This document shows, piece after piece, positions 1-64,000 of a DNA stretch of 64,000 bases (within the stretch, counting starts at the first letter, position 1; every line of letters starts with the position of its first letter). Source of the stretch: an uncultured Candidatus Saccharibacteria bacterium (GTDB taxonomy: Bacteria; Patescibacteriota; Minisyncoccia; Phycocordibacterales; UBA3531). The translations under genes and the position numbers were made by a program. Below the pieces are notes generated by a model. That model was not told where the DNA came from, made no database searches, and saw only the letters and a list, made by a program, of their open reading frames with translations. The stretch spans positions 5,299 to 69,298 of the forward strand of contig CAYIAA010000002.1 of the NCBI GenBank assembly GCA_964361405.1, in the 5' to 3' direction.

Positions 1-711
1 GTTATTGAAGCGGTGAAACACGCCTCGTGGGTTCTGGGCGCGACCCCTACCTTGGAATGGATCAATGCGGAGGATTACGAGAAAAATCCAGCGAGGGTCA
101 AAGATCTCTTGGGCTACGACGGCATTGTGGTCCCCGGCGGATTTGGGACGCGAGGCGTCGAAGGGATACTAAAAGCGATCAAATTCGCCCGCGAGAAGAA
201 AATTCCATACCTCGGCCTGTGCTATGGGATGCAGTTGGCCGTTGTGGAGTTTGCGAGGTCTGTCGTTGGTATCCATGGAGCTCACACGCGCGAAGCAGGT
301 TCGAGTGTAAAGGATGCCGTTATTGACATACTTCCGGACCAGGTTTCGAAACTCAAAGAAAAAAATTATGGCGCCACGATGCGCCTCGGTGGGTACCCGG
401 CACGACTGAAGTTGGGTACCATCGCTCGCGCGGCTTATGGCACTGACCGCACCCGTGAGCGTCACCGCCATCGTTATGAAGTGAACCCGGCCTACATTGT
501 GCGGCTTGAAAAAAAAGGCCTTGTCTTTTCCGGTATCTCTCCGGACGGACGCTTGATGGAAATTACCGAGCTCCCGAAGAGTACACACCCATTCTTTCTA
601 GGAACGCAATTTCATCCCGAGCTCACGAGCACCCCGCTCCATCCGCACCCGCTCTTCACGGCCTTTATACGCGCATCTCTTTCTCGCATACCTCGCGTAA
701 AAAAATCGTGA
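1..711 (+). CDS. pyrG: CTP synthase, C-terminal glutamine amidotransferase part (5' truncated by window edge)
   Basis: Frame is open from nt 1; GATase motifs VVPGGFG ... LGLCYGMQ ... HPEL; stop TGA 709-711. Confidence 0.85.
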   Translation, partial: VIEAVKHASWVLGATPTLEWINAEDYEKNPARVKDLLGYDGIVVPGGFGTRGVEGILKAIKFAREKKIPYLGLCYGMQLAVVEFARSVVGIHGAHTREAGSSVKDAVIDILPDQVSKLKEKNYGATMRLGGYPARLKLGTIARAAYGTDRTRERHRHRYEVNPAYIVRLEKKGLVFSGISPDGRLMEITELPKSTHPFFLGTQFHPELTSTPLHPHPLFTAFIRASLSRIPRVKKS

Positions 712-772
712 GGCGGTAAACGGAAGGCAATCAAACTTCCTTTTTTTCGTTTTTCTGCTACCGTAGAAAGAT

Positions 773-844
773 TGCCGGGTCATCTAATTGGTAGGATACA
801 TGGCTCTGAACCATGGCATCTAGGTTCGACCCCTAGCCCGGCAG
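773..844 (+). tRNA. tRNA-Gln (anticodon CTG)
   Basis: Cloverleaf by hand: acceptor TGCCGGG/CCCGGCA with U1:A72 (typical of bacterial tRNA-Gln), D-stem ATCT/GGAT, anticodon stem CATGG/CCATG, loop CTCTGAA, T-arm CTAGG-TTCGACC-CCTAG; CCA not encoded. Confidence 0.85.
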
Positions 845-985
845 TTACGAAGTGTAACGGAATAATTGCCGGGCTAGGAAGGGAGGGGTTGGGAACCGTG
901 CTATGGTTCCCATGGAGGAAGGCAGCGAGTTTTCGAGCGTTGGAAAACCGTGGGTTTCCAAACCCCGTATGCCCGGCAGTTTTGA

Positions 986-1774
986 GTGGATGAACCTGCT
1001 ATACTGCTACGTATGTTCGACCTCTCGGGGAAAGTAGCGCTGGTGACGGGGGCTCGGCGGGGGATGGGAAGGACCCACGCGCTCGCGCTCGCGTCCCAAG
1101 GAGCGCGGGTTGTCATTACGGACGTTGACTTGAACGAGTGCCAGGTCGTTTGGGACGAAGTTTCCAAGAATGGTGGCGACGCTGTCTGTTTCAAAATGGA
1201 TGTTTCGGACGCATCCGAGGTCAATCGGGTGTTCGACGAAGCAGTGCAAAAATTCGGGCGCCTCGACATTCTCGTCAATAACGCTGGTATTTACTTCTCG
1301 AAACCGGCGCTCGATCTTACCGAAGCCGAGTGGGACAAAATGATAGGCGTCAATTTGAAAGGGCAGTTCCTGTGCGCGCAACGGGCCGCAAAGGAAATGG
1401 CGAAACACACATGGGGGAGAATTATTAACATTTCCTCCGTCGCTTCGGGGCAAGTGGGCGTCGGCTTTGCCGGCGGCGCACACTACACCGCTTCGAAGGG
1501 GGGCGTGATCGGGATGAGTGAAACTCTTGCGGTTGAATGGGCCCCGTTCGGCATCAACGTGAACGTTATCGCCCCCGGAGCGATTGATACGCCGATGATA
1601 GGAGCGGCCGAGATACCGAAAGAAGCGATGGATGCGATGCTCAAGCGCGTCCCGCTGAAAAGAATCGGCCGATCGGAGGAGGTTTCTGCCATGGTCGTTT
1701 TTCTCGCTTCGGAAGAAGCGAGCTACATAACCGGTGCCACGTTCTATGTGGACGGCGGTTGGCTCGCGGTGTAA
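986..1774 (+). CDS. short-chain dehydrogenase/reductase (FabG-like)
   Basis: Rossmann motif GKVALVTGARRGMG, NNAG motif, catalytic YTASK, PGAIDTP; alternative start ATG 1013. Confidence 0.85.
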   Translation: MDEPAILLRMFDLSGKVALVTGARRGMGRTHALALASQGARVVITDVDLNECQVVWDEVSKNGGDAVCFKMDVSDASEVNRVFDEAVQKFGRLDILVNNAGIYFSKPALDLTEAEWDKMIGVNLKGQFLCAQRAAKEMAKHTWGRIINISSVASGQVGVGFAGGAHYTASKGGVIGMSETLAVEWAPFGINVNVIAPGAIDTPMIGAAEIPKEAMDAMLKRVPLKRIGRSEEVSAMVVFLASEEASYITGATFYVDGGWLAV

Positions 1775-1848
1775 AAACTGCTTTTATTTATTATGCATTT
1801 CAGCAGAAACGTTATTACACTCCCGCTCTTCTTAGTCTCGCATAAATC

Positions 1849-2229
1849 ATGAATACATCCAGGCGGATCGTTATGTGGTCGGTCGTCGTTTTCCTTGTTG
1901 CCGTCGGTATCGGTGCGAGCGTGAGCTACAGCCGGAGACCCGGCCAATATGACTCTTTTGCCCAATGTCTAACCGAAAAAGGCGCGGTATTTTACGGCGC
2001 TTTCTGGTGCCCGCACTGCCAGAATCAAAAAGCGGCATTTGGTAAATCGGCACGCTACCTTCCCTATGTGGAGTGTTCGACGCCAGACGGCAGGGGCCAG
2101 TTTGCTCTCTGCACGGAGAGAGGTATTGAGGGGTATCCAACGTGGGAATTCTCCGATGGATCGCGTGAGTCAGGGGAAGTGACTTTCGCCAGACTCGCGG
2201 AGAAGACCGGCTGCCCCTTGCCGCAGTAG
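1849..2229 (+). CDS. membrane-anchored thioredoxin-fold thiol:disulfide oxidoreductase (DsbA/BdbD-like)
   Basis: N-terminal TM helix followed by CPHC active-site motif; immediately precedes a DsbB-like gene. Confidence 0.6.
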   Translation: MNTSRRIVMWSVVVFLVAVGIGASVSYSRRPGQYDSFAQCLTEKGAVFYGAFWCPHCQNQKAAFGKSARYLPYVECSTPDGRGQFALCTERGIEGYPTWEFSDGSRESGEVTFARLAEKTGCPLPQ

Positions 2230-2238
2230 AGTAGAGAG

Positions 2239-2796
2239 ATGACGCTTGTCTCCCTCACGAATACAGTCCTTTCTTTTGCCGCCGTGGCGGGGCAGGCAGG
2301 TATTCTTCTTCTCATCGGCCTGCTCGCATTTCGCCGGACAAGAGCACTGGAGCGTATCGGCAAAAGCGCTGTTCTGGTCTCTTTCGCCGTCGCGCTCGTG
2401 GCGACTCTCGGCAGCCTGCTTTACTCGGAAGTTATCGGTTATGAGCCGTGCAAACTCTGCTGGTTTCAGCGTATTTTCATGTACCCGGAAGTAATTCTCC
2501 TCGGCGTCGTACTTTGGAAAAAAAATGGAGCCGGTATTGTGGACGCGAGCGCAATTCTTTCTGCAATCGGAGCGGTTATTGCCGGCTATCACTATCTTCT
2601 GCAGGCCGATATCGCACCCGCGCTCCCGTGTTCCGCCACAGGGTATTTAGTCTCGTGTTCCGAACGGTTCGTGATGAGCTTCGGCTACATTACGATTCCG
2701 TTGATGACATTCACGGCCTTTGTGTTCATCACCCTCTTGCTCGTCATCTCAAAAATCCACGAGAAATCTGGTAAGGTGGCGAATATCCAGCGATAA
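2239..2796 (+). CDS. disulfide bond formation protein B (DsbB/BdbC family)
   Basis: Four TM segments; CKLCWFQR motif in first loop and a second Cys pair (PCSATGYLVSC); forms a pair with the upstream Trx-like gene. Confidence 0.65.
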   Translation: MTLVSLTNTVLSFAAVAGQAGILLLIGLLAFRRTRALERIGKSAVLVSFAVALVATLGSLLYSEVIGYEPCKLCWFQRIFMYPEVILLGVVLWKKNGAGIVDASAILSAIGAVIAGYHYLLQADIAPALPCSATGYLVSCSERFVMSFGYITIPLMTFTAFVFITLLLVISKIHEKSGKVANIQR

Positions 2797-2867
2797 GCCG
2801 CATAGACACAGAAATTTGAAATAGAGAACGCTTATAGTATTCTAAAATAATCATTCGATACCTCAAA

Positions 2868-3413
2868 TTGTTTTCCGTTCTCGTTCTCGTTGTGGCGCTC
2901 GCGTTCGTGACGATTTTTCTTGACCCCGGGCAAGTAGTCCCGGAGCTCGGGGTTCGAAACGTCTATGTGCTGACGTTTTTCCTCGCCGCCTTGGGCGGCG
3001 TGTCCGCGTTCACTGCGGCTGGATATTACTCAACGCTTTTTGCGCTTGCGCTTGGCGGGGCGAACCCCCTTATCTTGGCGCTCCTCTCCGCGCCCGGAGT
3101 CCTCATCGGCGATCTCGTTTTCTGGTACCTCGGACGGGCGGGGAAGCCGATCGCTGAAGCAGTTTTGAGTAAGCCGCTCCGCTCAATCCTTCGTTTTACG
3201 GAGCGGCAACCGCGACCGATGATTCCCATTTTTGTGTACATCTACACCGGACTCACGCCGCTTCCGGGCGATTTTCTAATGATCTCGCTTGCCATAATCG
3301 GCTACCCGCTCCGGAAGATTCTCATCCCGATTCTCCTCGGCAACTTTACGCTTGCGCTGATCGTCTCACTCTCCGCCGCCTACGGAGTCACGTTTGCCCG
3401 CTCTCTTTTTTAG
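2868..3413 (+). CDS. integral membrane protein, DedA/VTT-like (TTG start)
   Basis: Polytopic hydrophobic profile; PLPGDFLMISLAIIGYPLRK resembles a VTT-domain motif; weak family assignment. Confidence 0.4.
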   Translation: MFSVLVLVVALAFVTIFLDPGQVVPELGVRNVYVLTFFLAALGGVSAFTAAGYYSTLFALALGGANPLILALLSAPGVLIGDLVFWYLGRAGKPIAEAVLSKPLRSILRFTERQPRPMIPIFVYIYTGLTPLPGDFLMISLAIIGYPLRKILIPILLGNFTLALIVSLSAAYGVTFARSLF

Positions 3414-3535
3414 TCCGCGCTGTATGAATTCCGCATGTTTGTCGTTAGAGGAAGAGATTGCTAACACAAACTTCTTGAAGAGTAATATTTATGTATGTTA
3501 ATCTGATGTAGTCTATAAACTAAAATCAAAAAAAT

Positions 3536-4084
3536 ATGTTTGACGTTACACCCCAAACCCCCACTCATATACCCGAAGTTATATTTAAAACTCGTGTAAG
3601 GGATGAATCGGTAGGCGGAGAAAATCCATATCGCTGGCAGGATGTCAAAAGCGGAGAAATATTCAGTGGAAAAAAAGTAGTAGTGTTTGCTTTGCCGGGA
3701 GCTTTCACGCCAACATGCTCATCTACTCACTTGCCCGGCTACGAGTCACAGTATGATGAACTTAAAAAGCACGTTGCCGAAGTGTATTGTCTGTCCGTAA
3801 ATGATGCTTTTGTTATGAATAAATGGGGCAAGGATCAGGGAGTGACCAAGGTCAAACTTTTGCCCGATGGATCTGGCGAATTTACTAAAGCTATGGGAAT
3901 GCTAGTCAAAAAAGACAACTTAGGCTTCGGCGAGCGTTCTTGGCGATACAGCATGTATGTCGATAACGGTGAGATTAAAAAAGTATTTGCCGAAGCGGGG
4001 TTCGGTGACAACTGCCCAACTGATCCATTTGAAGTGAGTGATGCCGACACGATGCGTACATATCTTGAGAGCCAAAAAACGTAA
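3536..4084 (+). CDS. peroxiredoxin, Prx5-like (AhpC/TSA family)
   Basis: VVVFALPGAFTPTCS peroxidatic-Cys motif; length and pattern typical of the PRX5 subfamily. Confidence 0.85.
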   Translation: MFDVTPQTPTHIPEVIFKTRVRDESVGGENPYRWQDVKSGEIFSGKKVVVFALPGAFTPTCSSTHLPGYESQYDELKKHVAEVYCLSVNDAFVMNKWGKDQGVTKVKLLPDGSGEFTKAMGMLVKKDNLGFGERSWRYSMYVDNGEIKKVFAEAGFGDNCPTDPFEVSDADTMRTYLESQKT

Positions 4085-4380
4085 ACACATACATAGCACA
4101 GAAAGAAGAAATTAGCGTAGTACCAGAAAAAATTACAGACATTTCTATTTCGTACGAGGGCGGCATTCGTTAGGATTTTGAGCAGTTGTGGATTTTTGAA
4201 TACTGCCGTACTCTTTTTTGTATGGGACCTCTGGCTTCAAACGGGAGGCCTCGGACACCCAAAGACTTCGCGGGGCAGAGGCGCGTAGTTTTCTTTGACA
4301 AGCCACTCTATTGGGCAATTCACGATCGTTTCTGTCGGGAAGGATGACATTCGGAAGATTATCGCCGCCGCCTGGTTATT

Positions 4381-5031
4381 ATGAAACAACTCATCGATCA
4401 TCTCGTTGTATCTGGTGTCTTAAAAAGCCGGAGTATTATCAATGCGTTTCAATGTATAGATCGCGCGGATTTCGTGCCCGATGAATTTCGCGACAGCGCG
4501 TATGTCGACGAGCCTCTTCCGATCGGCTTCGGCCAAACAATCTCCCAGCCGTGGACCGTTGCCTTTATGCTTGAACTTTTAGCCCCCGAGCCTGGCGAGT
4601 GCATCCTTGACGTAGGGTTGGGGTCGGGCTGGCAGACCGCGCTTCTTGCCTACATCGTCTCGCATAGCCGCGAGGGTACCGAACTCCCGGAAAATCGATA
4701 CGGCCAGGTAATTGGCATTGAAGTGATTCCCGAACTTGCCCGTCGGGGTCGGGAAAATCTCTTTAAGTATAATTTCATCAAACGCGGAATTGTCGAGATC
4801 CACTGTTTAAATGCGGTGAAGGGATACCCTGGCGTTCGTAAGTTCGATCGCATTATCGCAGCCGCTTCCGCCACGGAAGTACCCGATGCATGGAAGAGCC
4901 AAGTAAAAATCGGCGGGCGTATCGTAGCTCCCATTGATTCGCATATCGTGGTTATGAAAAAAGAAAATCAAAAGGATTTTACAACCGAGCGACACGAAGG
5001 ATTTGCATTCGTTCCATTCGTGGAAAAATGA
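4381..5031 (+). CDS. pcm: protein-L-isoaspartate O-methyltransferase
   Basis: GQTISQPWTVAFMLELL and SAM motif ILDVGLGSGWQTALLA. Confidence 0.85.
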   Translation: MKQLIDHLVVSGVLKSRSIINAFQCIDRADFVPDEFRDSAYVDEPLPIGFGQTISQPWTVAFMLELLAPEPGECILDVGLGSGWQTALLAYIVSHSREGTELPENRYGQVIGIEVIPELARRGRENLFKYNFIKRGIVEIHCLNAVKGYPGVRKFDRIIAAASATEVPDAWKSQVKIGGRIVAPIDSHIVVMKKENQKDFTTERHEGFAFVPFVEK

Positions 5032-5564
5032 ATCGCGTAACTTTCAGACGACGCCTTACAGGAGAAAATACGCCCGCTCTCGCACGATTTCTTCTCGGGA
5101 AATATCTCGTGCGGCGAGTGAATGGACGCACTATTTCCTCCATGATTACCGAGGTCGAGGCCTACGATGGGAGAGAAGACAAGGCGTCACACGCCCATCG
5201 AGGGAAAACGAAAAGAAATAAGGTAATGTTTGGTCCTTCGGGTCGGTGGTATGTATACCTCGTCTATGGGATGCACTACATGGTGAATGTGGTAACCGGC
5301 CCTGTTGACTACCCGGCCGCGATTTTAATTCGCGGTGTTCTCGCCGTGAATGGGCCAGGGAGAGTTGCGCGACATTTTCACGTGGGTAGTGGTATGAATG
5401 ACAAGCCAATCAACCGTTCATCCGGTTTTTACATTCTTGACCGTGGTACGAGAATTCGCAAAGCCTCTATTTATCAGGGGAGAAGAATCGGCGTTCAGTA
5501 TGCCGGTCGTAAGTGGGCAGGGAAACCACTCCGATTTTTCATCACCGAAGGTATTGACGGATAG
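5028..5564 (+). CDS. DNA-3-methyladenine glycosylase (Mpg/AAG family)
   Basis: ITEVEAYDGREDKASHAHRGKTKRNKVMFGPSGRWYVYLVYGMHYMVNVV signature; ATGA overlap with pcm stop. Confidence 0.85.
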   Translation: MNRVTFRRRLTGENTPALARFLLGKYLVRRVNGRTISSMITEVEAYDGREDKASHAHRGKTKRNKVMFGPSGRWYVYLVYGMHYMVNVVTGPVDYPAAILIRGVLAVNGPGRVARHFHVGSGMNDKPINRSSGFYILDRGTRIRKASIYQGRRIGVQYAGRKWAGKPLRFFITEGIDG

Positions 5565-5623
5565 AGATAAATATACTAGAGTTTTCTTGGAGATTGTTCT
5601 AACCAAAAAGGGGGGGAATCCGT

Positions 5624-5923
5624 ATGTGCGATGCCATATTTCCGGAGGTTCTCGAAAAGCTTCGGAGAGAATGGAGGGAAAAGTCGGTAACTGTCGTCGG
5701 GAACGGCGAGATTATTGCGGGCCGCGTGGGGACATTCGAGATCAAGGACAATCTCGACGCTTTCGTGGTCATCACGAACTGCCGGTTTTGTCCCCAGTCG
5801 GGGGGTGATTGGCAGCCGACCGACTTGAGGGTTTATTCAGGGAAGATCACTGGTGTCGCCTGGAAAGATTTCAGCGGTGTTTCAAAATTCGAAGTGGGGG
5901 AGTACCGACTGGAAGTCCGGTGA
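5624..5923 (+). CDS. hypothetical protein (99 aa)
   Basis: ORF ends directly at a strong terminator; no recognisable motif. Confidence 0.35.
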   Translation: MCDAIFPEVLEKLRREWREKSVTVVGNGEIIAGRVGTFEIKDNLDAFVVITNCRFCPQSGGDWQPTDLRVYSGKITGVAWKDFSGVSKFEVGEYRLEVR

Positions 5924-5927
5924 GACT

Positions 5928-5972
5928 CTGCCCCATGATTCCAACAGGAATCATGGGGCAGTTTATTATATT
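5928..5972 (+). terminator. rho-independent terminator
   Basis: Perfect 15-bp stem CTGCCCCATGATTCC / GGAATCATGGGGCAG, loop AACA, then TTTATTATATT. Confidence 0.75.
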
Positions 5973-6011
5973 GAACCCTATATGTGTTAAAATTATATCT
6001 AATTCATAAGT

Positions 6012-7751
6012 ATGCCCGCAGGATTCATTGAGCTCACTCTGGTTATCGTTGTGGCGACTGTGCTCGGAATACTCGCGCGCCTCGCTCGTCAACCAACCGT
6101 ACTCGCCTATCTCTTTGCGGGTGTTTTGATTGGATACTTTAATTTTTTTAATGTTGCCGACCGCGAAACGTTTCAAGTCTTCGCTGACCTCGGCATCATG
6201 TTCCTCCTTTTCCTCGTTGGACTCGAGGTAAATTACCGCTCGCTCAAACTTGTCGGTTGGGGGTCGGCGATGATTGGTCTTATCCAGATAGTTGTTTCTG
6301 TAGCGGCGGGATATATCCTCGCGCGCTTCTTTGGCTACAGCCCTCTTGTCTCGAGCTACATTGCCGCCGCGGTTTCGTTTTCAAGCACTATCATTACGGT
6401 AAAAATTCTCTCGGATAAAGGAGACTTGAATAGTCTCTACGGCAAAATTGCGATTGGCGTTCTCCTTTTTCAAGATGTTTGTGCAGTTTTGATCTTGGTT
6501 GTTCTCACTGGTTTTGCCCCTCTTGTTCTTGAGGGTGCTGGGAGCGGATTTGGACTCGCTACCAAAGTCGCGCAAACACTTATCGGAGGCATACTGCTTT
6601 TTGTCGTCGCCTTCTATGCAAGTAAGAATGTAGTACCCAGATTTTTTCAATTTATTGCACGCTCACCCGAACTCCTATTTCTCGCGAGTCTCGCCTGGGT
6701 ATTTCTTTTCGCGAGCATCACCGGTCTCCTCGGCTTTCCTGTCGCTATCGGAGGACTCCTTGCGGGAATCACACTCGCGAATTCCTATGAACATTTTCAG
6801 ATAGCAAACCGTGTGCGCCCACTCCGCGACTTTTTTCTACTCATTTTTTTCGCGATTCTCGGTTCTTCGGTCGTACTCTCTAGTTTCACAGGAATCGTCG
6901 GAACCATCGTCGTATTTTCGGCACTCGTTCTTATTGGGAAGCCGATTATCGTATTTTTCGCAAGCTCACTCATGGGATACCGTAAACGCCCCTCGTTTCT
7001 TTCCGGAATTGCACTTGGACAGATTTCTGAATTCAGTCTCATTCTCGCCGCGGCGGGATATCAACTGGGGCACTTATCTTCGGATGTGGTGGCGCTTATA
7101 ACCGCCGTTGGCATTGTGACAATTACGGTTTCGACATACATAGAAACGGGAGGAGAGTCACTCTATGCCAGACTGAACCCATATATTTCCTTTTTTGAGA
7201 GAGGGGGGATTCGTGATGTCCGTAGCGAGAGCACTCCGCGAGGCAGTATCGTGCTTATCGGTTTCCACCGGACTGGGAGAAGTATTGCCGATGCTCTCGG
7301 GGTTCGCTCAGATCTTCTGGTAATCGACTTCGATCCCGAAGCGGTAGGAGTACTTAAAGAGCGGGGAATTGCTTTCGTCTTTGGAGATATGACTGATCCG
7401 GACATTATTGAACGAGCGTACCTCCGCAACGCGAAACTGGTTATTTCAACGAGCCCCGACATTGAGTCGAATGTGATGCTCTTACACGCGCTCAAGCGCA
7501 GAGAAGGTACAGGAGATCTTGCCCGAGGGGTTCCTCGGATTATTACGCGCGCCCGAACTGACCATGAAGCAGAAGCGCTCTATGAAGCTGGCGCGGATTA
7601 TGTGCTCCTTCCGCATGCCGCTGCCGGCGAGTATCTTGGACACTCCATCACCCATGACCCTGAACTTCGATTTATCGACAAGGCACGGCGTGGGACGGGA
7701 GTTGCCCCAGCAAAGAAACCCAACCTCTCGCCGCGGGGGAGTTATTTTTAG
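6012..7751 (+). CDS. monovalent cation:proton antiporter (CPA2/Kef-type) with C-terminal RCK/TrkA-N domain
   Basis: About 12 TM segments with the Na_H exchanger pattern; C-terminal Rossmann segment IVLIGFHRTGRSIADAL ... LVIDFDPE. Confidence 0.85.
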   Translation: MPAGFIELTLVIVVATVLGILARLARQPTVLAYLFAGVLIGYFNFFNVADRETFQVFADLGIMFLLFLVGLEVNYRSLKLVGWGSAMIGLIQIVVSVAAGYILARFFGYSPLVSSYIAAAVSFSSTIITVKILSDKGDLNSLYGKIAIGVLLFQDVCAVLILVVLTGFAPLVLEGAGSGFGLATKVAQTLIGGILLFVVAFYASKNVVPRFFQFIARSPELLFLASLAWVFLFASITGLLGFPVAIGGLLAGITLANSYEHFQIANRVRPLRDFFLLIFFAILGSSVVLSSFTGIVGTIVVFSALVLIGKPIIVFFASSLMGYRKRPSFLSGIALGQISEFSLILAAAGYQLGHLSSDVVALITAVGIVTITVSTYIETGGESLYARLNPYISFFERGGIRDVRSESTPRGSIVLIGFHRTGRSIADALGVRSDLLVIDFDPEAVGVLKERGIAFVFGDMTDPDIIERAYLRNAKLVISTSPDIESNVMLLHALKRREGTGDLARGVPRIITRARTDHEAEALYEAGADYVLLPHAAAGEYLGHSITHDPELRFIDKARRGTGVAPAKKPNLSPRGSYF

Positions 7752-7754
7752 AGT

Positions 7755-8012
7755 ATGCAAGGAAAATTTAAAGAACGTGTACTTCGGATTGTAGAGCGTA
7801 TTCCGCGCGGGAGTGTTTTAAGTTATCAAGAAGTTGCGAAGAGGGCGGGAAATTCCCGTGCGGCGAGGGCCGTAGGGAATATTATGGCTGCGAATGAGAG
7901 TTCGGATATTCCTTGCCACCGAGTCATCCGATCAGATGGTACACACGGCGGATACCGGAGGGGAACGAAAAAGAAAATAGAGATGCTTCGGAAAGAAAAC
8001 GCGCTATACTAA
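7755..8012 (+). CDS. MGMT-family DNA-binding domain protein (O6-alkylguanine alkyltransferase C-terminal domain only)
   Basis: IPRGSVLSYQEVA ... PCHRVIRSDG (PCHRV active-site motif) in an 85-aa protein. Confidence 0.7.
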   Translation: MQGKFKERVLRIVERIPRGSVLSYQEVAKRAGNSRAARAVGNIMAANESSDIPCHRVIRSDGTHGGYRRGTKKKIEMLRKENALY

Positions 8013-8016
8013 TTCC

Positions 8017-9690
8017 ATGACTTTGTTCTCGAGAGTGAATACCTCGGAGAGAGTGTCCGCACTCCTCATTATTTTTTTCTTGATTGCGCCGCTTCTTGTG
8101 GTGAGTACACCACAAGAAGTCGGAGCGGTTGGGGGAGGCACTTTCACCGATGGAGAGATTATAGACCTCGCAAGACCAGGCGCTGTACGCATTATTACGC
8201 ATGCGCGAGGAACTGCCATCTACAAACCATTTTTTATTGACTTAAATACACTCAATCCGTACACGAATCCGGAACGCGACAGCATTCGAATTTCCTTTGA
8301 CGAATACATTGTCGGTTCAGGCGTACTTGTCAGTTCCAATGGCCACATTTTAACGCTTCTCGGCACGGCGGGTAGGGCGGGTGCGGAGATGAAAGTAGTG
8401 TCCGGAATCGCTCGCGGCGTTCTCGAAGATGAAGTTCGACAGCTTAGCCCGGCGGATCTCGCGGAATTTGAGAGAACGATTTCCGAAGAGGAAAACCAGG
8501 TTCTGATGCGCACACTCCTCTCGCGCATTGAATTTCTTGATGTGATAGAGGAGGTACGGGTGGTTTCATACGAGCACTCTGAAGGTGAAATCCCGGAAAT
8601 ATTTGAAAATGCTATTCCCGCTAAGGTAATCAAAGTAGGTGAATTCTCTACAGAAGAGTATGACGCGTATGTGGTGTTAAAAGTCGAGAAAGAAAACTCT
8701 CACGCTTTGCCGCTTCTTGGTATTTCTAATGGAGTTCTGGGTGGAGAGGATTTAATCGGGACAGCGGTATATGCTTTCCAATTTGGGAATCCAAAGAGAG
8801 GTGAAGGTGGTCGCATTCTCGCACTAGAGCTCAAGCGGGGAGTACTCGATTCTTCTGGGGATCCCAACCTACTAAAAACTTCAATCACACTTGATGAAGG
8901 GTCACGATCTGGACCGATTTTTGATGAGACAGGGGTGGTTCGCGGGCTCGTGAGTTTCCCTTTGCCCGCGGCCTATTCTTCCTTGGAGAAGAGAGAGGCC
9001 CTCTCTGTACCCATCGGTCTCGCGCGGAGCGTACTTGAAGCCGCCGGAGTTAGTGCCGAAGCGGGTGAGTATTATTCTTACCTAAAGAGTGGACTCGAGT
9101 ATTTACATGAGCGTTCCTGTGATCAGGCGATTCAATCCTTCGAAGAAGCGAAGAAGGTGACAGGAAATTTTGTTTCGGGTGGTGCTCTAGACTCTTATAT
9201 CCACACATGTAGCGAGCTAATCGGGCGCGGCAATTCACTCGACACTCTTTGGGACTCTTTCACCGAATTCCTTGGACGACTTGGACCAAGCATTTGGTTA
9301 CTCATTTTTGGTGCTCTCGTTACGGTGCTTCTCATTGCCTCAGTCGCTATGCGTTTAAAGAAAGAAGAAGTGCCCCAATCATCTCGAGAGGGGTCTATAC
9401 GTCGTGGTCTCTCAGGTAGTGCAGTGCTCAATCCGAAAGAGGAGAAGAATGAGGCGGCACAACCTGAGAAAGCGAAAGCCAGAGAGAGAGAAGTGTCTCC
9501 GGCGGACTTAGATGCGGAGGCGTCGCGGGAGATATCTACGTTAAAGCCGGAGAAGATTGACCGTTATGTTATCAATATGAAAAATGCCGGAATGGGCGAA
9601 GACACCATCATCGAACAGCTTCAACGCATCGGCTTTTCACAGGAGCAAATCTACGAAGCGGTAGTGAAGCCGCATTTCAGAGCGCGTTAA
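8017..9690 (+). CDS. membrane-anchored trypsin-like serine protease (S1 family) with cytoplasmic tail
   Basis: Signal/TM at N-terminus, GSGVLVSSNGHILT (catalytic His region), EGSRSGPIFD (GxSGxP-like Ser region), internal TM SIWLLIFGALVTVLLIASVA, K/E-rich tail. Confidence 0.6.
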   Translation: MTLFSRVNTSERVSALLIIFFLIAPLLVVSTPQEVGAVGGGTFTDGEIIDLARPGAVRIITHARGTAIYKPFFIDLNTLNPYTNPERDSIRISFDEYIVGSGVLVSSNGHILTLLGTAGRAGAEMKVVSGIARGVLEDEVRQLSPADLAEFERTISEEENQVLMRTLLSRIEFLDVIEEVRVVSYEHSEGEIPEIFENAIPAKVIKVGEFSTEEYDAYVVLKVEKENSHALPLLGISNGVLGGEDLIGTAVYAFQFGNPKRGEGGRILALELKRGVLDSSGDPNLLKTSITLDEGSRSGPIFDETGVVRGLVSFPLPAAYSSLEKREALSVPIGLARSVLEAAGVSAEAGEYYSYLKSGLEYLHERSCDQAIQSFEEAKKVTGNFVSGGALDSYIHTCSELIGRGNSLDTLWDSFTEFLGRLGPSIWLLIFGALVTVLLIASVAMRLKKEEVPQSSREGSIRRGLSGSAVLNPKEEKNEAAQPEKAKAREREVSPADLDAEASREISTLKPEKIDRYVINMKNAGMGEDTIIEQLQRIGFSQEQIYEAVVKPHFRAR

Positions 9691-10139
9691 GTAAGCACTT
9701 CATCAACAATTTTTTTGACGAGACCCCCATCGACTTTTCCCTTCAAGTCCGCCATAAGCGCACTCATCAATTTTCCTGCGCCGTCTTTACTGTTCACGCC
9801 GAGCGCGGTTTTCTTTTTCATCGCGAGATCCCGCACATCTCTCTCGGAGAGCTGTGCGGGAAGATAGGGAACGAGGAATGCAATCTCCGCGCGTTCTCCC
9901 TCAGACAAATCTTTTCTCCCGCCTTTTTCGAATTGTTCGATGGAATCTTTTCTCTGTTTGACTTGCCGGGCGATGACGGCGGTCGCTTCTTCGTCCGTTA
10001 AGAATTCGGTCGGTTTCCGCTTTTTCGCGACGAGTTCGTTCGTGAATGCCGCGAGGAGCCCGCGGAGTGTGTCGAGTTTTACGCTTTCGCGTGCGAGCAT
10101 CGCTTTCTTGATATCGTCTTTTATTTGTTGGTGAAGCAT
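9687..10139 (-). CDS. GatB/YqeY domain protein
   Basis: MLHQQIKDDIKKAMLARE ... typical YqeY profile; start at ATG 10139 (the ORF-track TTG start at 10208 would run through the terminator palindrome). Confidence 0.75.
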   Translation of the reverse strand: MLHQQIKDDIKKAMLARESVKLDTLRGLLAAFTNELVAKKRKPTEFLTDEEATAVIARQVKQRKDSIEQFEKGGRKDLSEGERAEIAFLVPYLPAQLSERDVRDLAMKKKTALGVNSKDGAGKLMSALMADLKGKVDGGLVKKIVDEVLT

Positions 10140-10169
10140 GGCAAAAAAAGTATAGCACAGAAAAAAGTA

Positions 10170-10201
10170 GGGGTGGAAATCATATGATTTCCACCCCTTT
10201 T
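10170..10201. terminator. bidirectional rho-independent terminator (perfect 28-bp palindrome)
   Basis: GGGGTGGAAATCAT|ATGATTTCCACCCC followed by T-runs on both strands; lies 5 nt after the stop of the minus-strand mini-gene 10205-10438. Confidence 0.65.
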
Positions 10202-10204
10202 CGT

Positions 10205-10438
10205 TCAAGCCGACTCGCGACTTCTTTTCCTTCTCCGTGCAATCTCCCGGTACCTGAGTTCCCGACAGATCTGGGATACCCTGTGCCGGAATTCCTCCTG
10301 CGTGCAGTTGTGCAAGCGTTCCTGTCGGAGTACTTGTCCTGCGAGCCCAGGGATCGTGAGTCGACCTTTGTTCTGTGGAGCAAGGCGGACTACCTCATCC
10401 GCCAAGCGACGAAAGTTGAGTGCCAATGCTTTGGGCAT
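10205..10438 (-). CDS. small basic hypothetical protein (77 aa), GC-rich
   Basis: Own promoter-like TTGCAA-N17-TATAAT, SD GGGGGGTGA 5 nt before ATG, own terminator; local GC above neighbours. Confidence 0.45.
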   Translation of the reverse strand: MPKALALNFRRLADEVVRLAPQNKGRLTIPGLAGQVLRQERLHNCTQEEFRHRVSQICRELRYREIARRRKRSRESA

Positions 10439-10537
10439 TTTTCACCCCCCGTATCTTTCCTTATTATACTACTTTTTATATATTTTGCAAGTCCTTGGAG
10501 AAGGCCCCACCTCCTTATCGTGATACCATAGGCCACA

Positions 10538-11485
10538 ATGGAGCCGAAAAAACCTCGAGTCGTCATTGTCCACGGATGGGCCAGCTCGCCCGAGGATGCG
10601 TGGCTTCCATGGCTTCGCCGTGAACTTGAGTCTCGCGGTGTCGAGGTCATAGCACCGGCATTTCCAAACCCGAAAGAGCCCGATATTTCCGCATGGATTT
10701 CTCTATTGAGAGAATCAGTCCAAGCGCCGGATGAAAATACCCACTTCGTGGGACACAGTCTTGGTGGGTACGTTATTCTCAAATTTATTGAAAGTCTTCC
10801 TGCCGGCATAATGGTGGGAGGGGTTGTGTCGGTTGCATCTCGGATAAAGAAAGAAGGGAAGGTTGAAATAGACGTACGTAAAGTGCGGGAGAGTACGCGG
10901 GAAATTACCGCGTTTTTTTCAGATAACGATTACTATGTGCCAGTAGAGGAAGCGGCAGAGTGGCGAAAGCACCTTTCTGCAAGTACTACGCTTCTCAAAG
11001 GACAGGGGCATTTTTCCCGACGGGAAAAAATGACAGAACTTCCGATTGTACTTGAACTTATTCTCCAAATGTCAGGCTTTATCGCGCTTCCTCCTCGAGT
11101 GGGCGTGGCACTCCTCCGCGAAGGGAAAGTGCTCTTGATACGGCGGCTCTGGGACGGACAGGAGTATTATGCATTTCCTGGCGGAGGGATCGAAGAGGGC
11201 GAAGGAATAGATCAGGCGATTGAACGGGAAATTAAAGAAGAATTACAGCTTACGATCCTTGTCGGAGAACCATTTCTTAAAATCATGAACTTGGGGCGCT
11301 GGGAGACATTTTTTCTCATTCGCGATTTTGTCGGAGAACCGATAAAAAGCGCCGAACTTTTGGATACGACAGAGCGTGGGAGTCACGACCTTGTGTGGCT
11401 TACGTATGAAGAGTGTGCGAAGGCCTCCGCGGTGTATCCGGAGCGAGCACGGAGAGCACTTCTTTCAGAGTTGGAAAAGGTATGA
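10538..11485 (+). CDS. fusion protein: RBBP9/YdeN-like alpha/beta serine hydrolase + NUDIX hydrolase
   Basis: N-terminus VVIVHGWASSPEDAWLPWL ... FVGHSLGG (Ser_hydrolase pattern); C-terminal Nudix box GGGIEEGEGIDQAIEREIKEELQL. Confidence 0.7.
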   Translation: MEPKKPRVVIVHGWASSPEDAWLPWLRRELESRGVEVIAPAFPNPKEPDISAWISLLRESVQAPDENTHFVGHSLGGYVILKFIESLPAGIMVGGVVSVASRIKKEGKVEIDVRKVRESTREITAFFSDNDYYVPVEEAAEWRKHLSASTTLLKGQGHFSRREKMTELPIVLELILQMSGFIALPPRVGVALLREGKVLLIRRLWDGQEYYAFPGGGIEEGEGIDQAIEREIKEELQLTILVGEPFLKIMNLGRWETFFLIRDFVGEPIKSAELLDTTERGSHDLVWLTYEECAKASAVYPERARRALLSELEKV

Positions 11486-14469
11486 CCGGGAGAGCTTTTA
11501 CTAATCTCTATCGGCGGCTCAATCCCGAGCAGCGTGATGCAGTCGATGCCATCGAGGGGCCGGTGATGGTTGTCGCTGGACCCGGTACCGGAAAAACCGA
11601 AGTGCTTACGCTTCGCATCGCCAACATTCTCCGGAAAACTGATACTCCCCCGGAGGGAATTCTTGCTCTCACCTTTACCGACTCCGGCGTTTACTCGATG
11701 CGGCGGCGTTTGGTTGAAATCGTGGGAAGTGATGCGTACCGTGTCACCATTGCCACTTTCCATGGTTTTGCAAACGAAATTATCCGATCAAATCCGGGTG
11801 AATTTCCGGGAATCGTCGGGTCCGTCCACATACCTGCAATTGAGCAAATCAAAATCCTTGAGGCTATCGTCAAAGAGATGAAGCTTCCGCTATTAAAACC
11901 CTTCGGTGATCCTTTGTTTTACCTCTACCCACTCTCCCGCGCGATTGGGGATTTGAAAAAAGATGCGATTACGCCGGATGATCTTGAAAAAGAAAACCGT
12001 GCCGAGGAAATAAAACTCAAAAATCTTCCTGACCTCACCTACGAAAAGGGGGTGCGGAAGGGTACGATGCGCAGAATTTACCGCGCCAAGTTTAAAGACA
12101 TCGCAAAGATAGGGGAACTTTCCCGAGTGTATCGCGCATACCAGAAAGTGCTCGTCAAGGAGAAATTTTATGATTACGATGACATGATTGCGGAAGTTGT
12201 CAGGGCGCTTACAAAGAGCGAAGACTTGCGGCTTACTCTACAGGAAACCTATCTCTATGTTCTCGCGGATGAACACCAGGATGCAAACCGTGCGCAGAAT
12301 AAACTGCTCGAACTCTTGGCATCTTTCCACGATCCGTATCCGAATCTATTCATTGTCGGCGATGAAAAGCAGGCGATTTTCCGTTTTCAAGGTGCCTCCC
12401 TTGAAAACTTTCTCTACTTTAAGAGGCGCTACCCGAGGGCTCTCCTCGTGACGCTTTTGAGGAATTATCGCTCAACCAAAGCCTTACTCGGCGCCGCCGG
12501 AAGTATGATCGCGCGGAGCGGGATGCGTGTTTTAGGAAGCGAGGCATCCTTAATCGCGGTAGGGAGTAGAAAGGGAGAAGGTGTTCTTATTTACCCTTTT
12601 TCTTCCTCGGACCACGAAGTTAAATTTTTGTCCGCGGATATCAAAGAAGAACTCGCGAAAGGAACCCCTCCGGGGGAAATTGCCATTCTCTATCACGACA
12701 ATAAAGATGCTCTCCCTATCGCCGCCCTACTCTCGCGCTGCGGTATTCCGTTCGTAATTGAATCTGCCGAGGATGTCCTATCCGACTCTGACATAGTGAA
12801 GCTTGTCATGCTTCTCACCGCAGTCGAGCATTTCGGCGACGACGAAAAAGTTCTTGCGGCACTCCACCTTGATTTCCTTGGTATCCCGAGTCTCGATATC
12901 TTTCGCATTGCCGGCGAACGGAGTCGATCACACCTGCCCATCGTCGAGATTATACATTCGAAATCTGCACTCACCGCCGTCTCAGTCGGAGAATGTGAGC
13001 GAGTTCTTTCTTTTGCGCGCAATCTTTCTTTATGGCACAAAGCATCCAAGAATAAAAATCTCACCGAACTCCTTGAACTTGTTACCGAAGAATCTGGTTT
13101 CCTTGGGCATGTGATTTCACGACCCGATGCATTCGAGAAGCTTGAAAAAATCGATGCGCTCTTTAGCGAAGCGCGCAGGGTTCTCGGCACCCACCGCTCT
13201 TTTAAGCTTGCGGACTTTCTCGCTCACCTCGACCTTCTCGCGAAGTACCGTCTTTTTTCTTCCACTCGGTCGGCTGAAGGAAGATTTTCCCGCGTACACT
13301 TGCTCACGGCGCACCGCGCGAAGGGACTTGAGTTTGATGTTGTCTATATCACCGGGGCGACCGAAGGTCACTGGGGAGGACGAAGGAGATCAGTTTCCTT
13401 GCCGCTTCCCACGTCCGTAGGCACCGCCACCGACTCGATTGACGACGAGCGGCGGCTTTTTTACGTTGCGCTTACCCGTGCACGACGGAAGGTCGCGATA
13501 ACGTACTCTACGAAGGACGAACGGGGGAAAAACCTTCTTCCAGTCCAGTTTGTTGAGGAAATTGCTCTCGAGATGAAGCGTATTGTGCCTACGGAGGAAA
13601 TCGAGGCGATTGCAATGCGCTCACGGCTAAAAAAGAAGCCCATTCTAGCCCCCGCTCGTTCACCCCTTAAGGAAAAGGAATATTTGAACTCTCTCTTTCT
13701 TGAGCGGGGGCTTTCCGTCACCGCACTTAATAATTATCTCACCTGCCCGTGGCGGTATTTTTATGTGAACCTTCTTCGCGTTCCCGAAGCAAAAGGGAAA
13801 CACCAGATGTATGGCACCGCAGTACATACGGCGCTCAAGGAGTTTTTCGACGCGCTCCGAGGAGGCCGGAATATCGGAAAAAAAGAACTCCTTAGAATTT
13901 TTTCCGGACACCTGCGTCGGGAGCCGCTCTCTCGAGACGAACTTTCCGAGTCACTCGCGAAAGGAAAGCGCGCTCTTCGCGGATACCATGATCGGTATCG
14001 GAAGGAATGGAGTCCAAATATCATGAATGAATTTAGCGTTCGCGGCGTTCTCCTTGATGAGAAAATTCCTTTAACCGGCAAACTCGATAAGATCGAATTT
14101 CTTGATGCCGTTGGGCACGTCAATGTTGTTGATTATAAAACTGGAAGACCGCGATCGCGCGCTGTGATAGAAGGGAAAACCAAGGGCGGGGACGGAGCAT
14201 ACAAGCGTCAGCTCGTTTTCTATAAACTTCTTCTTGACCGCTATTTGGGAGGGAAGTACCACATGGTTTCCGGCGACATTGATTTTATCGAGCCGGATGC
14301 GAGCGGGAAATTTAGAAAAGAACGGTTTTTGATTGAAAGAACGGACGTCAACGCGCTTGAGGAAGTGGTGGGGCGTGTATCAAAGGAAATCCTGTCGCTC
14401 TCGTTTTGGGGCCGGAGGTGTAGAGATAAGGAATGTCGGTATTGCCGACTTGCAAAGATGAAGGAATAA
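11482..14469 (+). CDS. UvrD/PcrA-family DNA helicase with C-terminal Cas4/AddB-like Fe-S PD-(D/E)xK nuclease domain
   Basis: Walker A AGPGTGKT, helicase motifs (LADEHQD, VGDEKQAIFRFQGA, LLRNYRST); C-terminus VVDYKTGRP ... YKRQL plus Cys cluster C(TCPWRY) ... CRDKECRYC; ATGA overlap with the upstream stop. Confidence 0.8.
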   Translation: MTGRAFTNLYRRLNPEQRDAVDAIEGPVMVVAGPGTGKTEVLTLRIANILRKTDTPPEGILALTFTDSGVYSMRRRLVEIVGSDAYRVTIATFHGFANEIIRSNPGEFPGIVGSVHIPAIEQIKILEAIVKEMKLPLLKPFGDPLFYLYPLSRAIGDLKKDAITPDDLEKENRAEEIKLKNLPDLTYEKGVRKGTMRRIYRAKFKDIAKIGELSRVYRAYQKVLVKEKFYDYDDMIAEVVRALTKSEDLRLTLQETYLYVLADEHQDANRAQNKLLELLASFHDPYPNLFIVGDEKQAIFRFQGASLENFLYFKRRYPRALLVTLLRNYRSTKALLGAAGSMIARSGMRVLGSEASLIAVGSRKGEGVLIYPFSSSDHEVKFLSADIKEELAKGTPPGEIAILYHDNKDALPIAALLSRCGIPFVIESAEDVLSDSDIVKLVMLLTAVEHFGDDEKVLAALHLDFLGIPSLDIFRIAGERSRSHLPIVEIIHSKSALTAVSVGECERVLSFARNLSLWHKASKNKNLTELLELVTEESGFLGHVISRPDAFEKLEKIDALFSEARRVLGTHRSFKLADFLAHLDLLAKYRLFSSTRSAEGRFSRVHLLTAHRAKGLEFDVVYITGATEGHWGGRRRSVSLPLPTSVGTATDSIDDERRLFYVALTRARRKVAITYSTKDERGKNLLPVQFVEEIALEMKRIVPTEEIEAIAMRSRLKKKPILAPARSPLKEKEYLNSLFLERGLSVTALNNYLTCPWRYFYVNLLRVPEAKGKHQMYGTAVHTALKEFFDALRGGRNIGKKELLRIFSGHLRREPLSRDELSESLAKGKRALRGYHDRYRKEWSPNIMNEFSVRGVLLDEKIPLTGKLDKIEFLDAVGHVNVVDYKTGRPRSRAVIEGKTKGGDGAYKRQLVFYKLLLDRYLGGKYHMVSGDIDFIEPDASGKFRKERFLIERTDVNALEEVVGRVSKEILSLSFWGRRCRDKECRYCRLAKMKE

Positions 14470-14485
14470 TCGCCTCAAATGAAAA

Positions 14486-14523
14486 GGCCGCGGTCTTCAC
14501 ACTCTTGTGTGAAAACCGCGGCC
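14486..14523. terminator. hairpin terminator between convergent genes
   Basis: GGCCGCGGT-cttcacactcttgtgtgaaa-ACCGCGGCC; U-tract is on the minus-strand side (TTTTCATTT), so it mainly serves the minus-strand gene. Confidence 0.55.
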
Positions 14524-14538
14524 CAGAGCCTGTGTCGG

Positions 14539-15198
14539 CTAGTGAATGACTCGTCCCTCCTTCGACTTCGAGCGGAGTTCGTCGCCGATCGAGACACGGA
14601 GATCACTCCCCCTTGTCTTGGTCGCCGCGGATGATTTCCCCTCTTCGGAATCACCGTTCTCTTCGATGGTGATTCCGAAGAGGGAGAGCACTTCCTGTTG
14701 GTGTGCCCGATGGAGATCGCGTGCCGTGATCTTCTCCTTGAGCTCCTTCTCCTGCACTTCAAGGCCGGCGATCTTTCTCTTGGTCATTTCAATCTCTTTG
14801 TCGATCCAGTCGAGTCGGCCCCTCCAATAGTCGGTAGCTAGGGTGGAGAACTTCTCCCTCGGAATCTCCCTTCCCTGTGACCCGCCCACCTTCTTTCGGA
14901 GAGCTTCGACACAGTGATGACACCCAGTGCGCCGAATTTTGTCCGAGTGCACCTCAGCCTTGGTGACTAGGTAGTTCACCCAGCCGTTCTCCTTGATGAG
15001 TGGCCCAGTGCCAAGACATCCCTGCGAGTTCTTCTTGAGGAAGTTGAATTCGCAGACGAATGGTTGATCAGGTCGTGCCGCCACTTCCTCTCTCTTCGTG
15101 ACGAACTCCCCGTATCTCTTCTGGTTGTCCGCGAGGCGGTTCACGACCTCTCCGAGGGTATCCTCGTAGGTCTTTGTCGGTACCTCTTTGGTCGACAT
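14539..15198 (-). CDS. hypothetical protein with Zn-binding-like Cys/His motif and coiled coil (219 aa), GC-rich
   Basis: C-x21-C ... CHHC motif, K/E-rich coiled-coil segment, GAG/AAG/CTC/GTC-rich codon usage unlike the flanking genes. Confidence 0.5.
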   Translation of the reverse strand: MSTKEVPTKTYEDTLGEVVNRLADNQKRYGEFVTKREEVAARPDQPFVCEFNFLKKNSQGCLGTGPLIKENGWVNYLVTKAEVHSDKIRRTGCHHCVEALRKKVGGSQGREIPREKFSTLATDYWRGRLDWIDKEIEMTKRKIAGLEVQEKELKEKITARDLHRAHQQEVLSLFGITIEENGDSEEGKSSAATKTRGSDLRVSIGDELRSKSKEGRVIH

Positions 15199-15330
15199 TG
15201 GCCTTTCTCCTATTCGATAGTTGTACAGAGCGCCAAAGAACTTTTCAATGGCACTAGGAACATTCTCTTTTTATTTAAGCATATCATAATATTTTTGTCA
15301 AGTATCATCGGACTCTCACCCTGCGTTACT

Positions 15331-16050
15331 ATGGTTCCTATGGCAAGTAATAGTAATGAAAGAGCGAAGGCCTTATGGCTTTCTCCGACAGGTGTACAGG
15401 GTCTCGAGCGTTGTCCGCGGTGCTTTTGGCTCAAGTACCGGAAAGGTGTCCACCAGCCGGAGGGTATTGTGTCGCGACTTGCGAACCGTTTCGACTCCGT
15501 CATAAAAAAATACTTCGATGCATATCGCCCCAAGCTCCCGCCGATAATCTCAAACACCTTAGAGGGCACACTTGAAGACCCCTTTCAGGAAAAATACTTT
15601 TATCGGCACGATGAGCGCTATGGCTATCTCGGCAAATTGGATGAGTGTATCATCGCCTTGGACGGGCGGCGTTCAGTAGTTGACCACAAAACGTCGAGCT
15701 CGGATCCGCGTGAAAAACAAACACTCTCCGCCTACCAGGACCAGCTAAACTCATATGCATGGCTTCTTGAAGAAAGCGGGAAGAAGACTTCCGGTGTCGG
15801 CCACCTCATCTACTTTTACCCGGATCATGCCGATGACCTCGAAAAGAGGTTTCCAATGGTAGTACACGTTTCAACGCTCACGACGAATTCGGATGCGGCA
15901 AAGCGAAAGTTTCTCCACGCACTCGACGTGCTTGAGAGCGCGATGCCCTCCCCCTCGGCCGATTGCCCCTTTTGTTCGTGGCACTCGAAAATGAAGGACG
16001 TCACCGCACCTTCTTCGCGCAAGGCGAAAGATCAGGAGTCCTTATTTTAA
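15331..16050 (+). CDS. PD-(D/E)xK nuclease, Cas4/RecB-like with 4-Cys cluster
   Basis: CPRCFWLKY at the N-terminus, VVDHKTSS (D/ExK core), DCPFCSWHSK at the C-terminus; start ATG 15331 (ORF-track start 15064 overlaps the divergent gene). Confidence 0.65.
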   Translation: MVPMASNSNERAKALWLSPTGVQGLERCPRCFWLKYRKGVHQPEGIVSRLANRFDSVIKKYFDAYRPKLPPIISNTLEGTLEDPFQEKYFYRHDERYGYLGKLDECIIALDGRRSVVDHKTSSSDPREKQTLSAYQDQLNSYAWLLEESGKKTSGVGHLIYFYPDHADDLEKRFPMVVHVSTLTTNSDAAKRKFLHALDVLESAMPSPSADCPFCSWHSKMKDVTAPSSRKAKDQESLF

Positions 16051-16057
16051 TGCTTTT

Positions 16058-16083
16058 ATATCAAGTGCCATCCTTGATATTTT
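16058..16083 (+). terminator. rho-independent terminator
   Basis: ATATCAAG-tgccatc-CTTGATAT followed by TTTAAT. Confidence 0.5.
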
Positions 16084-16100
16084 AATGTGGGCTTCGACTC

Positions 16101-17948
16101 CTAAACTTCAAGCAGGACCGGAAGTATAATCGGCCGCTTCTTAGTTTGATTAAAAAGAAATTTTCCGATTGTTTCGCGTACGTTATTTTTCACAAAGTCG
16201 AAATTGATGGGGCGCATGGGCCCAATCGAATCTTCGACAGACTTTTTGACGAGGAGGCGGGTTTGATTTAAGAGGTCTTGCGACTCTTTCAGGTAGATGA
16301 ACCCGCGCGAAATGATGTCCGGAGATTTTTTAATCTTCCCGCTTTTCGTGTCGATTACGGCGACGATGACGAACATGCCGTCCTGCGCCAAAACTTGCCG
16401 GTCGCGGATTACAACCTCTTTCACGTCGCCGCGGCCGAGCCCGTCAACCATGACGATGCCTGCCGGGGCTCCTTGTTTTGCCGCCTGGATTTTCTCTCCG
16501 CCCCCGGTAATCTCGATGATCATGCCGTTGTCGGGAATTACTATGTTGCTTTCCGCTATGCCGGCCGCCTTCGCAACAGCTCCGTGGACACGGAGCATAT
16601 AGTGGTAGCCGTGGACGGGGATAAAGAACTTCGGTTTCAGCGTGGAAATAATCCACTTCGCTTCTTCTTTGTAGGCATGTCCGCTCGAATGGACGTTAGC
16701 GACGTCTTGGTGGAGGATGGAGGCACCCTGGCGCGAGAGGTTGTCTTTTAGTTTCTGCACATCGCGCTCATTTCCCGGAATGACGGATGAAGAAAGAACG
16801 ACTACGTCGGTTTTATTAATCTTGATGTGCTTATGCTGACGGTTTGCAATCCGCATGAGTGCCGCGAATTCATCTCCTTGCGCGCCGGTCGCCAAAATGA
16901 TGATTTTATTCGGTGGATGAGAACCCATTTCTTCAACGGGGATGATTGTGTGTTTTTTAGGTTTGAGTAACCCCAGCTCCTTTGCGATTTCAACGTTAAT
17001 TTTCATTGACCTTCCTTCGATCACTACCTTTTTTCCGAGTTCCTCCGCGGTGTAGATGATGTAGATAATGCGTTCGAGGAGCGAGGAGAAAATTCCGATG
17101 ATGAGTCGCCCTTTTGCCTCGCTCACAATTTGGCGGAGATTCTCATGCACAGCTCGTTCGGCAAAGCTGAAGCCCTCCCGCTCGGTGTTGGTCGAATCCG
17201 CAAGGAGAAGCAGATTTTTCTGCGAACCAATTGCCGTGAAGATCTCGACTTCATGCGGGAGCGGCACACCGTCCTGGTGGTCGATTTTGAGATCGCCCGA
17301 ATGGATGATATTCCCGTGCGGGGTTTCAATGATGACCCCCATGGCGTCGGGAATAGTGTGCGTGACGGCAAAGAAGCGAGCAGAGAGTAATGGCCCGAAG
17401 GGAATGACCCCCTCTTTTTCAATGATGTTTAAATTGAGTTTCGGAAGGTGAGGGAACTCCGATTGCCGTTTTCTGATGATGGCGGCAGTGAGTTCCCGTG
17501 CATAAATCGGTGGGTTCCCGATTTTTTCTATGATAAAAGGAATGCCTCCGACGTGGTCGAGGTGACCGTGCGTAATGATGAGGCCGCGGATGGAGCTTTT
17601 CCGCGCTTCGAGGTAGCCAGTGTCGGGAATGATGTAGTCGACGCCGGGCGCTTCATCGCCCGGGAATTGGATACCGGCATCAACGATGACGATTTCGTTC
17701 TTGTATTCGATAACCGTCATGTTTTTTCCGATTTCCTCGACCCCGCCGAGTGGAATAACCCGGATAGTCTCGTCTAATGGGCCGCGGCGTGGAACCTGAC
17801 GCGGTTCTCGGCGCATTCCTCCGCGGGGTCGACCCATGCCGCGAGGAGGATGTGCGCTTCCTTGTCCACGCACTCCGAAGTGCCTACGCGGCCCCTGCCG
17901 CGGACGCTTTGCTCCGTGTCCTTGTCCTTCTCGTATCGTTGTTTCCAT
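16101..17948 (-). CDS. rnj: ribonuclease J (beta-CASP metallo-beta-lactamase) with Arg/Gly-rich N-terminal extension
   Basis: ITHGHLDHVGG, beta-CASP region, C-terminal domain; start ATG 17948 lies 4 nt after the upstream stop; N-terminus GQGHGAKRPRQGPRRHFGVRGQG ... RGMGRPRGGMRR. Confidence 0.85.
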   Translation of the reverse strand: METTIREGQGHGAKRPRQGPRRHFGVRGQGSAHPPRGMGRPRGGMRREPRQVPRRGPLDETIRVIPLGGVEEIGKNMTVIEYKNEIVIVDAGIQFPGDEAPGVDYIIPDTGYLEARKSSIRGLIITHGHLDHVGGIPFIIEKIGNPPIYARELTAAIIRKRQSEFPHLPKLNLNIIEKEGVIPFGPLLSARFFAVTHTIPDAMGVIIETPHGNIIHSGDLKIDHQDGVPLPHEVEIFTAIGSQKNLLLLADSTNTEREGFSFAERAVHENLRQIVSEAKGRLIIGIFSSLLERIIYIIYTAEELGKKVVIEGRSMKINVEIAKELGLLKPKKHTIIPVEEMGSHPPNKIIILATGAQGDEFAALMRIANRQHKHIKINKTDVVVLSSSVIPGNERDVQKLKDNLSRQGASILHQDVANVHSSGHAYKEEAKWIISTLKPKFFIPVHGYHYMLRVHGAVAKAAGIAESNIVIPDNGMIIEITGGGEKIQAAKQGAPAGIVMVDGLGRGDVKEVVIRDRQVLAQDGMFVIVAVIDTKSGKIKKSPDIISRGFIYLKESQDLLNQTRLLVKKSVEDSIGPMRPINFDFVKNNVRETIGKFLFNQTKKRPIILPVLLEV

Positions 17949-17952
17949 AGTG

Positions 17953-19767
17953 TTAGTTCTCTCTGTGAGGATCTTTAGAAATTGGGTGGTTAAAAATTGG
18001 CCAGATGCTCTCGGTATAGAGGTGCCAGGCATACACATTCAAATATCGCTCTGACTGTACCGTAAGGGCAACGGGTGAAATGCCTTTTACGCGTTCAGGA
18101 ATGATGTAGAGAAAGTTTGGAGCGTAGAGAAAAATTGCGGGGATATCCTTTTCCACCGTTTCTTGGAATTCTTTGTACATCCTCTCGCGCTCTGCCCGAT
18201 TCTCGGTTTTCCTCGCGTTCTCGAGGAGTTTGTCCACGGTGACGTTCGCATAGAGCGCGACATTGAGTCCGGGGTCAAGCCGTTGGGATGAGTGCCAGAA
18301 AGCGAAAGGGTCGGGGTCTCTTCCGATAATCTCTCCAAAAAGGAGAGCATCGTAGTCGCGTTGGCGAATGATGTTTTGGTTCAAATCCCCGGTTTCAAAA
18401 ACACGTATCTCCACTTGGGCGCCCAAACGCTCCCACGTTTCCTTTACTATTTCTGCCACGGCTTTGAGTTCTGGAACATCAGCTGTCGCGAGGTGGAATG
18501 AAAGTTTTTCTTCGTTTTTTTTCTCCGTTTTCGTGAAGATATTGTCAGAGGGGTTACGTTTCCACCCATCTTCAATGAGAGAGAGTGCCGCGAGTTCAAG
18601 TGGGTTTGTTGTTGAAGCAGTGGCAGCTGCTACAGCACGAATTCCCGAAATGTAGCCGAGTGCCCCCGGTGGAATCGGTCCTTCGATCGGAGACCCGTAG
18701 CCGCTCAGCACTTCTTCCACAATACCCCCCGTACTAAGTGCATCACGGAGTGCACGTCGCACGGCGAGGCTGGTGAATATCCGCGCATGGTCTTGGTTAA
18801 AGAAGACGCCGAATACTCGTGTCAGTGGAAATTCGATAATGCGGCTCGCCCGCTCTTCTTTCATGAGAGCTGAATTTGGTGAAAGTCCTCCGACAAGCTC
18901 GAAAGCGCCGTTCCTAAAAGCATTCTCAAGTGTCGTTTCATTCGGATAGAATCGGAGGCGAATCCGATCGATAAAAGGTTCCCCGAGCGCAAAATGTTCG
19001 AACGACTTCAAGTCATAGTATTCGGGTACCCCCACCTCGTTTCGAACGATGCCTTCCACTTTATATGGACCGCCCCCAACAGGACTTATGTTAAACGTGC
19101 TTACGCCGAATTCCTCGGCCGAGATAGTGCCCCAGATGTGTTTTGGAATAATGCCAAGAGTGGCATTTTCAGGAAAAGGAGAATAAGGCTGTTTCAAACT
19201 GAATTCCACGGTGCGCTCGTCAATTTTTTGAACCACCACCCCCTCCCAGCTTGCCCTCCGTGAGCTTTTCACCAGCGGGTCAGTAATTTTTTTTATGGTG
19301 AAGACAACGTCGTCCGCCGTGATTGGTACGCCGTCATGCCATATGAGCCCAGGACGGAGCGTGAAGGTATAGGTGAGGCCGTCAGGAGATACGGAGTAGC
19401 TCTCCGCGAGATCGGGGATGAGATTGCCACTCTCTCCGACGCGAAGGAGTCCGGAGTAGAGGAGTGCGACAAGGTCTTTATCTGCCTCGGAAACGGCGAG
19501 GAGTGGGTTCACGAAGCGGGGACTCCCGACGATACCTTCGGAGATTCCACCGCCATGAACTGGCACTATGGAGGAAACGCTTCCATTAACCCGGGTGAGT
19601 ATTCCGAGTACACTTGCGATGGAAATCCAAAAAAGTGCCCAGAATATAATCCGTTCACGGAGTGAAAACTCGCGAATAATGCGTGGAATGTCGCTCTCCC
19701 GCGACAAATCTGCCCCGCCGAGGAAGGGAAATGTGTATTCCTTTTTGAGTGCGTCAGGTAATTTCAC
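17953..19767 (-). CDS. extracellular solute-binding protein family 5 (OppA/DppA-like), N-terminally membrane-anchored
   Basis: TM IIFWALFWISIASVLGIL followed by the family-5 SBP profile (PYKVEGIVRNE ..., FRNGAFELVGG). Confidence 0.75.
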   Translation of the reverse strand: MKLPDALKKEYTFPFLGGADLSRESDIPRIIREFSLRERIIFWALFWISIASVLGILTRVNGSVSSIVPVHGGGISEGIVGSPRFVNPLLAVSEADKDLVALLYSGLLRVGESGNLIPDLAESYSVSPDGLTYTFTLRPGLIWHDGVPITADDVVFTIKKITDPLVKSSRRASWEGVVVQKIDERTVEFSLKQPYSPFPENATLGIIPKHIWGTISAEEFGVSTFNISPVGGGPYKVEGIVRNEVGVPEYYDLKSFEHFALGEPFIDRIRLRFYPNETTLENAFRNGAFELVGGLSPNSALMKEERASRIIEFPLTRVFGVFFNQDHARIFTSLAVRRALRDALSTGGIVEEVLSGYGSPIEGPIPPGALGYISGIRAVAAATASTTNPLELAALSLIEDGWKRNPSDNIFTKTEKKNEEKLSFHLATADVPELKAVAEIVKETWERLGAQVEIRVFETGDLNQNIIRQRDYDALLFGEIIGRDPDPFAFWHSSQRLDPGLNVALYANVTVDKLLENARKTENRAERERMYKEFQETVEKDIPAIFLYAPNFLYIIPERVKGISPVALTVQSERYLNVYAWHLYTESIWPIFNHPISKDPHREN

Positions 19768-19840
19768 TGTTACAAAAATTCTAGGTTAGAGAAAGAAATG
19801 GGTGAATAAATAAAAGAGTTTGCGAGAAAAAGGCTCTTCT

Positions 19841-20074
19841 CTAGACGAGGAGCGCCGCGAGCGACGTGAGACCGAACAAAATTGCAATAACGATGGTTCC
19901 AATGAATAGAATCCGTTCAATACCTCTCCGGGTGTAGTAGTTTCCACCGCCTCCTCCGCCACCGAACGTTGTGCCTAAGCCACCCTCGTCAGAGCGCTGA
20001 AGGAGAATGGCGGCGATGAGCGCCCCCGAGAGGGCGATTTGCACCCACGGGAGGGCGCTCGAGAGAGTTACCAT
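19841..20074 (-). CDS. secG: preprotein translocase subunit SecG
   Basis: MVTLSSALPWVQIALSGALIAAILLQRSDEGGLG ... FGGGGGG ... TM2; start ATG 20074. Confidence 0.75.
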   Translation of the reverse strand: MVTLSSALPWVQIALSGALIAAILLQRSDEGGLGTTFGGGGGGGNYYTRRGIERILFIGTIVIAILFGLTSLAALLV

Positions 20075-20104
20075 ACGTGAAAGTGAGTATAGCGTAGCGG
20101 TTAC

Positions 20105-20151
20105 GATACTGTCAAGCTCAGTGTTGACAGTATCTGGGAAACGACTATACT
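20105..20151 (+). promoter_or_regulatory. groESL promoter (TTGACA-16-TATACT) overlapped by a perfect 11-bp inverted repeat
   Basis: GATACTGTCAA-N8-TTGACAGTATC (20105-20134); -35 TTGACA at 20124-20129, -10 TATACT at 20146-20151; no CIRCE consensus present. Confidence 0.5.
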
Positions 20152-20236
20152 GGTTCCGACAACAGATTCTTTTTCTCCTTTTTTTCATTTTTAACACTGG
20201 GGATTATTAGTAAAGCCAAAGATAAGGGTATGGCGT

Positions 20237-20554
20237 ATGAGTACCAAACAAACCAGAACGATTATTAAACCACTCGGGGATCGTGTCCTCGTTGAACCGA
20301 TCAGCCCAGATGACCTTCTGTTGAAGACGAAGGGCGGAATTATCATTCCCGAGACCGTCGATAAAGAAAGGCCGGAGCGGGGGAGAGTGGTTGCCGTGGG
20401 GCCCGGGAAAATCGAAGAAGGACGCATAGTGCCGATGTCCGTAAAGAAAGGCCAAATCGTCATTTTTTCGAAATATGGTCCGGATGAAATCAAGGTAGAC
20501 GGCAAAGAATATTTCATTTTGAGCGAGTCGAGTATTTTAGCGGTGATCGAATAA
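20237..20554 (+). CDS. groES: co-chaperonin GroES
   Basis: IKPLGDRVLV ... GGIIIPETVDKE ... GRVVAVGPG. Confidence 0.9.
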   Translation: MSTKQTRTIIKPLGDRVLVEPISPDDLLLKTKGGIIIPETVDKERPERGRVVAVGPGKIEEGRIVPMSVKKGQIVIFSKYGPDEIKVDGKEYFILSESSILAVIE

Positions 20555-20572
20555 CGTATCAGAATAACGAAT

Positions 20573-22237
20573 ATGACAGCAAAACAAATTCTCTTTAACG
20601 ATGAAGCCCGAGCAGGTCTCAAGCGCGGTATCGACAAGCTTTCACAGGCAGTCAAAATGACGCTCGGCCCGCGCGGCAGGGCAGTGGTAATCGAAAAGGG
20701 CTATGGAGCCCCGCAGGTAACCTTGGACGGTGTGACGGTTGCAAAAGAGATTGAGCTTGAGGAAAAGTTCGAGAATCTTGGCGCAGATTTAATCAAACAA
20801 GCGGCGGAAAAGACAAATGACCTTGTGGGCGATGGAACTACGACGTCCGTCATTATTGCGCACTCTATTATAGAAGAGGGCGAGAAAGCGGTCCGTGAAA
20901 AGAGTTTTAACGTCATCCAGCTTGCCGACGAACTGATGGCGGGAACAGAGTCTGTGATCCGCTCGCTCGAAGACCAGAAGGAACCCATCAATGACCAGAA
21001 GAAGATTGAAGAGGTCGCCGCGCTCTCGGCGAAAGACGCGGATATTGGCAAATTGATCGCCACTGTCATCGCAAAAGTCGGCAAAGACGGTGTGGTGACG
21101 ATCGAAGACTCAAATACCATGGTGAGCGATTTCGAGCTCGTCGAGGGTATGCAGTTTGACCGCGGCTACATTTCGCCTTACATGATCACGAATCCCGATA
21201 AGATGGAGGCGCAGTACTCCGACCCTTACATCCTCATTACCGATAAAAAGATTTCATCCATTAAGGAAATTCTTCCGATCCTCGAGACGCTTGCGGCGCA
21301 AGGAAAGAAAGAACTTGTCATTATTGCCGACGAGATTGAAGGAGAGGCTTTGGCGACACTCGTCGTGAATAAACTCCGCGGAATTTTGCACACGCTCGCA
21401 ATCAAGTCCCCGGGCTACGGAGACCGAAAGAAAGAAATGCTTGAAGACATTGCGATTATGACCGGTGGCAAAGTGGTCTCGGAAGACATTGGTCTTAAGC
21501 TTGAAGGCGTCGGACTTGAAGTTTTGGGACGGGCGCGCAAAGTAATCGCGACGAAAGATGCAACGACGGTCGTCGGCGGAAAGGGCAAGAAAGCCGACAT
21601 TGAAAACCGGCTGAAACAGCTTCGGAAACAGCTTGAGCTTTCTGACTCGACATTTGACAAGGAAAAATTTGAAGAGCGTATCGGAAAACTCTCTGGAGGC
21701 GTTGCCGTGATTAAAGTCGGCGCTCCGACGGAGTCGGCACAGAAGGAATTGAAACAGCGCGTTGAAGACGCCGTTGCGGCGACGAAAGCAGCGATGGAAG
21801 AGGGAATCGTTCCCGGCGGCGGCATCGCGCTTTTTAACATCGCGTCGGGGAAAACGGGTAAGGCGACGTCAGACGAAGTTTCTGCTCGGGCGAAAGAAAT
21901 TCTCGCGGGGGCACTCCGCGCGCCGCTCACCGCAATCATCGAGAACAGCGGCAAGTCAGCACCGGACACCATTCGTGCGCTTGAGGAAGGAAAGCGTGAC
22001 GCGAAATCCGCTTCGGCGCGGACATGGCTCGGTTTTAATGCCGTCACGAATAAAGTCGAAGATTTGAAGCGCGCAGGCATCATTGACCCCTTGAAAGTGA
22101 CGAAAACTGCATTCTTAAATGCTGTTTCTATTGCGGCCAGCTACCTTACGATTGGCGCCGCAATTGCCGATATCCCGAAGAAAGACGAACCAGGACACCC
22201 AGGCGGCGGAGGCATGCCTGGCGGGATGGATTATTAA
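20573..22237 (+). CDS. groEL: chaperonin GroEL
   Basis: Full-length Hsp60 with GDGTTT, VEGMQFDRGYISPY, C-terminal GGM tail. Confidence 0.95.
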   Translation: MTAKQILFNDEARAGLKRGIDKLSQAVKMTLGPRGRAVVIEKGYGAPQVTLDGVTVAKEIELEEKFENLGADLIKQAAEKTNDLVGDGTTTSVIIAHSIIEEGEKAVREKSFNVIQLADELMAGTESVIRSLEDQKEPINDQKKIEEVAALSAKDADIGKLIATVIAKVGKDGVVTIEDSNTMVSDFELVEGMQFDRGYISPYMITNPDKMEAQYSDPYILITDKKISSIKEILPILETLAAQGKKELVIIADEIEGEALATLVVNKLRGILHTLAIKSPGYGDRKKEMLEDIAIMTGGKVVSEDIGLKLEGVGLEVLGRARKVIATKDATTVVGGKGKKADIENRLKQLRKQLELSDSTFDKEKFEERIGKLSGGVAVIKVGAPTESAQKELKQRVEDAVAATKAAMEEGIVPGGGIALFNIASGKTGKATSDEVSARAKEILAGALRAPLTAIIENSGKSAPDTIRALEEGKRDAKSASARTWLGFNAVTNKVEDLKRAGIIDPLKVTKTAFLNAVSIAASYLTIGAAIADIPKKDEPGHPGGGGMPGGMDY

Positions 22238-22294
22238 CAGCAGGTTTGGTGAAGGTGGCGGAGTTTTTCACGCCCCGATGCTATACTATAGCAG

Positions 22295-23266
22295 ATGATG
22301 TGGTCAGAGATGAACGAGCGTAAGGTTTTTGTAGCCGCTCTTGGCAGTGTACTGGGGATCATACTCCTCATTATCGGTGCCGCCTTTCTCACGCAGGGCG
22401 GACGAATTGACAGGAGTCTCTCCACCGGCGAAAGTGCTGGGGGCGTTTCAGGCAGGCCCGCGGCCGATATGGCCGAAGATGCCTTCTATAGTAATAGGAA
22501 TAGTAAAGAGTTTCCTCCGATCTATCCCACTCCAGAGCCGGGCAACTCCCGCACCACAGGCAGAGATCGCTCTGTCATACAAACTGCCTCTCTTTCGCTT
22601 CTCGTCACCAAAGCTGAAGAAACAGTACAGGCGGTTACTGATTTGGTTTTGGGTGCAGGCGGATTTGTAGAAAACATTGATCTTTTCGAAGTGAGTGAGG
22701 ATGTTAAGAATGGCAGTATGGTGGTGCGAGTACCCGAGGATAAACTTCGCACGATGACGGAGTCTATTAAAGGACTCGCTATCCGTGTCGAGCATGAGAG
22801 TTTGAATTCGCAGGATGTGACGGACCAGATTGTTGATCTCGAGGCCCGTCTCAAGAATCTCCGCGCGTCCGAGGTACAGCTTCGCACACTTCTTGCCCGG
22901 GCGGGTGAGATTGCAGACATTCTCGAAGTTGAGCGTGAATTGACGCGGACACGGGGAGAAATCGAGCAATATCAAGCCCAGCTTGAAAGTGTGAAATCAC
23001 GCGTTTCTTACTCCATCATTTCACTTGAGCTTACCTCGGAGCCTGATACGAAAGTTTTCGGAGTTCACTGGCGGCCGCTCTACGTGGCGAAGTTATCTCT
23101 CCGTACGACACTTGAAGACGCGAGAAACTTTATCGACGGACTCATTCTTTTCGTTGTTCGTCTCCCATTCCTCCTCGCTAAACTTGCAATCTATCTTCTA
23201 GGACTCTTTATTATCTACGTTCTCGGGAGGAAACTTTATTACTGGGGACAAGAGAAGTTCCTATAA
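22295..23266 (+). CDS. DUF4349-like membrane protein (N-terminal TM, central coiled coil, C-terminal TM)
   Basis: Topology and coiled-coil LEARLKNLRASEVQL ... GEIEQYQAQLESVK; domain recalled as DUF4349, modest certainty. Confidence 0.45.
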   Translation: MMWSEMNERKVFVAALGSVLGIILLIIGAAFLTQGGRIDRSLSTGESAGGVSGRPAADMAEDAFYSNRNSKEFPPIYPTPEPGNSRTTGRDRSVIQTASLSLLVTKAEETVQAVTDLVLGAGGFVENIDLFEVSEDVKNGSMVVRVPEDKLRTMTESIKGLAIRVEHESLNSQDVTDQIVDLEARLKNLRASEVQLRTLLARAGEIADILEVERELTRTRGEIEQYQAQLESVKSRVSYSIISLELTSEPDTKVFGVHWRPLYVAKLSLRTTLEDARNFIDGLILFVVRLPFLLAKLAIYLLGLFIIYVLGRKLYYWGQEKFL

Positions 23267-23280
23267 AAATTAGTATCACT

Positions 23281-23838
23281 ATGAATATCTTACTTATTAT
23301 TCTTGCTGTTATCGGGGTAATCGTGCTCTGGATTGTTTTTATCTACAACCATTTCGTTCGCCTCGTAAATCGAGCGAAGGAAGCGTGGGCGGACATTGAA
23401 GTGCAGTTGAAGCGTCGCTATGACTTGATTCCGAACCTTGTCACGACGGTGAAGGGCTATGCCACACATGAACGGGAGGCTTTTGAGAATGTGACTACTG
23501 CCCGCGCAGCCGCGCTCGGCGCGGGAACCGTGGCCGACCATGCGAAAGCGGAAAATGTTTTGACCGGGGCGCTTAAATCGGTCTTCGCGATTTCCGAAGC
23601 GTACCCGGATCTTAAGGCGAATACGAACTTTCTTGAACTTCAGCGTGAGCTCTCCGACACGGAAAACAAAATTCAAGCGGCGCGGCGTTTCTACAATACG
23701 AACGTGAGGGACCTAAATACCGGCATCGAATCATTCCCGGGAAATGTGATTGCATCTACATTTAAATTCACGAAGCAAGAATTTTTTGACCTCGACGAAG
23801 CTCCGGAGTCGCGCGCAGTTCCGGAAGTGAAGTTCTAG
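23281..23838 (+). CDS. LemA family protein
   Basis: N-terminal TM, then YNHFVRLVNRAKEAWADIEVQLKRRYDLIPNLV ... ENKIQAARRFYNTNVRDLN. Confidence 0.85.
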   Translation: MNILLIILAVIGVIVLWIVFIYNHFVRLVNRAKEAWADIEVQLKRRYDLIPNLVTTVKGYATHEREAFENVTTARAAALGAGTVADHAKAENVLTGALKSVFAISEAYPDLKANTNFLELQRELSDTENKIQAARRFYNTNVRDLNTGIESFPGNVIASTFKFTKQEFFDLDEAPESRAVPEVKF

Positions 23839-23847
23839 AAGGCTCCT

Positions 23848-24753
23848 GTGTCACTCTATACGCACCAAGAAGCCAATGTCCGGAAGACATGGCTCCTCAT
23901 AACGTTTTTCCTCGTTCTTGTGACGAGCGTGGGGTATGCCTTCTCGCAAATTTACGGCAATCCCTCGATTGTTATCATCGCTTTTGCCGCGAGTGTGGTG
24001 ATGAGCGTCAGCTCCTACTGGTTCTCGGATAAAATTGTGATCGCTTCGATGGGCGCGCGAGTGCTTCCAGATGTCGAGGCGCCAGACCTTCACAACATCG
24101 TTGAAAATCTCGCTATTACCGCCGGTCTCCCCAAGCCGAGAATCTATATTGTGGATTCACCACAGCCAAACGCTTTTGCCACCGGCCGTGACAAAGAACA
24201 TGCCGTGGTCGCCGTCACAACTGGACTTCTCACACTACTTGACCATTCCGAGCTTGAAGGGGTGCTTGCGCATGAGCTCTCCCACGTTGGGAATCGGGAC
24301 GTGCTCGTTTCAACCGTCGTAGTAGTTCTTTTGGGGGCTGTCCAATTGCTCTCCGATTTTTTTCTTCGTTCTCTCCGCTTCGGTGGGCTTGGAGGAGGAC
24401 GAGATAGGAATTCTGGGCAAGCGCAAGCGATATTTTTTTTGTTAGGAATTGCTCTCGCCATTCTTGCGCCAATTGCGGCAGTATTGATTCAGCTCGCGGT
24501 TTCGCGGAAGCGTGAGTTTCTCGCGGATGCCTCGGGTGCCCTTTTAACGCGCTATCCCGATGGCCTTGCCTCGGCGCTCGAGAAGATTCATCGCGATCAT
24601 ACGCCAATGGGGCAAGCGAACCATGCAACGGCTCATCTCTGGTTTGATGACCCCTACCAGGGGAAGCAAAATACTGTCAAGTGGTTTGCAAAAATCTTCA
24701 TGACCCACCCACCGGTGGAAGACCGGATTGCCGCCCTCCGCGGAGAAAGGTAG
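23848..24753 (+). CDS. htpX: M48-family zinc metalloprotease (HtpX-like)
   Basis: HELSHVGNRD zinc motif, 4 TM segments; GTG start. Confidence 0.8.
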   Translation: MSLYTHQEANVRKTWLLITFFLVLVTSVGYAFSQIYGNPSIVIIAFAASVVMSVSSYWFSDKIVIASMGARVLPDVEAPDLHNIVENLAITAGLPKPRIYIVDSPQPNAFATGRDKEHAVVAVTTGLLTLLDHSELEGVLAHELSHVGNRDVLVSTVVVVLLGAVQLLSDFFLRSLRFGGLGGGRDRNSGQAQAIFFLLGIALAILAPIAAVLIQLAVSRKREFLADASGALLTRYPDGLASALEKIHRDHTPMGQANHATAHLWFDDPYQGKQNTVKWFAKIFMTHPPVEDRIAALRGER

Positions 24754-24815
24754 AGTGTTCACGGAAGGAAAGATATTTCAACATCGGGCTTTGCTTCTCA
24801 AGCAATTCTCCTATC

Positions 24816-24998
24816 CTCATTAAACAAGTTGCAGATGCATTTGGAAAAATGCAAATTATACCTCATATTGATAAGCGAGGACAAAATATCTATTTATATC
24901 GTGAGGATGCTGTTCAGCGATACCTAAAGCGATTTGGTACCTCAAACGAACGAATTAGTTCTGTGTATCGTTATTGGAAGGGTGCCAGAGTGGTCTAA
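24816..24998 (+). pseudogene. remnant of an excisionase/MerR-like HTH gene abutting tRNA-Ser
   Basis: In-frame peptide LIKQVADAFGK-MQIIPHIDKRGQNIYLYREDAVQRYLKRFG is homologous to the intact HTH gene at 31430-31636; it has no start upstream of helix 1 and its 3' end reads into tRNA-Ser. Confidence 0.3.
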
Positions 24999-25065
24999 TG
25001 GACATGCTTGGAAAGCATGCGTACGGGAAACCGTACCGGGAGTTCGAATCTCCCCCCTTCCGCCA
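24976..25065 (+). tRNA. tRNA-Ser (anticodon GGA), CCA encoded
   Basis: Acceptor GGAAGGG/CCCTTCC, anticodon stem CATGC/GCATG, loop TTGGAAA, long variable arm CGTACGGGAAACCGTACC, T-arm GGGAG-TTCGAAT-CTCCC, 3' GCCA. Confidence 0.85.
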
Positions 25066-25207
25066 AAATTCGGAATCAGAAGAAACGGACAAAGCGGGGT
25101 CACGCCGAAGGCGCGACACTAATACATTCCCCCCGTCGAATTCAGAATCCAAAAGGTTTTTCCACGCTCTCTGGTTTCTCTCTTGGACGTTTGATAAAGT
25201 GTAGGCG

Positions 25208-25765
25208 ATGATTGCGAATGTCTATCTTCTTCTTTTCGTCGGACTTTTTCTCGGCGGGGAAACAGTCTTGATTCCGGCAGTCTATTTTGCCTTAAATGGT
25301 GATTTGGATTTGCTGACGCTCTTTGCTATCTCTATTTTTGCGACACTCATATCGGACTCTCTTTGGTATATGTTTGGTCGCGTCGCGAAATTTGACAGAA
25401 TCGCTCGGTGGCCAATCGTGGGGCGGCAAGCGGGCGTGATAGCAAAAATATCGGGGGTTTTCCGCGCGCACAGCTTGAAAATTCTTTTTGGATCAAAATT
25501 CGTCTACGGCACGAGAGTTGCGGCACAAATCCTTTCGGGTGCCTATGCTGTGCCTTTTTTCCACTACCTTCTTGTGAATATCGTTGGCGTCTTAGCACTT
25601 CAGGGATATATTGTTCTCCTTGCACTTTCTCTCGACCGCGGACTTGGAGAAGTTAAAGGTTTTTTCTACGGCACGGAAGTGTTTTTTGCGGTCTTTCTCG
25701 TATTTCTCATCGCACTCCACTTATGGATACACAAAACGGTAAAAAAACTTTGGTTTCAGCAATAA
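25208..25765 (+). CDS. DedA/SNARE-associated (VTT) family membrane protein
   Basis: Polytopic membrane protein; GETVLIPAVYF ... FGSKFVYGTRVAAQIL pattern. Confidence 0.55.
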   Translation: MIANVYLLLFVGLFLGGETVLIPAVYFALNGDLDLLTLFAISIFATLISDSLWYMFGRVAKFDRIARWPIVGRQAGVIAKISGVFRAHSLKILFGSKFVYGTRVAAQILSGAYAVPFFHYLLVNIVGVLALQGYIVLLALSLDRGLGEVKGFFYGTEVFFAVFLVFLIALHLWIHKTVKKLWFQQ

Positions 25766-26469
25766 TTCCTGCGTTTAACGAAGAGGAAACGATCGGTGAA
25801 GTTATTCACTCTGCCTCGAGACACCCGCTTATCGGGGAAATTCTTGTCGTTGACGATGGTTCCTCGGATCGGACTGCCGAGCGCGCTCGAGAGGCTGGCG
25901 CGCGGGTGATTTCCCTTTCTGAAAATTGCGGCAAGGCCGAAGCACTTGAAGCAGGTGTTCGCGAAGCTCTACATGACGTTCTTCTTTTCCTCGATGCTGA
26001 TATTTCCGGACTTACCCGAGAGTCTATACACCACCTTGTGATGCCTGTGGTAAGTGGCCGCCATGAACACTATGTTGGGCTCCGCGGCCGGAAGTTTTTT
26101 CTTCTCAACCGGTTTCTTCACCTCGTCCCCATTTTGGGTGGCGAGCGCGCACTTACTCGCAATCTCTGGGAACAGGTGCCACATGACTACAAGAAAGGGT
26201 TCCAAATCGAAATCGCTCTCAACTATTTTTCAAAAAAAACAAAAGGTAATATGGGGTTTGAAGTTATTCATGGACTTACCCACCGCACCAAGGAAAAGAA
26301 ATTTGGATTACTTGAGGGATTTCTGCGGCGTATTGGGATGTCGGGCGAGGTTCTTCTCATCGCGACGAAGCTCTATGTTTTGGAAGAGGTAAAACAAAAA
26401 TTCGCCACACTTTCGAAGTCGCTTCGGCTCCGTTGGGAGAATTCTCTCGTGCGAAGCAAGGATCTTTGA
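25723..26469 (+). CDS. glycosyltransferase family 2
   Basis: VSAIIPAFNEEETIGEVI ... VVDDGSSDRT ... LFLDADI (DxD); 43-nt overlap with upstream gene, alternative start TTG near 25750. Confidence 0.75.
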   Translation: MDTQNGKKTLVSAIIPAFNEEETIGEVIHSASRHPLIGEILVVDDGSSDRTAERAREAGARVISLSENCGKAEALEAGVREALHDVLLFLDADISGLTRESIHHLVMPVVSGRHEHYVGLRGRKFFLLNRFLHLVPILGGERALTRNLWEQVPHDYKKGFQIEIALNYFSKKTKGNMGFEVIHGLTHRTKEKKFGLLEGFLRRIGMSGEVLLIATKLYVLEEVKQKFATLSKSLRLRWENSLVRSKDL

Positions 26470-26532
26470 TAGGCCCATCGAATGTGAGTTCATGTTATAC
26501 TGAATCAATAGTATCAATAGGGTGAAATAGGT

Positions 26533-26949
26533 ATGATTAATGTAGCAGTTAATTATCCCGCAGTTCTAGTCGGAGGTGTCATCTATATTGCGCTCGGATT
26601 TCTCTGGTACTCACCGATACTTTTCGGGAAGCGTTTTATGATGCTCATGGGATGGGGTCCGGAGAAGATGAAGGAGAAACCCAAGGGAATGGAGAAAACA
26701 TACGCAATGAGTTTTCTCTCCGCACTCGTCATGAGCTTCGCTCTTTCGGTGCTTTCGGGCTACGCAGGTGTGGGTACAGCTCTCGCTGGAGCGAAACTTG
26801 GACTCTTAGCCGGAGTCGGTTTTGTAGCGACGTCGACACTCTCAAGCGTTCTCTATGAGAAAAAGTCTTTCGAACTCTATCTCATTAACGCCGGTTACTA
26901 CGTCGTCGTGCTTGTAGTGGTCGGCGCTTTACTCGCTATCTGGGTATAA
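26533..26949 (+). CDS. DUF1761-family membrane protein
   Basis: YPAVLVGGVIYIALGFLWYSPILFGKRFM signature; 4 TM segments. Confidence 0.55.
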   Translation: MINVAVNYPAVLVGGVIYIALGFLWYSPILFGKRFMMLMGWGPEKMKEKPKGMEKTYAMSFLSALVMSFALSVLSGYAGVGTALAGAKLGLLAGVGFVATSTLSSVLYEKKSFELYLINAGYYVVVLVVVGALLAIWV

Positions 26950-26958
26950 GGCGGCTCA

Positions 26959-27534
26959 ATGGAGCTCCGTAAGGGAATAACGTGCTTGCGGCGCGGGGGC
27001 GTTCTGGTAGCTCCCACCGACACGCTCTATGGAGTTCTCGGGAATGCCCTGTCCCGATCAACCGTCGCTCGCATCGAGCGCATTAAAGGGCGCAGTAGAG
27101 AGAAGCCCTTCATTATTTTACTGGGCTCGGTTCGGAATCTCGGTCGCTTCGGTGTTTCTCCTTCGGTCTCGGAGCGGAAAATACTCGACCGTCTCTGGCC
27201 CGGGAAAGTGAGTGTCGTATTTCAGTGTAGAGGTGAGCGTTTTCGTTATCTCCACCGTGGGACAAAGACACTTGCATTTCGTGTTCCGAAAAAGAAAATG
27301 CTTACCGTATTTCTCAAGCACGTGGGTCCTCTCGTCGCACCATCCGCAAATCCGGAAGGGAAGCGGCCCGCACGGAGTATCCGCGAGGCGCGGAATTATT
27401 TTGGTGAAAAGGTTGACCTCTATATTCCCGGAGGGACATTGCGCGGTAAGCCGTCAACGATTATCATGATGCACAGCGGAAAAGTAAAAGTACTCCGAAA
27501 GGGAGCTAAACAAATTAATTTTTTAACACCATGA
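26959..27534 (+). CDS. tsaC: L-threonylcarbamoyladenylate synthase (TsaC/YrdC family)
   Basis: GGVLVAPTDTLYGVLGNA ... KGRSREKPFIIL ... LVAPSANPEGKRPA. Confidence 0.85.
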   Translation: MELRKGITCLRRGGVLVAPTDTLYGVLGNALSRSTVARIERIKGRSREKPFIILLGSVRNLGRFGVSPSVSERKILDRLWPGKVSVVFQCRGERFRYLHRGTKTLAFRVPKKKMLTVFLKHVGPLVAPSANPEGKRPARSIREARNYFGEKVDLYIPGGTLRGKPSTIIMMHSGKVKVLRKGAKQINFLTP

Positions 27535-27977
27535 AACTATTTCTTCTACGGCACACTGAATATACTCCGGATTTTTCCATTGCCGGGAATGTTGACCCAG
27601 GCCTTTCGGAAGATGGAAAAAAACACGCAGAAGTATTGGCAGAAAAACTCGCCGGAGAAACATACAACTATATTTTTGTCAGCCCGAAAAAAAGAACGCT
27701 CGAAACGGTATTGCCGCTCATTGAACGTTTAAAAAATATTGAACCGATGGAAAATAATTTTCTTCTCGAGGGTGACTCACTCGAAGAAACGTTTGGACGA
27801 GCGCAATCATTTCTCGATTTTCTAAAAAAAGATTTTCAGGACGCTACAGTGCTTACGTGCGGACACCAAATATCTCTTTCATGTCTTGCACTTCTTCTGC
27901 GAGGTGAACCACTTGAGCGATTTAGCGATACGGAACCGTTTGAATACGGCGAGGTACGGACATTCGGCGTGAAATGA
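27531..27977 (+). CDS. histidine phosphatase family protein (SixA/PGM-like)
   Basis: LLRHTE catalytic RHG-type motif and a second His in TCGHQISL; 4-nt overlap with tsaC. Confidence 0.65.
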   Translation: MKLFLLRHTEYTPDFSIAGNVDPGLSEDGKKHAEVLAEKLAGETYNYIFVSPKKRTLETVLPLIERLKNIEPMENNFLLEGDSLEETFGRAQSFLDFLKKDFQDATVLTCGHQISLSCLALLLRGEPLERFSDTEPFEYGEVRTFGVK

Positions 27978-27981
27978 AATA

Positions 27982-28021
27982 AGTAATGCCCACCACGCAA
28001 CTCTGCGTGGTGGGCATTACT
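27982..28021. terminator. bidirectional hairpin terminator (perfect 18-bp stem)
   Basis: AGTAATGCCCACCACGCA-ACTC-TGCGTGGTGGGCATTACT between convergent genes. Confidence 0.65.
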
Positions 28022-28334
28022 CCAGTCTCAATCGACAAGGAGCGTGGACGAAAAACCGTCCGCGGAACCATTCTTTCTTCCCATCGGGAAGTGCAATGAG
28101 AAGGAGCTGTGAATGCATGAAGTTTCCGCATGTTTGCTTATGTTTGCGGAGATCAGGGTCCGCGGGACCCATACACGTACAGCGCCCAATTCCAGGTTCT
28201 TTTCTGATTTCAAGAACCTCACGTGGCCCATCGTCGTACCTGTCGATGAAATGTTCAACGAGTCCACGCATAATCTCATAGGGGTCGCAGATGTTCGGGA
28301 TTACCCATTCCCCTTTCTTGAATTCAACAGCCAT
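28017..28334 (-). CDS. hypothetical protein (105 aa)
   Basis: ORF with a convergent terminator; Cys/His-containing (CTCMGP ... CGNFMH); no family recognised. Confidence 0.35.
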   Translation of the reverse strand: MAVEFKKGEWVIPNICDPYEIMRGLVEHFIDRYDDGPREVLEIRKEPGIGRCTCMGPADPDLRKHKQTCGNFMHSQLLLIALPDGKKEWFRGRFFVHAPCRLRLE

Positions 28335-28658
28335 AGTTTCTCCTTGACCGCATCCGCGGAGAGAATTGTGGAAGGTCTAACCCAGCTCAAGCATAGGGGA
28401 GTATGCTCCACGTTGTCAATCAGGAGTGACACTACATAAATCATTAAGTGTCAATAGCTCCCACTCCGAACAATTTTTCAAAAAGAAAGAAACAACTCAA
28501 AAAAAGTCTTACTGCTTCCCCTGCGTCCGGCTGGTGAGATTTTTTTGTTTTACAAAACTCTTTTTTTGTTTTCTTTTCCGTTTTCTATCGGTTATCCACT
28601 TTTTTGTCGAACAGTTGCGATTACAATACAATTTACCAATGAATTTTTTCTTCTAAAA

Positions 28659-30992
28659 ATGAAAGGAAAAGGGGAAACTCAATTAAAGGGACGAACATTA
28701 CCGGGAAAAATTCGGAAGCGCGACGGATCTGTTGCGGCGTTTGACCTTGAACGTATTTCAGTCGCCGTTGGGAAGGCAATGAAGGCCTCCGGTGAGCTCA
28801 ATGGCGATAAAGGACCCGAAATCGTTGCCGCCGCAGTGGGTCAAGACCTTGCGCATGTTGTTAAGACGAGCAAAAACTACGTCCCAACAGTCGAAGAAGT
28901 GCAGGATTTGGTGGAACGACAGCTTATTTTGCACCGGTATGCCCGTGCAGCTAAGGCATATATTCTTTACCGCGACAAACGAGCAGAAGTTCGTCGTTCT
29001 GAGAAAGCGGTTCCGGAGAAAGTAAAAGAACTTACTGCGGAGAGCAAGAAATATTTCAAGAACCAACTTGCTGAATTCGTTTTCTATACGACGTACTCGA
29101 AATGGATTCCGGAGGAATCACGACGTGAGACGTGGATTGAGACTTCGGAGCGTTATATGTCGTTTATGCGAGAAACGCTCGACGACAAGCTCACGGAAAA
29201 GGAGTACGAAGAAATTCGTGAATATATACTCGAGATGAAAGCACTCGGATCCATGCGTCTTCTTTGGAGCGCGGGACCGGCGGTGCGGAAATCAAATGTC
29301 ACCGCGTACAACTGTTCTTTTGTTGCACCGACCGAGTGGCAAGACTTCGGCGAGATTGCCTACATTTCGATGTGCGGCACCGGTGTCGGATTTTCCGTCG
29401 AGCATCAAAACATTGAACGACTTCCGTTTATTGAACGTCAAACCGAAGAAAAACTCCCGACTCACGTTGTGCTTGATTCAAAAGAAGGGTGGGCAGATGC
29501 GCTCGTTCTTGGGATGAAGACATGGGCTTCCGGAAAAGACATTGAGTTTGATTATTCAAAGGTGCGTCCGCAGGGTTCACGGCTCGTCACTATGGGTGGT
29601 CGCGCATCGGGCCCCGGACCTCTCCGACAACTTCTCGACTTCACGCGCGAAAAAATGTTTAACCGCCAAGGAAGACGGCTCACTACACTCGATGCTCACG
29701 ACATCATTTGTAAGATTGGCGAAGTTGTTGTCGCAGGCGGCGTGAGGCGGAGTGCACTCATTTCGCTCTCTGATCTCGACGATATTTCTATGAGAGAAGC
29801 GAAGAATGGGCAATTTTATCTCACGAACCCACAGCGCTCCATGGCGAATAATTCTGCGGTCTATAACGAAAAGCCGACTGAAAAAGAATTTCTCGCCGAG
29901 TGGAGTAACTTAGTTGCCTCCGGGTCTGGCGAGCGGGGGATTTTCAATCGAAGCACTCTGAAAAAGCAACTCCCCGCGCGAAGGTGGAAGATATTTGAAC
30001 CAGAGCGTTTTGTAGCGGGAACTAATCCGTGCGGGGAGATTATTCTCAAACCGAAGCAGTTCTGCAATTTAACCGAAGTGGTTGCTCGAGCGGAAGATAC
30101 CGAGGATACACTCCTCGAAAAGACCAGGATTGCAACGATTCTGGGCACCTACCAGTCCATGCTCACTAACTTTAAGTATTTATCCCCGGAGTGGAAAAAG
30201 AATTGTGATGAAGAACGTTTGCTTGGGGTGTCTATTACTGGGCAATGGGACTGTAAGGTAGTGCGGAATCCGAACACGCTTCGAAAAATGAAGGAGGTTG
30301 CGATTGAAACGAACCGGAAGTATGCCACACGCTTCGGTATCAATGCATCAACTGCAATTACGTGCGTAAAACCTTCCGGAAACGGTTCACAGCTTTTTGA
30401 TTCGTCTTCGGGTATGCACCCGCGACATGCACGATTCTACATTCGCCGCGTGAGAATCGAACGACACAATCCGCTTTTCGCAATGCTCCGCGACATGGGA
30501 GTTCCAACACATCCAGAAGTCGGTTCTACAGAAGATACGGCAAATACATTCGTACTTGAGTTTCCCGTAAAGGCACCGAAGGGAACAACACACTTCAAGG
30601 ATGATGTGTCAGCGCATGAACTGCTTGAGTACTGGAAGATGGTGAAAGAAAATTATACTGAACACAATCCTTCAACGACAATTTCCGTAGATGAGGGAGA
30701 ATGGCTTGAAGTTGCCCACTGGGTGTATGCACACTGGGATATCATTGGCGGCCTCTCGTTTTTGCCGCGGAGTGAGCACGTTTATAAACTCGCGCCCTAT
30801 GAAGCAGTCACTGAAGAGCGTTATAATGAACTCTCGAAGAATTTTCCCGAGATTGATTTTTCAAAGATTGTACTCTATGAGTATGACGACACAACCACTG
30901 GTTCAAAGGAACTCGCCTGTGTTTCGGGAACGTGCGAAATCGATATGCCTCATGTGCAAGTCATCGATGACGCCAAGGCAGTTGCAAAATAA
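28659..30992 (+). CDS. nrdJ: class II (adenosylcobalamin-dependent) ribonucleotide reductase with N-terminal ATP-cone
   Basis: ATP-cone IRKRDGSVAAFDLERISVAVGKAM; active-site NPCGEI; C-terminal redox pair CVSGTCE; start ATG 28659. Confidence 0.9.
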   Translation: MKGKGETQLKGRTLPGKIRKRDGSVAAFDLERISVAVGKAMKASGELNGDKGPEIVAAAVGQDLAHVVKTSKNYVPTVEEVQDLVERQLILHRYARAAKAYILYRDKRAEVRRSEKAVPEKVKELTAESKKYFKNQLAEFVFYTTYSKWIPEESRRETWIETSERYMSFMRETLDDKLTEKEYEEIREYILEMKALGSMRLLWSAGPAVRKSNVTAYNCSFVAPTEWQDFGEIAYISMCGTGVGFSVEHQNIERLPFIERQTEEKLPTHVVLDSKEGWADALVLGMKTWASGKDIEFDYSKVRPQGSRLVTMGGRASGPGPLRQLLDFTREKMFNRQGRRLTTLDAHDIICKIGEVVVAGGVRRSALISLSDLDDISMREAKNGQFYLTNPQRSMANNSAVYNEKPTEKEFLAEWSNLVASGSGERGIFNRSTLKKQLPARRWKIFEPERFVAGTNPCGEIILKPKQFCNLTEVVARAEDTEDTLLEKTRIATILGTYQSMLTNFKYLSPEWKKNCDEERLLGVSITGQWDCKVVRNPNTLRKMKEVAIETNRKYATRFGINASTAITCVKPSGNGSQLFDSSSGMHPRHARFYIRRVRIERHNPLFAMLRDMGVPTHPEVGSTEDTANTFVLEFPVKAPKGTTHFKDDVSAHELLEYWKMVKENYTEHNPSTTISVDEGEWLEVAHWVYAHWDIIGGLSFLPRSEHVYKLAPYEAVTEERYNELSKNFPEIDFSKIVLYEYDDTTTGSKELACVSGTCEIDMPHVQVIDDAKAVAK

Positions 30993-31020
30993 GAAAAGGT
31001 TATTTATACTCTAATTCGGT

Positions 31021-31366
31021 TTTGTGCCGGATAGGTGCTCTTCGCTTCATGCGGGGAGAGGAAAGTCCGAACACTCACACACGGAAGTGTGTAGCAAGGT
31101 AGCGGGTAACGCCCGTCGGGAGTAATCCTAGAGATGCGAACAGAGACGTTGCTCTCCGAAAGGAGAGCAACATCATCTGATAAATCAGATGATGAGTCCC
31201 GACAGAAATGTCGGGAGTGAAACGGCAAAATTCTTACCTGAGTGCAAGGCCGAGTCCCGCCTTTTGGCGGGAAGCGCCGCTTGATCCCCTCGGCGACGTC
31301 GGGACCAGATAGATACCTATCGTTCCGCTTTGAGCGGAATACAGAATTCGGCTTATAGGCACAAAG
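31021..31366 (+). ncRNA. rnpB: RNase P RNA (bacterial type A)
   Basis: P4 halves GAGGAAAGTCCGAAC ... and ... ACAGAATTCGGCTTATAGG; GGTAACGCC ... GGGAGTAA module; P1 pairing TTTGTGCC/GGCACAAA. Confidence 0.85.
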
Positions 31367-31382
31367 CAAGAACTATGAAAAA

Positions 31383-31408
31383 CCCCGCCTTACTGGCGGG
31401 GTTTTTCT
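31383..31408. terminator. bidirectional rho-independent terminator
   Basis: CCCCGCC-ttact-GGCGGGG followed by TTTTTCT; A-run on the other side serves the minus-strand gene. Confidence 0.7.
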
Positions 31409-31429
31409 ACCTCATCCTCAATTGAATTA

Positions 31430-31636
31430 CTAGAGAAGCAAGGTCAAGGTGCCAGAGCGTTTTCTGGTGCCGTGTTTTTTTGCAAAGCGTTCAAGTTCTG
31501 CAACCCGGTAGATTCGGTAGCGGTTTTTACTACGCCGTGCCTTCAATTTCCCCGAGCGGTCCCAACCCCGAAGTGTTCCCACGGAGACCCCGAGGATTTC
31601 AGCTGCAGTTTGAATGGTGATGCCGCCTTTGAGCAT
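31430..31636 (-). CDS. excisionase/MerR-like helix-turn-helix DNA-binding protein (69 aa)
   Basis: ITIQTAAEILGVSVGTLRGWDRSGKLKARRSKNRYRIYRVAELERF; start chosen at M19 (ATG 31636); the TTG at 31690 would leave no divergent promoter space before murJ. Confidence 0.65.
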   Translation of the reverse strand: MLKGGITIQTAAEILGVSVGTLRGWDRSGKLKARRSKNRYRIYRVAELERFAKKHGTRKRSGTLTLLL

Positions 31637-31692
31637 GTAAATCGTGTTTTCCCCATCATACACCATCAGAAGAGCTGTGGTACTATTCAAAA

Positions 31693-33378
31693 GTGGTAAA
31701 ACGGGTCACGGCACTCCTCCACAGGGAATATAACGGCCTCCATGAGGCCGCGTTTCTTTTGGCAGTATCCGCGGTGGGGGCACAGATTCTCGGACTTATT
31801 CGTGACCGCATTTTCGCCGCTACATTCGGGGCAACATCCCAACTCGATGTCTACTACGCCGCATTTCGTATTCCGGATTTTCTCTATGTTTCGGTTGCAT
31901 CATTCGTATCCGTTTCGGTGCTCATTCCTTTTATTGTTGAAAAACTTACTACCCGTGACCACGAGAGCGTAAAGAGATTCTTGAGTTCCATATTTGCGGT
32001 GTATGCCGCGATGATGTTTCTCGGGGTCGTGTGCGCTTATTTCGCCATTCCGTACCTCACAGGATTCGTGGTTCCCGGATTTAATGCTACCGCTCAGGGT
32101 GATTTTATACTGCTTTCGCGTATTCTTCTTCTCTCCCCAGTCCTCCTTGGTCTCTCGAGTTTTTTTGGAAGCATAAATCAAGCATCGCGGAGATTTTTGA
32201 ATATTGCCCTTGCACCTATTCTCTATAACGCCGGCATTATCATCGGGGCGCTTTTTTTCTATCCGAGCATGGGAGTTGTCGGTCTCGTCCTCGGTGTTCT
32301 CTTGGGTGCCTTTCTCCATCTCGCGATTCAAATTCCGTCTGTCGTACGCGAGAGATTGATGCCCGAGAGGACAAATTTTCAGTGGTCAGCCGATCTTAGG
32401 GCTGTTACCCTGCTTTCCCTTCCGCGGACTGTGGCGCTTGGCGCGCATACAATCGTTATCATCGTACTCACTGCCATAGCTTCCCAGATGTCGGAGGGGT
32501 CTATTGCCATATTTACGTTCGCGTATAATCTTCAATCGGTGCCGCTTGCCATTGTGGGAGCAAGCTATTCTGTTGCGGCATTCCCGACACTTGCTTCACT
32601 CTTTGCGAACGGCGAACGTCGAGCGTTTGTTGACCATATCGTGACTGCGGGACGCCATATTTTATTTTGGTCAATCCCAATTGCTTCACTCTTTATCGTT
32701 TTGCGCGCACAAATTGTCCGAAGCATCTTGGGGGCCGGTGCATTCAATTGGGAGGCGACACGTCTCACTGCCGCAGCACTTGCACTTTTCTCCGTGAGTG
32801 TCGCCGCGCAGAGTTTGGTGCTTCTCTTCGTCCGCGGTTACTATGCAGCCGGGAATACGAGAAAACCTCTCCTCCTCAATGTTGTTTCGTCAGTGGGGAC
32901 TGTACTTCTCGTGCTATTTTTTACGAAGTTTCTTAATACGGCGGGGGAAGTACGGTTTTTCTTTGAGGCGCTTCTTAAAGTCGAAGGTATACCCGGTACG
33001 GATGTTCTTATTCTTCCACTCGCATTTTCAGTGGGAGCGCTTGCGAATGTTCTTTTTCTTTCTCTCGCGTTCCGGCGGGATTTCCGAGAACACTACTCAT
33101 CTATCCGAAGAAATGTTCTCCATTCATTCGGAGCGGCTGTCATCATGGGTTTTGTCGCATACCAGGCGCTCAAAGTTCTTGACGATGTTTTTGATATTAC
33201 GACATTTGTCGGAATTTTCCTGCAAGGACTTGGCGCCGGTATCGCGGGGATAGCCACGGGTATTCTCGTTCTCATGGTACTCGAAAACCATGAACTCCGT
33301 GAATTACGGCAGGCTCTTGGACGGCGTATTCCGGGACTTCGACCATTTATTTCGAGTCCGGACGATTTTGAGCGATAG
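31693..33378 (+). CDS. murJ: lipid II flippase MurJ (MviN)
   Basis: 14-TM profile with GAQILGLIRDRIFAATFG ... LDVYYAAFRIPDFLY; GTG start. Confidence 0.85.
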   Translation: MVKRVTALLHREYNGLHEAAFLLAVSAVGAQILGLIRDRIFAATFGATSQLDVYYAAFRIPDFLYVSVASFVSVSVLIPFIVEKLTTRDHESVKRFLSSIFAVYAAMMFLGVVCAYFAIPYLTGFVVPGFNATAQGDFILLSRILLLSPVLLGLSSFFGSINQASRRFLNIALAPILYNAGIIIGALFFYPSMGVVGLVLGVLLGAFLHLAIQIPSVVRERLMPERTNFQWSADLRAVTLLSLPRTVALGAHTIVIIVLTAIASQMSEGSIAIFTFAYNLQSVPLAIVGASYSVAAFPTLASLFANGERRAFVDHIVTAGRHILFWSIPIASLFIVLRAQIVRSILGAGAFNWEATRLTAAALALFSVSVAAQSLVLLFVRGYYAAGNTRKPLLLNVVSSVGTVLLVLFFTKFLNTAGEVRFFFEALLKVEGIPGTDVLILPLAFSVGALANVLFLSLAFRRDFREHYSSIRRNVLHSFGAAVIMGFVAYQALKVLDDVFDITTFVGIFLQGLGAGIAGIATGILVLMVLENHELRELRQALGRRIPGLRPFISSPDDFER

Positions 33379-33491
33379 TATTCGTCGGAACCTATTGACA
33401 ATAAAGAGTCTTTCACTTATATTAATACCGGACCGGAGTAGAGTGTACTCCTGTTCTTGTTCTTGAAAATCGAAAATGGAAGGGGGGACTA

Positions 33492-33704
33492 ATGCTACCC
33501 GTAGAGAACGCGACCTCGATATCGGACGACCAGCTCGAGAGGTTCCTCACGAAGAAATTCGGCGTGGAGTACTTGGTGAAGGTCACCCAGGCCGAGGTCA
33601 AGGAGGCCGCGGAAGAGATACACGCACACAGAGGGCGTGATGTCGCATTCCGCAACGTGGATCCAGCGCGCATCGCTCGGAGCCGCGTGGTATTCTCGAC
33701 GTAG
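33492..33704 (+). CDS. small acidic hypothetical protein (70 aa), GC-rich
   Basis: Strong SD GGAAGGGGGG 5 nt upstream, own downstream terminator, GAG/AAG/GTC/GCC codon bias unlike neighbours. Confidence 0.4.
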   Translation: MLPVENATSISDDQLERFLTKKFGVEYLVKVTQAEVKEAAEEIHAHRGRDVAFRNVDPARIARSRVVFST

Positions 33705-33759
33705 GATACCAATTCAAGTTCGAGCGGAGCTCCTAGTTCCGCACCCCCCAACCCCCCAG

Positions 33760-33820
33760 CGCGATGGGAGCCCGTACCGGTGTTTATACCGGCCGAGACT
33801 CCCGTCGCGTTTTCGTTTTT
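33760..33820 (+). terminator. compound hairpin terminator
   Basis: Outer stem CGCGATGGGAG/CTCCCGTCGCG, inner CCGGT-gtttat-ACCGG, followed by TTTTCGTTTTT. Confidence 0.45.
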
Positions 33821-33834
33821 ACGTATTTTTCAGT

Positions 33835-35646
33835 ATGATGCATCCACATATGGACCCATCTCTCATCAGAAATTTTTCCATCATCGCGCATATTGATCAC
33901 GGCAAGTCCACACTTGCCGACCGCATGCTTGAACTTACTGCCACTGTCGAGAAGCGCAAAATGCGCGAGCAGGTACTCGACCAGATGGAGCTTGAGCGCG
34001 AACGAGGTATCACCATTAAGATGCAGCCAGTCAAGATGCGTTACACTTCTCTCGGGAAAACGTACCAGCTTAATTTAATTGATACACCTGGCCACATTGA
34101 TTTTTCCTATGAGGTGTCGCGGTCTTTGCGCGCGGTTGAGGGAGTGATACTTCTCGTTGATGCTACGCAGGGAATAGAAGCACAGACACTCTCCGTTCTC
34201 GACGCGGCGCGTGAACATAATCTCGTCGTAATCCCCGTCGTCAATAAGATTGATCTTCAGAATGCAGAAGTCGAAGAGACCCGCTCTGCCCTCGCCGAAC
34301 TCCTCTCCGAAGATCCTTCCCGCGTTCTCTTGGTTTCTGGAAAGACCGGTCTTGGTGTCGGGGACCTTCTTCAGTCAGTCGTCGAGCGTATTCCGGCTCC
34401 AGGCGAGGGCCCGACGAATGAAAAATCCTGTCGCGGACTTATTTTTGATTCAGAGTATACTACACATCGAGGGATTATTGTCTCGGTGCGGATGTTTGAG
34501 GGATCGGTTTCCGAAGGCGACGAGCTTTCTTTTTCACATGCCGGTATCAGTTTTAATGCGCAGGAGGTCGGCATTTTTTCCCCGGAGCGGAGACAAACGG
34601 ATTCTCTCGCCTCGGGCGAGATTGGGTACGTCGTGACCGGACTCAAAGAGCCAGGACTCGTGCAGGTTGGCGATACGCTTCTCCGGAAGAATTCTCAACT
34701 CGCTCCGATTCCGGGTTACCAGAGACCTCAACCGGTGGTTTTTGCCTCGCTCTACCCAGAAGAACAGGATGATATTACAGCGCTCTCACACTCTCTCACC
34801 AAGCTCCGTCTCTCCGATTCATCGCTTACCTTCGAAGAGGAAGCGTCAGATGCGCTTGGGAAAGGCTTCCGGTGCGGATTCCTGGGACTACTCCACCTTG
34901 AAATTATCGCCGAGCGATTGAAGCGCGAGTTTAATCAAAATCTCATCGTGACGAGTCCAACGATTAGTTTTGAGGTCCATCTCCGAGGCGGTCGCACCGA
35001 AATTGTTCGTTCTCCTTCTCGATTTCCCGATGAAGGAGTGATTGAAAGCGTCCTTGAGCCGTGGGTGATTTGCCGGTTGATTACGCCTCCAGAATACATT
35101 GGGCAGTGTCTACAGCTTCTCTACGAACATGAAGCAGAGGTGGGGGAGACCATGACTCTGCGCGGCAACCGCACGTCACTCAATGCAGAGATGCCACTCC
35201 GTGAGCTCATGCGCGGATTTTTTGATGCACTGAAGAGCGCGACCAAAGGATACGCTTCACTCTCGTACCGTATGATTGGGATGCGAGAAGCCGATGTGGT
35301 GCGTCTCGACATTCTTCTCGCGGATGAAGTTGCGCTTCCGCTTACGCGTATTGTCTCCGTGAGGCGCGTGGAACATGAGGCCCAGTCGCTTGCCCAGCGG
35401 CTAGAGGAGAACTTACCGCGCCAGCTTTTTGCCTTAAAAATCCAAGCCCGCGCCCGAGGTCGTATCATCGCTTCGCGCACACTCTCCGCGCTCCGGAAAG
35501 ACGTCACTGGGTATCTTTATGGAGGAGATGTGACGCGGAAAATGAAACTCCTCGAGAAGCAGAAAAAAGGAAAAAAGAAGCTCGCGAAGCAAGGTCGCGT
35601 TAAAATCCCGCAAGACGTATTTCTCAAACTTGTCCGCCGTTCCTAG
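33835..35646 (+). CDS. lepA: elongation factor 4 (LepA)
   Basis: IIAHIDHGKSTLADR, DTPGHIDF, NKIDL, LepA C-terminal domain; start ATG 33835. Confidence 0.9.
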   Translation: MMHPHMDPSLIRNFSIIAHIDHGKSTLADRMLELTATVEKRKMREQVLDQMELERERGITIKMQPVKMRYTSLGKTYQLNLIDTPGHIDFSYEVSRSLRAVEGVILLVDATQGIEAQTLSVLDAAREHNLVVIPVVNKIDLQNAEVEETRSALAELLSEDPSRVLLVSGKTGLGVGDLLQSVVERIPAPGEGPTNEKSCRGLIFDSEYTTHRGIIVSVRMFEGSVSEGDELSFSHAGISFNAQEVGIFSPERRQTDSLASGEIGYVVTGLKEPGLVQVGDTLLRKNSQLAPIPGYQRPQPVVFASLYPEEQDDITALSHSLTKLRLSDSSLTFEEEASDALGKGFRCGFLGLLHLEIIAERLKREFNQNLIVTSPTISFEVHLRGGRTEIVRSPSRFPDEGVIESVLEPWVICRLITPPEYIGQCLQLLYEHEAEVGETMTLRGNRTSLNAEMPLRELMRGFFDALKSATKGYASLSYRMIGMREADVVRLDILLADEVALPLTRIVSVRRVEHEAQSLAQRLEENLPRQLFALKIQARARGRIIASRTLSALRKDVTGYLYGGDVTRKMKLLEKQKKGKKKLAKQGRVKIPQDVFLKLVRRS

Positions 35647-35851
35647 ATATCTCTCTCGACACCGAGGATTTATGAGAAGAGCGGTAGATAGAGAAGGACC
35701 ATACTTGCGATGACGATGATGGAGATTATGGACCAGATAATGCGCACTCTGCGTCGGTGTCGTTCCTTGATGAACATATGCGTTGCCTCCTGTTTCGATT
35801 TTATTATAATACATCTATTATACGCGGCGGGGCCGGGTATGAACACTGCCA

Positions 35852-36223
35852 ATGCGGAGAAATGAGAGACGGAAAAGAAAATTTTCGCTGAAAAGCTACG
35901 GTGTAGCCCTTGGTTTGATCGCCCTCATCGTTTTCCTCGCGAAGCCGGTGTGGGGCGTGTATCAGAAGGAGAGGGCAGTGCGGGCGGAGGAGCGCGAGAC
36001 CAGAAGAGAGCTTAATACACTTCTCGAGCGCAAGGCATTTCTTGAGACCGAGGTGGCGCGTCTCTCGAGTGGGCGGGGTATTGAGGAAGAGGTACGGACC
36101 AAGTTCCCCGTAGCACAGCCAGGCGAAGAAGTTATTGTCGTTGTTGATGAAGAAGGGACTGCCACGTCTTCAGCGAGTGCTCAAGGAGGTTTTTGGAGTA
36201 AGATATTTCCCTGGTTCAGGTAA
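35852..36223 (+). CDS. septum formation initiator-like protein (FtsB/DivIC-like)
   Basis: N-terminal basic stretch, single TM, coiled coil ELNTLLERKAFLETEVARL. Confidence 0.45.
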   Translation: MRRNERRKRKFSLKSYGVALGLIALIVFLAKPVWGVYQKERAVRAEERETRRELNTLLERKAFLETEVARLSSGRGIEEEVRTKFPVAQPGEEVIVVVDEEGTATSSASAQGGFWSKIFPWFR

Positions 36224-36256
36224 GGGAGTGGAGGTTGGTCTGGATATCTCGGATAA

Positions 36257-36327
36257 GCGGGTGTGGTTTAGTGGTAGAACAGTTGCTTCCCAAGCAACGG
36301 GCTGGGGTTCGATTCCCCGCACCCGCA
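36257..36327 (+). tRNA. tRNA-Gly (anticodon CCC)
   Basis: Acceptor GCGGGTG/CACCCGC, anticodon stem GTTGC/GCAAC, loop TTCCCAA, T-loop TTCGATT; 3' end anchored by ORF-frame arithmetic. Confidence 0.85.
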
Positions 36328-36330
36328 TCT

Positions 36331-36621
36331 GTGGCAAGAAAATTTAAGATCAAAAAAGAAAATTTCACCTGTAGTCACTGTAGTACAAGTGTCTGCGGCG
36401 ACGGGTATACAAATCACTGTCCAGCGTGCCTGTGGAGCAAGCACGTTGATGTCTATCCGGGAGATCGCGCGGAATTCTGCGGTGGAGCGATGCGCCCAAA
36501 GAGTGTCTTAATGAAGGCTGGGAGTTACACTATCACGCATGTCTGTGAACTTTGTGGGGCACAGCGATTGTGTAAAACATCTCCTGGTGACAACTTTGAA
36601 GCCATACTCGCCCTGTGTTAG
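36331..36621 (+). CDS. RNHCP-domain zinc-ribbon protein
   Basis: CSHCSTSVCGDGYTNHCPACLW ... C..C..C; only candidate start is the GTG 4 nt after the tRNA-Gly 3' end. Confidence 0.55.
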   Translation: MARKFKIKKENFTCSHCSTSVCGDGYTNHCPACLWSKHVDVYPGDRAEFCGGAMRPKSVLMKAGSYTITHVCELCGAQRLCKTSPGDNFEAILALC

Positions 36622-37151
36622 CATGTGAACACTCTCTGATGCAAAGCCGTTACTACATTAAGGATATTGTCTATGGTGCTAATGACGGCATTATCACGAC
36701 CTTTGCCATTGTGTCCGGAGTCATCGGCGCAGGGCTCTCGATGAGGACAGTGCTCATCATCGGAACCGCATCGCTCGCCGCCGATGCATTCTCCATGGCG
36801 AGCTCGAGCTATCTCGGCTCTCTATCAGAGCGCGCCGCCTTCCCACGCTTACGAGATGAAGGGGTCGTGGAGCGTCACACGAACCCGCTTACTGCCGCCC
36901 TCATCACTTTTATTTCCTTCGTGGTTGCCGGATCGATGCCACTCCTTCCGTACGTTATCTTCCGCGGAGAGGGGTTTGTGTTTTTCTTTACCGCGACCGT
37001 GACAGGACTTGCGCTCTTTCTCGCGGGGGCGCTCCGGTCGCATTTTACCCACCGCAATTTTGTCGTGAGCGGTATTGAGATGCTTGTGGTTGGTGGGATT
37101 GCCGCGGGTATTGCCTTTACGCTTGGAAAGCTGGTAAGTATCCTGACATAG
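36615..37151 (+). CDS. VIT1/CCC1-family iron/manganese transporter
   Basis: DGIITTFAIVSGVIGA ... 5 TM segments; GTG 36615 overlaps the upstream stop; alternative ATG at 36639. Confidence 0.7.
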   Translation: MLACEHSLMQSRYYIKDIVYGANDGIITTFAIVSGVIGAGLSMRTVLIIGTASLAADAFSMASSSYLGSLSERAAFPRLRDEGVVERHTNPLTAALITFISFVVAGSMPLLPYVIFRGEGFVFFFTATVTGLALFLAGALRSHFTHRNFVVSGIEMLVVGGIAAGIAFTLGKLVSILT

Positions 37152-37262
37152 ACTCCCCGTAGCCCCGACGCAAGGTCGGGGTCCCGACTATAACGTCGGG
37201 ATTCAATGGACTCGATAAGCAATGTGCTGACACCCCGGTATTTTGCTATAGTCTGAAATGTT
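37152..37262 (+). repeat. degenerate tRNA-Arg 5' fragment with two CCCGAC/GTCGGG hairpins
   Basis: ACTCCCCGTAG (37152-37162) and TTCAATGGA copy the tRNA 5' acceptor and D-loop; hairpins CCCCGAC-gcaag-GTCGGGG (37163-37181) and CCCGAC-tataac-GTCGGG (37183-37200). Confidence 0.45.
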
Positions 37263-37264
37263 TC

Positions 37265-37336
37265 CTCCCCGTAGTTCAATGGATAGAACAAGGGACTCCT
37301 AAGCCCTAGATGCAGGTTCGATTCCTGCCGGGGGGA
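37265..37336 (+). tRNA. tRNA-Arg (anticodon CCT)
   Basis: Acceptor CTCCCCG/CGGGGGG (U2:G71), D-arm GTTC-AATGGATA-GAAC, anticodon loop CTCCTAA, T-arm GCAGG-TTCGATT-CCTGC; A31-G39 mismatch in the anticodon stem. Confidence 0.75.
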
Positions 37337-37454
37337 GCGAAGCGAGCCGCGGAGAAAACCCCAAGGGAGTTTTCGTCAAGAATCGAAGGCCGGACCCCGA
37401 CCTGTCGGGGGAGGCGGGGTCGCGACTTCCCGCAGTGGCGGGAAAGTTGTGACT

Positions 37455-37471
37455 GATTCCTGCCGGGGGGA
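37455..37471 (+). repeat. 17-nt direct repeat of the tRNA-Arg 3' end (att-like)
   Basis: GATTCCTGCCGGGGGGA is identical to 37320-37336; a third hairpin CCCCGA-cctg-TCGGGG (37395-37410) lies between the copies. Confidence 0.6.
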
Positions 37472-37513
37472 TGTTTGAAATGACAATTAGTTTTGCTAGA
37501 ATGAGTGTAGCCT

Positions 37514-37789
37514 ATGTCTGATGAAGGAATAGAGGCCCTAGTGCGTGAAAACCTTGCGTTAAGCCAGGAGAACCACCGCCTCCTTAAAAAGCTCTACAAT
37601 CAAGCGCGTATCTCACGGGCAGTGAAATCTCTGTACTGGCTTTTCATTATCGGATCCGCATTCGGAGCTTACTATTTTCTTCAGCCGTACCTCGAAACGC
37701 TTATGAGCACGTACGAAAAGGCAAACAGCATTCTCGAGGATCCCCGTTCATTTCTTCCCGGAAATGTTATCGATGGAGGGGCTCAGTAA
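37514..37789 (+). CDS. hypothetical small membrane protein (91 aa)
   Basis: -10-like TAGAAT upstream; one TM (LYWLFIIGSAFGAYYFL). Confidence 0.35.
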   Translation: MSDEGIEALVRENLALSQENHRLLKKLYNQARISRAVKSLYWLFIIGSAFGAYYFLQPYLETLMSTYEKANSILEDPRSFLPGNVIDGGAQ

Positions 37790-37804
37790 GAGAAACTGTT
37801 TTTT

Positions 37805-37877
37805 CGCTGGGATAGCTCAGTTGGTAGAGCATCTGCCTGAAGAGCAGAGGGTCGGCAGTTCGAGCCTGCCTCCCAGC
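37805..37877 (+). tRNA. tRNA-Phe (anticodon GAA)
   Basis: GCTGGGA-TA-GCTC-AGTTGGTA-GAGC, anticodon loop CTGAAGA, T-arm GGCAG-TTCGAGC-CTGCC, acceptor TCCCAGC + A. Confidence 0.9.
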
Positions 37878-37996
37878 ACATTCAGTCCAAGGCCGACCAA
37901 TCTTGGGTTGGGATACATGTAAACTCATTGTGCTACTTTCTATCGGGTCGAAGAGTAACACATTAGTAAGTTATTTATTCTGAATATAGAGAAAAT

Positions 37997-38245
37997 ATGG
38001 AAAAAGAAATAGGCAAGGTTACGCATTGGTACAATAAAATTTCCGTCGCCGTTATCAAGCTCACCGGAGGGCTTAAGACTGGAGACACAATCAAAGTGAA
38101 ACACGGAGAAGAAGAATCTGAAGAGACCGTTTCGTCGATGCAGATTGATCACGAGGCAGTGGAATCTGCTAAAAAAGGAGATGAAGTTGCCGTCAAACTT
38201 TCAGGCGAAGCGCGGGACGGCTCCACAGTTTTCAAAGTTTCATAA
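37997..38245 (+). CDS. small beta-barrel protein resembling EF-Tu domain 2
   Basis: GKVTHWYNKISVAVIKLTGGLKTGDTIKV ... VSSMQIDHEAVESAKKGDEVAVKL (translation-factor domain II pattern). Confidence 0.4.
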   Translation: MEKEIGKVTHWYNKISVAVIKLTGGLKTGDTIKVKHGEEESEETVSSMQIDHEAVESAKKGDEVAVKLSGEARDGSTVFKVS

Positions 38246-38333
38246 TTTCTCGACTACTCACTTTTACGTTTTCAAAAACACCTCTCTCTTTTTTTGGCAG
38301 GGGTGTTTTTGAAATGGGAGGTGACGTATCCGT

Positions 38334-38792
38334 TTAGCTTGATTTAACTCTCACTTTTTGGATTCTTTCTTTGTCTATTTTTGGAAGTCGGATAGTGAGG
38401 AGGCCTTGTTTTTCGGTTGCCTCGGCGCTCTCGGCGTCCACTTCCTGCGGCAAGAGGATACTCCGAGAGAATGATCCCCAGTAGAGCTCTTTGAGGAAAT
38501 AGTCGTTTTCGAGGGCCGTGGTTTCGGCCTGGCGTTTACCTTGAATCGTCACCATCTCTCGCGAAATGGTTATCTGGAGGTCTTCGGGTTTAACGCCGGC
38601 AACCATAGTTTTGACAATGATTGCGTCCGGCGTTTGGTGGACGTCTACCAAGAGTTGTCCTTCGTCGGCCTCGGTTTCCATCCAATCCGTGCGTTTAGAC
38701 GGTTTGCCGCTCGCCCCGAGCACGGTACTATCGTCTTCAATGTGGATGCTTCCTGTGAGTCGTTCGAAAAAAGAGCGTTTGTTCCTCGGCAT
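38334..38792 (-). CDS. Hsp20/alpha-crystallin small heat-shock protein
   Basis: ACD pattern DVHQTPDAIIVKTMVAGVKPEDLQITI ... GLLTIRLPK. Confidence 0.85.
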   Translation of the reverse strand: MPRNKRSFFERLTGSIHIEDDSTVLGASGKPSKRTDWMETEADEGQLLVDVHQTPDAIIVKTMVAGVKPEDLQITISREMVTIQGKRQAETTALENDYFLKELYWGSFSRSILLPQEVDAESAEATEKQGLLTIRLPKIDKERIQKVRVKSS

Positions 38793-38794
38793 AC

Positions 38795-39526
38795 TTAGGA
38801 GATATGTTTTAAGTGTTTAATTTTTTGAAATACACCAATCAGAATAAAGGTGATGAACCAGAGAAATGCGAACGTGAGAATCGTCACTACCCCTTCACCT
38901 CCTTTCAGTATAAAGAAATTAAATACCGCGTGCAAGAGAATGACACTTCCAAGTCCCGTTGCGATTGCCGTCGTATGTCGCTTTTTCCAGAAGGTGTAGG
39001 CAAGGAACCCTCCGAGGAGTCCGGAACTTACCACATGGAGAAGTGTTGCTCCAACGAAGCGAAGGCTTCCGGAGTAGACGAGGAGATTTACGCCGAAGTG
39101 GAGGGTGAGTCCTCGTTCGACGAAGAGGGCATTTTCGAATGCGGCGAAGCCGAGCGCCGCAGAGATAAGGTAAATCATTGTATCGACCGGCTCGTCGAAA
39201 TCTTTATTGTGGCGGAAGCTTGAGAGGTATGCGGCGGCTAATTTTACGCTCTCTTCCACGGCCGCGAAAGCGAGTAGTGCAGGAAAACTGAAATCAAGGT
39301 TGCCCAGCTGGTTTGTGGCAGAGTATCCCAAGAATTCCGCAATGATGCGCTCTATGAGAAGTGCCACGGGAACGAGGAGTGCTCCGGCAGCAAATGCTTT
39401 GAATATTCTCCGTTTTGGCTCGGGGTGTTTTTCATCTTCGAGGAGCCAGAGAAAAAGCCATATCAGCGCAGGAAGAACACCGCCGAGGAATGCGAATGAA
39501 AATGTCTCGGTGAATGTTTGATGCAT
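38795..39526 (-). CDS. prsW: PrsW-family intramembrane glutamic protease
   Basis: EESVK (EExxK), FAAFENALF (FxxxE) and HxxxN-like motifs across 6-7 TM segments. Confidence 0.7.
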   Translation of the reverse strand: MHQTFTETFSFAFLGGVLPALIWLFLWLLEDEKHPEPKRRIFKAFAAGALLVPVALLIERIIAEFLGYSATNQLGNLDFSFPALLAFAAVEESVKLAAAYLSSFRHNKDFDEPVDTMIYLISAALGFAAFENALFVERGLTLHFGVNLLVYSGSLRFVGATLLHVVSSGLLGGFLAYTFWKKRHTTAIATGLGSVILLHAVFNFFILKGGEGVVTILTFAFLWFITFILIGVFQKIKHLKHIS

Positions 39527-39536
39527 AGCGCGCTTG

Positions 39537-41684
39537 TTATGTCTTTGGCCAGGATTCGATCATGAGAAGCCCACTCACGCCGGGTAACATGCTCCAGATT
39601 TCTTCGGTGATGAAGGGCATAAAAGGATGGAGAAGTTTTAATATGTCGGTGAGAATCTGCAAAAGGAGTGCCTGGCGAGAGCGTTTTTCCTCCTTGCTCC
39701 CGTCTTTCAAGATTAGTTTACTTTCCTCGAGAATCGTATCCGCAAAAGTATGCCAGACATAATGATAGAGTTTTTCACCGGCCAGGTAGAAACGGTACTC
39801 GTCAATATCTTTGGTGATATCCTGAACGACTCCACGAAATTCCTCAATCCGTTGTGTATCGTTTTTGGTATACTCGGAAGTAATTCCTTCAGCGGAAGAA
39901 GTGTTTTCGAGAACAAATCGCGCGACATTCCAGAGTTTATTTGCGAAGAGCTTATAACCCCGAATTTTTTCTTCATAGAGGGCAGTCGTCGTGCCGGGAG
40001 TGTTTCCAATAATGAGACCCATGCGGAGCGCATCAGTTCCATACTTTTTAGCGAGTAGGATGGGGTCTATAACATTTCCCTTGCTCTTACTCATTTTTTG
40101 ACCGTCTTTCGCGGTTACAATCCCATGAAGATAGACGATATTGAATGGAACTTTCTTCGTCCGGTAGAGCCCGAGCATAATCATCCGCGCAACCCAGAAA
40201 AAAATAATTTCCCCTGCGGTTTCCATGACCTGGGTCGGGTAGAAGGTTTTGAAATCAGCATTGTCTGGGTATCCAAGGGTCGCAAATGGCCACTGCCCGG
40301 ACGAAAACCATGTGTCGAACGTGTCGGTATCTTTACTCCACTCGCCACCCGAGGGCTCGCCCGTGGGAGCTACGCCCGAGGGTGGCGATTCTCCGACGAA
40401 AATATCGGGCGGTTTTCCTGTCCCTCTCTCTCGATACCATGCAGGGATAGGAATGCCCCAGACGATTTGACGTGAAATATTCCAGTCCTCGATTGAGCGG
40501 AGCCAATGAAGGACTATTTTTTTATAGTGCTCGGGATAAAAGACGATTTCTCCACTCTCAATCGCCCGTATTGCGGGCTCGGCGAGCGGACCCATCGTAA
40601 CGAACCACTGCGGAAGTATGCGCGGCTCAAGCACTCTGCCGCACTTGTAGCAGAGTTTGACGCTGTGTTTGTATGTTACATCAACCTTCTCAAGGAGACC
40701 GGCCTTCTCGAGGTCGGCTACCACTTTCTTTCGCGCTTCGGAGACACTAAGGCCTTCATACTTCCCGCACCGACTGTTCAATTTTCCGTACTGGTCGATG
40801 ACCTCAAGAGTGGGAAGATTGTGCCGCTGTGCCACGTCGAAGTCGTTCGGATCGTGAGCCGGTGTGATTTTCACGACCCCTGTCCCAAATGTAGGGTCGA
40901 CGTAGTCGTCGGCGATGACTTTGAGTTTGACCGGACCAATCAATCCTTGAAACTCAATCTCTTTGCCAACCCATTCTTTATAGCGCTCGTCATTCGGGTT
41001 CACGGCAAGAGCTGTATCGCCGAATTTGGTTTCCGGACGCACGGTGGCGATTGTAAATGGCCCGTAGCGCATATAGTAGAGTGGGTCGGTGCGCTCCTCT
41101 GCTGTCGTTTCGAGTTCAGAGAGGGATGTTTGATGTTTGGTACACCAGTTCACACTCCGTTCTCCACGGTAGGCGAGGCCTTCACGATAGAGTTCCTCGA
41201 AAGTTTTGTAGACGGTTTTTACAATGTCGGGGTCGAGGGTGAACTTCTCGCGGCTCCAGTCGCACGATGCCCCCAGCTGTCGCAATTGATTTTCCATAAA
41301 CGTTTTGTTGGCAAGCGTAAACTCAAGGATCTCCGCACGGAGCTTGTCGGGGTCCATTCCGAAGCGCGTCCGACCTTGTTTTTCCAACTCTTTTTCATAC
41401 ACAACCTGTGTTTCAAATCCCGCGTGGTCGGCTCCCGGGAGCCAGAGCGGTTTTTTCCCCTGCATCCGCTGGTAGCGGATAATCAGATCTTCAATGGCAA
41501 CGAAGACACCGTGGCCTGCGTGGAGCGACCCATTCGCGTTCGGCGGAGGCATGATGATGGTGAACGGTTCCTGGTGCCGCGGGGGGAGTTTGTCGGGGTT
41601 AAAAAAACCGCTCTCTTCCCAGAGTCGGTAGATATTTGGTTCAGTTGTGATGGGGTCGTAGGGTTTCCGGAGACGTTCGTTCAT
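39537..41684 (-). CDS. valS: valyl-tRNA synthetase (short, 715 aa)
   Basis: HAGHG (HIGH), KMSKSKGN, GTGVVKITPAHDPNDF editing-domain signature. Confidence 0.9.
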   Translation of the reverse strand: MNERLRKPYDPITTEPNIYRLWEESGFFNPDKLPPRHQEPFTIIMPPPNANGSLHAGHGVFVAIEDLIIRYQRMQGKKPLWLPGADHAGFETQVVYEKELEKQGRTRFGMDPDKLRAEILEFTLANKTFMENQLRQLGASCDWSREKFTLDPDIVKTVYKTFEELYREGLAYRGERSVNWCTKHQTSLSELETTAEERTDPLYYMRYGPFTIATVRPETKFGDTALAVNPNDERYKEWVGKEIEFQGLIGPVKLKVIADDYVDPTFGTGVVKITPAHDPNDFDVAQRHNLPTLEVIDQYGKLNSRCGKYEGLSVSEARKKVVADLEKAGLLEKVDVTYKHSVKLCYKCGRVLEPRILPQWFVTMGPLAEPAIRAIESGEIVFYPEHYKKIVLHWLRSIEDWNISRQIVWGIPIPAWYRERGTGKPPDIFVGESPPSGVAPTGEPSGGEWSKDTDTFDTWFSSGQWPFATLGYPDNADFKTFYPTQVMETAGEIIFFWVARMIMLGLYRTKKVPFNIVYLHGIVTAKDGQKMSKSKGNVIDPILLAKKYGTDALRMGLIIGNTPGTTTALYEEKIRGYKLFANKLWNVARFVLENTSSAEGITSEYTKNDTQRIEEFRGVVQDITKDIDEYRFYLAGEKLYHYVWHTFADTILEESKLILKDGSKEEKRSRQALLLQILTDILKLLHPFMPFITEEIWSMLPGVSGLLMIESWPKT

Positions 41685-41708
41685 CTCGTGATGATAGCAA
41701 AAAAGGTT

Positions 41709-42857
41709 CTAACGTAAAACCAATACGCCGCGGGCTTCGAGCTCTTCCTCCGGCCCTTGCGACTCGCCGCTCTCGCGCCGGAGATATCCAGCCGCCGCGA
41801 TCATAGTAGCGTTGTCGGTTGCGTGAGCGGGTGCAGGAAAGAGAACTGGAATGCCATCTTTTTCAAATTCACGCGCAAAGGTCTCCCGAATGCGGCGGTT
41901 TGCCGAGACTCCGCCGCCAACGATGAGGGTCTTTACATCGTGTCGTCGTGCTGCGATGCGCGTTTTCATAAGGAGAACGTCAGTGACTGCTCGTTCAAAT
42001 TCCTCTGCAATGTCAGCTTTGATTGCATCGGTCAATGTCGGGATTTTCTTAACCGCATAGAGAACGGCGGTTTTGAGTCCCGAGAAAGAAAAGTCGAGGT
42101 TGCCACTCCCCGCCATCGGTCGAGGCAAATGAATGAGAAACTTACCCGTGGCGCTCTCCGCAAGTTTTGAAATCTCCGGGCCGCCGGGATAGGGGAGTCC
42201 TAATATTCGCGCAACTTTGTCGAAGGCTTCCCCCACTGCATCATCCCGTGTCTCACCGAGGAGTACGTATTGGCACCAGCCGTGGAGGAGAACGAGCTCG
42301 GTGTGCCCGCCGCTAATAAGGAGGGCAAGTGCTGGAAATATCACCTGCTCGCCTTCCAGGAGCGCTGAAACGAGATGTCCTTCCATGTGGTTTGTTGGAA
42401 TAATACGTTTTTCCCAGAGGACGGCGAGTGCACGCGCGAAGTTGATGCCAACCCAGAGGGCGGGTTCGAGTCCGGGGCCACGGGTTACGGCAATAGCGTC
42501 GATGTACGGGATAGAGATACGAGCCGTGAAGGAAAGAAGTTGATCGGCAAGACCCTCTTCGCGAGAGAGAATTGTGCGTACCATTTCTTCTCTTTCTTGA
42601 CTTGTTTTGACCCGCTCACCGTTTGGGGGTAGGTTCGCATTTTCCAATGCTTTTTCGAGAAGCCTTACGAGATGTTTCACATGTTCGCGTTTTGCGAGTG
42701 TAGGCACCACGCCGCCGAAGGGGGCATGGGTTTTTGTCTGAGAGAACGTGACCTCCGAGAGTATATGAAATTGCGGACTTAAAAGCCCACCTGATCCTTT
42801 CACGATGGCAATCGCCGTCTCATCACAACTTGTTTCAATGCCGAGAATGATTTTCAT
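41709..42857 (-). CDS. tsaD: tRNA N6-adenosine threonylcarbamoyltransferase TsaD
   Basis: ILGIETSCDETAIAIV, GGVVPTLAKREH, HMEGH metal site; about 40-aa C-terminal extension. Confidence 0.85.
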   Translation of the reverse strand: MKIILGIETSCDETAIAIVKGSGGLLSPQFHILSEVTFSQTKTHAPFGGVVPTLAKREHVKHLVRLLEKALENANLPPNGERVKTSQEREEMVRTILSREEGLADQLLSFTARISIPYIDAIAVTRGPGLEPALWVGINFARALAVLWEKRIIPTNHMEGHLVSALLEGEQVIFPALALLISGGHTELVLLHGWCQYVLLGETRDDAVGEAFDKVARILGLPYPGGPEISKLAESATGKFLIHLPRPMAGSGNLDFSFSGLKTAVLYAVKKIPTLTDAIKADIAEEFERAVTDVLLMKTRIAARRHDVKTLIVGGGVSANRRIRETFAREFEKDGIPVLFPAPAHATDNATMIAAAGYLRRESGESQGPEEELEARGVLVLR

Positions 42858-42865
42858 GTGGGATG

Positions 42866-42939
42866 TGAGCCCGGGCCGAGTCGAACGGCCGACCTTTACG
42901 ATGTCAACGTAACGCTCTAACCAACTGAGCTACGGGCTC
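42866..42939 (-). tRNA. tRNA-Val (anticodon GAC)
   Basis: Reverse-complement cloverleaf: GAGCCCG-TA-GCTC-AGTTGGTTA-GAGC, anticodon loop TTGACAT, T-arm GGCCG-TTCGACT-CGGCC. Confidence 0.85.
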
Positions 42940-42941
42940 TC

Positions 42942-43013
42942 TGACCCTACCGGGAGTCGAACCCGGATTTACGCCTTGAAAGAGCGCTGTCCTAACCGTT
43001 AGACGATAGGGCC
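42942..43013 (-). tRNA. tRNA-Glu (anticodon TTC)
   Basis: Reverse complement: GGCCCTA-TC-GTCT-AACGGTTA-GGAC, anticodon loop CTTTCAA, T-arm CGGGT-TCGACTC-CCGGT. Confidence 0.85.
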
Positions 43014-43074
43014 TTATCGCGAACTATATCCTATTCACGAAGCGCGTACAAATATGGTACGGTTCATTCTGTGA

Positions 43075-43164
43075 GGAGGCGTGGCTGAGAGGTTGAAGGC
43101 GCCACACTCGAAATGTGGTATTCGGGGAACCGGATCGGAGGTTCGAATCCTCCCGCCTCCGCCA
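43075..43164 (+). tRNA. tRNA-Ser (anticodon CGA), CCA encoded
   Basis: Acceptor GGAGGCG/CGCCTCC, anticodon stem CCACA/TGTGG, loop CTCGAAA, long variable arm, T-arm GGAGG-TTCGAAT-CCTCC, 3' GCCA; end anchored to the downstream ATG. Confidence 0.85.
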
Positions 43165-43166
43165 AA

Positions 43167-43649
43167 ATGTTAAAAATAAAACCGTTCAAACAAAAACCTT
43201 CATCCTGCGGACCAGCGTCATTAAAAATGGTGCTGGGATATTACGGAGTTACAAAAAGCGAGAAAGAGTTGGGAAGATTATCCGGGTGCACCAAAGCTCA
43301 CGGCACCAAAACCAAAGGCTTGCTTAAAGCTGCCAAGCACTCCGGTTTTACAGGATTCATAAAAGACTTTTCGGACATTAAGGATATACGGCATTACGTA
43401 ACAAAGAAAAAGATACCGGTCATCGTAAACTGGTTTTCGGTAAGCGAAGGGCACTATAGCGTGGTGGCGGGCATAGATAAAGAGAAAATCTATTTAGAAG
43501 ACCCCGAATTCGGACGTATGCGGTCAATGCGACTCAATGATTTCAAGGCCGTCTGGTTTGATTTTTCGTCGCCTTGGCTGAAATCAAAGAGTGATTTGGT
43601 GATACGGAGAATGCCCGTAGTAGTCCCTAAAACGAAAAAGCTTGGTTAG
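43167..43649 (+). CDS. peptidase C39-like (papain-fold cysteine peptidase) domain protein
   Basis: QKPSSCGPASLKMVLGYYG (catalytic Cys region) and GHYSVVAGID (His region); ATG 2 nt after the tRNA CCA. Confidence 0.6.
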   Translation: MLKIKPFKQKPSSCGPASLKMVLGYYGVTKSEKELGRLSGCTKAHGTKTKGLLKAAKHSGFTGFIKDFSDIKDIRHYVTKKKIPVIVNWFSVSEGHYSVVAGIDKEKIYLEDPEFGRMRSMRLNDFKAVWFDFSSPWLKSKSDLVIRRMPVVVPKTKKLG

Positions 43650-43727
43650 GGATTTAGAATTGATTTTTATTGCTAGCTTTGCTAGCGTACACAAGGAAAC
43701 TGAAAAACCAAAAACAGAAAGGAGGGT

Positions 43728-44198
43728 TTGGTGGAACTCTTGCAAACACCAGTAGAGGAGCTTTTAAGAAGGCTCTTTCAAGGGTCAGTAGAATGGTTTC
43801 GCTTTTTTGCGAAACACTCCCGTTGCGTTCACGGCAAGACCAGGCGCGCTTTCAAGGTCACAGTCCTCGGAGTCGAATGTCAGTTGGAGAAGTCACTCAT
43901 GTGTCCGGTCTGTACGGAGCGCTATCTCAATGAGTTCAGCACGCTCTGTGCCTCGTGCGAGCGACCCATCTTTCCCGGGACACCCGTGGGGAAGGCGGGG
44001 TGGGAGGGTGCAACTCATCCATTCATTCATTTGACGAAAGGGTGTTGTGACACCATGGCTCTTTATTGTGGACGATGGGGTGGAGGTAACCTTATCACGC
44101 TCCACGAATTGGACCCGGAGAAGTACTTGGCAGGAACGTCATCGGTGGCGGAGCACGCCTTCAAGTCCCACCGTGGGGTTATCGAGAACGTGGACTAG
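43728..44198 (+). CDS. Cys-rich (putative zinc-binding) hypothetical protein (156 aa)
   Basis: SD AGGAGG then GTG; C-x-H ... CPVC ... C..C ... CC pattern; GC above local average. Confidence 0.4.
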   Translation: MVELLQTPVEELLRRLFQGSVEWFRFFAKHSRCVHGKTRRAFKVTVLGVECQLEKSLMCPVCTERYLNEFSTLCASCERPIFPGTPVGKAGWEGATHPFIHLTKGCCDTMALYCGRWGGGNLITLHELDPEKYLAGTSSVAEHAFKSHRGVIENVD

Positions 44199-44222
44199 TT
44201 ACAGTACCTCGACCCACATCCT

Positions 44223-44259
44223 AAATGGGGGTCATGTCTCAACGACGTGACCCCCATTT
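44223..44259 (+). terminator. hairpin terminator
   Basis: AAATGGGGGTCA-13 nt loop-TGACCCCCATTT followed by CTTTATG. Confidence 0.45.
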
Positions 44260-44285
44260 CTTTATGAAAGAATTTTTCCCAACCT

Positions 44286-45458
44286 CTATTTTTTTCCTCT
44301 CCTCAAGAATGCCGGGATTGAAGACCAGTCATCCTCTTCTTTTTCCTTTTCTTTGAGTTCTTTAAGTCCATCTTTTCCGATTCCTATTGGGAGAGTTTTT
44401 GGGGTCTCATGTTTCATCTGGCGCCTTTCAATAGGTGCCTCTTTCTCGATAATGGGGACTTGTTTCACTTCCGGTGTATGAAAAACAGCTTTTTTGAACG
44501 TTCCTTCGGGGAATCCCGACGCAATGGCAGTCACCTTAACCTCTCCTTTTTTCAAGCGGTCGTCATGGATGGTACCGAAGATGATTCTCGCATCTTTATC
44601 AACCGACTCGGTAATAACCTTCGCAGCCTCCTGAATTTCAAACATAGTGAGGTCGTCGCCTCCTGCGATTGCGAAGAGCACTCCACGAGCGCCATCAATC
44701 GAGATATCGAGAAGCGGGGAGTTAATTGCCGCGCGCGCGGCTTCTTCGGCGCGTTTCTCTCCCGTGCCATAGCCGATGCCCATTAAGGCAGACCCGGCAT
44801 TCTGGAGCACCGCTTTAATATCGGCGAAGTCGAGGTTAATGACACCTGGCGTGGTGATGAGGTCGGAGATGCCTTCCACTGCACGGCGGAGAATGTCGTC
44901 GCACATGGCAAACGCACTTTTAGCCGTGGTTTCTCGGTCAACCACGGCGAGCAGGCGGTCGTTCGGTATCACGATGAGCGCATCCACACTTTTCTTCAAC
45001 TCATCGAGCCCTTGCTCGGCGAGATACATGCGCTGGGTACCTTCAAAGAAGAACGGTTTTGTAACAACAGCAATGGTAAGAACTCCGGCTTCCTTCGCGG
45101 TCTTGGCAATCACCGGAGCCGCACCGGTACCGGTTCCACCACCCAAGCCGCACGTAACGAAGACCATGTCGGCCCCCTTGATGATGTCTTGAACTTCCTC
45201 AATCGTTTCTTCGGCGGCGCGCTTCCCGAGTTCCGCATTCATTCCGGTTCCCAGACCTTTGGTCAGATTTTTTCCTATGTGAATTTTCTTTGGTGCGAGG
45301 CAGTGATGAAGATCCTGCGCGTCGGTATTGAGTGCGATGAACTCGACGCCTTTCACTTTCGAGCTCACCATATGCGAGGTGGCATTACAGCCGGAGCCAC
45401 CTACTCCGATTACTTTAATGCGTGCAAAAGTTTCCATTTCCGGGTTGATATTAGGCAT
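44286..45458 (-). CDS. ftsZ: cell division GTPase FtsZ
   Basis: GVGGSGCNA, GGGTGTGAAPVIA tubulin signature. Confidence 0.95.
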   Translation of the reverse strand: MPNINPEMETFARIKVIGVGGSGCNATSHMVSSKVKGVEFIALNTDAQDLHHCLAPKKIHIGKNLTKGLGTGMNAELGKRAAEETIEEVQDIIKGADMVFVTCGLGGGTGTGAAPVIAKTAKEAGVLTIAVVTKPFFFEGTQRMYLAEQGLDELKKSVDALIVIPNDRLLAVVDRETTAKSAFAMCDDILRRAVEGISDLITTPGVINLDFADIKAVLQNAGSALMGIGYGTGEKRAEEAARAAINSPLLDISIDGARGVLFAIAGGDDLTMFEIQEAAKVITESVDKDARIIFGTIHDDRLKKGEVKVTAIASGFPEGTFKKAVFHTPEVKQVPIIEKEAPIERRQMKHETPKTLPIGIGKDGLKELKEKEKEEDDWSSIPAFLRRGKK

Positions 45459-45566
45459 ATGTAGACTAACCCACTCTCCACTCTGGGCTGTCCAGAAAAC
45501 GTTTTAGCTTTTCTGTCCATCCGTCGAGGAGAAGCGGTATGGGGAGAGGATAGCAGAGAGAGCAGT

Positions 45567-46772
45567 CTATGGCAAGAAGTGACGCGAGAAACTCCGAAGA
45601 GAGTTTGTTATATCGCGCGAGAAGACGGAGAACCCAAAGGAACCACGGGTATTTCGGGGATCAAGTCCGTAGGCTGCGAGCCCGTAGGCAACAGCAAATG
45701 TCGGATCGGAAATAGCGAGACGGCCCGCTCGCGGATCATCGTGCCCCATTGAAACATTCACCGGAAATAGCGTGCGGGTGACGCGCGCGGGGAGGCGGAG
45801 CTCTCGCCGCGCAAATTCGTCTACGCCGGGTATCAAGGCACCTCCGCCGGTGAGTACAATGCCCGCAGGCAAGAGTCCATTTCTTCCGATTTTCTCAAGG
45901 TGTTTTTCAATGAGCTCAAAAATGTCGGAGAGGCGAGCTTCGATGATGTCGTCAATTTTTCTTTTTGCGGGCCCGGATTTTTCTCCGCCACGTTTCAGTT
46001 CTTCCGCGTCTTCAAGCGAGATGCGAAGTCCGAGCGCGATGTCGTTCGTAATCGCTTTTGATCCAACCGGAAATACTGCAGCGGAAACGAGCGAACCGTC
46101 TTCGAAGACGGCAATATGCGTGGTATCTGACCCGATGTCGGCAAGCACGCATCCGACTGCGCGCTGTGGTTTCGTGATAGAGACGAAACTCGATGCGATA
46201 GGTGAGGGGACAAGGTCGCCGTCACGGAGCGTGAGCCCGTGCGATTCAAAGAGATCCTCAAGGTTATCTAAATGCTGGCGGAGATAGGAAAGGAAATGCA
46301 CACGCGCTTCAAGCTTGAGTCCTGTCATCCCGACAGGACTTGCGAAGACGCGTTCACGATCGAGTTTAAATCCAACGGGAATTTCTGAAAGAATAGTTCT
46401 ATTTGCGGCCCCGGGGAGGCGTTCTCGTGCAGCGTCAACGACGCGCGACACATCGTCCTCGGTGATGATATTATCAGCGCGTGAGACGGCGATAGAACTT
46501 TCGAGTACCACCCCGGTAAGGGGAATTCCTCCCACCGCAACCAGAGTACGTCGCGCGCGCACTCCCGTCGTGCGTTCAACCTCTTTTACAAGCCCTTCAA
46601 TAGATTCTCCCGCGTCGTCGGGGTCAGAAATATAGCCTTGTTTAAAGCCAAGAGAGGGTCTTTTCACCACAGCAAGAACTTTCGGAGGTGCATCGCCTTC
46701 CCCCCGCTCAAGCACAACCGCTTTTACGGAACTGTCTCCGGGGTCAATCCCCATGATGATTGAACGTGGCAT
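45567..46772 (-). CDS. ftsA: cell division protein FtsA
   Basis: Actin-fold ATPase: IMGIDPGDSSVKAVV ... DIGSDTTHIAVF ... VLTGGGALIPG. Confidence 0.9.
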   Translation of the reverse strand: MPRSIIMGIDPGDSSVKAVVLERGEGDAPPKVLAVVKRPSLGFKQGYISDPDDAGESIEGLVKEVERTTGVRARRTLVAVGGIPLTGVVLESSIAVSRADNIITEDDVSRVVDAARERLPGAANRTILSEIPVGFKLDRERVFASPVGMTGLKLEARVHFLSYLRQHLDNLEDLFESHGLTLRDGDLVPSPIASSFVSITKPQRAVGCVLADIGSDTTHIAVFEDGSLVSAAVFPVGSKAITNDIALGLRISLEDAEELKRGGEKSGPAKRKIDDIIEARLSDIFELIEKHLEKIGRNGLLPAGIVLTGGGALIPGVDEFARRELRLPARVTRTLFPVNVSMGHDDPRAGRLAISDPTFAVAYGLAAYGLDPRNTRGSFGFSVFSRDITNSLRSFSRHFLP

Positions 46773-46837
46773 TGAAAAATAAAGCGCCCGCTATCGAGCC
46801 TTCGCCCTATCACACCCGAGATTACTTCCCAACGGGT

Positions 46838-47224
46838 TTAGACGAACCGACTCATGAGCTCTCGCTCTGTGCGTTCCATTGTACTACCGTGGCGGTATCC
46901 CTTCAAATGAAGGAGTCCGTGGATAAAGAGATATGCGCTCTGACGGCGGGCATTTATCCCGAGTGAGCGTGCCTCACTTTCTGCTTGTTTAAGGTTGAGC
47001 ACCACTTCTCCCATATCTGGAGAAATCGGGAATGAAAGGACATTTGCCGGCTTATTTTTTTTTCGGTAGAGGCGGTTCAATGCCTTCGAGCGCGCATCGC
47101 CGACGAAGACGAGACTCATATCGTAGCCCTTTCCCAGCACACGCTCTGCGATTTCCTGCCATACTACCCGAGGGGGGTGTCTCTTAGTGAGATTTACGAT
47201 TCCAAACATCAGCAAGCTTTCCAA
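46838..47224 (-). CDS. ybeY: endoribonuclease YbeY
   Basis: FIHGLLHLKGYRH (H3xH5xH motif). Confidence 0.85.
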   Translation of the reverse strand: MESLLMFGIVNLTKRHPPRVVWQEIAERVLGKGYDMSLVFVGDARSKALNRLYRKKNKPANVLSFPISPDMGEVVLNLKQAESEARSLGINARRQSAYLFIHGLLHLKGYRHGSTMERTERELMSRFV

Positions 47225-47432
47225 GCTTTCTCAATTTTTCGATTTCTTTTATGCGCTCAATGCGATTTAAGGCGTAGCGTTTCTTTGCGTAGTCGGATTG
47301 CGGCCGTTCTCTCCGTCGAACTCTCTTTGCGATTTTAAGTATTGACGCTCCTTGAACCCTCCGTGAAAATCGTCGAAGCAGACTTCCGGATGTTTCGTGC
47401 TTGTTTTTCTTGACTTCAATAACAGTAACCAT
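47184..47432 (-). CDS. rpsU: 30S ribosomal protein bS21
   Basis: MVTVIEVKK ... LLRRFSRRV ... AKKRY basic profile; SD AAGGTAGG; start ATG 47432 lies 25 nt past the hisS stop. Confidence 0.7.
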   Translation of the reverse strand: MVTVIEVKKNKHETSGSLLRRFSRRVQGASILKIAKRVRRRERPQSDYAKKRYALNRIERIKEIEKLRKLGKLADVWNRKSH

Positions 47433-47457
47433 GCGACCTACCTTAGCACACCGAGCG

Positions 47458-48852
47458 CTATCGGGCAATTTTTTGTTTGATGTAGTCGGAGAGTCCCGCT
47501 ATAGCCACCGTTTCTTGCGAGCGGGTATCCATATTCCGGATGATGATGGTGTTATCGATCACTTCTTTTTGCCCCAAGATGAGCACCCAGGGGATTCCGA
47601 GGCGCTCCGCCATGGCGAGCTGGACGGAAAGCGTGTCCTTCGAGAGCGACTGCTTTACGGGGACTTTTGCCTGCCGGAGTGATTCAATAATGGGGATACT
47701 TTTCAACTTTGCATCAAAGCCAAGCTGAATGAAAAATGCTCGGGGTTTTTTTACGATGCGCGGAGGGGGAATATTCGCACGGGCTACTTCGAGCACCCGA
47801 TCAACGCCAATCGCTCCCCCGACTGCGGCGATATTTTTCTTACTCCCGAGTGTTCGTGAGAGATAGTCGTAGCGTCCTCCGGAGGCGAGTGCGAGCGGCG
47901 CGGGCCCGCTTGCCGGCGAGGCAGGGACATTCATCTTTTTATCTTCTCCGCCTTCGACTTCGGCAGGAGTGTCTTCAAATATTTCAAAAACCGTGCGGGA
48001 GTAATAATCAAGTCCGCGCACAAGCCGACTGTTTATTTTGTAGGGAATCTCCATGGACTCGAGATATTCAAGTACTTCTTTGAAGTGTTGTTTCGCGGGA
48101 CCGAAGAGGTGATCAATTGCCTCGGGCGCGTCGGCTTTAAAAGGTTCTACGGTCGGATCTTTGGAATCGAGGAGGCGGATGGGGTTTCGCTTCAAGAGTT
48201 CGCGCGCGTGAGTTGAGAGTTTACTTTCGAATTTTCTGAAATAGGTGGTAAGAGCTTTACGGTATACAAGGTGACACTCTTTGTCTCCTAAAGTATTCAG
48301 TTCTACGGTGAGATTCTTAAGCCCCACCTCTCCCAAGATGAGAAGAAGGAGTTTGATAACGAGCGTGTCGGCAATACTTTTTTCGGTGCCGATTACTTCA
48401 AGCCCGAATTGCCGGAGTTCTCGCAAGCGCCCGCGCTGGGGATTTTCATGGCGGAAAAAAGGTCCATAGTAGTAGAGAAGTGTCGGCTGTGGTTGGGATT
48501 GGAGCCCGGTTTCGAGGTATGCCCGCAAGATTGGTGCCGTTCCTTCAGGTCGGAGCACGAGGCGGTCTCCACCCTTTGTTTTCAGGCGGTACATTTCTTT
48601 TTCTATAATGTCCGTATATTCTCCGATTCCGCCGAATACCTCCTCGCGTTCAAGGATAGGAGTCTCGATTGGTTGGAAGCCGTAGTAGAGAGCGACCTCG
48701 GCTGCGCGCTCATAGAATCCTTGGTAGGCGAAAAAGTCGGCGCCGACGATGTCACGCATCCCCTTCGGTGTGCGCGTCTCGAGTGTTTTTTTTTCAACAC
48801 TCGGCGTCTCTTCAGACTCGTTCTCTTGAGGATGTGCTTTCGCTCGCGGCAT
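47458..48852 (-). CDS. hisS: histidyl-tRNA synthetase
   Basis: Class II motif 2 FRHENPQRGRLRELRQFGLEVIG; start ATG 48852 (5 nt gap to lepB). Confidence 0.9.
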   Translation of the reverse strand: MPRAKAHPQENESEETPSVEKKTLETRTPKGMRDIVGADFFAYQGFYERAAEVALYYGFQPIETPILEREEVFGGIGEYTDIIEKEMYRLKTKGGDRLVLRPEGTAPILRAYLETGLQSQPQPTLLYYYGPFFRHENPQRGRLRELRQFGLEVIGTEKSIADTLVIKLLLLILGEVGLKNLTVELNTLGDKECHLVYRKALTTYFRKFESKLSTHARELLKRNPIRLLDSKDPTVEPFKADAPEAIDHLFGPAKQHFKEVLEYLESMEIPYKINSRLVRGLDYYSRTVFEIFEDTPAEVEGGEDKKMNVPASPASGPAPLALASGGRYDYLSRTLGSKKNIAAVGGAIGVDRVLEVARANIPPPRIVKKPRAFFIQLGFDAKLKSIPIIESLRQAKVPVKQSLSKDTLSVQLAMAERLGIPWVLILGQKEVIDNTIIIRNMDTRSQETVAIAGLSDYIKQKIAR

Positions 48853-48857
48853 AGTAC

Positions 48858-49400
48858 TTACTTTTCCACGACTCCAGGGAAGAGTTCGACTCTCGTCAAA
48901 GGAAGAAGGCGCAAGATAACGCGTCCGACGATTAAGTTTTCCGGCACCGGTCCCCATGTGCGGGAATCGGAACTCGCGGATCGATTGTCGCCCATAACAA
49001 AATACTCTTTCGATTCGAGTGACGCGTCGTCCCGCGGGAGGATTGGTTTTGACGGAAGATATGACTCGTCAATTTTTTCGCGTTTGTCATCCACCATGAC
49101 GAAGATGTCGGAGTCTCTGATCTCAAGCACTTCATTCGGGAGTCCGATGATGCGTTTAATGAAAAATTTCGAGTGATCTTTTGGGTAACGAAAAATGACG
49201 ATCTCGCCGCGCGCGGGTTCACGGAAACGGTACGAGAGCTCATCCACAATCAAGTATTCGCCATCTCCGAATGTCGGTACCATTGATTCCCCAGAAACGA
49301 CGAAGGGTTGGGCGATGTAGAGTTTTATCGGTAGCGTGATGGCAAGCGCGATTACGAAGTAGGTGATAAACTCGCGCACATACTTCGAGAGACTATTCAT
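48858..49400 (-). CDS. lepB: signal peptidase I
   Basis: VSGESMVPTF (Ser box), GDNRSASSDSR, single N-terminal TM. Confidence 0.85.
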   Translation of the reverse strand: MNSLSKYVREFITYFVIALAITLPIKLYIAQPFVVSGESMVPTFGDGEYLIVDELSYRFREPARGEIVIFRYPKDHSKFFIKRIIGLPNEVLEIRDSDIFVMVDDKREKIDESYLPSKPILPRDDASLESKEYFVMGDNRSASSDSRTWGPVPENLIVGRVILRLLPLTRVELFPGVVEK

Positions 49401-49464
49401 GTGCCGACATGGTAGTACAAAATCCCCGTTGGCGCAAGAACACAGCTATGGTATGTTTTTTACT

Positions 49465-50058
49465 ATGCATATTCTCGTCGGCCTGGGGAATCCTGGAGTG
49501 GAGTACGCACTCTCGCGGCACAGTGTTGGACGCGACATGATACTGCGTTTTCTTCGTGCGGAGGGTTTTGATGTGCCGAAAATGGATTCGAAACGTACTG
49601 CGCTCGTCTCGGAAGGAAAACTTTCAAAAGGTGGCGAGAGAGTGACTTTGGTTATTCCAGAGAGTTTCATGAACGACTCGGGTCCCGTCATCAAACGATT
49701 CGTGAAAAATGCGCGGGACCGGAGCCGACTCATCGTACTCCACGACGACCTTGATCTCCCGCTTGGCTCAATAAAAATTTCTTTCGGGCGCGGCAGTGGC
49801 GGACACCGTGGGGTGGAATCTGTCTCGAATGCTCTTAGGAGCAAGGATTTTACCCGCGTTCGCATCGGTATTTCGCCGGAGTTAAAAAAAGGAGGCGTGA
49901 AGAAGCCTTCGGGAGGGGAAAAAACAATCTCTTATGTGCTGGGGAAGTTTTCACCCCGAGAGCGAGCGGCATTGGGGAGAATCACAAAACGAATTCGAGA
50001 AGTCCTTATCTCTCTCGTTTCGGAAGGAACCGAACGCGCGATGAACCGCTTTAACTAG
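49465..50058 (+). CDS. pth: peptidyl-tRNA hydrolase
   Basis: ILVGLGNPGVEYALSRHSVG ... start ATG 49465 (ORF-track start 49363 overlaps lepB divergently). Confidence 0.85.
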   Translation: MHILVGLGNPGVEYALSRHSVGRDMILRFLRAEGFDVPKMDSKRTALVSEGKLSKGGERVTLVIPESFMNDSGPVIKRFVKNARDRSRLIVLHDDLDLPLGSIKISFGRGSGGHRGVESVSNALRSKDFTRVRIGISPELKKGGVKKPSGGEKTISYVLGKFSPRERAALGRITKRIREVLISLVSEGTERAMNRFN

Positions 50059-50068
50059 ATTCCCCTTA

Positions 50069-51184
50069 CTACTTCACAAGGACGAGCGTCATCCGCTGGT
50101 CTTTGGGTTCGAAGAGTGTAATCGTGAATTCATAGGTTTTGCCAAGCTCGAGAAATTGCTGAAGTTTTTCCGCCGAGGCGAATTCGGAGATATGGATGAG
50201 TCCGGCGACTCCCGCTTCAATCGAGACGAGAGCGCCATAGCGATTATATTTGATGACGACTCCTTTCACGTGGTCGCCTTTCTGGTAACGACTCTCCGCC
50301 ATACCCCACGGATTTTCTTTCAGAGCTTTGATCGAGAGTGAAATTTTATCATCTTTGATTTCGATGATTTTTGCTTCGACGTGATCTCCCACACGGTAGA
50401 GCGTTCGGGGGTTTTCAACGAGCGACCAGTCGATTTCTGAAATGTGGACGAGTCCTTCGAGCCCCTCTTCGATTTTCACGAAGACGCCGAAGTCAACCGC
50501 GCCCGTCACCTCGCCCTCGACACGATCGCCGACATGGTATTTTTCAATGAGACGCTGTTTCCCGACTACATCCCCGTTCTTTTCGGAGAAAATAAGTTTC
50601 CCTTCACCCGGATCTGCGGTAATGATTGAAACATTGAGTTTTACCCCAACGAGTTTTCGCAGTTCTTCAAAAATTTTGTCCTTATCGCCGTCTCCCACGC
50701 GCGGATAGTGTTCGGGTTTTAGTTGGGAAGCTGGCAGAAAACCCGATATACCTTGCCACTCGAGAATAAGCCCTCCTTTATTGGCTTCAAGAACGGGAAG
50801 TTCAAAGAACATTTTTTCTTTGACTGCGGCTTCGGCATCTCCCCAGATAACCGCTTGTTTCGCTTCGCGCAGGGACAACTCAATGTAACCATCCTCGTTT
50901 TCGACGTCGATAATTTTGGCAACGACGGTGTCACTGAGATTTACTTTCTTGATGACGTCGCGCGCGTTTAAGTATTCCCTTCCATAGATTATCCCGGTGC
51001 CGAACGCCCCGAGGTCGATGTACACATGGCGGGAGTCCTTACTGATGACCGTGCCGGTCGCTAAATCACCCTCTTTCGGAGGTGGTACAGTACGTTCGAT
51101 AAACGCCTCCATCCGAGCCGCGACCTTCTCCGACTCATCTAACTGGGCGTCTGGAATAAGGAGTGTTTCGGTCCCCGTACTCAT
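50069..51184 (-). CDS. rpsA: 30S ribosomal protein S1 (4 S1 domains, short form)
   Basis: Repeated S1 OB-fold units (GxV ... G.V ... F.V). Confidence 0.85.
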   Translation of the reverse strand: MSTGTETLLIPDAQLDESEKVAARMEAFIERTVPPPKEGDLATGTVISKDSRHVYIDLGAFGTGIIYGREYLNARDVIKKVNLSDTVVAKIIDVENEDGYIELSLREAKQAVIWGDAEAAVKEKMFFELPVLEANKGGLILEWQGISGFLPASQLKPEHYPRVGDGDKDKIFEELRKLVGVKLNVSIITADPGEGKLIFSEKNGDVVGKQRLIEKYHVGDRVEGEVTGAVDFGVFVKIEEGLEGLVHISEIDWSLVENPRTLYRVGDHVEAKIIEIKDDKISLSIKALKENPWGMAESRYQKGDHVKGVVIKYNRYGALVSIEAGVAGLIHISEFASAEKLQQFLELGKTYEFTITLFEPKDQRMTLVLVK

Positions 51185-51320
51185 TGTGTTCCACCCGCCT
51201 TTTCTCTCTTACGCATAGTGCACTAGAGTATAGCCGCATACTGCCCTTTTGCAAGCGTTTTTCCCGAGCGAGGGCTTAAAAAGCCTTTATTTTCTTGAAT
51301 GAATCGGGTATACTAAAGAA

Positions 51321-51971
51321 GTGGTAATTACCTATTTAGGTAAGGATTTTATACGGATTAATTCAGGCGAGCGGACCCTCGCACTCTCTCCTCGGGCAAG
51401 CGAGGATGGGCGGCGAATAGGGAGTTTCGGGGCGGATATTGCCATGGCTTCGGTGCGTGACCAGGACCATGCGGCTTTTGACCATGTGACGCACGGAAAG
51501 ACAGAACCCTTTACCATTCATGGCCCCGGCGAGTATGAAGTCGGTGGCATTTCGATTATCGGGGTTGCAAGTGATCGTGTGCGCACTTCGGATAATCGCG
51601 AGAGGGTGAATACGGCCTATGTAATCGGGCTTGAGGGTATCCGCCTCTGTCATATAGGACTTCACAGGAAAGCGGGCTTTGATGCCGGGGTAGGTGAGGC
51701 GCTTGGAGGAATTGACGTTCTTTTTATTTCGATTGGTGGAGAGACGGGACTTGATCATACCGGGGCGCAAAAAGTAGTCGCGGCGCTTGAGCCCAAGATG
51801 ATTATTCCGCTCCGCGTTTCCGGGGAGCACGGAGAAAAAGAATTCAAGGCATTTCTGAAAGAGTCGGGTGAGGGGAGTACAGAGGCGGTCGGAAAATTGA
51901 CTTTAAAGAAAAAAGATCTTGAAGGGAAAGATGGGGAGGTCGTTGTGCTCGAGCGCGCCATAGAAGGGTAG
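51321..51971 (+). CDS. MBL-fold metal-dependent hydrolase (UPF0173-like)
   Basis: ITYLGKDFIRIN ... HVTHGKTEP ... HIGLHRK ... pattern. Confidence 0.65.
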   Translation: MVITYLGKDFIRINSGERTLALSPRASEDGRRIGSFGADIAMASVRDQDHAAFDHVTHGKTEPFTIHGPGEYEVGGISIIGVASDRVRTSDNRERVNTAYVIGLEGIRLCHIGLHRKAGFDAGVGEALGGIDVLFISIGGETGLDHTGAQKVVAALEPKMIIPLRVSGEHGEKEFKAFLKESGEGSTEAVGKLTLKKKDLEGKDGEVVVLERAIEG

Positions 51972-51972
51972 T

Positions 51973-52257
51973 ATGTCTTTTTTTGATTACTTGGAGAAGC
52001 TGCGCGAGCTCCCGGAGTCGACACGGCAGAAGATTCTTTTGCTATCAAGCATTGCGCTTACTCTTTTCATTACGGTAGCTTGGTTCTCGAGCTTCCGACT
52101 TGAGCCGCTTCAAGGTGGAGAAGACATTAAAAGAGAGGAAACACAGGCGAGTCAACCACTAAACTTTTTCGAATCTGTGAGAGGTGTAGTGAGTGACGTC
52201 GCGCACGGATTTGGAGTCATACGGAATCGAGTAAAAAGCGAATTCGAAAAACTATGA
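51973..52257 (+). CDS. hypothetical membrane-anchored protein (94 aa)
   Basis: Single [20 protein letters not shown]; tightly packed between the MBL gene and gyrA. Confidence 0.3.
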
Positions 52258-54728
52258 AGGATAAGGATAAAGAAGTAAAAAAAGACGAAGGAACCGAGCG
52301 GGTTGTTGTTGTGGACATCGTTCCGGAAATGCGGGAGTCCTATCTCGACTATGCGATGTCGGTTATTGTTTCTCGCGCACTTCCCGATGTCCGAGATGGA
52401 CTTAAACCGGTGCACCGGAGAATTCTCTATGATATGCACGAGCTCGGACTTACTCACACCGCGCGTTTCCGAAAATCAGCCATGGTTGTCGGCGACGTAA
52501 TCGCAAAATATCACCCGCATGGCGAGTCCGCAGTGTACGATTCACTTGTTCGGATGGCACAAGATTTCACGACCCGCTACCCGCTCATTAGCCCGCAAGG
52601 AAACTTCGGCTCTCTTGACGGCGATCCACCGGCGGCTTATCGCTACACGGAAGCGAAACTTTCCCGCATTGCCTCTGAAATGGTACGTGACCTCGAGAAG
52701 GACACGGTTGAGTGGAAACCAAACTATGACAATACCCGCCGCGAGCCGTGGGTACTTCCCGCACTTCTCCCGAATTTATTACTGAACGGTACGCTTGGTA
52801 TTGCCGTTGGCATGGCGACGAAGATTCCACCGCATAATCTCCGCGAAATCGTTGATGCGCTTATCCATCTTGCCGAGCACCCACGCGCCGACACCGAGGA
52901 CTTACTTGCCTATGTCAAAGGGCCGGACTTTCCCACCGGCGGCATTGTGTATAACGCGCGGGATATTCGCCACGCGTATACGCATGGGCGAGGAGGGGTT
53001 GTCGTCCGCGGAGAAGCGGAAATCGTTGAAGATGATAAGGAATCTTCCATTGTTATTACATCAATCCCATATCAGGTCAATAAGGCCGAGCTCATCATGA
53101 AGATGGCCGACCTTGTCAGGGAAAAGAAGATTGACGGAATCAGGGATTTGCGAGACGAGTCCACGAAAGACGTGCGAATTGTCGTCGAGTTAAAGCACGG
53201 TTCATACCCTGAAAAGGTGCTCAACTTCCTCTATAAGCACACTGACCTTGAAACCGTTTTTCATTTCAATATGCTCGCGCTCTCGGGCGGTGTGCCGAAA
53301 CTCCTATCGCTTCGGGATATCCTCGAAGAATTTATCGAGCACCGGCGTTTGGTCGTGACGCGTCAAACGCGCTACGACCTCGCGCGCGCCGAGGAGCGGG
53401 CGCATATCCTCGAGGGGCTTAAAATTGCGCTCGACGACATTGATGCCGTCATTAAGACGATTAAATCATCGCGAGATACGGATGAGGCGAAAAAGAATCT
53501 CATGACCAAGTTCAAACTTTCGGAGATTCAAGCGGTGGCGATTCTTGATATGAAGCTTTCAAAGCTTGCCGGACTTGAACGAAAGCGCGTCGAGGAGGAA
53601 CTCAAAGAAAAAAAAGCGCTTATCAAAGAATTGAAAAGCATATTGGCTGACCCGAAGAAGGTACTGGGAATCGTTATCGAAGGATTTCGGCGTCTCTCCC
53701 GCGAATATGGTGATGAACGAAGGACAAAAGTAGTGACGCATGAGGCGAAGGCGATATCACTCGAAGACACCGTACCGGATGTTGAGAACGTTCTCGTTTT
53801 GACGCAGGGGGGATATGTGAAGCGCACCGACCCGAAGGAGTTCCGTCTTCAGCGTCGTGGCGGAGTCGGTGTGTCGGATCTCTCGACCCGCGAAGAGGAT
53901 TTCGTCCGGATTTTTCTTACGGCAAGCACACACTGCGATCTTCTGTTTTTCACCGACCGTGGCAAAGTTTACCAAATGAAATTCTATGACATTCCGGAAG
54001 GGAAACGTGCAACGCGCGGTAAGGCGATCGTGAATTTTCTCTCGATTGCCGCCGGTGAACGGGTAACGTCTGTGCTTCCCGTTCCTCGCACGTCACGCGG
54101 AGCAAATTCTGCCGCTCTCATGGTGACGCGCCGGGGCGTGGTGAAAAAAGTCCTGATGGAGAGTTTTAAAGACGTGCGGCGGAGCGGTATCATTGCCCTT
54201 TCTCTCGGGTCTGGCGATGAGCTTCTCGCTGTCCGCGTAGTTGAAAAAGGCGATGATGTTTTGCTCGCCACTCGGAATGGTCAATCGATTCGGTTTTCCG
54301 AGTCAAATATCCGGGCGATGGGACGCACGGCGGGAGGTGTTACCGGAATAAAACTCGCTTCATCTGACGCCATTGTGGGCGCGGTGGTCTCACCACACGC
54401 GGACGGTGGAGATGAAACATCTCTCCTTGTGGTGAGCGAACAGGGGTTCGGAAAAAGGACGCGGATAAAAGAATACCGTCTCCAGCGCCGCGGCGGGAGC
54501 GGAGTGAAAACATTTAAGGTGACGACGAAGACCGGAAAAGTGATTGCCGCACGGGCCCTCCGAGGCTCCCTCGGTGAGCTTCTTGCCATATCGAGACAGG
54601 GGGTGGCCATTAAAGTACCGCTCGCGCAAATTCCGCTCCAAGGCCGTCAAACCCAAGGGGTGCGCGTGATGCGGCCGCGTTCCGGGGATGCACTCGCATC
54701 GGTGACCTGTCTTGAAGAAGTTTTATAA
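52254..54728 (+). CDS. gyrA: DNA gyrase subunit A
   Basis: [26 protein letters not shown] (catalytic Tyr region), GyrA-box, beta-pinwheel repeats. Confidence 0.95.
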
Positions 54729-54786
54729 TTGCTCTTGGTGTGCAAAAGAGCCTTCTCGGGTGGAGCGCCACGGTATAGAATAGAGT

Positions 54787-55332
54787 ATGCCCTTCAGTGA
54801 CCCAGAGAAGAATATCCGGTATTTGAAACTTGAAGAAGGAATGCGTGTGGCGGACTTCGGGACTGGTTCAGGCGCCTACGTAGCCGCACTCGCAGAGCGA
54901 GTTGGGAATACGGGCAAGGTGTATGCCATTGATATCCAACAAGAGCTTCTCCGCACGCTCGAGCGGAATTTGCGTGAGCAAGAAGTCAAAAATGTTGAAT
55001 TTGTATGGTCGGATCTTGATGAGCCGAGTGGGTCAAAACTTCAAGCTGGATCACAGGGTGCCGTCGTTATTGCAAATCTCCTCTTTCAATCGGAAAATAA
55101 ACTCGGGCTCTTTCGTGAAGCATGGCGTGTGCTTAAGCCCAGCGGAGTGCTCTTGGTAGTCGACTGGAGCGATTCTTTTTCAAACTTGGGGCCGGTGCCC
55201 GAGGCGGTAGTGACTCTCACACAAGCGAAATCGCTCTTGAGCGAAGCGGGATTTACCCCAGAGCGCGAATTTGAGGCAGGAGATCACCACTACGGCATCG
55301 TTTCCCGGAAAGACCGAAAAGAAAAACTATGA
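54787..55332 (+). CDS. class I SAM-dependent methyltransferase
   Basis: Motif I VADFGTGSGAY; post-I acidic residue; motif II VVIANLLF. Confidence 0.75.
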   Translation: MPFSDPEKNIRYLKLEEGMRVADFGTGSGAYVAALAERVGNTGKVYAIDIQQELLRTLERNLREQEVKNVEFVWSDLDEPSGSKLQAGSQGAVVIANLLFQSENKLGLFREAWRVLKPSGVLLVVDWSDSFSNLGPVPEAVVTLTQAKSLLSEAGFTPEREFEAGDHHYGIVSRKDRKEKL

Positions 55333-56651
55333 GCGGACTTCAAGTAGGAATGATTATTTTTTTCCTCGCCCTTGCAATTTTAGGCGTCCTTCTTTTTGCC
55401 GGTATCATACCGGGGTTTAGTGGAACGACCTCTTCACGGGAAAGCGCCGTCAAAATTTTGATATGGGGAACATTGCCTCATGAAGATGTTGAAAAAGTAT
55501 CCGATGCCTTTGTGAAGCGCGAGCGCGGTCGGTTTGACATCACCTATGTTGTGCAATCAAGCGAGAATTTGGAAATAAATCTTCTTCGCGCCATCGCAGA
55601 CGGCAGTGCACCGGACATCATTCTTTTTCCTGATGACCTTCTCCTCTCTCTTGAGAACCAGTTTTTTACGATTCCGCCCGAGTCAATGAATGAGCGCGCT
55701 TTCCGCGAACGATTCGCGGAAGCGGGCGAACTTTTTAGTGTTCCTCAAGGAATCCTCGCTCTTCCCATCGCACTTGATCCGGTCGTTATGTACTGGAATC
55801 GTGACATTTTCAAGGAAGTGGGTGTCTTGAAGCCTCCGGAGTATTGGGATGAACTCTTCGATTTTGCGAAGCGTACTTCTGTGAAAGATTCCTCCGGCAA
55901 AGTGCTTTTAAGCGCTGTTTCGCTCGGGGAAACCCGAAACATTACGCACTCAAAAGAAATATTAAGCACACTCTTTATGCAGACGGGGACACCGATTACC
56001 CGTCGTACACCTGCTGGGCGCGTGGTCTCGGAACTTGTACGGCGTGACGAAAACTCACCTGTCACGCCGGCAGAATCTGGACTCGTTTTTTATACAGATT
56101 TTTCGAATCCCGCGAAGCCACACTATTCATGGAACGGTTCATTGCCTCAATCGCGTGATGCCTTTGGCGCGGAACTGCTCGCGATTTATTTTGGACTCGC
56201 GAGCGATCTTGAGACAATTCGGAGTGGGAACCCCCATCTTAATTTCGATGTGACGGAGGTTCCTCAAATCCGAGATGGACGATCAAAATTAACGTGGACA
56301 AAAATATTCGGAGGAGCTGTGCTTAAAAGTTCAAAACAAATTGGCTCCGCTCTCGAAGTGCTCTATGCTTTAACGGACGCCGAAAGCGAAAAACTGTTTT
56401 CTGAAGTGCTTAATCTTCCTCCGGCGCGTCGGGACTTGCTTTCCACTGCGCATCCGGATCCTTACAGTGCTAGTTTCTATCGTTCCGCCGCGTTTGGAAA
56501 GGGATGGCTTGACCCTAACCAAGCACGCACGATGACTATTTTTCAAGATATGGTCGACAAAGTAACCGCTCGACGGATAACACCTTCGGTCGCGGTCTTT
56601 GATGCGGGGGAACAGCTCAGTGAGGCGCTCGAAAGTCTCGACGTACGATGA
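55329..56651 (+). CDS. membrane-anchored extracellular solute-binding protein family 1-like
   Basis: N-terminal TM then family-1 SBP pattern (ILIWGTL ..., ALPIALDPVVMYWNRDIF, YWDELFDFAK); ATGA overlaps on both sides. Confidence 0.6.
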   Translation: MSGLQVGMIIFFLALAILGVLLFAGIIPGFSGTTSSRESAVKILIWGTLPHEDVEKVSDAFVKRERGRFDITYVVQSSENLEINLLRAIADGSAPDIILFPDDLLLSLENQFFTIPPESMNERAFRERFAEAGELFSVPQGILALPIALDPVVMYWNRDIFKEVGVLKPPEYWDELFDFAKRTSVKDSSGKVLLSAVSLGETRNITHSKEILSTLFMQTGTPITRRTPAGRVVSELVRRDENSPVTPAESGLVFYTDFSNPAKPHYSWNGSLPQSRDAFGAELLAIYFGLASDLETIRSGNPHLNFDVTEVPQIRDGRSKLTWTKIFGGAVLKSSKQIGSALEVLYALTDAESEKLFSEVLNLPPARRDLLSTAHPDPYSASFYRSAAFGKGWLDPNQARTMTIFQDMVDKVTARRITPSVAVFDAGEQLSEALESLDVR

Positions 56652-57103
56652 TGCCGCACACGTTTTTCATATCCGCTCTTCTTACTAGTTTCTTTCTCCC
56701 CGTAGTGGCATTTGGAGCGCTTGTTACGTGCGGCACGTCAACAACTGCACCTTGCACAATCTGCGACTTCTATCAGCTCGTAAAGACGCTTACTGATTTT
56801 CTCCTCATCATCATCGTACCGCTTGCGATACTTGCCTTGGCTGTAGGCGGGATTTATTTACTCGCGGCAGGCGGTAGGGAGTCATGGGTGTCGCGCGGCA
56901 AGGAAATTATATGGTCGGCCGTTATCGGGGTATTGATCGCGCTCGTTGCGTGGATTGCAGTGAATACGATTATGTCGCTTTTGATTGATCCTGTTACGTT
57001 CCCCTTGCCGTGGAATCAATTTCCATCGTGTTCTACTGCACCGGGGTCATCAAGCGGCAGTGCGGGTGGTTTCCGTGGCGGTGGCGCAAGCGGCAGTTTT
57101 TAA
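56648..57103 (+). CDS. pilin-like small secreted/membrane protein P1 (T4SS-pilin/TrbC-VirB2-like), divergent member
   Basis: Signal peptide, core LLIIIVPLAILALAVGGIYLLAAGG ... IIWSAVIGVLIALVAWIAVN, extra Cys pairs, Gly-rich tail. Confidence 0.55.
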   Translation: MMPHTFFISALLTSFFLPVVAFGALVTCGTSTTAPCTICDFYQLVKTLTDFLLIIIVPLAILALAVGGIYLLAAGGRESWVSRGKEIIWSAVIGVLIALVAWIAVNTIMSLLIDPVTFPLPWNQFPSCSTAPGSSSGSAGGFRGGGASGSF

Positions 57104-57128
57104 CAGCGAATTACATTTCAGACTTCAT

Positions 57129-57545
57129 ATGAAAAACCTTGTCCACAGCTTTAAAAAAACGTTATTTCATAAAGCTTTTTTTTGGTCTATCCTTAGCCTA
57201 GGTGTTCTGGGGATAGAGAAGGCGTATGCAACACATATACCTGGGCATTCGTCTGGGGGGCCAACTCCGCCCTCGACTGGCGACGGACTCACTAACCCGT
57301 TGAGGGCCGACAGTCTTGTTGAACTTCTTGAAGGGTTTGTAGAAGTAATTCTCACTGTTGCCATTCCCATTGCGGCAGTATTCATCATCTACGCCGGACT
57401 TCTCTTTGTGACGGCTGGCGGCAATGAGACCAAGATCGCATCGGCGAAAAAGACGTTTTACTGGACTATTATCGGTGTAACGGTGCTTCTTGGCGCAAGT
57501 ATCATCATTCGAGTGATTACGGAGACCGTGACGGGGCTGAACTAG
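57129..57545 (+). CDS. pilin-like protein P2 (T4SS-pilin/TrbC-VirB2-like)
   Basis: Core VEVILTVAIPIAAVFIIYAGLLFVTAGGNETKIASAKKTFYWTIIGVTVLLGASIIIRVI. Confidence 0.6.
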   Translation: MKNLVHSFKKTLFHKAFFWSILSLGVLGIEKAYATHIPGHSSGGPTPPSTGDGLTNPLRADSLVELLEGFVEVILTVAIPIAAVFIIYAGLLFVTAGGNETKIASAKKTFYWTIIGVTVLLGASIIIRVITETVTGLN

Positions 57546-57620
57546 CCGAACTCGCTTTACCAGAAATAATACAAAGGTCGTTCTTAATTTATTAACAGTT
57601 TAAGTTTGAGGTCGTTCACA

Positions 57621-57983
57621 ATGAATAAACTTGCAAAAGTCGTATCAGGTGGTGTCACTAGCTCCATCCTATTGCCCCTCTTCGCATTTGCGCAGGCGGG
57701 GAGTATAGAGGAGTTATTCGACACGATCTTTAATCTCCTGAACCAGCTCGTCCCTATTCTCATCGCCATTGCGGTTGTGTATTTCATCTGGGGAGTGTTG
57801 CAGTTCGTTACCGCAGGTGCTGACGAGGAAAAAAGGAAGAGCGGACGAAACACAATGATTTTTGGCATTATTGCCATCTTTGTCATTGTATCGGTGTGGG
57901 GATTGGTGAATATTCTCGAGGGAACATTCGGTCTCTCGGAGGAGGGAGCACTTCCGGGTCCAGAATTGCCTTCACCGAGATAA
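57621..57983 (+). CDS. pilin-like protein P3
   Basis: Signal peptide ending AQA; core LVPILIAIAVVYFIWGVLQFVTAGADEEKRKSGRNTMIFGIIAIFVIVSVWGLVN. Confidence 0.6.
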   Translation: MNKLAKVVSGGVTSSILLPLFAFAQAGSIEELFDTIFNLLNQLVPILIAIAVVYFIWGVLQFVTAGADEEKRKSGRNTMIFGIIAIFVIVSVWGLVNILEGTFGLSEEGALPGPELPSPR

Positions 57984-57990
57984 GTCTTAC

Positions 57991-58269
57991 ATGAGCGTTT
58001 TGATTGCCGTTGCCCATGCCCAGGGCACGGCGGAGCGCTTTGTTGGGAGGTTGGTTGGTGATGTTCTCCAGCCGATTGTCTACCTCTTAATCACTCTTGC
58101 GATAGTTTTCTTCCTCTGGGGTGTTGTTCAATTTATTAGCGGCGCGGATAATGCGGAGCGCGTCGGAGAAGGACGAAACCACATACTCTGGGGGCTTGTT
58201 GGACTCTTCATCATGGTGAGCGTCGTTGGCATTATGAACTTACTGTGTAACTCAATAGGGGCTTGCTAA
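57991..58269 (+). CDS. pilin-like protein P4
   Basis: Core LQPIVYLLITLAIVFFLWGVVQFISGADNAERVGEGRNHILWGLVGLFIMVSVVGIMN; TAATG overlap with P5. Confidence 0.6.
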   Translation: MSVLIAVAHAQGTAERFVGRLVGDVLQPIVYLLITLAIVFFLWGVVQFISGADNAERVGEGRNHILWGLVGLFIMVSVVGIMNLLCNSIGAC

Positions 58270-58622
58270 TGCGAAAAATACTGGATTGGAGTGTCTTCTT
58301 GGTCATAATTCTCGCGCTTATCGCATTCCCGAAAGGGGTTGGGGCACAGGTGGATGACCTTGGTGACCTCGTTGAGGTGATACTTGAACTCTTGAATAGC
58401 GTTGTTGCACTCATCGTCGCCCTCGCGGTTGTGATCTTCATCTGGGGTATTCTCAAATATATTAGCGCTGGCGAGAGTGAGGAGAAGATTCGCGAAGGAA
58501 GAAACTATATTATCTACGGAATCATCGGTATCTTCGTCATGGTAAGTGTTTGGGGATTGGTAGCTCTTCTCTCGAATACCTTTCAGCTCGATACGTCGAG
58601 TTTGCCAACACCGAATATTTAA
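58269..58622 (+). CDS. pilin-like protein P5
   Basis: Signal peptide ending GAQ; core VVALIVALAVVIFIWGILKYISAGESEEKIREGRNYIIYGIIGIFVMVSVWGLVA. Confidence 0.6.
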   Translation: MRKILDWSVFLVIILALIAFPKGVGAQVDDLGDLVEVILELLNSVVALIVALAVVIFIWGILKYISAGESEEKIREGRNYIIYGIIGIFVMVSVWGLVALLSNTFQLDTSSLPTPNI

Positions 58623-58685
58623 GGGGAAGAGGAGGAGGAGATAGCGCAAAGTGTCTATTTCCGGAACGACCTCATCTAAAAAAAG

Positions 58686-58724
58686 AAGAGGAGCAGGGGG
58701 ATTGAACCCCGTGCTCCTCTTTTG
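58686..58724 (+). terminator. rho-independent terminator of the pilin-like array
   Basis: AAGAGGAGCA-GGGGgattgaaCCCCg-TGCTCCTCTT followed by TTT. Confidence 0.65.
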
Positions 58725-58775
58725 CGTCTCATATTTCCCAAAGGAATAGGACGTTTGTGTACTTTTTTCTTTGAT

Positions 58776-59432
58776 CTACCTCCTAGTCGGTTTTTCGTTG
58801 AAGGTCACGGGTTCGTAGGTATGGTCACCTGCTCTGTCACCAGTTAAAAGTTTTCCTTGGCAGGAAAACTTTTTTCCTACTTGTCTACAGGCAAGCCACC
58901 CGCTTCGCTCATGGAAGCCATCTGCAGTGTTTGACCATCGCCAGCTTGCTTCCACCGGTTTCCCGAAGTTGTTCTCCGGGAACGGCTTTGTGCGGATCTC
59001 ACCTTCCGGTTCGTAGTAAGCCCACCTTCCTGTTCCTCTATAGACGATGACCACTTGGACATACCCACTACTTGGGTACTCGAGGTGAGCCGTGGCGGAC
59101 ATACATCTGTCGGCGGGAATCAACCCTTCCTGAAATTCTTCGACTTCATTTCCAATTCCCATATCAATGCCACCGAAGCAGTATGTGCCTTCCCGATTTG
59201 CGAAGAGTTCTGAAAGACCGGAGACGTTTGGATACCGATGCCAACCGAGATAGAGAGCAACTAGAACGCAGACGACAAGTGTTCCGATGAAGAACTGCCG
59301 TTTCGATGGCCGTTCCACATCCTGTACCAAACTTGCCGTTGTTGCCAGTAGCCTGCCCCCGTATCTTCTCGAAAGTCCCACGAGGACAATTGCAAGAAGC
59401 CCAACGACGAGAAGAATAACTTCAGGACGCAT
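58776..59432 (-). CDS. hypothetical membrane protein (2 N-terminal TM + soluble domain), possible SPFH partner
   Basis: Operon-like 4-nt spacing after the SPFH gene; TM helices VILLVVGLLAIVLVGL and FIGTLVVCVLVALYLGW. Confidence 0.4.
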   Translation of the reverse strand: MRPEVILLVVGLLAIVLVGLSRRYGGRLLATTASLVQDVERPSKRQFFIGTLVVCVLVALYLGWHRYPNVSGLSELFANREGTYCFGGIDMGIGNEVEEFQEGLIPADRCMSATAHLEYPSSGYVQVVIVYRGTGRWAYYEPEGEIRTKPFPENNFGKPVEASWRWSNTADGFHERSGWLACRQVGKKFSCQGKLLTGDRAGDHTYEPVTFNEKPTRR

Positions 59433-59435
59433 GCG

Positions 59436-60608
59436 CTACCCCTTTTCTTCCGGGGGAGTTTCTCTGTCACCGTCCTTCAGGCTACCAGCAATCCCGCTTG
59501 CGACCCCAATGAGTTCCGCGAGCCCGCCAGTGCCGACAATGACCGTCTTCTGACCTGGGTTCTCGGTGATTACCCGCGCGGTTTCTGCACCAAGAACTGC
59601 CATAGCTGGAACACCAAGTTCCGTCGCCTGTCTCTTGTAGCCGGCAGTACGACCGTCGATACGAGCTTGTTCTCCAAGTCCGTCACCTTCGCCCTCAAGC
59701 CGACGCTTCTCTTTTTCACCTTCCGCTGTCGTCATGGTAGCAACTTTTTGTGCAGCTGCCATTGACATCTTCTGAATTTCCTCATTCAACGAGTGAGCTG
59801 GAAGCAACTGCTTGATTTGAACTGTCGCCATTGATATGCCGAAGTCGTTGTTGTCCGCAAATTCTTCAACCGCCCGCCTTGCTTTCTCGGTGTAACGGTT
59901 GAGATCTTTGTTGATGACCGCTGGAGTAAACTTTCCGAAGTCATCAGCGATCGCTCCGAGCGCGATATCGTTCAGTATTCGATCTGCTTCCCCAGTTGTC
60001 CCGACCGTTGTCAGGAACTTGCAGAAGTCATCGATGCGGTAGACCGCGAAGATGGGAACTTCAAGCGTTACCCGTCGATTGAGCGGGTCATCTTCGCCCA
60101 GATCCCGTCTGGGGTCATTGGGATCATTGGTGTCAGGTTTCGACGGATAGCCGAAGGTGATCCTATTCGGAGGAAAAAATCCTTCCGGTGAAGTACCATC
60201 CCCACGATAGATTTTTTCTGGGTTCGCTGGCCACTCCCGTTCGATGTTGAGTCTCGCCTCCTCCTCTAGAGTGCAGATGAAGAGTGGAACAAAACAAAGA
60301 CCAGATGACACGTTATAGATCGGCTTACCGAAGAGTAGAACAGCTCCAAGTCTCGTTGGGCCAACTATTTTGAAGCTTGCCACTATGTAGAGCATTTGTA
60401 GTACCAGGAGTAAGCCTCCCGCACTCCACTCTACTTCGAAGAAGGAATCCTTGAACGTAGTTCCTTGGAGTTGGAGAACGATCTCGATCGCGAAAAAGAT
60501 AACACTCACAAAGCCAACCACGACCCAGAACGACCATATCTTTCGAGCTAATGGTTCTGAGGGTATCTGTGCAGGAGGTTGTTCCTGCCTCTCTGGTTCG
60601 GGTATCAC
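59436..60608 (-). CDS. SPFH/band-7 (stomatin/flotillin-like) domain protein
   Basis: N-terminal TM, band-7 core (VGPTRLGAVLLFGKPIYNV ... TLEVPIFAVYRIDD), C-terminal coiled coil (EKEKRRLEGEGDGLGEQARIDG). Confidence 0.7.
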   Translation of the reverse strand: MIPEPERQEQPPAQIPSEPLARKIWSFWVVVGFVSVIFFAIEIVLQLQGTTFKDSFFEVEWSAGGLLLVLQMLYIVASFKIVGPTRLGAVLLFGKPIYNVSSGLCFVPLFICTLEEEARLNIEREWPANPEKIYRGDGTSPEGFFPPNRITFGYPSKPDTNDPNDPRRDLGEDDPLNRRVTLEVPIFAVYRIDDFCKFLTTVGTTGEADRILNDIALGAIADDFGKFTPAVINKDLNRYTEKARRAVEEFADNNDFGISMATVQIKQLLPAHSLNEEIQKMSMAAAQKVATMTTAEGEKEKRRLEGEGDGLGEQARIDGRTAGYKRQATELGVPAMAVLGAETARVITENPGQKTVIVGTGGLAELIGVASGIAGSLKDGDRETPPEEKG

Positions 60609-60777
60609 AATTATTTTCCTTTCCCTTTCCGCTGAATAGCGTGAGGTAGAGTTACTGTCAAAGAAAGCATCACTTTGATGCTAATCTGTACTTAACTATG
60701 CATATTTATTGTGAAAAGTCAAGGTGCTACGACTGTAGAATACTTATAGTGGGAATTACTCACAAGTTTGTATGCAA

Positions 60778-60828
60778 AATAAAAAAGGCCGCCAAATTAA
60801 CCTAAAGGTTGAATATTGGCGGTCCTTT
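60778..60828 (-). terminator. rho-independent terminator (minus strand)
   Basis: AAAGGACCGCCAA-loop-TTGGCGGCCTTT on the minus strand followed by TTTTTTATTTT. Confidence 0.5.
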
Positions 60829-60851
60829 GTGAGGCCATGGAAAGTCAAGAC

Positions 60852-61175
60852 CTACACCTGCTTCTCCTGTGGTTTCTCTGACTCCTCGATGATAATATCG
60901 AAGACCTTATCGAGAAACCTTTTTGCTCCTTCCTTGTCTCCACTGCTGATATAGACAGCCAGGATTTCTTCTATCTGACGGCGACGTGTCGAGCCGTTGG
61001 GAAGGAACTTACCGAATCCTGTCCCACCAATGATGAGGGATGCTCGGTATTCCCAGGTCTGCAGTGGATGCCCATTTTCCTTTTCCACTGCTTTGTGTAG
61101 TGCTGTGCGGATGATTTCTCGAGTAGCGCTAATCTCTTGCTTCAACAGGTCGGAAAGATTCATCATAAACCTCAA
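60852..61175 (-). CDS. hypothetical protein (about 103-107 aa)
   Basis: Lies downstream of the minus-strand tRNA cluster and has its own terminator; no recognised family. Confidence 0.4.
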   Translation of the reverse strand: MRFMMNLSDLLKQEISATREIIRTALHKAVEKENGHPLQTWEYRASLIIGGTGFGKFLPNGSTRRRQIEEILAVYISSGDKEGAKRFLDKVFDIIIEESEKPQEKQV

Positions 61176-61268
61176 TTTTTAGAGAAGGGCTTGCGGGAAC
61201 GACTTGCTCCTACTAACTTCTCCAACTTCCGTCAGCAACATGTCATATTTGTTGATAGTTTGTCAAGG

Positions 61269-61351
61269 TGCCGGGGGAGAGACTTGAACTCTCACGAGCT
61301 TGCGCTCACAAGGTCCTAAACCTTGCGTGTCTGCCATTCCACCACCCCGGC
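61269..61351 (-). tRNA. tRNA-Leu (anticodon TAG)
   Basis: Reverse complement: GCCGGGG ... anticodon stem CAAGG/CCTTG, loop TTTAGGA, long variable arm, T-arm GAGAG-TTCAAGT-CTCTC. Confidence 0.85.
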
Positions 61352-61381
61352 TTATGCGAACATACCGGTTTGAGTTCTCGC

Positions 61382-61454
61382 TCCGCCCACCAGGATTCGA
61401 ACCTGGGACCGTTCGCTTAAGAGGCGACTGCTCTACCGACTGAGCTATGGGCGG
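61382..61454 (-). tRNA. tRNA-Lys (anticodon CTT)
   Basis: Reverse complement: CCGCCCA-TA-GCTC-AGTCGGTA-GAGC, anticodon loop CTCTTAA, T-arm CCAGG-TTCGAAT-CCTGG; G27-A43 mismatch. Confidence 0.8.
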
Positions 61455-61533
61455 AGCGAGAACTCAAACAGAGTTACTAGTTTTACTATTTTTTTGACAA
61501 ATATCTTCCCTTCGTTTTATTTTTTTTCCAACG

Positions 61534-61621
61534 TGGTGCCCGGGGTGGGGGTCGAACCCACATGAGCTTTCGCTCACAACATTTTAAGTGTTGTGCGTCT
61601 ACCAAATTTCGCCACCCGGGC
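61534..61621 (-). tRNA. tRNA-Leu (anticodon TAA), CCA encoded
   Basis: Reverse complement: GCCCGGG ... anticodon stem CAACA/TGTTG, loop CTTAAAA, long variable arm, T-arm GTGGG-TTCGACC-CCCAC, 3' ACCA. Confidence 0.85.
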
Positions 61622-61646
61622 TTTCTAGGTATTTTGATTTACCTTA

Positions 61647-61718
61647 AGGCCTGGGGGAGAATCGAACTCCCGTGTAAGGGTTTTGCAGACCCTCGCCTTA
61701 CCACTTGGCTACCAGGCC
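61647..61718 (-). tRNA. tRNA-Cys (anticodon GCA)
   Basis: Reverse complement: GGCCTGG-TA-GCC-AAGTGGTAA-GGC, anticodon loop CTGCAAA, T-arm GGGAG-TTCGATT-CTCCC, U73 discriminator. Confidence 0.85.
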
Positions 61719-61729
61719 ACTTTTTTTAT

Positions 61730-62053
61730 CTAGAGCGTGTCAAGGAGCTCATCGATGCGGTTCCGATTTTTCTCTCCGCTGTCGGCGATGAACGTGAAGC
61801 GGGGCACGGTCCTCATTTTGGTTTGCGAGTTGATAAAAGAACGCAGTCTGCCCGAGAGCGCCTCAAGCTTTCGGAGTACTTCCCCCTCCTCAATTTCAGG
61901 GTAGATACTTACGCGCACTACTGCCCCACCCAAGTCTTTTCTCAAGTCACAGCCGGTTACGGTGATTACCGCCGTTTTAACTCCGTGGGTTTTAAGAAAA
62001 TCTCCGGCTAAATTCCTAAAGAGCGCCTCAAGACGCTTCTTTCTCTCGGGCAT
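61730..62053 (-). CDS. rbfA: ribosome-binding factor A
   Basis: RLEALFRNLAGDFLKT ... AVITVTGCDLRKDLGGAVVRVSI; immediately downstream of infB. Confidence 0.85.
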   Translation of the reverse strand: MPERKKRLEALFRNLAGDFLKTHGVKTAVITVTGCDLRKDLGGAVVRVSIYPEIEEGEVLRKLEALSGRLRSFINSQTKMRTVPRFTFIADSGEKNRNRIDELLDTL

Positions 62054-62065
62054 GAGTGAATGCTA

Positions 62066-63670
62066 CTAGAGCGAGCCGGAACTTTCAACGTCCGGAGTCC
62101 TGCCTACCGGCCTAGCCCGGCTGACACCGGTAGGCAGGGCAGGCAGGCCTTTCAATTCGTCTCCGAGCGCAATCGAAGTTTTCGCTTCAACCATAATTCC
62201 GGCGTGTGTTCCTTCACTGGCCTCGGCGGCGGCGACTCGATCAACTTGAAGCTCAATGATTTTACCTTTCCCGATTTCAAAATTGTTGCGGAGGATTGAG
62301 ACACCCGCTCCCTTTTTGAAGGTACCTTCACTCACGGCTACTCCGACGAGCTGACGGGACTTTGTTTTTCCGAAGAGCTTAATCACTTTTCCGGTGATAC
62401 GCTCTTCCGGAACGGGCGGTGGCGGTAAGCGTCTTTTAATCTCGCTCGCGAGAAATTCAGTCAATTTGTAAATCACGTCGAAGGTGTGTGGGGTAATTTT
62501 GTATCGGTCGAGGAGGTCTTTAGTTTTCCGATCAACACCCACGTGGAATCCAAGCATGATTGGGTCTTCGGCGGTTGCGGCGAGTTTAATGTCGCCCTCT
62601 CCGATGTCTCCGATACCCTTCGCAAGAATTTTGATCCGTGCGGGAAGAACGGAGAGTTTACCGAGCTCATGCTCAAGCGCCTCCATCGTTCCATTCGCAT
62701 CGGTTTTGATTATGATCGGGATAACCGTTTCTTCGGAGGGTTCGTTTTTCTCTCGTCCGGGGACTCGGGTGCGTTCACCTACTCTCCGCGCGGCAAGCTC
62801 TTTTTGATACAGGTCCACCTCTCCTTTTGAGCGGAGAGTTTTTAACACTGACCCCGGTTCAGGGAGATCGCGGAGGCCGTAGATATGCGCCGGGGATGAC
62901 GCAGAGAGTTCCGAGACACTCTTTCCGAGGAAGTTTTCTAGGCGCTTTATTTTAACCGGTTCACAGCCATAAACCGCCACCAATTCTCCAGAGAGAAGCG
63001 TGCCGTTTTTGATGATAGCCACTGCGAGGATTCCCGAGCGCGGTTCAACGCGGGACTCAAGGATAAATCCTTCCGCTCCCGTTTCCGGATTTTGTTTGAG
63101 TTCAGCAAGGTCGGCTATCAGAAGGATTATGTCAAGAAGTTCCGGGATTCCTTCACCGTTTTTTGCCGAGACCGGCACGGCGGGAACTGAGCCGCCATAA
63201 CCCTCGATGTAGACCCCCGCTTCGGCAAGTTGTTGTTTTACCAAGTTCGGGTTTGCAGACGGGCGATCCATCTTCGTTATGGCAACCACAAAGGGTGTTT
63301 TTGATTCCTCGAGAAGCTTAATGCACTCGAGTGTTTGAGGTTTTACTCCTTCTTCGGCGGAGACGACGAGAATGGCGACGTCTGCCACACTCGTGCCACG
63401 GCTCCGCATAGTGGTGAACGCTTCATGTCCCGGCGTATCGATGAAAGTGATTCGTCGCGGAGTGCCATCCTCGCCTTGGTGAGTGATTTCGTAAGCACTC
63501 GTATGTTGGGTGATACCACCGGCTTCTCCTAAAACGGTATTTGCTTTTCTGATGTAATCGAGGAGTGTTGACTTCCCGTGGTCAACATGTCCAAGCACGG
63601 TCACTACAGGCGGCCGTGAAAGCGGTTTCTTGAGAGTGTGAATTTCGGTTTTGTCTCGTTTTGGTTTCAT
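62066..63670 (-). CDS. infB: translation initiation factor IF-2 (short form, 534 aa)
   Basis: [24 protein letters not shown]; beta-barrel and C-terminal domains present, N-terminal domains absent. Confidence 0.9.
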
Positions 63671-63724
63671 AGAGAATAGAAAATGAAAGAGCGTGGCGGT
63701 GAAAAGCGATGTCTATCGCCATAA

Positions 63725-63985
63725 TTAGTTTGCCGGTGGTTTTTCGCTTGCTCGAGTGATTGCTCCTTCTTCCTCGCGTGAGAGTTCGTAGCTTGACTTC
63801 AAGTTTTTGACCGGCTTCGCGTAGATGCTTGTCCGTTCTCGAGAATAAAGGCTTGATAAAACGATTCCATCACCGTCTTCATTTAAGAGGGCGGCGGCAA
63901 AACTTTGGTTTCCCCCAGAGTCGGGGAATGCATTAAATCGGAGGACATGGGATCCGCGCAATGCCTTTTTGAGCCGAGTGTTCAT
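63725..63985 (-). CDS. hypothetical protein upstream of infB (possibly partial or continuing beyond the window)
   Basis: ORF only; no ylxR or L7Ae motif recognised. Confidence 0.25.
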   Translation of the reverse strand: MNTRLKKALRGSHVLRFNAFPDSGGNQSFAAALLNEDGDGIVLSSLYSRERTSIYAKPVKNLKSSYELSREEEGAITRASEKPPAN

Positions 63986-64000
63986 GTCTTCAAGTCTGAT

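Follow-up and report, generated by a model that had tools for sequence, protein, structure and literature searches.

The locus lies among housekeeping genes in the window, by which we mean the whole stretch of DNA analysed here (64,000 nucleotides, hereafter 64 kb). Its flanking genes are tsaD, three tRNAs, ftsZ, ftsA, ybeY, hisS and a signal peptidase, and at its centre a tRNA-Ser(CGA) gene is followed by two open reading frames, one for a C39 cysteine peptidase (ORF1) and one for a Cys/His-rich protein (ORF2). Rfam detected nothing but tRNAs at this region; a match to RNase P RNA lies in another part of the window, and no paralogue of either ORF1 or ORF2 was found in the window. The features are, in order:

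43075–43164, plus strand: tRNA-Ser(CGA) (ARAGORN; Rfam RF00005, 57.4 bits)
43167–43649, plus strand: ORF1, C39 cysteine peptidase, 160 aa, with its ATG at 43167
43191–43193, 43206–43208, 43452–43454 and 43500–43502, plus strand: putative catalytic codons of ORF1 (Q9, C14, H96 and D112, respectively)
43660–43688, plus strand: promoter-like region of ORF2 (–35 TTGATT at 43660–43665, 17-nt spacer, –10 TAGCGT at 43683–43688)
43670–43686: TTGCTAGC-T-TTGCTAGC repeat, within the spacer and –10 region of the promoter-like region
43717–43725, plus strand: Shine-Dalgarno sequence GAAAGGAGG of ORF2, separated from the GTG by 5 nt (AGGAGG at 43720–43725)
43731–44198, plus strand: ORF2, Cys/His-rich protein, 155 aa from the GTG
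44223–44259, no strand assigned: hairpin with a perfect 16-bp stem, in the gap where ORF2 and ftsZ converge

As the initial annotation of this DNA had proposed, the start codon of ORF1 lies 2 nt past the end of tRNA-Ser(CGA) at 43164, Rfam placing the tRNA body at 43075–43161, followed by an encoded CCA. Public gene calls lengthen ORF1 to an in-frame ATG at 43113 within the tRNA, giving a 178-aa product. Because each of the 25 aligned homologues has 'ML' as its first residues at the position of 43167, with Gln9 and Cys14 just behind it (within the first 14 residues), we take 43167, rather than the ATG inside the tRNA, to be the secure start on the strength of this alignment. Downstream, the AGGAGG and the GTG start of ORF2 (at 43731) were found as described. 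The TTGCTAGC-T-TTGCTAGC palindrome also exists, but not at 43679–43695, where it had been placed, and the product of the second gene is Cys-rich as described, although not a 156-aa protein with about 10 Cys: it has 155 residues from the GTG (156 only if counted from a TTG at 43728) and 9 Cys. The hairpin beyond ORF2 (MFE –28.2 kcal/mol, z –7.2; none of 200 shuffles folded equally well) is a likely terminator.

ORF1, whose sequence includes QKPSSCGPASLKMV and GHYSVVAG, matches Pfam PF03412 (Peptidase_C39) with 62.7 bits (cut-off 22, E 4.1e-17) over profile positions 8–121 of 133. It also exceeds the thresholds of PF13529 (Peptidase_C39_2; 42.5 bits, cut-off 24), the profile with which it had been suggested to check the gene, and of the C70 profile PF12385 (41.8 bits). 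Since PF13529 gave a lower score than PF03412, the latter appears to be the better assignment. In alignments, C14, H96 and D112 of ORF1 correspond to C17, H96 and D112 of ComA, and the triad aligns likewise with that of PCAT1; these three residues and Q9 are invariant in the 26 family members aligned. Q9 precedes the Cys by five residues, compared to six in ComA, and falls outside the aligned stretch. The solved structures matched by ORF1 are the peptidase domains of ComA, PCAT1 and LahT, and the phage-protein profiles of PHROGs returned generic C39/ABC matches and a weak endolysin match, and nothing else. The protein has no signal peptide, transmembrane or hydrophobic segment and stops after the domain, at residue 160, and no ABC ATPase is encoded anywhere in the 64-kb window, which bears out the description of the gene as standing alone, without an ABC-transporter fusion. 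Taken together, these comparisons indicate that ORF1 is a genuine stand-alone C39 peptidase, with an active site that is intact as judged by alignment.

The stand-alone C39 family of which ORF1 is an ordinary representative is already known, though uncharacterised. More than 1000 homologues of ∼154 aa were retrieved, which their sources name 'C39 family peptidase' or 'predicted double-glycine peptidase'. Over 100 of those listed (153–160 aa) are 54–71% identical to ORF1 and cover 88–100% of its length. Scanning a single genome for each of 185,579 species located the family in 280 of them, patchily scattered over numerous lineages of CPR, over DPANN archaea (Woese-, Nano- and Iainarchaeota) and over Desulfobacterales. 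Our literature search recovered no paper mentioning COG3271 and none on stand-alone C39 proteins in CPR. The single-domain proteins of CPR and DPANN resemble ORF1 in size (∼154–160 aa), in similarity over the full length and in the invariant residues, the only difference being a slightly longer Lys-rich C-terminal tail in ORF1. The C39 domains of PCAT/AMS proteins (ComA, PCAT1, LahT) share with ORF1 the PF03412 match, the aligned Cys/His/Asp triad, the domain size of ∼150 aa and the upstream Gln, and they are located in the cytoplasm (PMC6363468). Unlike them, ORF1 is neither fused nor adjacent to an ABC transporter, has no GG-leader gene nearby, carries a conserved C-terminal WFDF...RR segment that is specific to its family, and is surrounded by housekeeping genes.

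A different architecture occurs in Desulfobacterales, for example in Desulfosarcina variabilis and Desulforapulum autotrophicum HRM2, where the N-terminal 150 aa of a protein annotated as 'fusion protein N:peptidase-C:desuccinylase' are 55–58% identical to ORF1. As opposed to ORF1, this protein is ∼727 aa long and bears two AstE/AspA-like (M14-like) deacylase domains, also without an ABC transporter; elsewhere the same deacylase region is joined to domains of the LD-carboxypeptidase LdcA. More remote is the pseudomurein endoisopeptidase PeiR (PDB 8z4h), whose C39-like catalytic domain is matched by the C39 family profile at E 2.8e-10, although it scores below PCAT1 and ComA and differs from ORF1 in having an N-terminal cell-wall-binding domain and in cleaving pseudomurein isopeptide bonds. 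We note, moreover, that an archaeal C39-like protein with a non-peptidase activity has been described recently (PMC13642728). It belongs to a different family and has Q-C-H-N in place of the Q-C-H-D of ORF1, yet it illustrates that such functional divergence does occur.

The product of ORF2 belongs to a much smaller family: a search of 5.8 billion clusters yielded only 15 close homologues, and a profile search of 1.84 billion proteins yielded 222 representatives. Twelve residues are conserved (C32, H34, C50, C58, C61, C73, C76, H100, C105, C106, C113 and H125), and as ligands they would fit three Cys3His zinc sites. The N-terminus (30 residues) differs from member to member and, in some, bears a hydrophobic helix. 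The initial annotation proposed to look for a signal peptide and a double-Gly leader; ORF2 lacks the former as well as any conserved leader of the Gly-Gly type. Its 'GGG' (G117–G119), also noted there, is no site of leader cleavage: it corresponds to the conserved CGRWGEGRL of the homologues and lies within a strand of the predicted folded core, in a segment that is modelled as well folded. The AlphaFold model, built from an alignment of 59 sequences, reached a pLDDT of 91.2 and a pTM of 0.79; it has no significant relative among solved structures, the nearest being a weak LIM-like match. Akin to this, the ORF2 profile gave weak matches to LIM domains among PDB sequences (E 0.006–0.03), and Pfam yielded only sub-threshold zinc-ribbon matches and no LIM match. 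Compared to LIM-type tandem zinc fingers, for which the scores are not significant, ORF2 differs in ligand spacing and in its third site; its family also appears to be bacterial and CPR-associated and includes the members with the N-terminal hydrophobic helix. The model and the alignment thus portray ORF2 as an intracellular, LIM-like multi-zinc protein without a characterised relative, and not as a secreted precursor.

ORF2 is probably also a transcription unit of its own, with a predicted promoter, a Shine-Dalgarno sequence and a terminator hairpin. When six upstream regions of ORF2 homologues were aligned, an arrangement of TTGAYT, 17 nt, TAnnnT, ∼35 nt, GAAAGGAGG and the start codon was conserved in four, the remaining two being more divergent, and GAAAGG was invariant in all six. 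As the promoter-like motif and the Shine-Dalgarno sequence are kept though the upstream genes differ, ORF2 seems to carry its own promoter-like region. A strict consensus promoter scan did not call the ORF2 promoter. Among the upstream regions the TTGCTAGC-T-TTGCTAGC repeat shows no conservation, and as an RNA structure the palindrome was not significant (z –0.3).

The juxtaposition of the two genes had suggested in the initial annotation that they form a module, in which a secreted Cys-rich effector is processed or in which the two are an immunity pair; the effector could then be a bacteriocin-like precursor cleaved by the C39 peptidase, and the pair a toxin with its immunity protein. The genes are indeed adjacent, and read-through co-transcription is possible in this genome because they are co-directional, 81 nt apart and lack a terminator in between; in addition, C39 peptidases classically process precursors encoded in their vicinity (PMC6363468). 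Against such a module, a tblastn search with both proteins of all 104 loci fetched recovered the peptidase in 88 and ORF2 in 17, and the two together in L001 only, which is 100% identical to the window (a copy of the same genome), so that among these loci the pair is unique to this genome. Co-occurrence across genomes was the very point on which the pairing had been staked. ORF2 is absent from 80 peptidase loci with flanks of up to 6 kb per side, and about a dozen distinct ORF2 loci have no peptidase in the sequence available, many of these contigs being short (1–3 kb), so that a peptidase gene may lie farther off in those genomes. In the closest distinct relative (L090), ORF2 (73% identity) and the convergent ftsZ (84% identity) have the same arrangement as in the window, but upstream of ORF2 lies the end of a different gene, and neither a tRNA nor a C39 gene. 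Elsewhere ORF2 is found next to genes for GIY-YIG and L33, YceG and HD, an ECF sigma factor, an amidohydrolase or a glycine-cleavage T protein. Nor does ORF2 look like a precursor, being a predicted folded multi-zinc domain with a variable N-terminus, without signal peptide or conserved leader and with its GGG inside the core, and PADLOC defence models matched neither ORF1 nor ORF2. The lack of co-occurrence largely refutes the module, and with the own promoter-like region of ORF2 it leaves a peptidase–substrate or immunity pairing highly improbable.

The position of ORF1 directly after a tRNA raises the further possibility that ORF1, ORF2 or both arrived by horizontal transfer, on a small island inserted at the tRNA-Ser 3' end. 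Several observations point in this direction. The overall GC content of ORF1 (0.433) is the second-lowest of 54 ORFs (z –2.65); the C39 family is patchy; the closest relative has no C39 gene at this position; and in each of five lineages the C39 gene directly adjoins a different tRNA (that for Ser in this window, for Arg in L048, for Phe in L050, for Trp in L059 and for Leu in L076). Furthermore, archaeal and bacterial C39 proteins are about equally similar to each other (mean identity 50%, compared to 51–52% within each domain of life), and for 5 of the 15 archaeal members the nearest neighbour is bacterial, a patchy distribution without archaeal/bacterial separation that is consistent with gene transfer over evolutionary time. 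However, no integrase or other mobile-element gene lies within 5 kb, the last 25 nt of the tRNA-Ser are unique in the window even when 3 mismatches are allowed, leaving no att repeat, and the relatives detected in a scan of viral contigs are only distant ones (≤37% identity). The GC3 of ORF1 is ordinary (z –0.8), which means that its low overall GC reflects a Lys-rich composition, and both the GC (0.544, z +1.2) and the GC3 (z +1.5) of ORF2 are within range; the elevated GC and the acquired module that had been proposed for this locus thus find no counterpart in the composition of either gene or in integrase or att sequences. That ORF2 keeps its ftsZ neighbour in L090 marks it as resident and not as cargo.

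Abutment to a tRNA is, moreover, a general feature of compaction in this sequence set and hence weighs against an island. After 12 of 50 tRNAs, an ORF of at least 100 aa starts between –1 and +11 nt of the tRNA end; seven of the genes that do so are not C39 genes, and in this window tsaD starts 7 nt past tRNA-Val. C39 genes abut tRNAs more frequently than other ORFs do (5 of 81 compared to 7 of 721; odds ratio 6.7, p 0.004), an excess that is only suggestive because C39 genes were the starting point for sampling the loci and the ORF calls are naive. Altogether, we consider an acquired island at the tRNA-Ser 3' end to be quite improbable. A leaderless promoter for C39 genes was likewise contemplated and dropped: a –10 hexamer 6–11 nt upstream of the start was present at 32% of 59 stand-alone loci and at 27% of control ORFs, hence not enriched, and motifs resembling a Shine-Dalgarno sequence occurred at 15% of both, the starts of the control ORFs being naive calls.

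Among 109 immediate neighbours of the stand-alone C39 genes no family is dominant and most are unrelated housekeeping genes. The commonest are ATP-grasp genes, Ddl-like at seven loci (Microgenomates-type) and RimK-like at two (Nanoarchaeota), followed by ABC ATPases, M48 peptidases and radical SAM enzymes with four each. The peptidase genes closest to ORF1 (71% and 69% identity) precede an unrelated 184-aa gene and an NlpC/P60 gene; the NlpC/P60 gene of L091 lies 17 nt downstream of C39. A crude regex scan for GG-leader peptides found none among the small ORFs of the window, and the operon-coupled neighbours of C39 homologues are heterogeneous housekeeping and membrane proteins, with no GG peptides. 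The window was also searched for ATP-grasp, radical SAM, NlpC/P60 and deacylase genes, and none was found.

These surroundings can be accommodated by a family of cytoplasmic hydrolases that act on small non-ribosomal or cell-wall-type peptides or amides, alongside ATP-grasp ligases and M14/AstE-like deacylases, instead of being leader peptidases. Such a role would account for the Desulfobacterales fusion to a deacylase, itself joined to LdcA elsewhere, for the prominence of ATP-grasp genes among the neighbours, for the NlpC/P60 gene adjoining C39 in L091 and for the absence of GG-leader genes near C39 genes, and the profile match to PeiR and the reported non-peptidase C39-like protein of archaea (PMC13642728) agree with it. 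The best sequence matches nevertheless remain the GG-leader peptidase domains of PCAT1 and ComA, the ATP-grasp link extends to only 9 of ∼59 loci, mostly of one clade, this window holds no ATP-grasp, deacylase or NlpC gene, and the neighbours are for the most part unrelated housekeeping genes. We therefore treat the hydrolase role as a tentative and rather unlikely alternative. A broader synthesis is more doubtful still. It would make the C39 protein part of a cytoplasmic peptide processing that is exchanged among ultra-small episymbionts and tied to ATP-grasp enzymes and deacylases, and not to bacteriocin export, with expression from near-leaderless mRNAs in several lineages and, separately, with ORF2 as a new three-zinc fold; the exchange is suggested by the identity of ∼50–65% between CPR and DPANN members without separation by domain, and the near-leaderless mRNAs by C39 start codons that lie 0–4 nt past five different tRNAs.

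In light of all these observations, ORF1 and ORF2 are quite probably functionally unrelated genes that have become adjacent by chance in a compact genome, probably of CPR/Patescibacteria. With ORF1 and ORF2 as unrelated neighbours, ORF1 would be a soluble cysteine endopeptidase of clan CA, consisting of a single C39 domain and competent in catalysis. The gene most likely shares a transcript with tRNA-Ser, because 2 nt leave no room for a promoter, and processing of the tRNA 3' end would create the 5' end of the mRNA at or next to the AUG, so that ORF1 may be translated from the processed message without a Shine-Dalgarno site. Judged by homology, the enzyme most likely acts on peptides in trans, within the cytoplasm, and cuts behind small residues at P2/P1 as in sites of the Gly-Gly type, a specificity that we assume by analogy with the characterised domains, and its substrate would be encoded elsewhere and not by ORF2. 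The product of ORF2, in turn, would be small and intracellular, with about three zinc sites of the Cys3His kind; it comes from a small family seen so far in CPR-like genomic contexts and most likely serves as a structural zinc-finger adaptor of LIM-like type.

The ORF1–ORF2 pair should accordingly not be carried forward as a candidate effector/immunity system. Instead, the value of the locus lies in its separate parts: a highly conserved, transporter-less C39 family that is common to CPR, DPANN and (as a fusion) Desulfobacterales, and a confidently predicted multi-zinc family, represented by ORF2, without a structural relative in the PDB. Beyond these two genes, a start codon follows within a few nucleotides after about one quarter of the tRNAs in these reduced genomes, which implies that tRNA–mRNA co-transcripts are made and that translation proceeds from them without a Shine-Dalgarno leader.

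Within and between the archaeal and bacterial members, the mean identity of the C39 domains from the fetched database loci (L010 to L089) and the window is about 50%, and the tree of the family does not mirror the split between the two domains of life. ORF1, the stand-alone C39 cysteine peptidase of the window, shares 62% identity with a Nanoarchaeota copy and 64% with its best bacterial match. In nine loci the stand-alone C39 gene is immediately adjoined by a gene for an ATP-grasp ligase, and these neighbours fall into two different subfamilies:

L021:5404-6477, L053, L054, L058, L063, L070 and L086, Ddl-like ATP-grasp neighbour of C39
L062:6466-7371 and L087:6466-7218, RimK-like ATP-grasp neighbour of C39

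In Microgenomates-type bacteria the ATP-grasp gene is co-directional with the C39 gene and often overlaps it; in two Nanoarchaeota the two genes are convergent. The C39 domain is also found fused, in a Desulfobacterales protein of about 727 residues in which it is combined with two AstE/AspA-like (M14-like) deacylase domains and is 55-58% identical to ORF1. The fusion gene of Desulfosarcina variabilis (L042:6001-8181) has counterparts at about 20 other Desulfobacterales loci (range L014 to L047), and other proteins combine related deacylase modules with LD-carboxypeptidase (S66) domains in a fusion.

As to ORF2, the Cys/His-rich predicted zinc protein encoded downstream of ORF1, several distant members of its family in alignment A4 (P0151, P0183, P0212, P0221, P0232, P0276 and P0282) carry an N-terminal hydrophobic, TM-like helix, so that some of the family may use the domain at the membrane. 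The window ORF2 has an amphipathic helix at residues 7-29 in place of this TM-like helix. At one database locus (L008:189-2270), a gap of 12 nt separates an ORF2 homologue from the ECF sigma factor gene downstream of it, and next comes a DUF5667 gene, which, at a guess, may encode an anti-sigma factor; the pairing with an ECF sigma factor is a single case, absent from the other loci.

The arrangement of genes around tRNAs was surveyed in the window and 80 related loci (864 kb), counting same-strand ORFs of at least 100 aa whose start codon lies between -1 and +11 nt from a tRNA 3' end. Features noted in the window are:

31019-31371 (+), RNase P RNA of the bacterial class A (132 bits), which confirms that the window is of bacterial origin
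42857-42939 (-), tRNA-abutment site
43014-43074, 61-bp divergent intergenic region, with tRNA-Glu, tRNA-Val and tsaD (-) on one side and tRNA-Ser and ORF1 (+) on the other
43075-43169 (+), tRNA-abutment site

A strict scan called no promoter in the intergenic region. By eye, its minus strand reads TTGTAC - 17 nt - TATAGT just upstream of tRNA-Glu.

At L071, only the last 32 nt (5969-6000) of the tRNA-Phe that is intact at L050 (1648-1720) directly precede the C39 start codon. Either an insertion into the tRNA may have left this fragment as an attR-like remnant, or the tRNA may have decayed.

By the above measure, an ORF begins right after 12 of the 50 tRNAs. The housekeeping gene tsaD starts 7 nt past tRNA-Val(GAC) in the window, and the A of the ATG at L059 is the terminal A of the tRNA CCA; abutment was likewise observed at L048, L050, L071, L076, L086 and L087. 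Such placement of start codons at tRNA 3' ends implies that these reduced genomes make co-transcripts of tRNA and mRNA, with translation that is SD-less or near-leaderless.

What the first reader, a model, noticed from the sequence alone, without database searches (positions are those of the whole stretch)
56648..58724. Tandem array of five paralogous pilin-like (T4SS-pilin / TrbC-VirB2-type) genes with an upstream methyltransferase and a membrane-anchored SBP-like protein
Five consecutive same-strand small ORFs (92-151 aa) share one architecture: a cleavable-looking signal peptide (AQA or GAQ just before the mature part in P3 and P5), a hydrophobic helix, an AG(A/G)(D/N/E)EEK ... GRN loop, and a second hydrophobic helix ending in SVWGLV. 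P3, P4 and P5 are clearly paralogous, P2 is more distant, and P1 is the most diverged, with extra Cys pairs and a Gly/Ser-rich tail. Stop and start codons overlap (ATGA at 56648 and TAATG at 58267), and a single strong terminator at 58686-58724 closes the block, so this looks like one operon running from the SAM methyltransferase (54787) through the TM-anchored solute-binding-like protein (55329) into the array. This two-helix 'AGG/AGxxEEK' pattern is what I recall for VirB2/TrbC conjugative pilins and for the CPR T4SS-pilin family. No VirB4, VirB6 or VirD4 gene is present in this window, so the polymerisation or secretion machinery is unaccounted for. Five diversified copies suggest a heteropolymeric filament or antigenic or host-range variation, possibly an episymbiont attachment or DNA-uptake structure.
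Basis: partly seen in the sequence, partly recalled or inferred. Interest (0 to 1): 0.78.

Follow-up and report, generated by a model that had tools for sequence, protein, structure and literature searches.

The report
SBP-linked VirB2-like pilin gene array
Five small membrane-protein genes of the 'T4SS pilin' family sit in one operon behind a membrane-anchored sugar-binding protein in a Patescibacteria (Parcubacteria-type) genome; such pilin arrays are already known in this phylum, but this one belongs to a widely conserved, apparently undescribed version that is tied to the binding protein rather than to the secretion machinery.

Summary
Five same-strand genes (P1-P5, 92-151 aa) lie at 56648-58622, packed behind a SAM methyltransferase and a TM-anchored solute-binding protein (SBP) and closed by a strong hairpin. 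P2-P5 pass Pfam's cut-off for PF18895 (T4SS_pilin). P1 falls just below it but is homologous by profile comparison.

The kind is already published. Arrays of 2-11 divergent VirB2-like pilin genes were reported in 383 Patescibacteria assemblies (PMC12102498). A six-gene PF18895 array is essential in Southlakia epibionticum (PMC10633639).

What I add:
- In all 64 related species loci with enough downstream sequence, an SBP orthologue is followed directly by 4-7 pilin genes.
- gyrA lies upstream in 63 of 65 loci and the methyltransferase in 55 of 65.
- Array positions are orthologous across species: 327 of 360 proteins are closer to another species' gene than to their own paralogues. This argues for specialised subunits, not antigenic-variation cassettes.
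- No T4SS gene lies in the 64 kb window, and none recurs near the array in relatives.

Direct tests against canonical VirB2 (Pfam TrbC, hhalign, PDB sequence and fold searches) were sub-threshold or non-diagnostic. No pilus has been demonstrated. Verdict: a new variant of a known kind, of moderate interest.

The parts
54702..54729 (+). Sigma-70-like promoter match (GTGACC-16-TATAAT) at the 3' end of gyrA, 58 nt before the methyltransferase start. Possible operon promoter; weak evidence.
   Evidence: 10 of 12 consensus matches, but the number of such sites in the region is no more than shuffles give.
54787..55332 (+). Small class I SAM-dependent methyltransferase (181 aa). Its stop overlaps the SBP start. 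It accompanies the module often but not always.
   Evidence: Pfam Methyltransf_31/25/11, E down to 5e-17. No NCBIfam model reaches its cut-off. Present directly upstream of the SBP in 55 of 65 related loci.
55329..56651 (+). Membrane-anchored solute-binding protein (440 aa): N-terminal TM helix (residues 3-23), flexible linker (27-37), then a complete oligosaccharide-type SBP fold.
   Evidence: Pfam SBP_bac_1 46.4 bits and SBP_bac_8 44.5 bits, both above cut-off. AlphaFold model pLDDT 90.7. Foldseek PDB best hits are mannotriose-, maltodextrin- and sophorooligosaccharide-binding proteins, E 5e-22. phmmer against PDB finds 4r9f at 4e-8. At least 559 species genomes encode a relative.
56648..57103 (+). 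P1, the class A ('position 1') pilin-like protein (151 aa). Signal-peptide-like N-terminus, conserved Cys pair (C28, C36), two hydrophobic helices, Gly/Ser-rich tail specific to this genome. Its ATG overlaps the SBP stop codon.
   Evidence: PF18895 24.5 bits, just under the 26.6 cut-off. hhalign of class A against classes B, C and D gives 98-99.7% probability. All top-20 hits are position-1 genes of other arrays. Cys pair at least 90% conserved.
57129..57545 (+). P2, the class B ('position 2') pilin-like protein (138 aa). Signal peptide ending AYA|T, Pro-rich linker, conserved NPL motif, two hydrophobic helices.
   Evidence: PF18895 37.0 bits. TrbC PF04956 22.1 bits, sub-threshold. 19 of its top-20 hits are position-2 genes. 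NPL motif conserved.
57621..57983 (+). P3, a class C pilin-like protein (120 aa) of the type usually found next-to-last in related arrays. AFAQA|GS cleavage motif.
   Evidence: PF18895 45.5 bits. NF045849 (Mycoplasma ICE pilin-like) 36.7 bits against a cut-off of 40. 14 of its top-20 hits are penultimate genes.
57991..58269 (+). P4, the class D ('last position') short pilin-like protein (92 aa). Only a 10-12 residue leader (MSVLIAVAHA|QG), then two hydrophobic helices.
   Evidence: PF18895 34.7 bits. No upstream in-frame start or hydrophobic extension. 15 of its top-20 hits are the last gene of other arrays.
58269..58622 (+). P5, a class C pilin-like protein (117 aa) of the type usually found at position 3; here it is displaced to the end. 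GVGA|Q cleavage motif. Its start overlaps the P4 stop (TAATG).
   Evidence: PF18895 47.8 bits. AlphaFold model pLDDT 75.6 with helices 2-24, 31-66 and 71-104. Top hits are mostly position-3 or middle genes.
58684..58723 (.). Strong hairpin between the convergent P5 and the minus-strand gene 58776-59432. Flanked by an A-run and a U-run, so probably a bidirectional intrinsic terminator closing the operon.
   Evidence: RNA fold -30.3 kcal/mol, z -5.81, 0 of 200 shuffles as stable. Sequence read.

Best explanation
The block methyltransferase - TM-anchored oligosaccharide-type SBP - P1..P5 is one operon of a Parcubacteria/Paceibacteria-type Patescibacterium.

P1-P5 are members of the PF18895 'T4SS pilin' family, which has a VirB2-like topology. 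They are exported through Sec. P1, P2, P3 and P5 are probably cut by signal peptidase I at small-x-small sites; P4 has almost no leader. All five sit in the membrane as two-helix hairpins joined by a short charged loop.

They are not interchangeable copies. They represent at least four ancient orthologue classes: A, B, a variable-number class C, and a short class D. These classes hold a fixed order in hundreds of species.

The most likely function (inferred, not shown) is that they are distinct subunits of one envelope-spanning filament or conduit. A VirB4-type T4SS encoded elsewhere in the genome would assemble it, as in the essential six-pilin array of the Southlakia T4SS locus. The co-translated SBP would act as a cell-surface receptor for a host-derived oligosaccharide working alongside that structure.

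Shown: family membership, topology, operon structure, conservation, positional orthology and the SBP fold. Inferred: polymerisation, dependence on a T4SS, the ligand, and any physical SBP-pilin contact.
For: Family and topology:
- PF18895 above cut-off for P2-P5. Precomputed PF18895 hits on all five genes of the identical contig.
- Classes A-D are mutually homologous, hhalign 98-99.9%.
- Signal-peptide-like N-termini, -3/-1 cleavage sites and two hydrophobic segments each. Three-helix model.
- Signal peptidase I and a DsbB/thioredoxin pair are present in the window. Class A keeps a conserved Cys pair.

Conservation of the module:
- All 64 SBP-anchored loci with at least 3 kb downstream carry 4-7 same-strand pilin genes directly after the SBP.
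- Gene-caller gaps between SBP and first pilin run from -4 to +38 nt.
- Three look-ups started from pilin homologues land in the same module.
- Positional orthology is 81-94% for positions 1, 2, penultimate and last. 327 of 360 proteins have a better match in another genome than in their own array.

Links to conjugation systems:
- Weak matches to TrbC (E 1.8e-4) and to the Mycoplasma ICE pilin-like family NF045849 (E 2.5e-9, below cut-off).

Literature:
- PF18895 arrays are essential and lie inside the T4SS locus in Southlakia (PMC10633639; its supplement).
- VirB4 is present in 2,417 of 3,035 Patescibacteria assemblies (PMC12102498).

SBP: the fold matches oligosaccharide SBPs at E 5e-22.
Against: - No T4SS component is in the 64 kb window, in about 5 kb beyond its right end, or recurrent within +-10 kb of the array in 16 related genomes. 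Whether this genome has a VirB4 at all was not verified.
- No pilus made of PF18895 proteins has been seen in any Patescibacterium (PMC12857230).
- The SBP-pilin adjacency sits inside a longer syntenic housekeeping block (S1, Lactamase_B_3, gyrA). Part of the conservation may therefore be inherited gene order rather than functional coupling.
Confidence: 0.58

Rival explanations
1. A T4SS-independent membrane complex. The five to seven two-helix proteins (10-14 TM helices in all) assemble in the cytoplasmic membrane as the partner of the SBP, forming an uptake or sensing device. 'Pilin' would then be only a name carried over from a remote resemblance.
For: The invariant genetic partner is an import-type SBP, not virB4. 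No ABC permease or ATPase for this SBP lies in the window or recurs nearby. Direct tests against VirB2 are negative or inconclusive. Monoderm T4SSs normally lack pilins (PMC12102498).
Against: The same Pfam family forms the essential array inside the T4SS locus of Southlakia. Sub-threshold TrbC and ICE pilin-like matches point to conjugation systems. No energy-coupling component is linked to the module. Cleavable leaders plus two-helix hairpins are the VirB2 design.
Confidence: 0.2
2. An antigenic or host-range variation cassette. The copies are interchangeable major pilins kept diverse by duplication and diversifying selection, as proposed for Bartonella and Anaplasma VirB2 paralogues.
For: Low pairwise identity, 24-45%. 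The number of class C genes varies from about 1 to 4 between species. The published discussion suggests this reading (PMC12102498).
Against: Positions are orthologous across species whose SBPs share only about 40% identity. 327 of 360 proteins are closer to another species' gene than to a paralogue in their own array. Classes A, B and D have class-specific conserved motifs: the Cys pair, NPL, and the missing leader. At most this applies to the class C subset.
Confidence: 0.1
3. The gene order is a phylogenetic accident. The pilin array is a T4SS part, while the SBP and methyltransferase are unrelated housekeeping neighbours that merely share a transcript.
For: gyrA, S1 and Lactamase_B_3 upstream are as conserved in position as the SBP. 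The methyltransferase is missing in about 8-10 of 65 loci.
Against: SBP and array stay together when gyrA is absent upstream (L063, L071), when the methyltransferase is lost, and when extra genes are inserted between gyrA and the methyltransferase (L092, L011, L013). Start and stop codons overlap or lie a few nucleotides apart.
Confidence: 0.12

Closest known systems
VirB2-like pilin arrays of Patescibacteria (Quinonero-Coronel et al. 2025, PMC12102498; essential array SEML1_0014-0019 of Southlakia epibionticum ML1, Wang et al. 2023, PMC10633639)
   Same: Same Pfam family (PF18895). Tandem same-strand genes of about 90-150 aa. Low identity between copies: 24-45% here, against a reported mean of 25% and maximum of 54%. 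Patescibacterial chromosome rather than a mobile element.
   Different: Here the array is not in or near a T4SS gene cluster. It follows a TM-anchored oligosaccharide-type SBP (plus a methyltransferase) next to gyrA. [quoted passage not shown] The paper does not mention an SBP or gyrA.
TrbC/VirB2 conjugative pilins of diderm T4SSs (Pfam PF04956; Agrobacterium VirB2, RP4 TrbC, F TraA)
   Same: Long cleavable leader, two hydrophobic helices joined by a short polar loop, small size.
   Different: Sequence similarity is sub-threshold (22.1 bits against 27.9). hhalign gives 0.3-34%. There is no adjacent virB1/virB3/virB4 as in Ti plasmids. The host is a monoderm. There are multiple specialised paralogues instead of one major pilin.
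Mbov_0395 family pilin-like conjugal transfer protein of Mycoplasma ICEs (NCBIfam NF045849)
   Same: Small two-helix protein of a monoderm (MPF-FATA-type) conjugation system. P2-P5 match it over nearly the whole model (E 2.6e-5 to 2.5e-9).
   Different: All scores (23.8-36.7 bits) are below the 40-bit cut-off. That family is single-copy within an ICE, not a chromosomal array.
Oligosaccharide-binding proteins of ABC importers (MalE, cyclo/maltodextrin-binding protein 2zyo, mannooligosaccharide-binding CpMnBP1 4r9g)
   Same: Complete two-lobe SBP fold (Foldseek E about 1e-21, TM 0.6-0.8). Pfam SBP_bac_1 and SBP_bac_8 above cut-off. Many invariant aromatic residues.
   Different: 14-19% identity. 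Anchored by a TM helix. No permease or ATPase genes alongside. Instead it is followed by pilin-like genes in every related locus examined.

Membership tests
Pfam PF18895 T4SS_pilin | Whole-protein HMM score at or above the gathering cut-off (26.6 bits) | tested here: met
   P2 37.0, P3 45.5, P4 34.7, P5 47.8 bits. P1 scores 24.5 (just below) but is tied to the others by hhalign at 98-99.7%.
Pfam PF18895 T4SS_pilin | Small protein with a leader and two hydrophobic helices joined by a short charged loop | tested here: met
   Hydropathy segments and -3/-1 sites. AlphaFold helices 2-24, 31-66 and 71-104 in P5. P4 has only a 10-12 residue leader.
TrbC/VirB2 pilin (Pfam PF04956) | HMM score at or above the gathering cut-off (27.9 bits) | tested here: not met
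   Best is P2 at 22.1 bits (E 1.8e-4). P3 and P5 score about 13 bits.
TrbC/VirB2 pilin (Pfam PF04956) | Profile-profile or structural similarity to authenticated VirB2 or conjugative pilins | tested here: inconclusive
TrbC/VirB2 pilin (Pfam PF04956) | Encoded with the T4SS assembly genes (virB3/virB4/virB6...) | tested here: not met
   None in the 64 kb window. None in gene tables of related loci at +-7-8 kb. None recurrent within +-10 kb in 16 genomes.
TrbC/VirB2 pilin (Pfam PF04956) | Polymerises into an extracellular pilus | not testable with these tools
   Not shown for any PF18895 protein according to PMC12857230.
Patescibacterial VirB2-like pilin array (PMC12102498) | Two or more PF18895/PF04956 genes in tandem in a Patescibacteria genome, with low identity between copies | tested here: met
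   Five genes at 24-45% identity. Homologues are named Parcubacteria, Paceibacterota, Yonath-, Zambryski- and Taylorbacteria.
Patescibacterial VirB2-like pilin array (PMC12102498) | Located within or near the virB4 cluster, as in Southlakia SEML1_0006-0019 | tested here: not met
   See the T4SS-linkage row above. The paper itself reports pilin genes near virB4 in only 1,135 of 1,948 assemblies.
ABC-importer solute-binding protein, SBP_bac_1 type | Pfam score above cut-off and a complete two-lobe SBP fold | tested here: met
   46.4 and 44.5 bits. Model pLDDT 90.7. Foldseek E 5e-22 to oligosaccharide SBPs.
ABC-importer solute-binding protein, SBP_bac_1 type | Cognate permease and ATPase genes in the same operon | tested here: not met
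   No BPD_transp or ABC_tran hit among the annotated window ORFs, nor in the gene tables of related loci. They could be encoded elsewhere.
NCBIfam NF045849 Mbov_0395 pilin-like conjugal transfer protein | Score at or above the 40-bit cut-off | tested here: not met
   23.8-36.7 bits for P2-P5; no hit for P1.

The most novel reading that the evidence does not exclude
The module is an uptake device. A conserved set of four specialised VirB2-like subunits builds a conduit to the host cell, with or without the distant T4SS. The translationally coupled, membrane-tethered oligosaccharide-binding protein receives what comes through. This would be the first genomic link between the patescibacterial 'T4SS pilins' and nutrient import. 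A more radical version is a new SBP-dependent transporter whose membrane part is made of two-helix subunits.
Probability: 0.15. Interest if true: 0.85.

Novelty: new variant of a known kind. Interest (0 to 1): 0.45.

Why it matters
The role of the essential T4SS and its pilin arrays in Patescibacteria is an open question (PMC11665869, PMC12857230). Reviews speculate that it is a conduit for taking molecules from the host.

Three observations make that question more testable. A large Parcubacteria/Paceibacteria-type clade keeps its pilin paralogues in a fixed, orthologous order. The array sits away from the T4SS genes. It is always directly behind an import-type oligosaccharide-binding protein.

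- These observations argue for a heteromeric, specialised assembly rather than antigenic variation.
- They nominate a concrete partner protein, the SBP, for binding, interaction and localisation experiments.

If the adjacency is only inherited gene order, the finding is simply another member of a published class.

Tried and rejected
- **PDB profile search.** A profile of the pilin alignment against all PDB sequences gave only hydrophobic-segment noise with E at least 0.05 (FliL, designed channels, archaeal Pilin_N).
- **hhalign against VirB2.** I recalled the VirB2 sequence from memory, found it 99% identical to annotated Ti-plasmid virB2 genes, and replaced it with the database sequences. The comparison gave no significant match.
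- **Search for more pilin copies.** An HMM of P1-P5 against all six-frame ORFs of the window found none.
- **Walking along the source contig.** The right-end look-up gave only about 5 kb more (DUF4446, aminotransferase, an unannotated gene, ClpB). The left-end protein was not on record. Whether this genome encodes a VirB4 is therefore unknown.
- **Lipoprotein reading of P1.** Rejected because LVTC has Thr at -1 and the class consensus has no lipobox.
- **Longer P4 leader.** Rejected because no start codon or hydrophobic segment lies upstream in frame.
- **Rfam.** Only tRNAs were found between 54000 and 62000.
- **Literature.** The held library has no paper linking an SBP to these arrays.


Full report
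**1. What is in the sequence**

Between 54787 and 58622 the + strand carries seven tightly packed genes:
- a 181-aa methyltransferase (54787-55332)
- a 440-aa SBP-like protein (55329-56651, start overlapping the previous stop)
- P1 (56648-57103, ATGA overlap with the SBP stop)
- P2 (57129-57545)
- P3 (57621-57983)
- P4 (57991-58269)
- P5 (58269-58622, TAATG overlap)

A gene caller run by others on an identical public contig gives the same five small genes of 150, 138, 120, 92 and 117 aa.

The block ends at a 16-bp hairpin at 58684-58723. Its free energy is -30.3 kcal/mol and z is -5.8, and it is flanked by an A-run and a U-run. The next genes, an unknown 218-aa TM protein and an SPFH/Band_7 protein, converge on the minus strand.

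Paralogy is well beyond chance, with P3/P5 at E 2e-27 and P1/P2 at E 6e-8.

**2. Family identity**

P2-P5 exceed Pfam's curated cut-off for PF18895 'T4SS_pilin' (34.7-47.8 bits against 26.6). P1 scores 24.5.

I built alignments of the four positional classes from related arrays. They are all mutually homologous, with hhalign probabilities of 98-99.9%, so P1 belongs to the family as well.

Each protein has two strongly hydrophobic segments separated by a short charged loop. P1, P2, P3 and P5 also have an N-terminal hydrophobic leader ending in a small-x-small site: AFG|A, AYA|T, AQA|G and VGA|Q. An AlphaFold model of P5 with 43 aligned sequences (pLDDT 75.6) shows exactly three helices: leader, helix 1 and helix 2.

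P4 has only a 10-12 residue leader. Nothing upstream in frame could extend it.

The window also encodes signal peptidase I (48858-49400, minus strand) and a DsbB/thioredoxin pair (1849-2796). These are the housekeeping functions such proteins would need.

**3. How far the VirB2 label can be trusted**

The link to canonical TrbC/VirB2 is weak in my tests:
- Pfam TrbC reaches only 22.1 bits for P2, against a cut-off of 27.9.
- The Mycoplasma ICE 'pilin-like conjugal transfer protein' model NF045849 matches P2-P5 over its whole length, but below its 40-bit cut-off.
- A profile of P3/P4/P5 and 40 homologues finds no pilin in the PDB by sequence.
- hhalign against four annotated VirB2/TrbC proteins taken from plasmid records gives 0.3% probability. 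Class A reaches 34%.

So 'member of PF18895' is shown. 'Has the VirB2 design' is shown. 'Is a homologue of VirB2' and 'forms a pilus' are not shown here. According to a 2025 review, no pilus has yet been shown in any Patescibacterium (PMC12857230).

**4. Surroundings**

I annotated essentially every sizeable ORF of the window. They are chromosomal housekeeping genes, including GyrA, FtsZ/FtsA, GroEL, ribonucleotide reductase, LepA, LeuRS, HisRS, IF-2, MurJ, RNase J, an AddA-like helicase, TsaD, SecG, S1 and Pth, plus 12 tRNAs.

There is no VirB4, VirB6, VirD4 or VirB8-like gene, and no ABC permease or ATPase. About 5 kb beyond the right end also holds none. The rest of the 195-kb source contig could not be reached.

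The closest homologues of P5 and of the SBP come from Parcubacteria-group MAGs: Paceibacterota, Yonath-, Zambryski- and Taylorbacteria, and Minisyncoccia.

**5. What is already known**

Three sources cover this kind of array.
- Wang et al. [quoted passage not shown] Their supplement shows SEML1_0014 to 0016, 0018 and 0019 hitting PF18895 (the 0017 annotation was not in the passages shown), and the five whose Tn-seq calls were shown (0014, 0016 to 0019) score as essential.
- Quinonero-Coronel et al. 2025 searched 3,035 genomes with PF18895 and PF04956. [quoted passage not shown] They suggested antigenic variation or host adaptation (PMC12102498).
- A 2025 FEMS review calls these the only monoderm T4SSs with potential pili and speculates about an uptake conduit (PMC12857230).

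**6. What appears to be new**

*The module is conserved.* The SBP has relatives at 36-43% identity in at least 559 species-representative genomes. I fetched 80 of those loci and three more through exact-protein look-ups, then scanned them with a pilin HMM.
- All 64 loci with at least 3 kb of downstream sequence have 4-7 same-strand pilin ORFs starting at the SBP stop. The counts are 6 loci with 4 genes, 17 with 5, 26 with 6 and 15 with 7.
- gyrA lies upstream in 63 of 65 loci and the methyltransferase in 55 of 65.
- Three look-ups that started from pilin homologues of P5, independent of the SBP, landed in the same gyrA-methyltransferase-SBP-array module.
- Gene-caller gaps between the SBP and the first pilin are -4 to +38 nt.
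- Large neighbours within +-10 kb in 16 genomes are IF-2, S1, Band_7, aminotransferase and HisRS. No T4SS or ABC-transporter family recurs.
- The 2025 paper analysed +-20 genes around virB4 and mentions neither an SBP nor gyrA. The held literature has no paper linking them.

*The arrays are colinear and positionally orthologous.* Among the top-10 matches in other genomes:
- position-1 proteins hit position 1 in 94% of cases
- position 2 hits position 2 in 87%
- the penultimate gene hits the penultimate in 81%
- the last gene hits the last in 88%

In addition, 327 of 360 proteins score higher against another species' protein than against any paralogue in their own array.

*The classes have their own signatures*.
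- Class A has a conserved Cys pair just after the leader.
- Class B has an NPL motif before helix 1.
- Class C has the FxWG...GK/GRN...WG core and varies in number.
- Class D is short and leaderless.

In the window, P1 is class A and P2 is class B. P3 is the usual penultimate type and P4 the usual last type. P5 is the usual position-3 type, here moved to the end.

Within-class identity across species is 31-36%, against 44% for the SBP.

**7. The SBP and the methyltransferase**

The SBP model is confident (pLDDT 90.7). It has a TM helix at residues 3-23, a disordered linker at 27-37, and a complete two-lobe fold. Its best PDB matches are oligosaccharide binders for mannotriose, cyclo/maltodextrin, sucrose/maltotriose and sophoro-oligosaccharides, at E about 1e-21 (by sequence). 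Many aromatic residues are invariant in 27 homologues. That is typical of sugar pockets (inference).

The methyltransferase is a generic class I enzyme with no equivalog. It is absent from about 8-10 of 65 modules, so it is not an obligatory part.

**8. Interpretation**

The best-supported reading has five points.
- P1-P5 are PF18895 hairpin proteins exported and processed like VirB2.
- They represent four ancient specialised classes.
- They act together in one structure.
- By analogy with Southlakia, that structure depends on a T4SS encoded elsewhere.
- It is expressed with a surface oligosaccharide receptor.

Antigenic variation is disfavoured for classes A, B and D. It remains possible only for class C.

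Two caveats apply. The T4SS was not found, and this genome's possession of one is only an inference from the 80% prevalence in the phylum. The SBP adjacency also lies inside a longer conserved housekeeping block. However, SBP and array stay together where gyrA is missing upstream (L063, L071), where the methyltransferase is missing, and where insertions separate gyrA from the methyltransferase.

**9. Verdict**

The finding is real and correctly assigned to its family, but it is not a new kind. It is a conserved, apparently undescribed variant: SBP-coupled, detached from the T4SS cluster, and positionally orthologous. Interest is moderate at 0.45. It would be high only if the SBP-pilin coupling proves functional.

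Noticed in passing
window 17953-19767 (-), 19841-20197 (-), 20191-20655 (-): An orphan SBP_bac_5 peptide-binding protein is followed by SecG and a small unknown ORF. This is the same gene order as Southlakia SEML1_0634-0636 (peptide SBP, SecG, 'phage holin family'), all scored essential in that Tn-seq study. It is a second conserved 'SBP without transporter' in this genome.
   Followed up: partly
window 1849-2229 (+) and 2239-2796 (+): A thioredoxin-like protein and DsbB sit side by side, forming an extracytoplasmic disulfide-forming pair. This may be relevant to the conserved Cys pair of class A pilins.
   Followed up: no
window 48858-49400 (-): Signal peptidase I (Peptidase_S26) is the likely processing enzyme for the pilin leaders. 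A Peptidase_S26 gene also lies about 8 kb upstream of the SBP in L002.
   Followed up: no
window 56648-58622 compared with L002-L084: The order of pilin classes in this genome (A, B, penultimate-type, last-type, position-3-type) is permuted relative to the usual order. L076 and L084 also have a class C gene after the short class D gene.
   Followed up: partly
L029 (ORF of about 2170 aa after the third pilin), L048 (position 1, about 541 aa), L004 10097-11281 (394 aa): Some related arrays contain very large proteins that carry a pilin-family domain. These may be pilin fusions with large extracellular parts.
   Followed up: no
window 59436-60608 (-) and related loci (L003 has three copies): SPFH/Band_7 genes recur convergently downstream of the array: 8 of the 91 large neighbour proteins scanned from 16 genomes. 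The 218-aa TM protein at 58776-59432 has no family match.
   Followed up: partly
window 8017-9690 (+): This 557-aa protein has only a sub-threshold Trypsin_2 match (26.6 bits against 27.6) and is otherwise unannotated.
   Followed up: no
L005-L084 record titles: About half of the related loci are titled 'uncultured Candidatus Saccharibacteria bacterium', although the named homologues are Parcubacteria/Paceibacteria. The label is probably generic. I did not check it against marker genes.
   Followed up: no
window 43113-43649 (+) and 43075-43164 (+): A stand-alone Peptidase_C39-like ORF overlaps tRNA-Ser at its 5' end, so its real start is probably further downstream.
   Followed up: no
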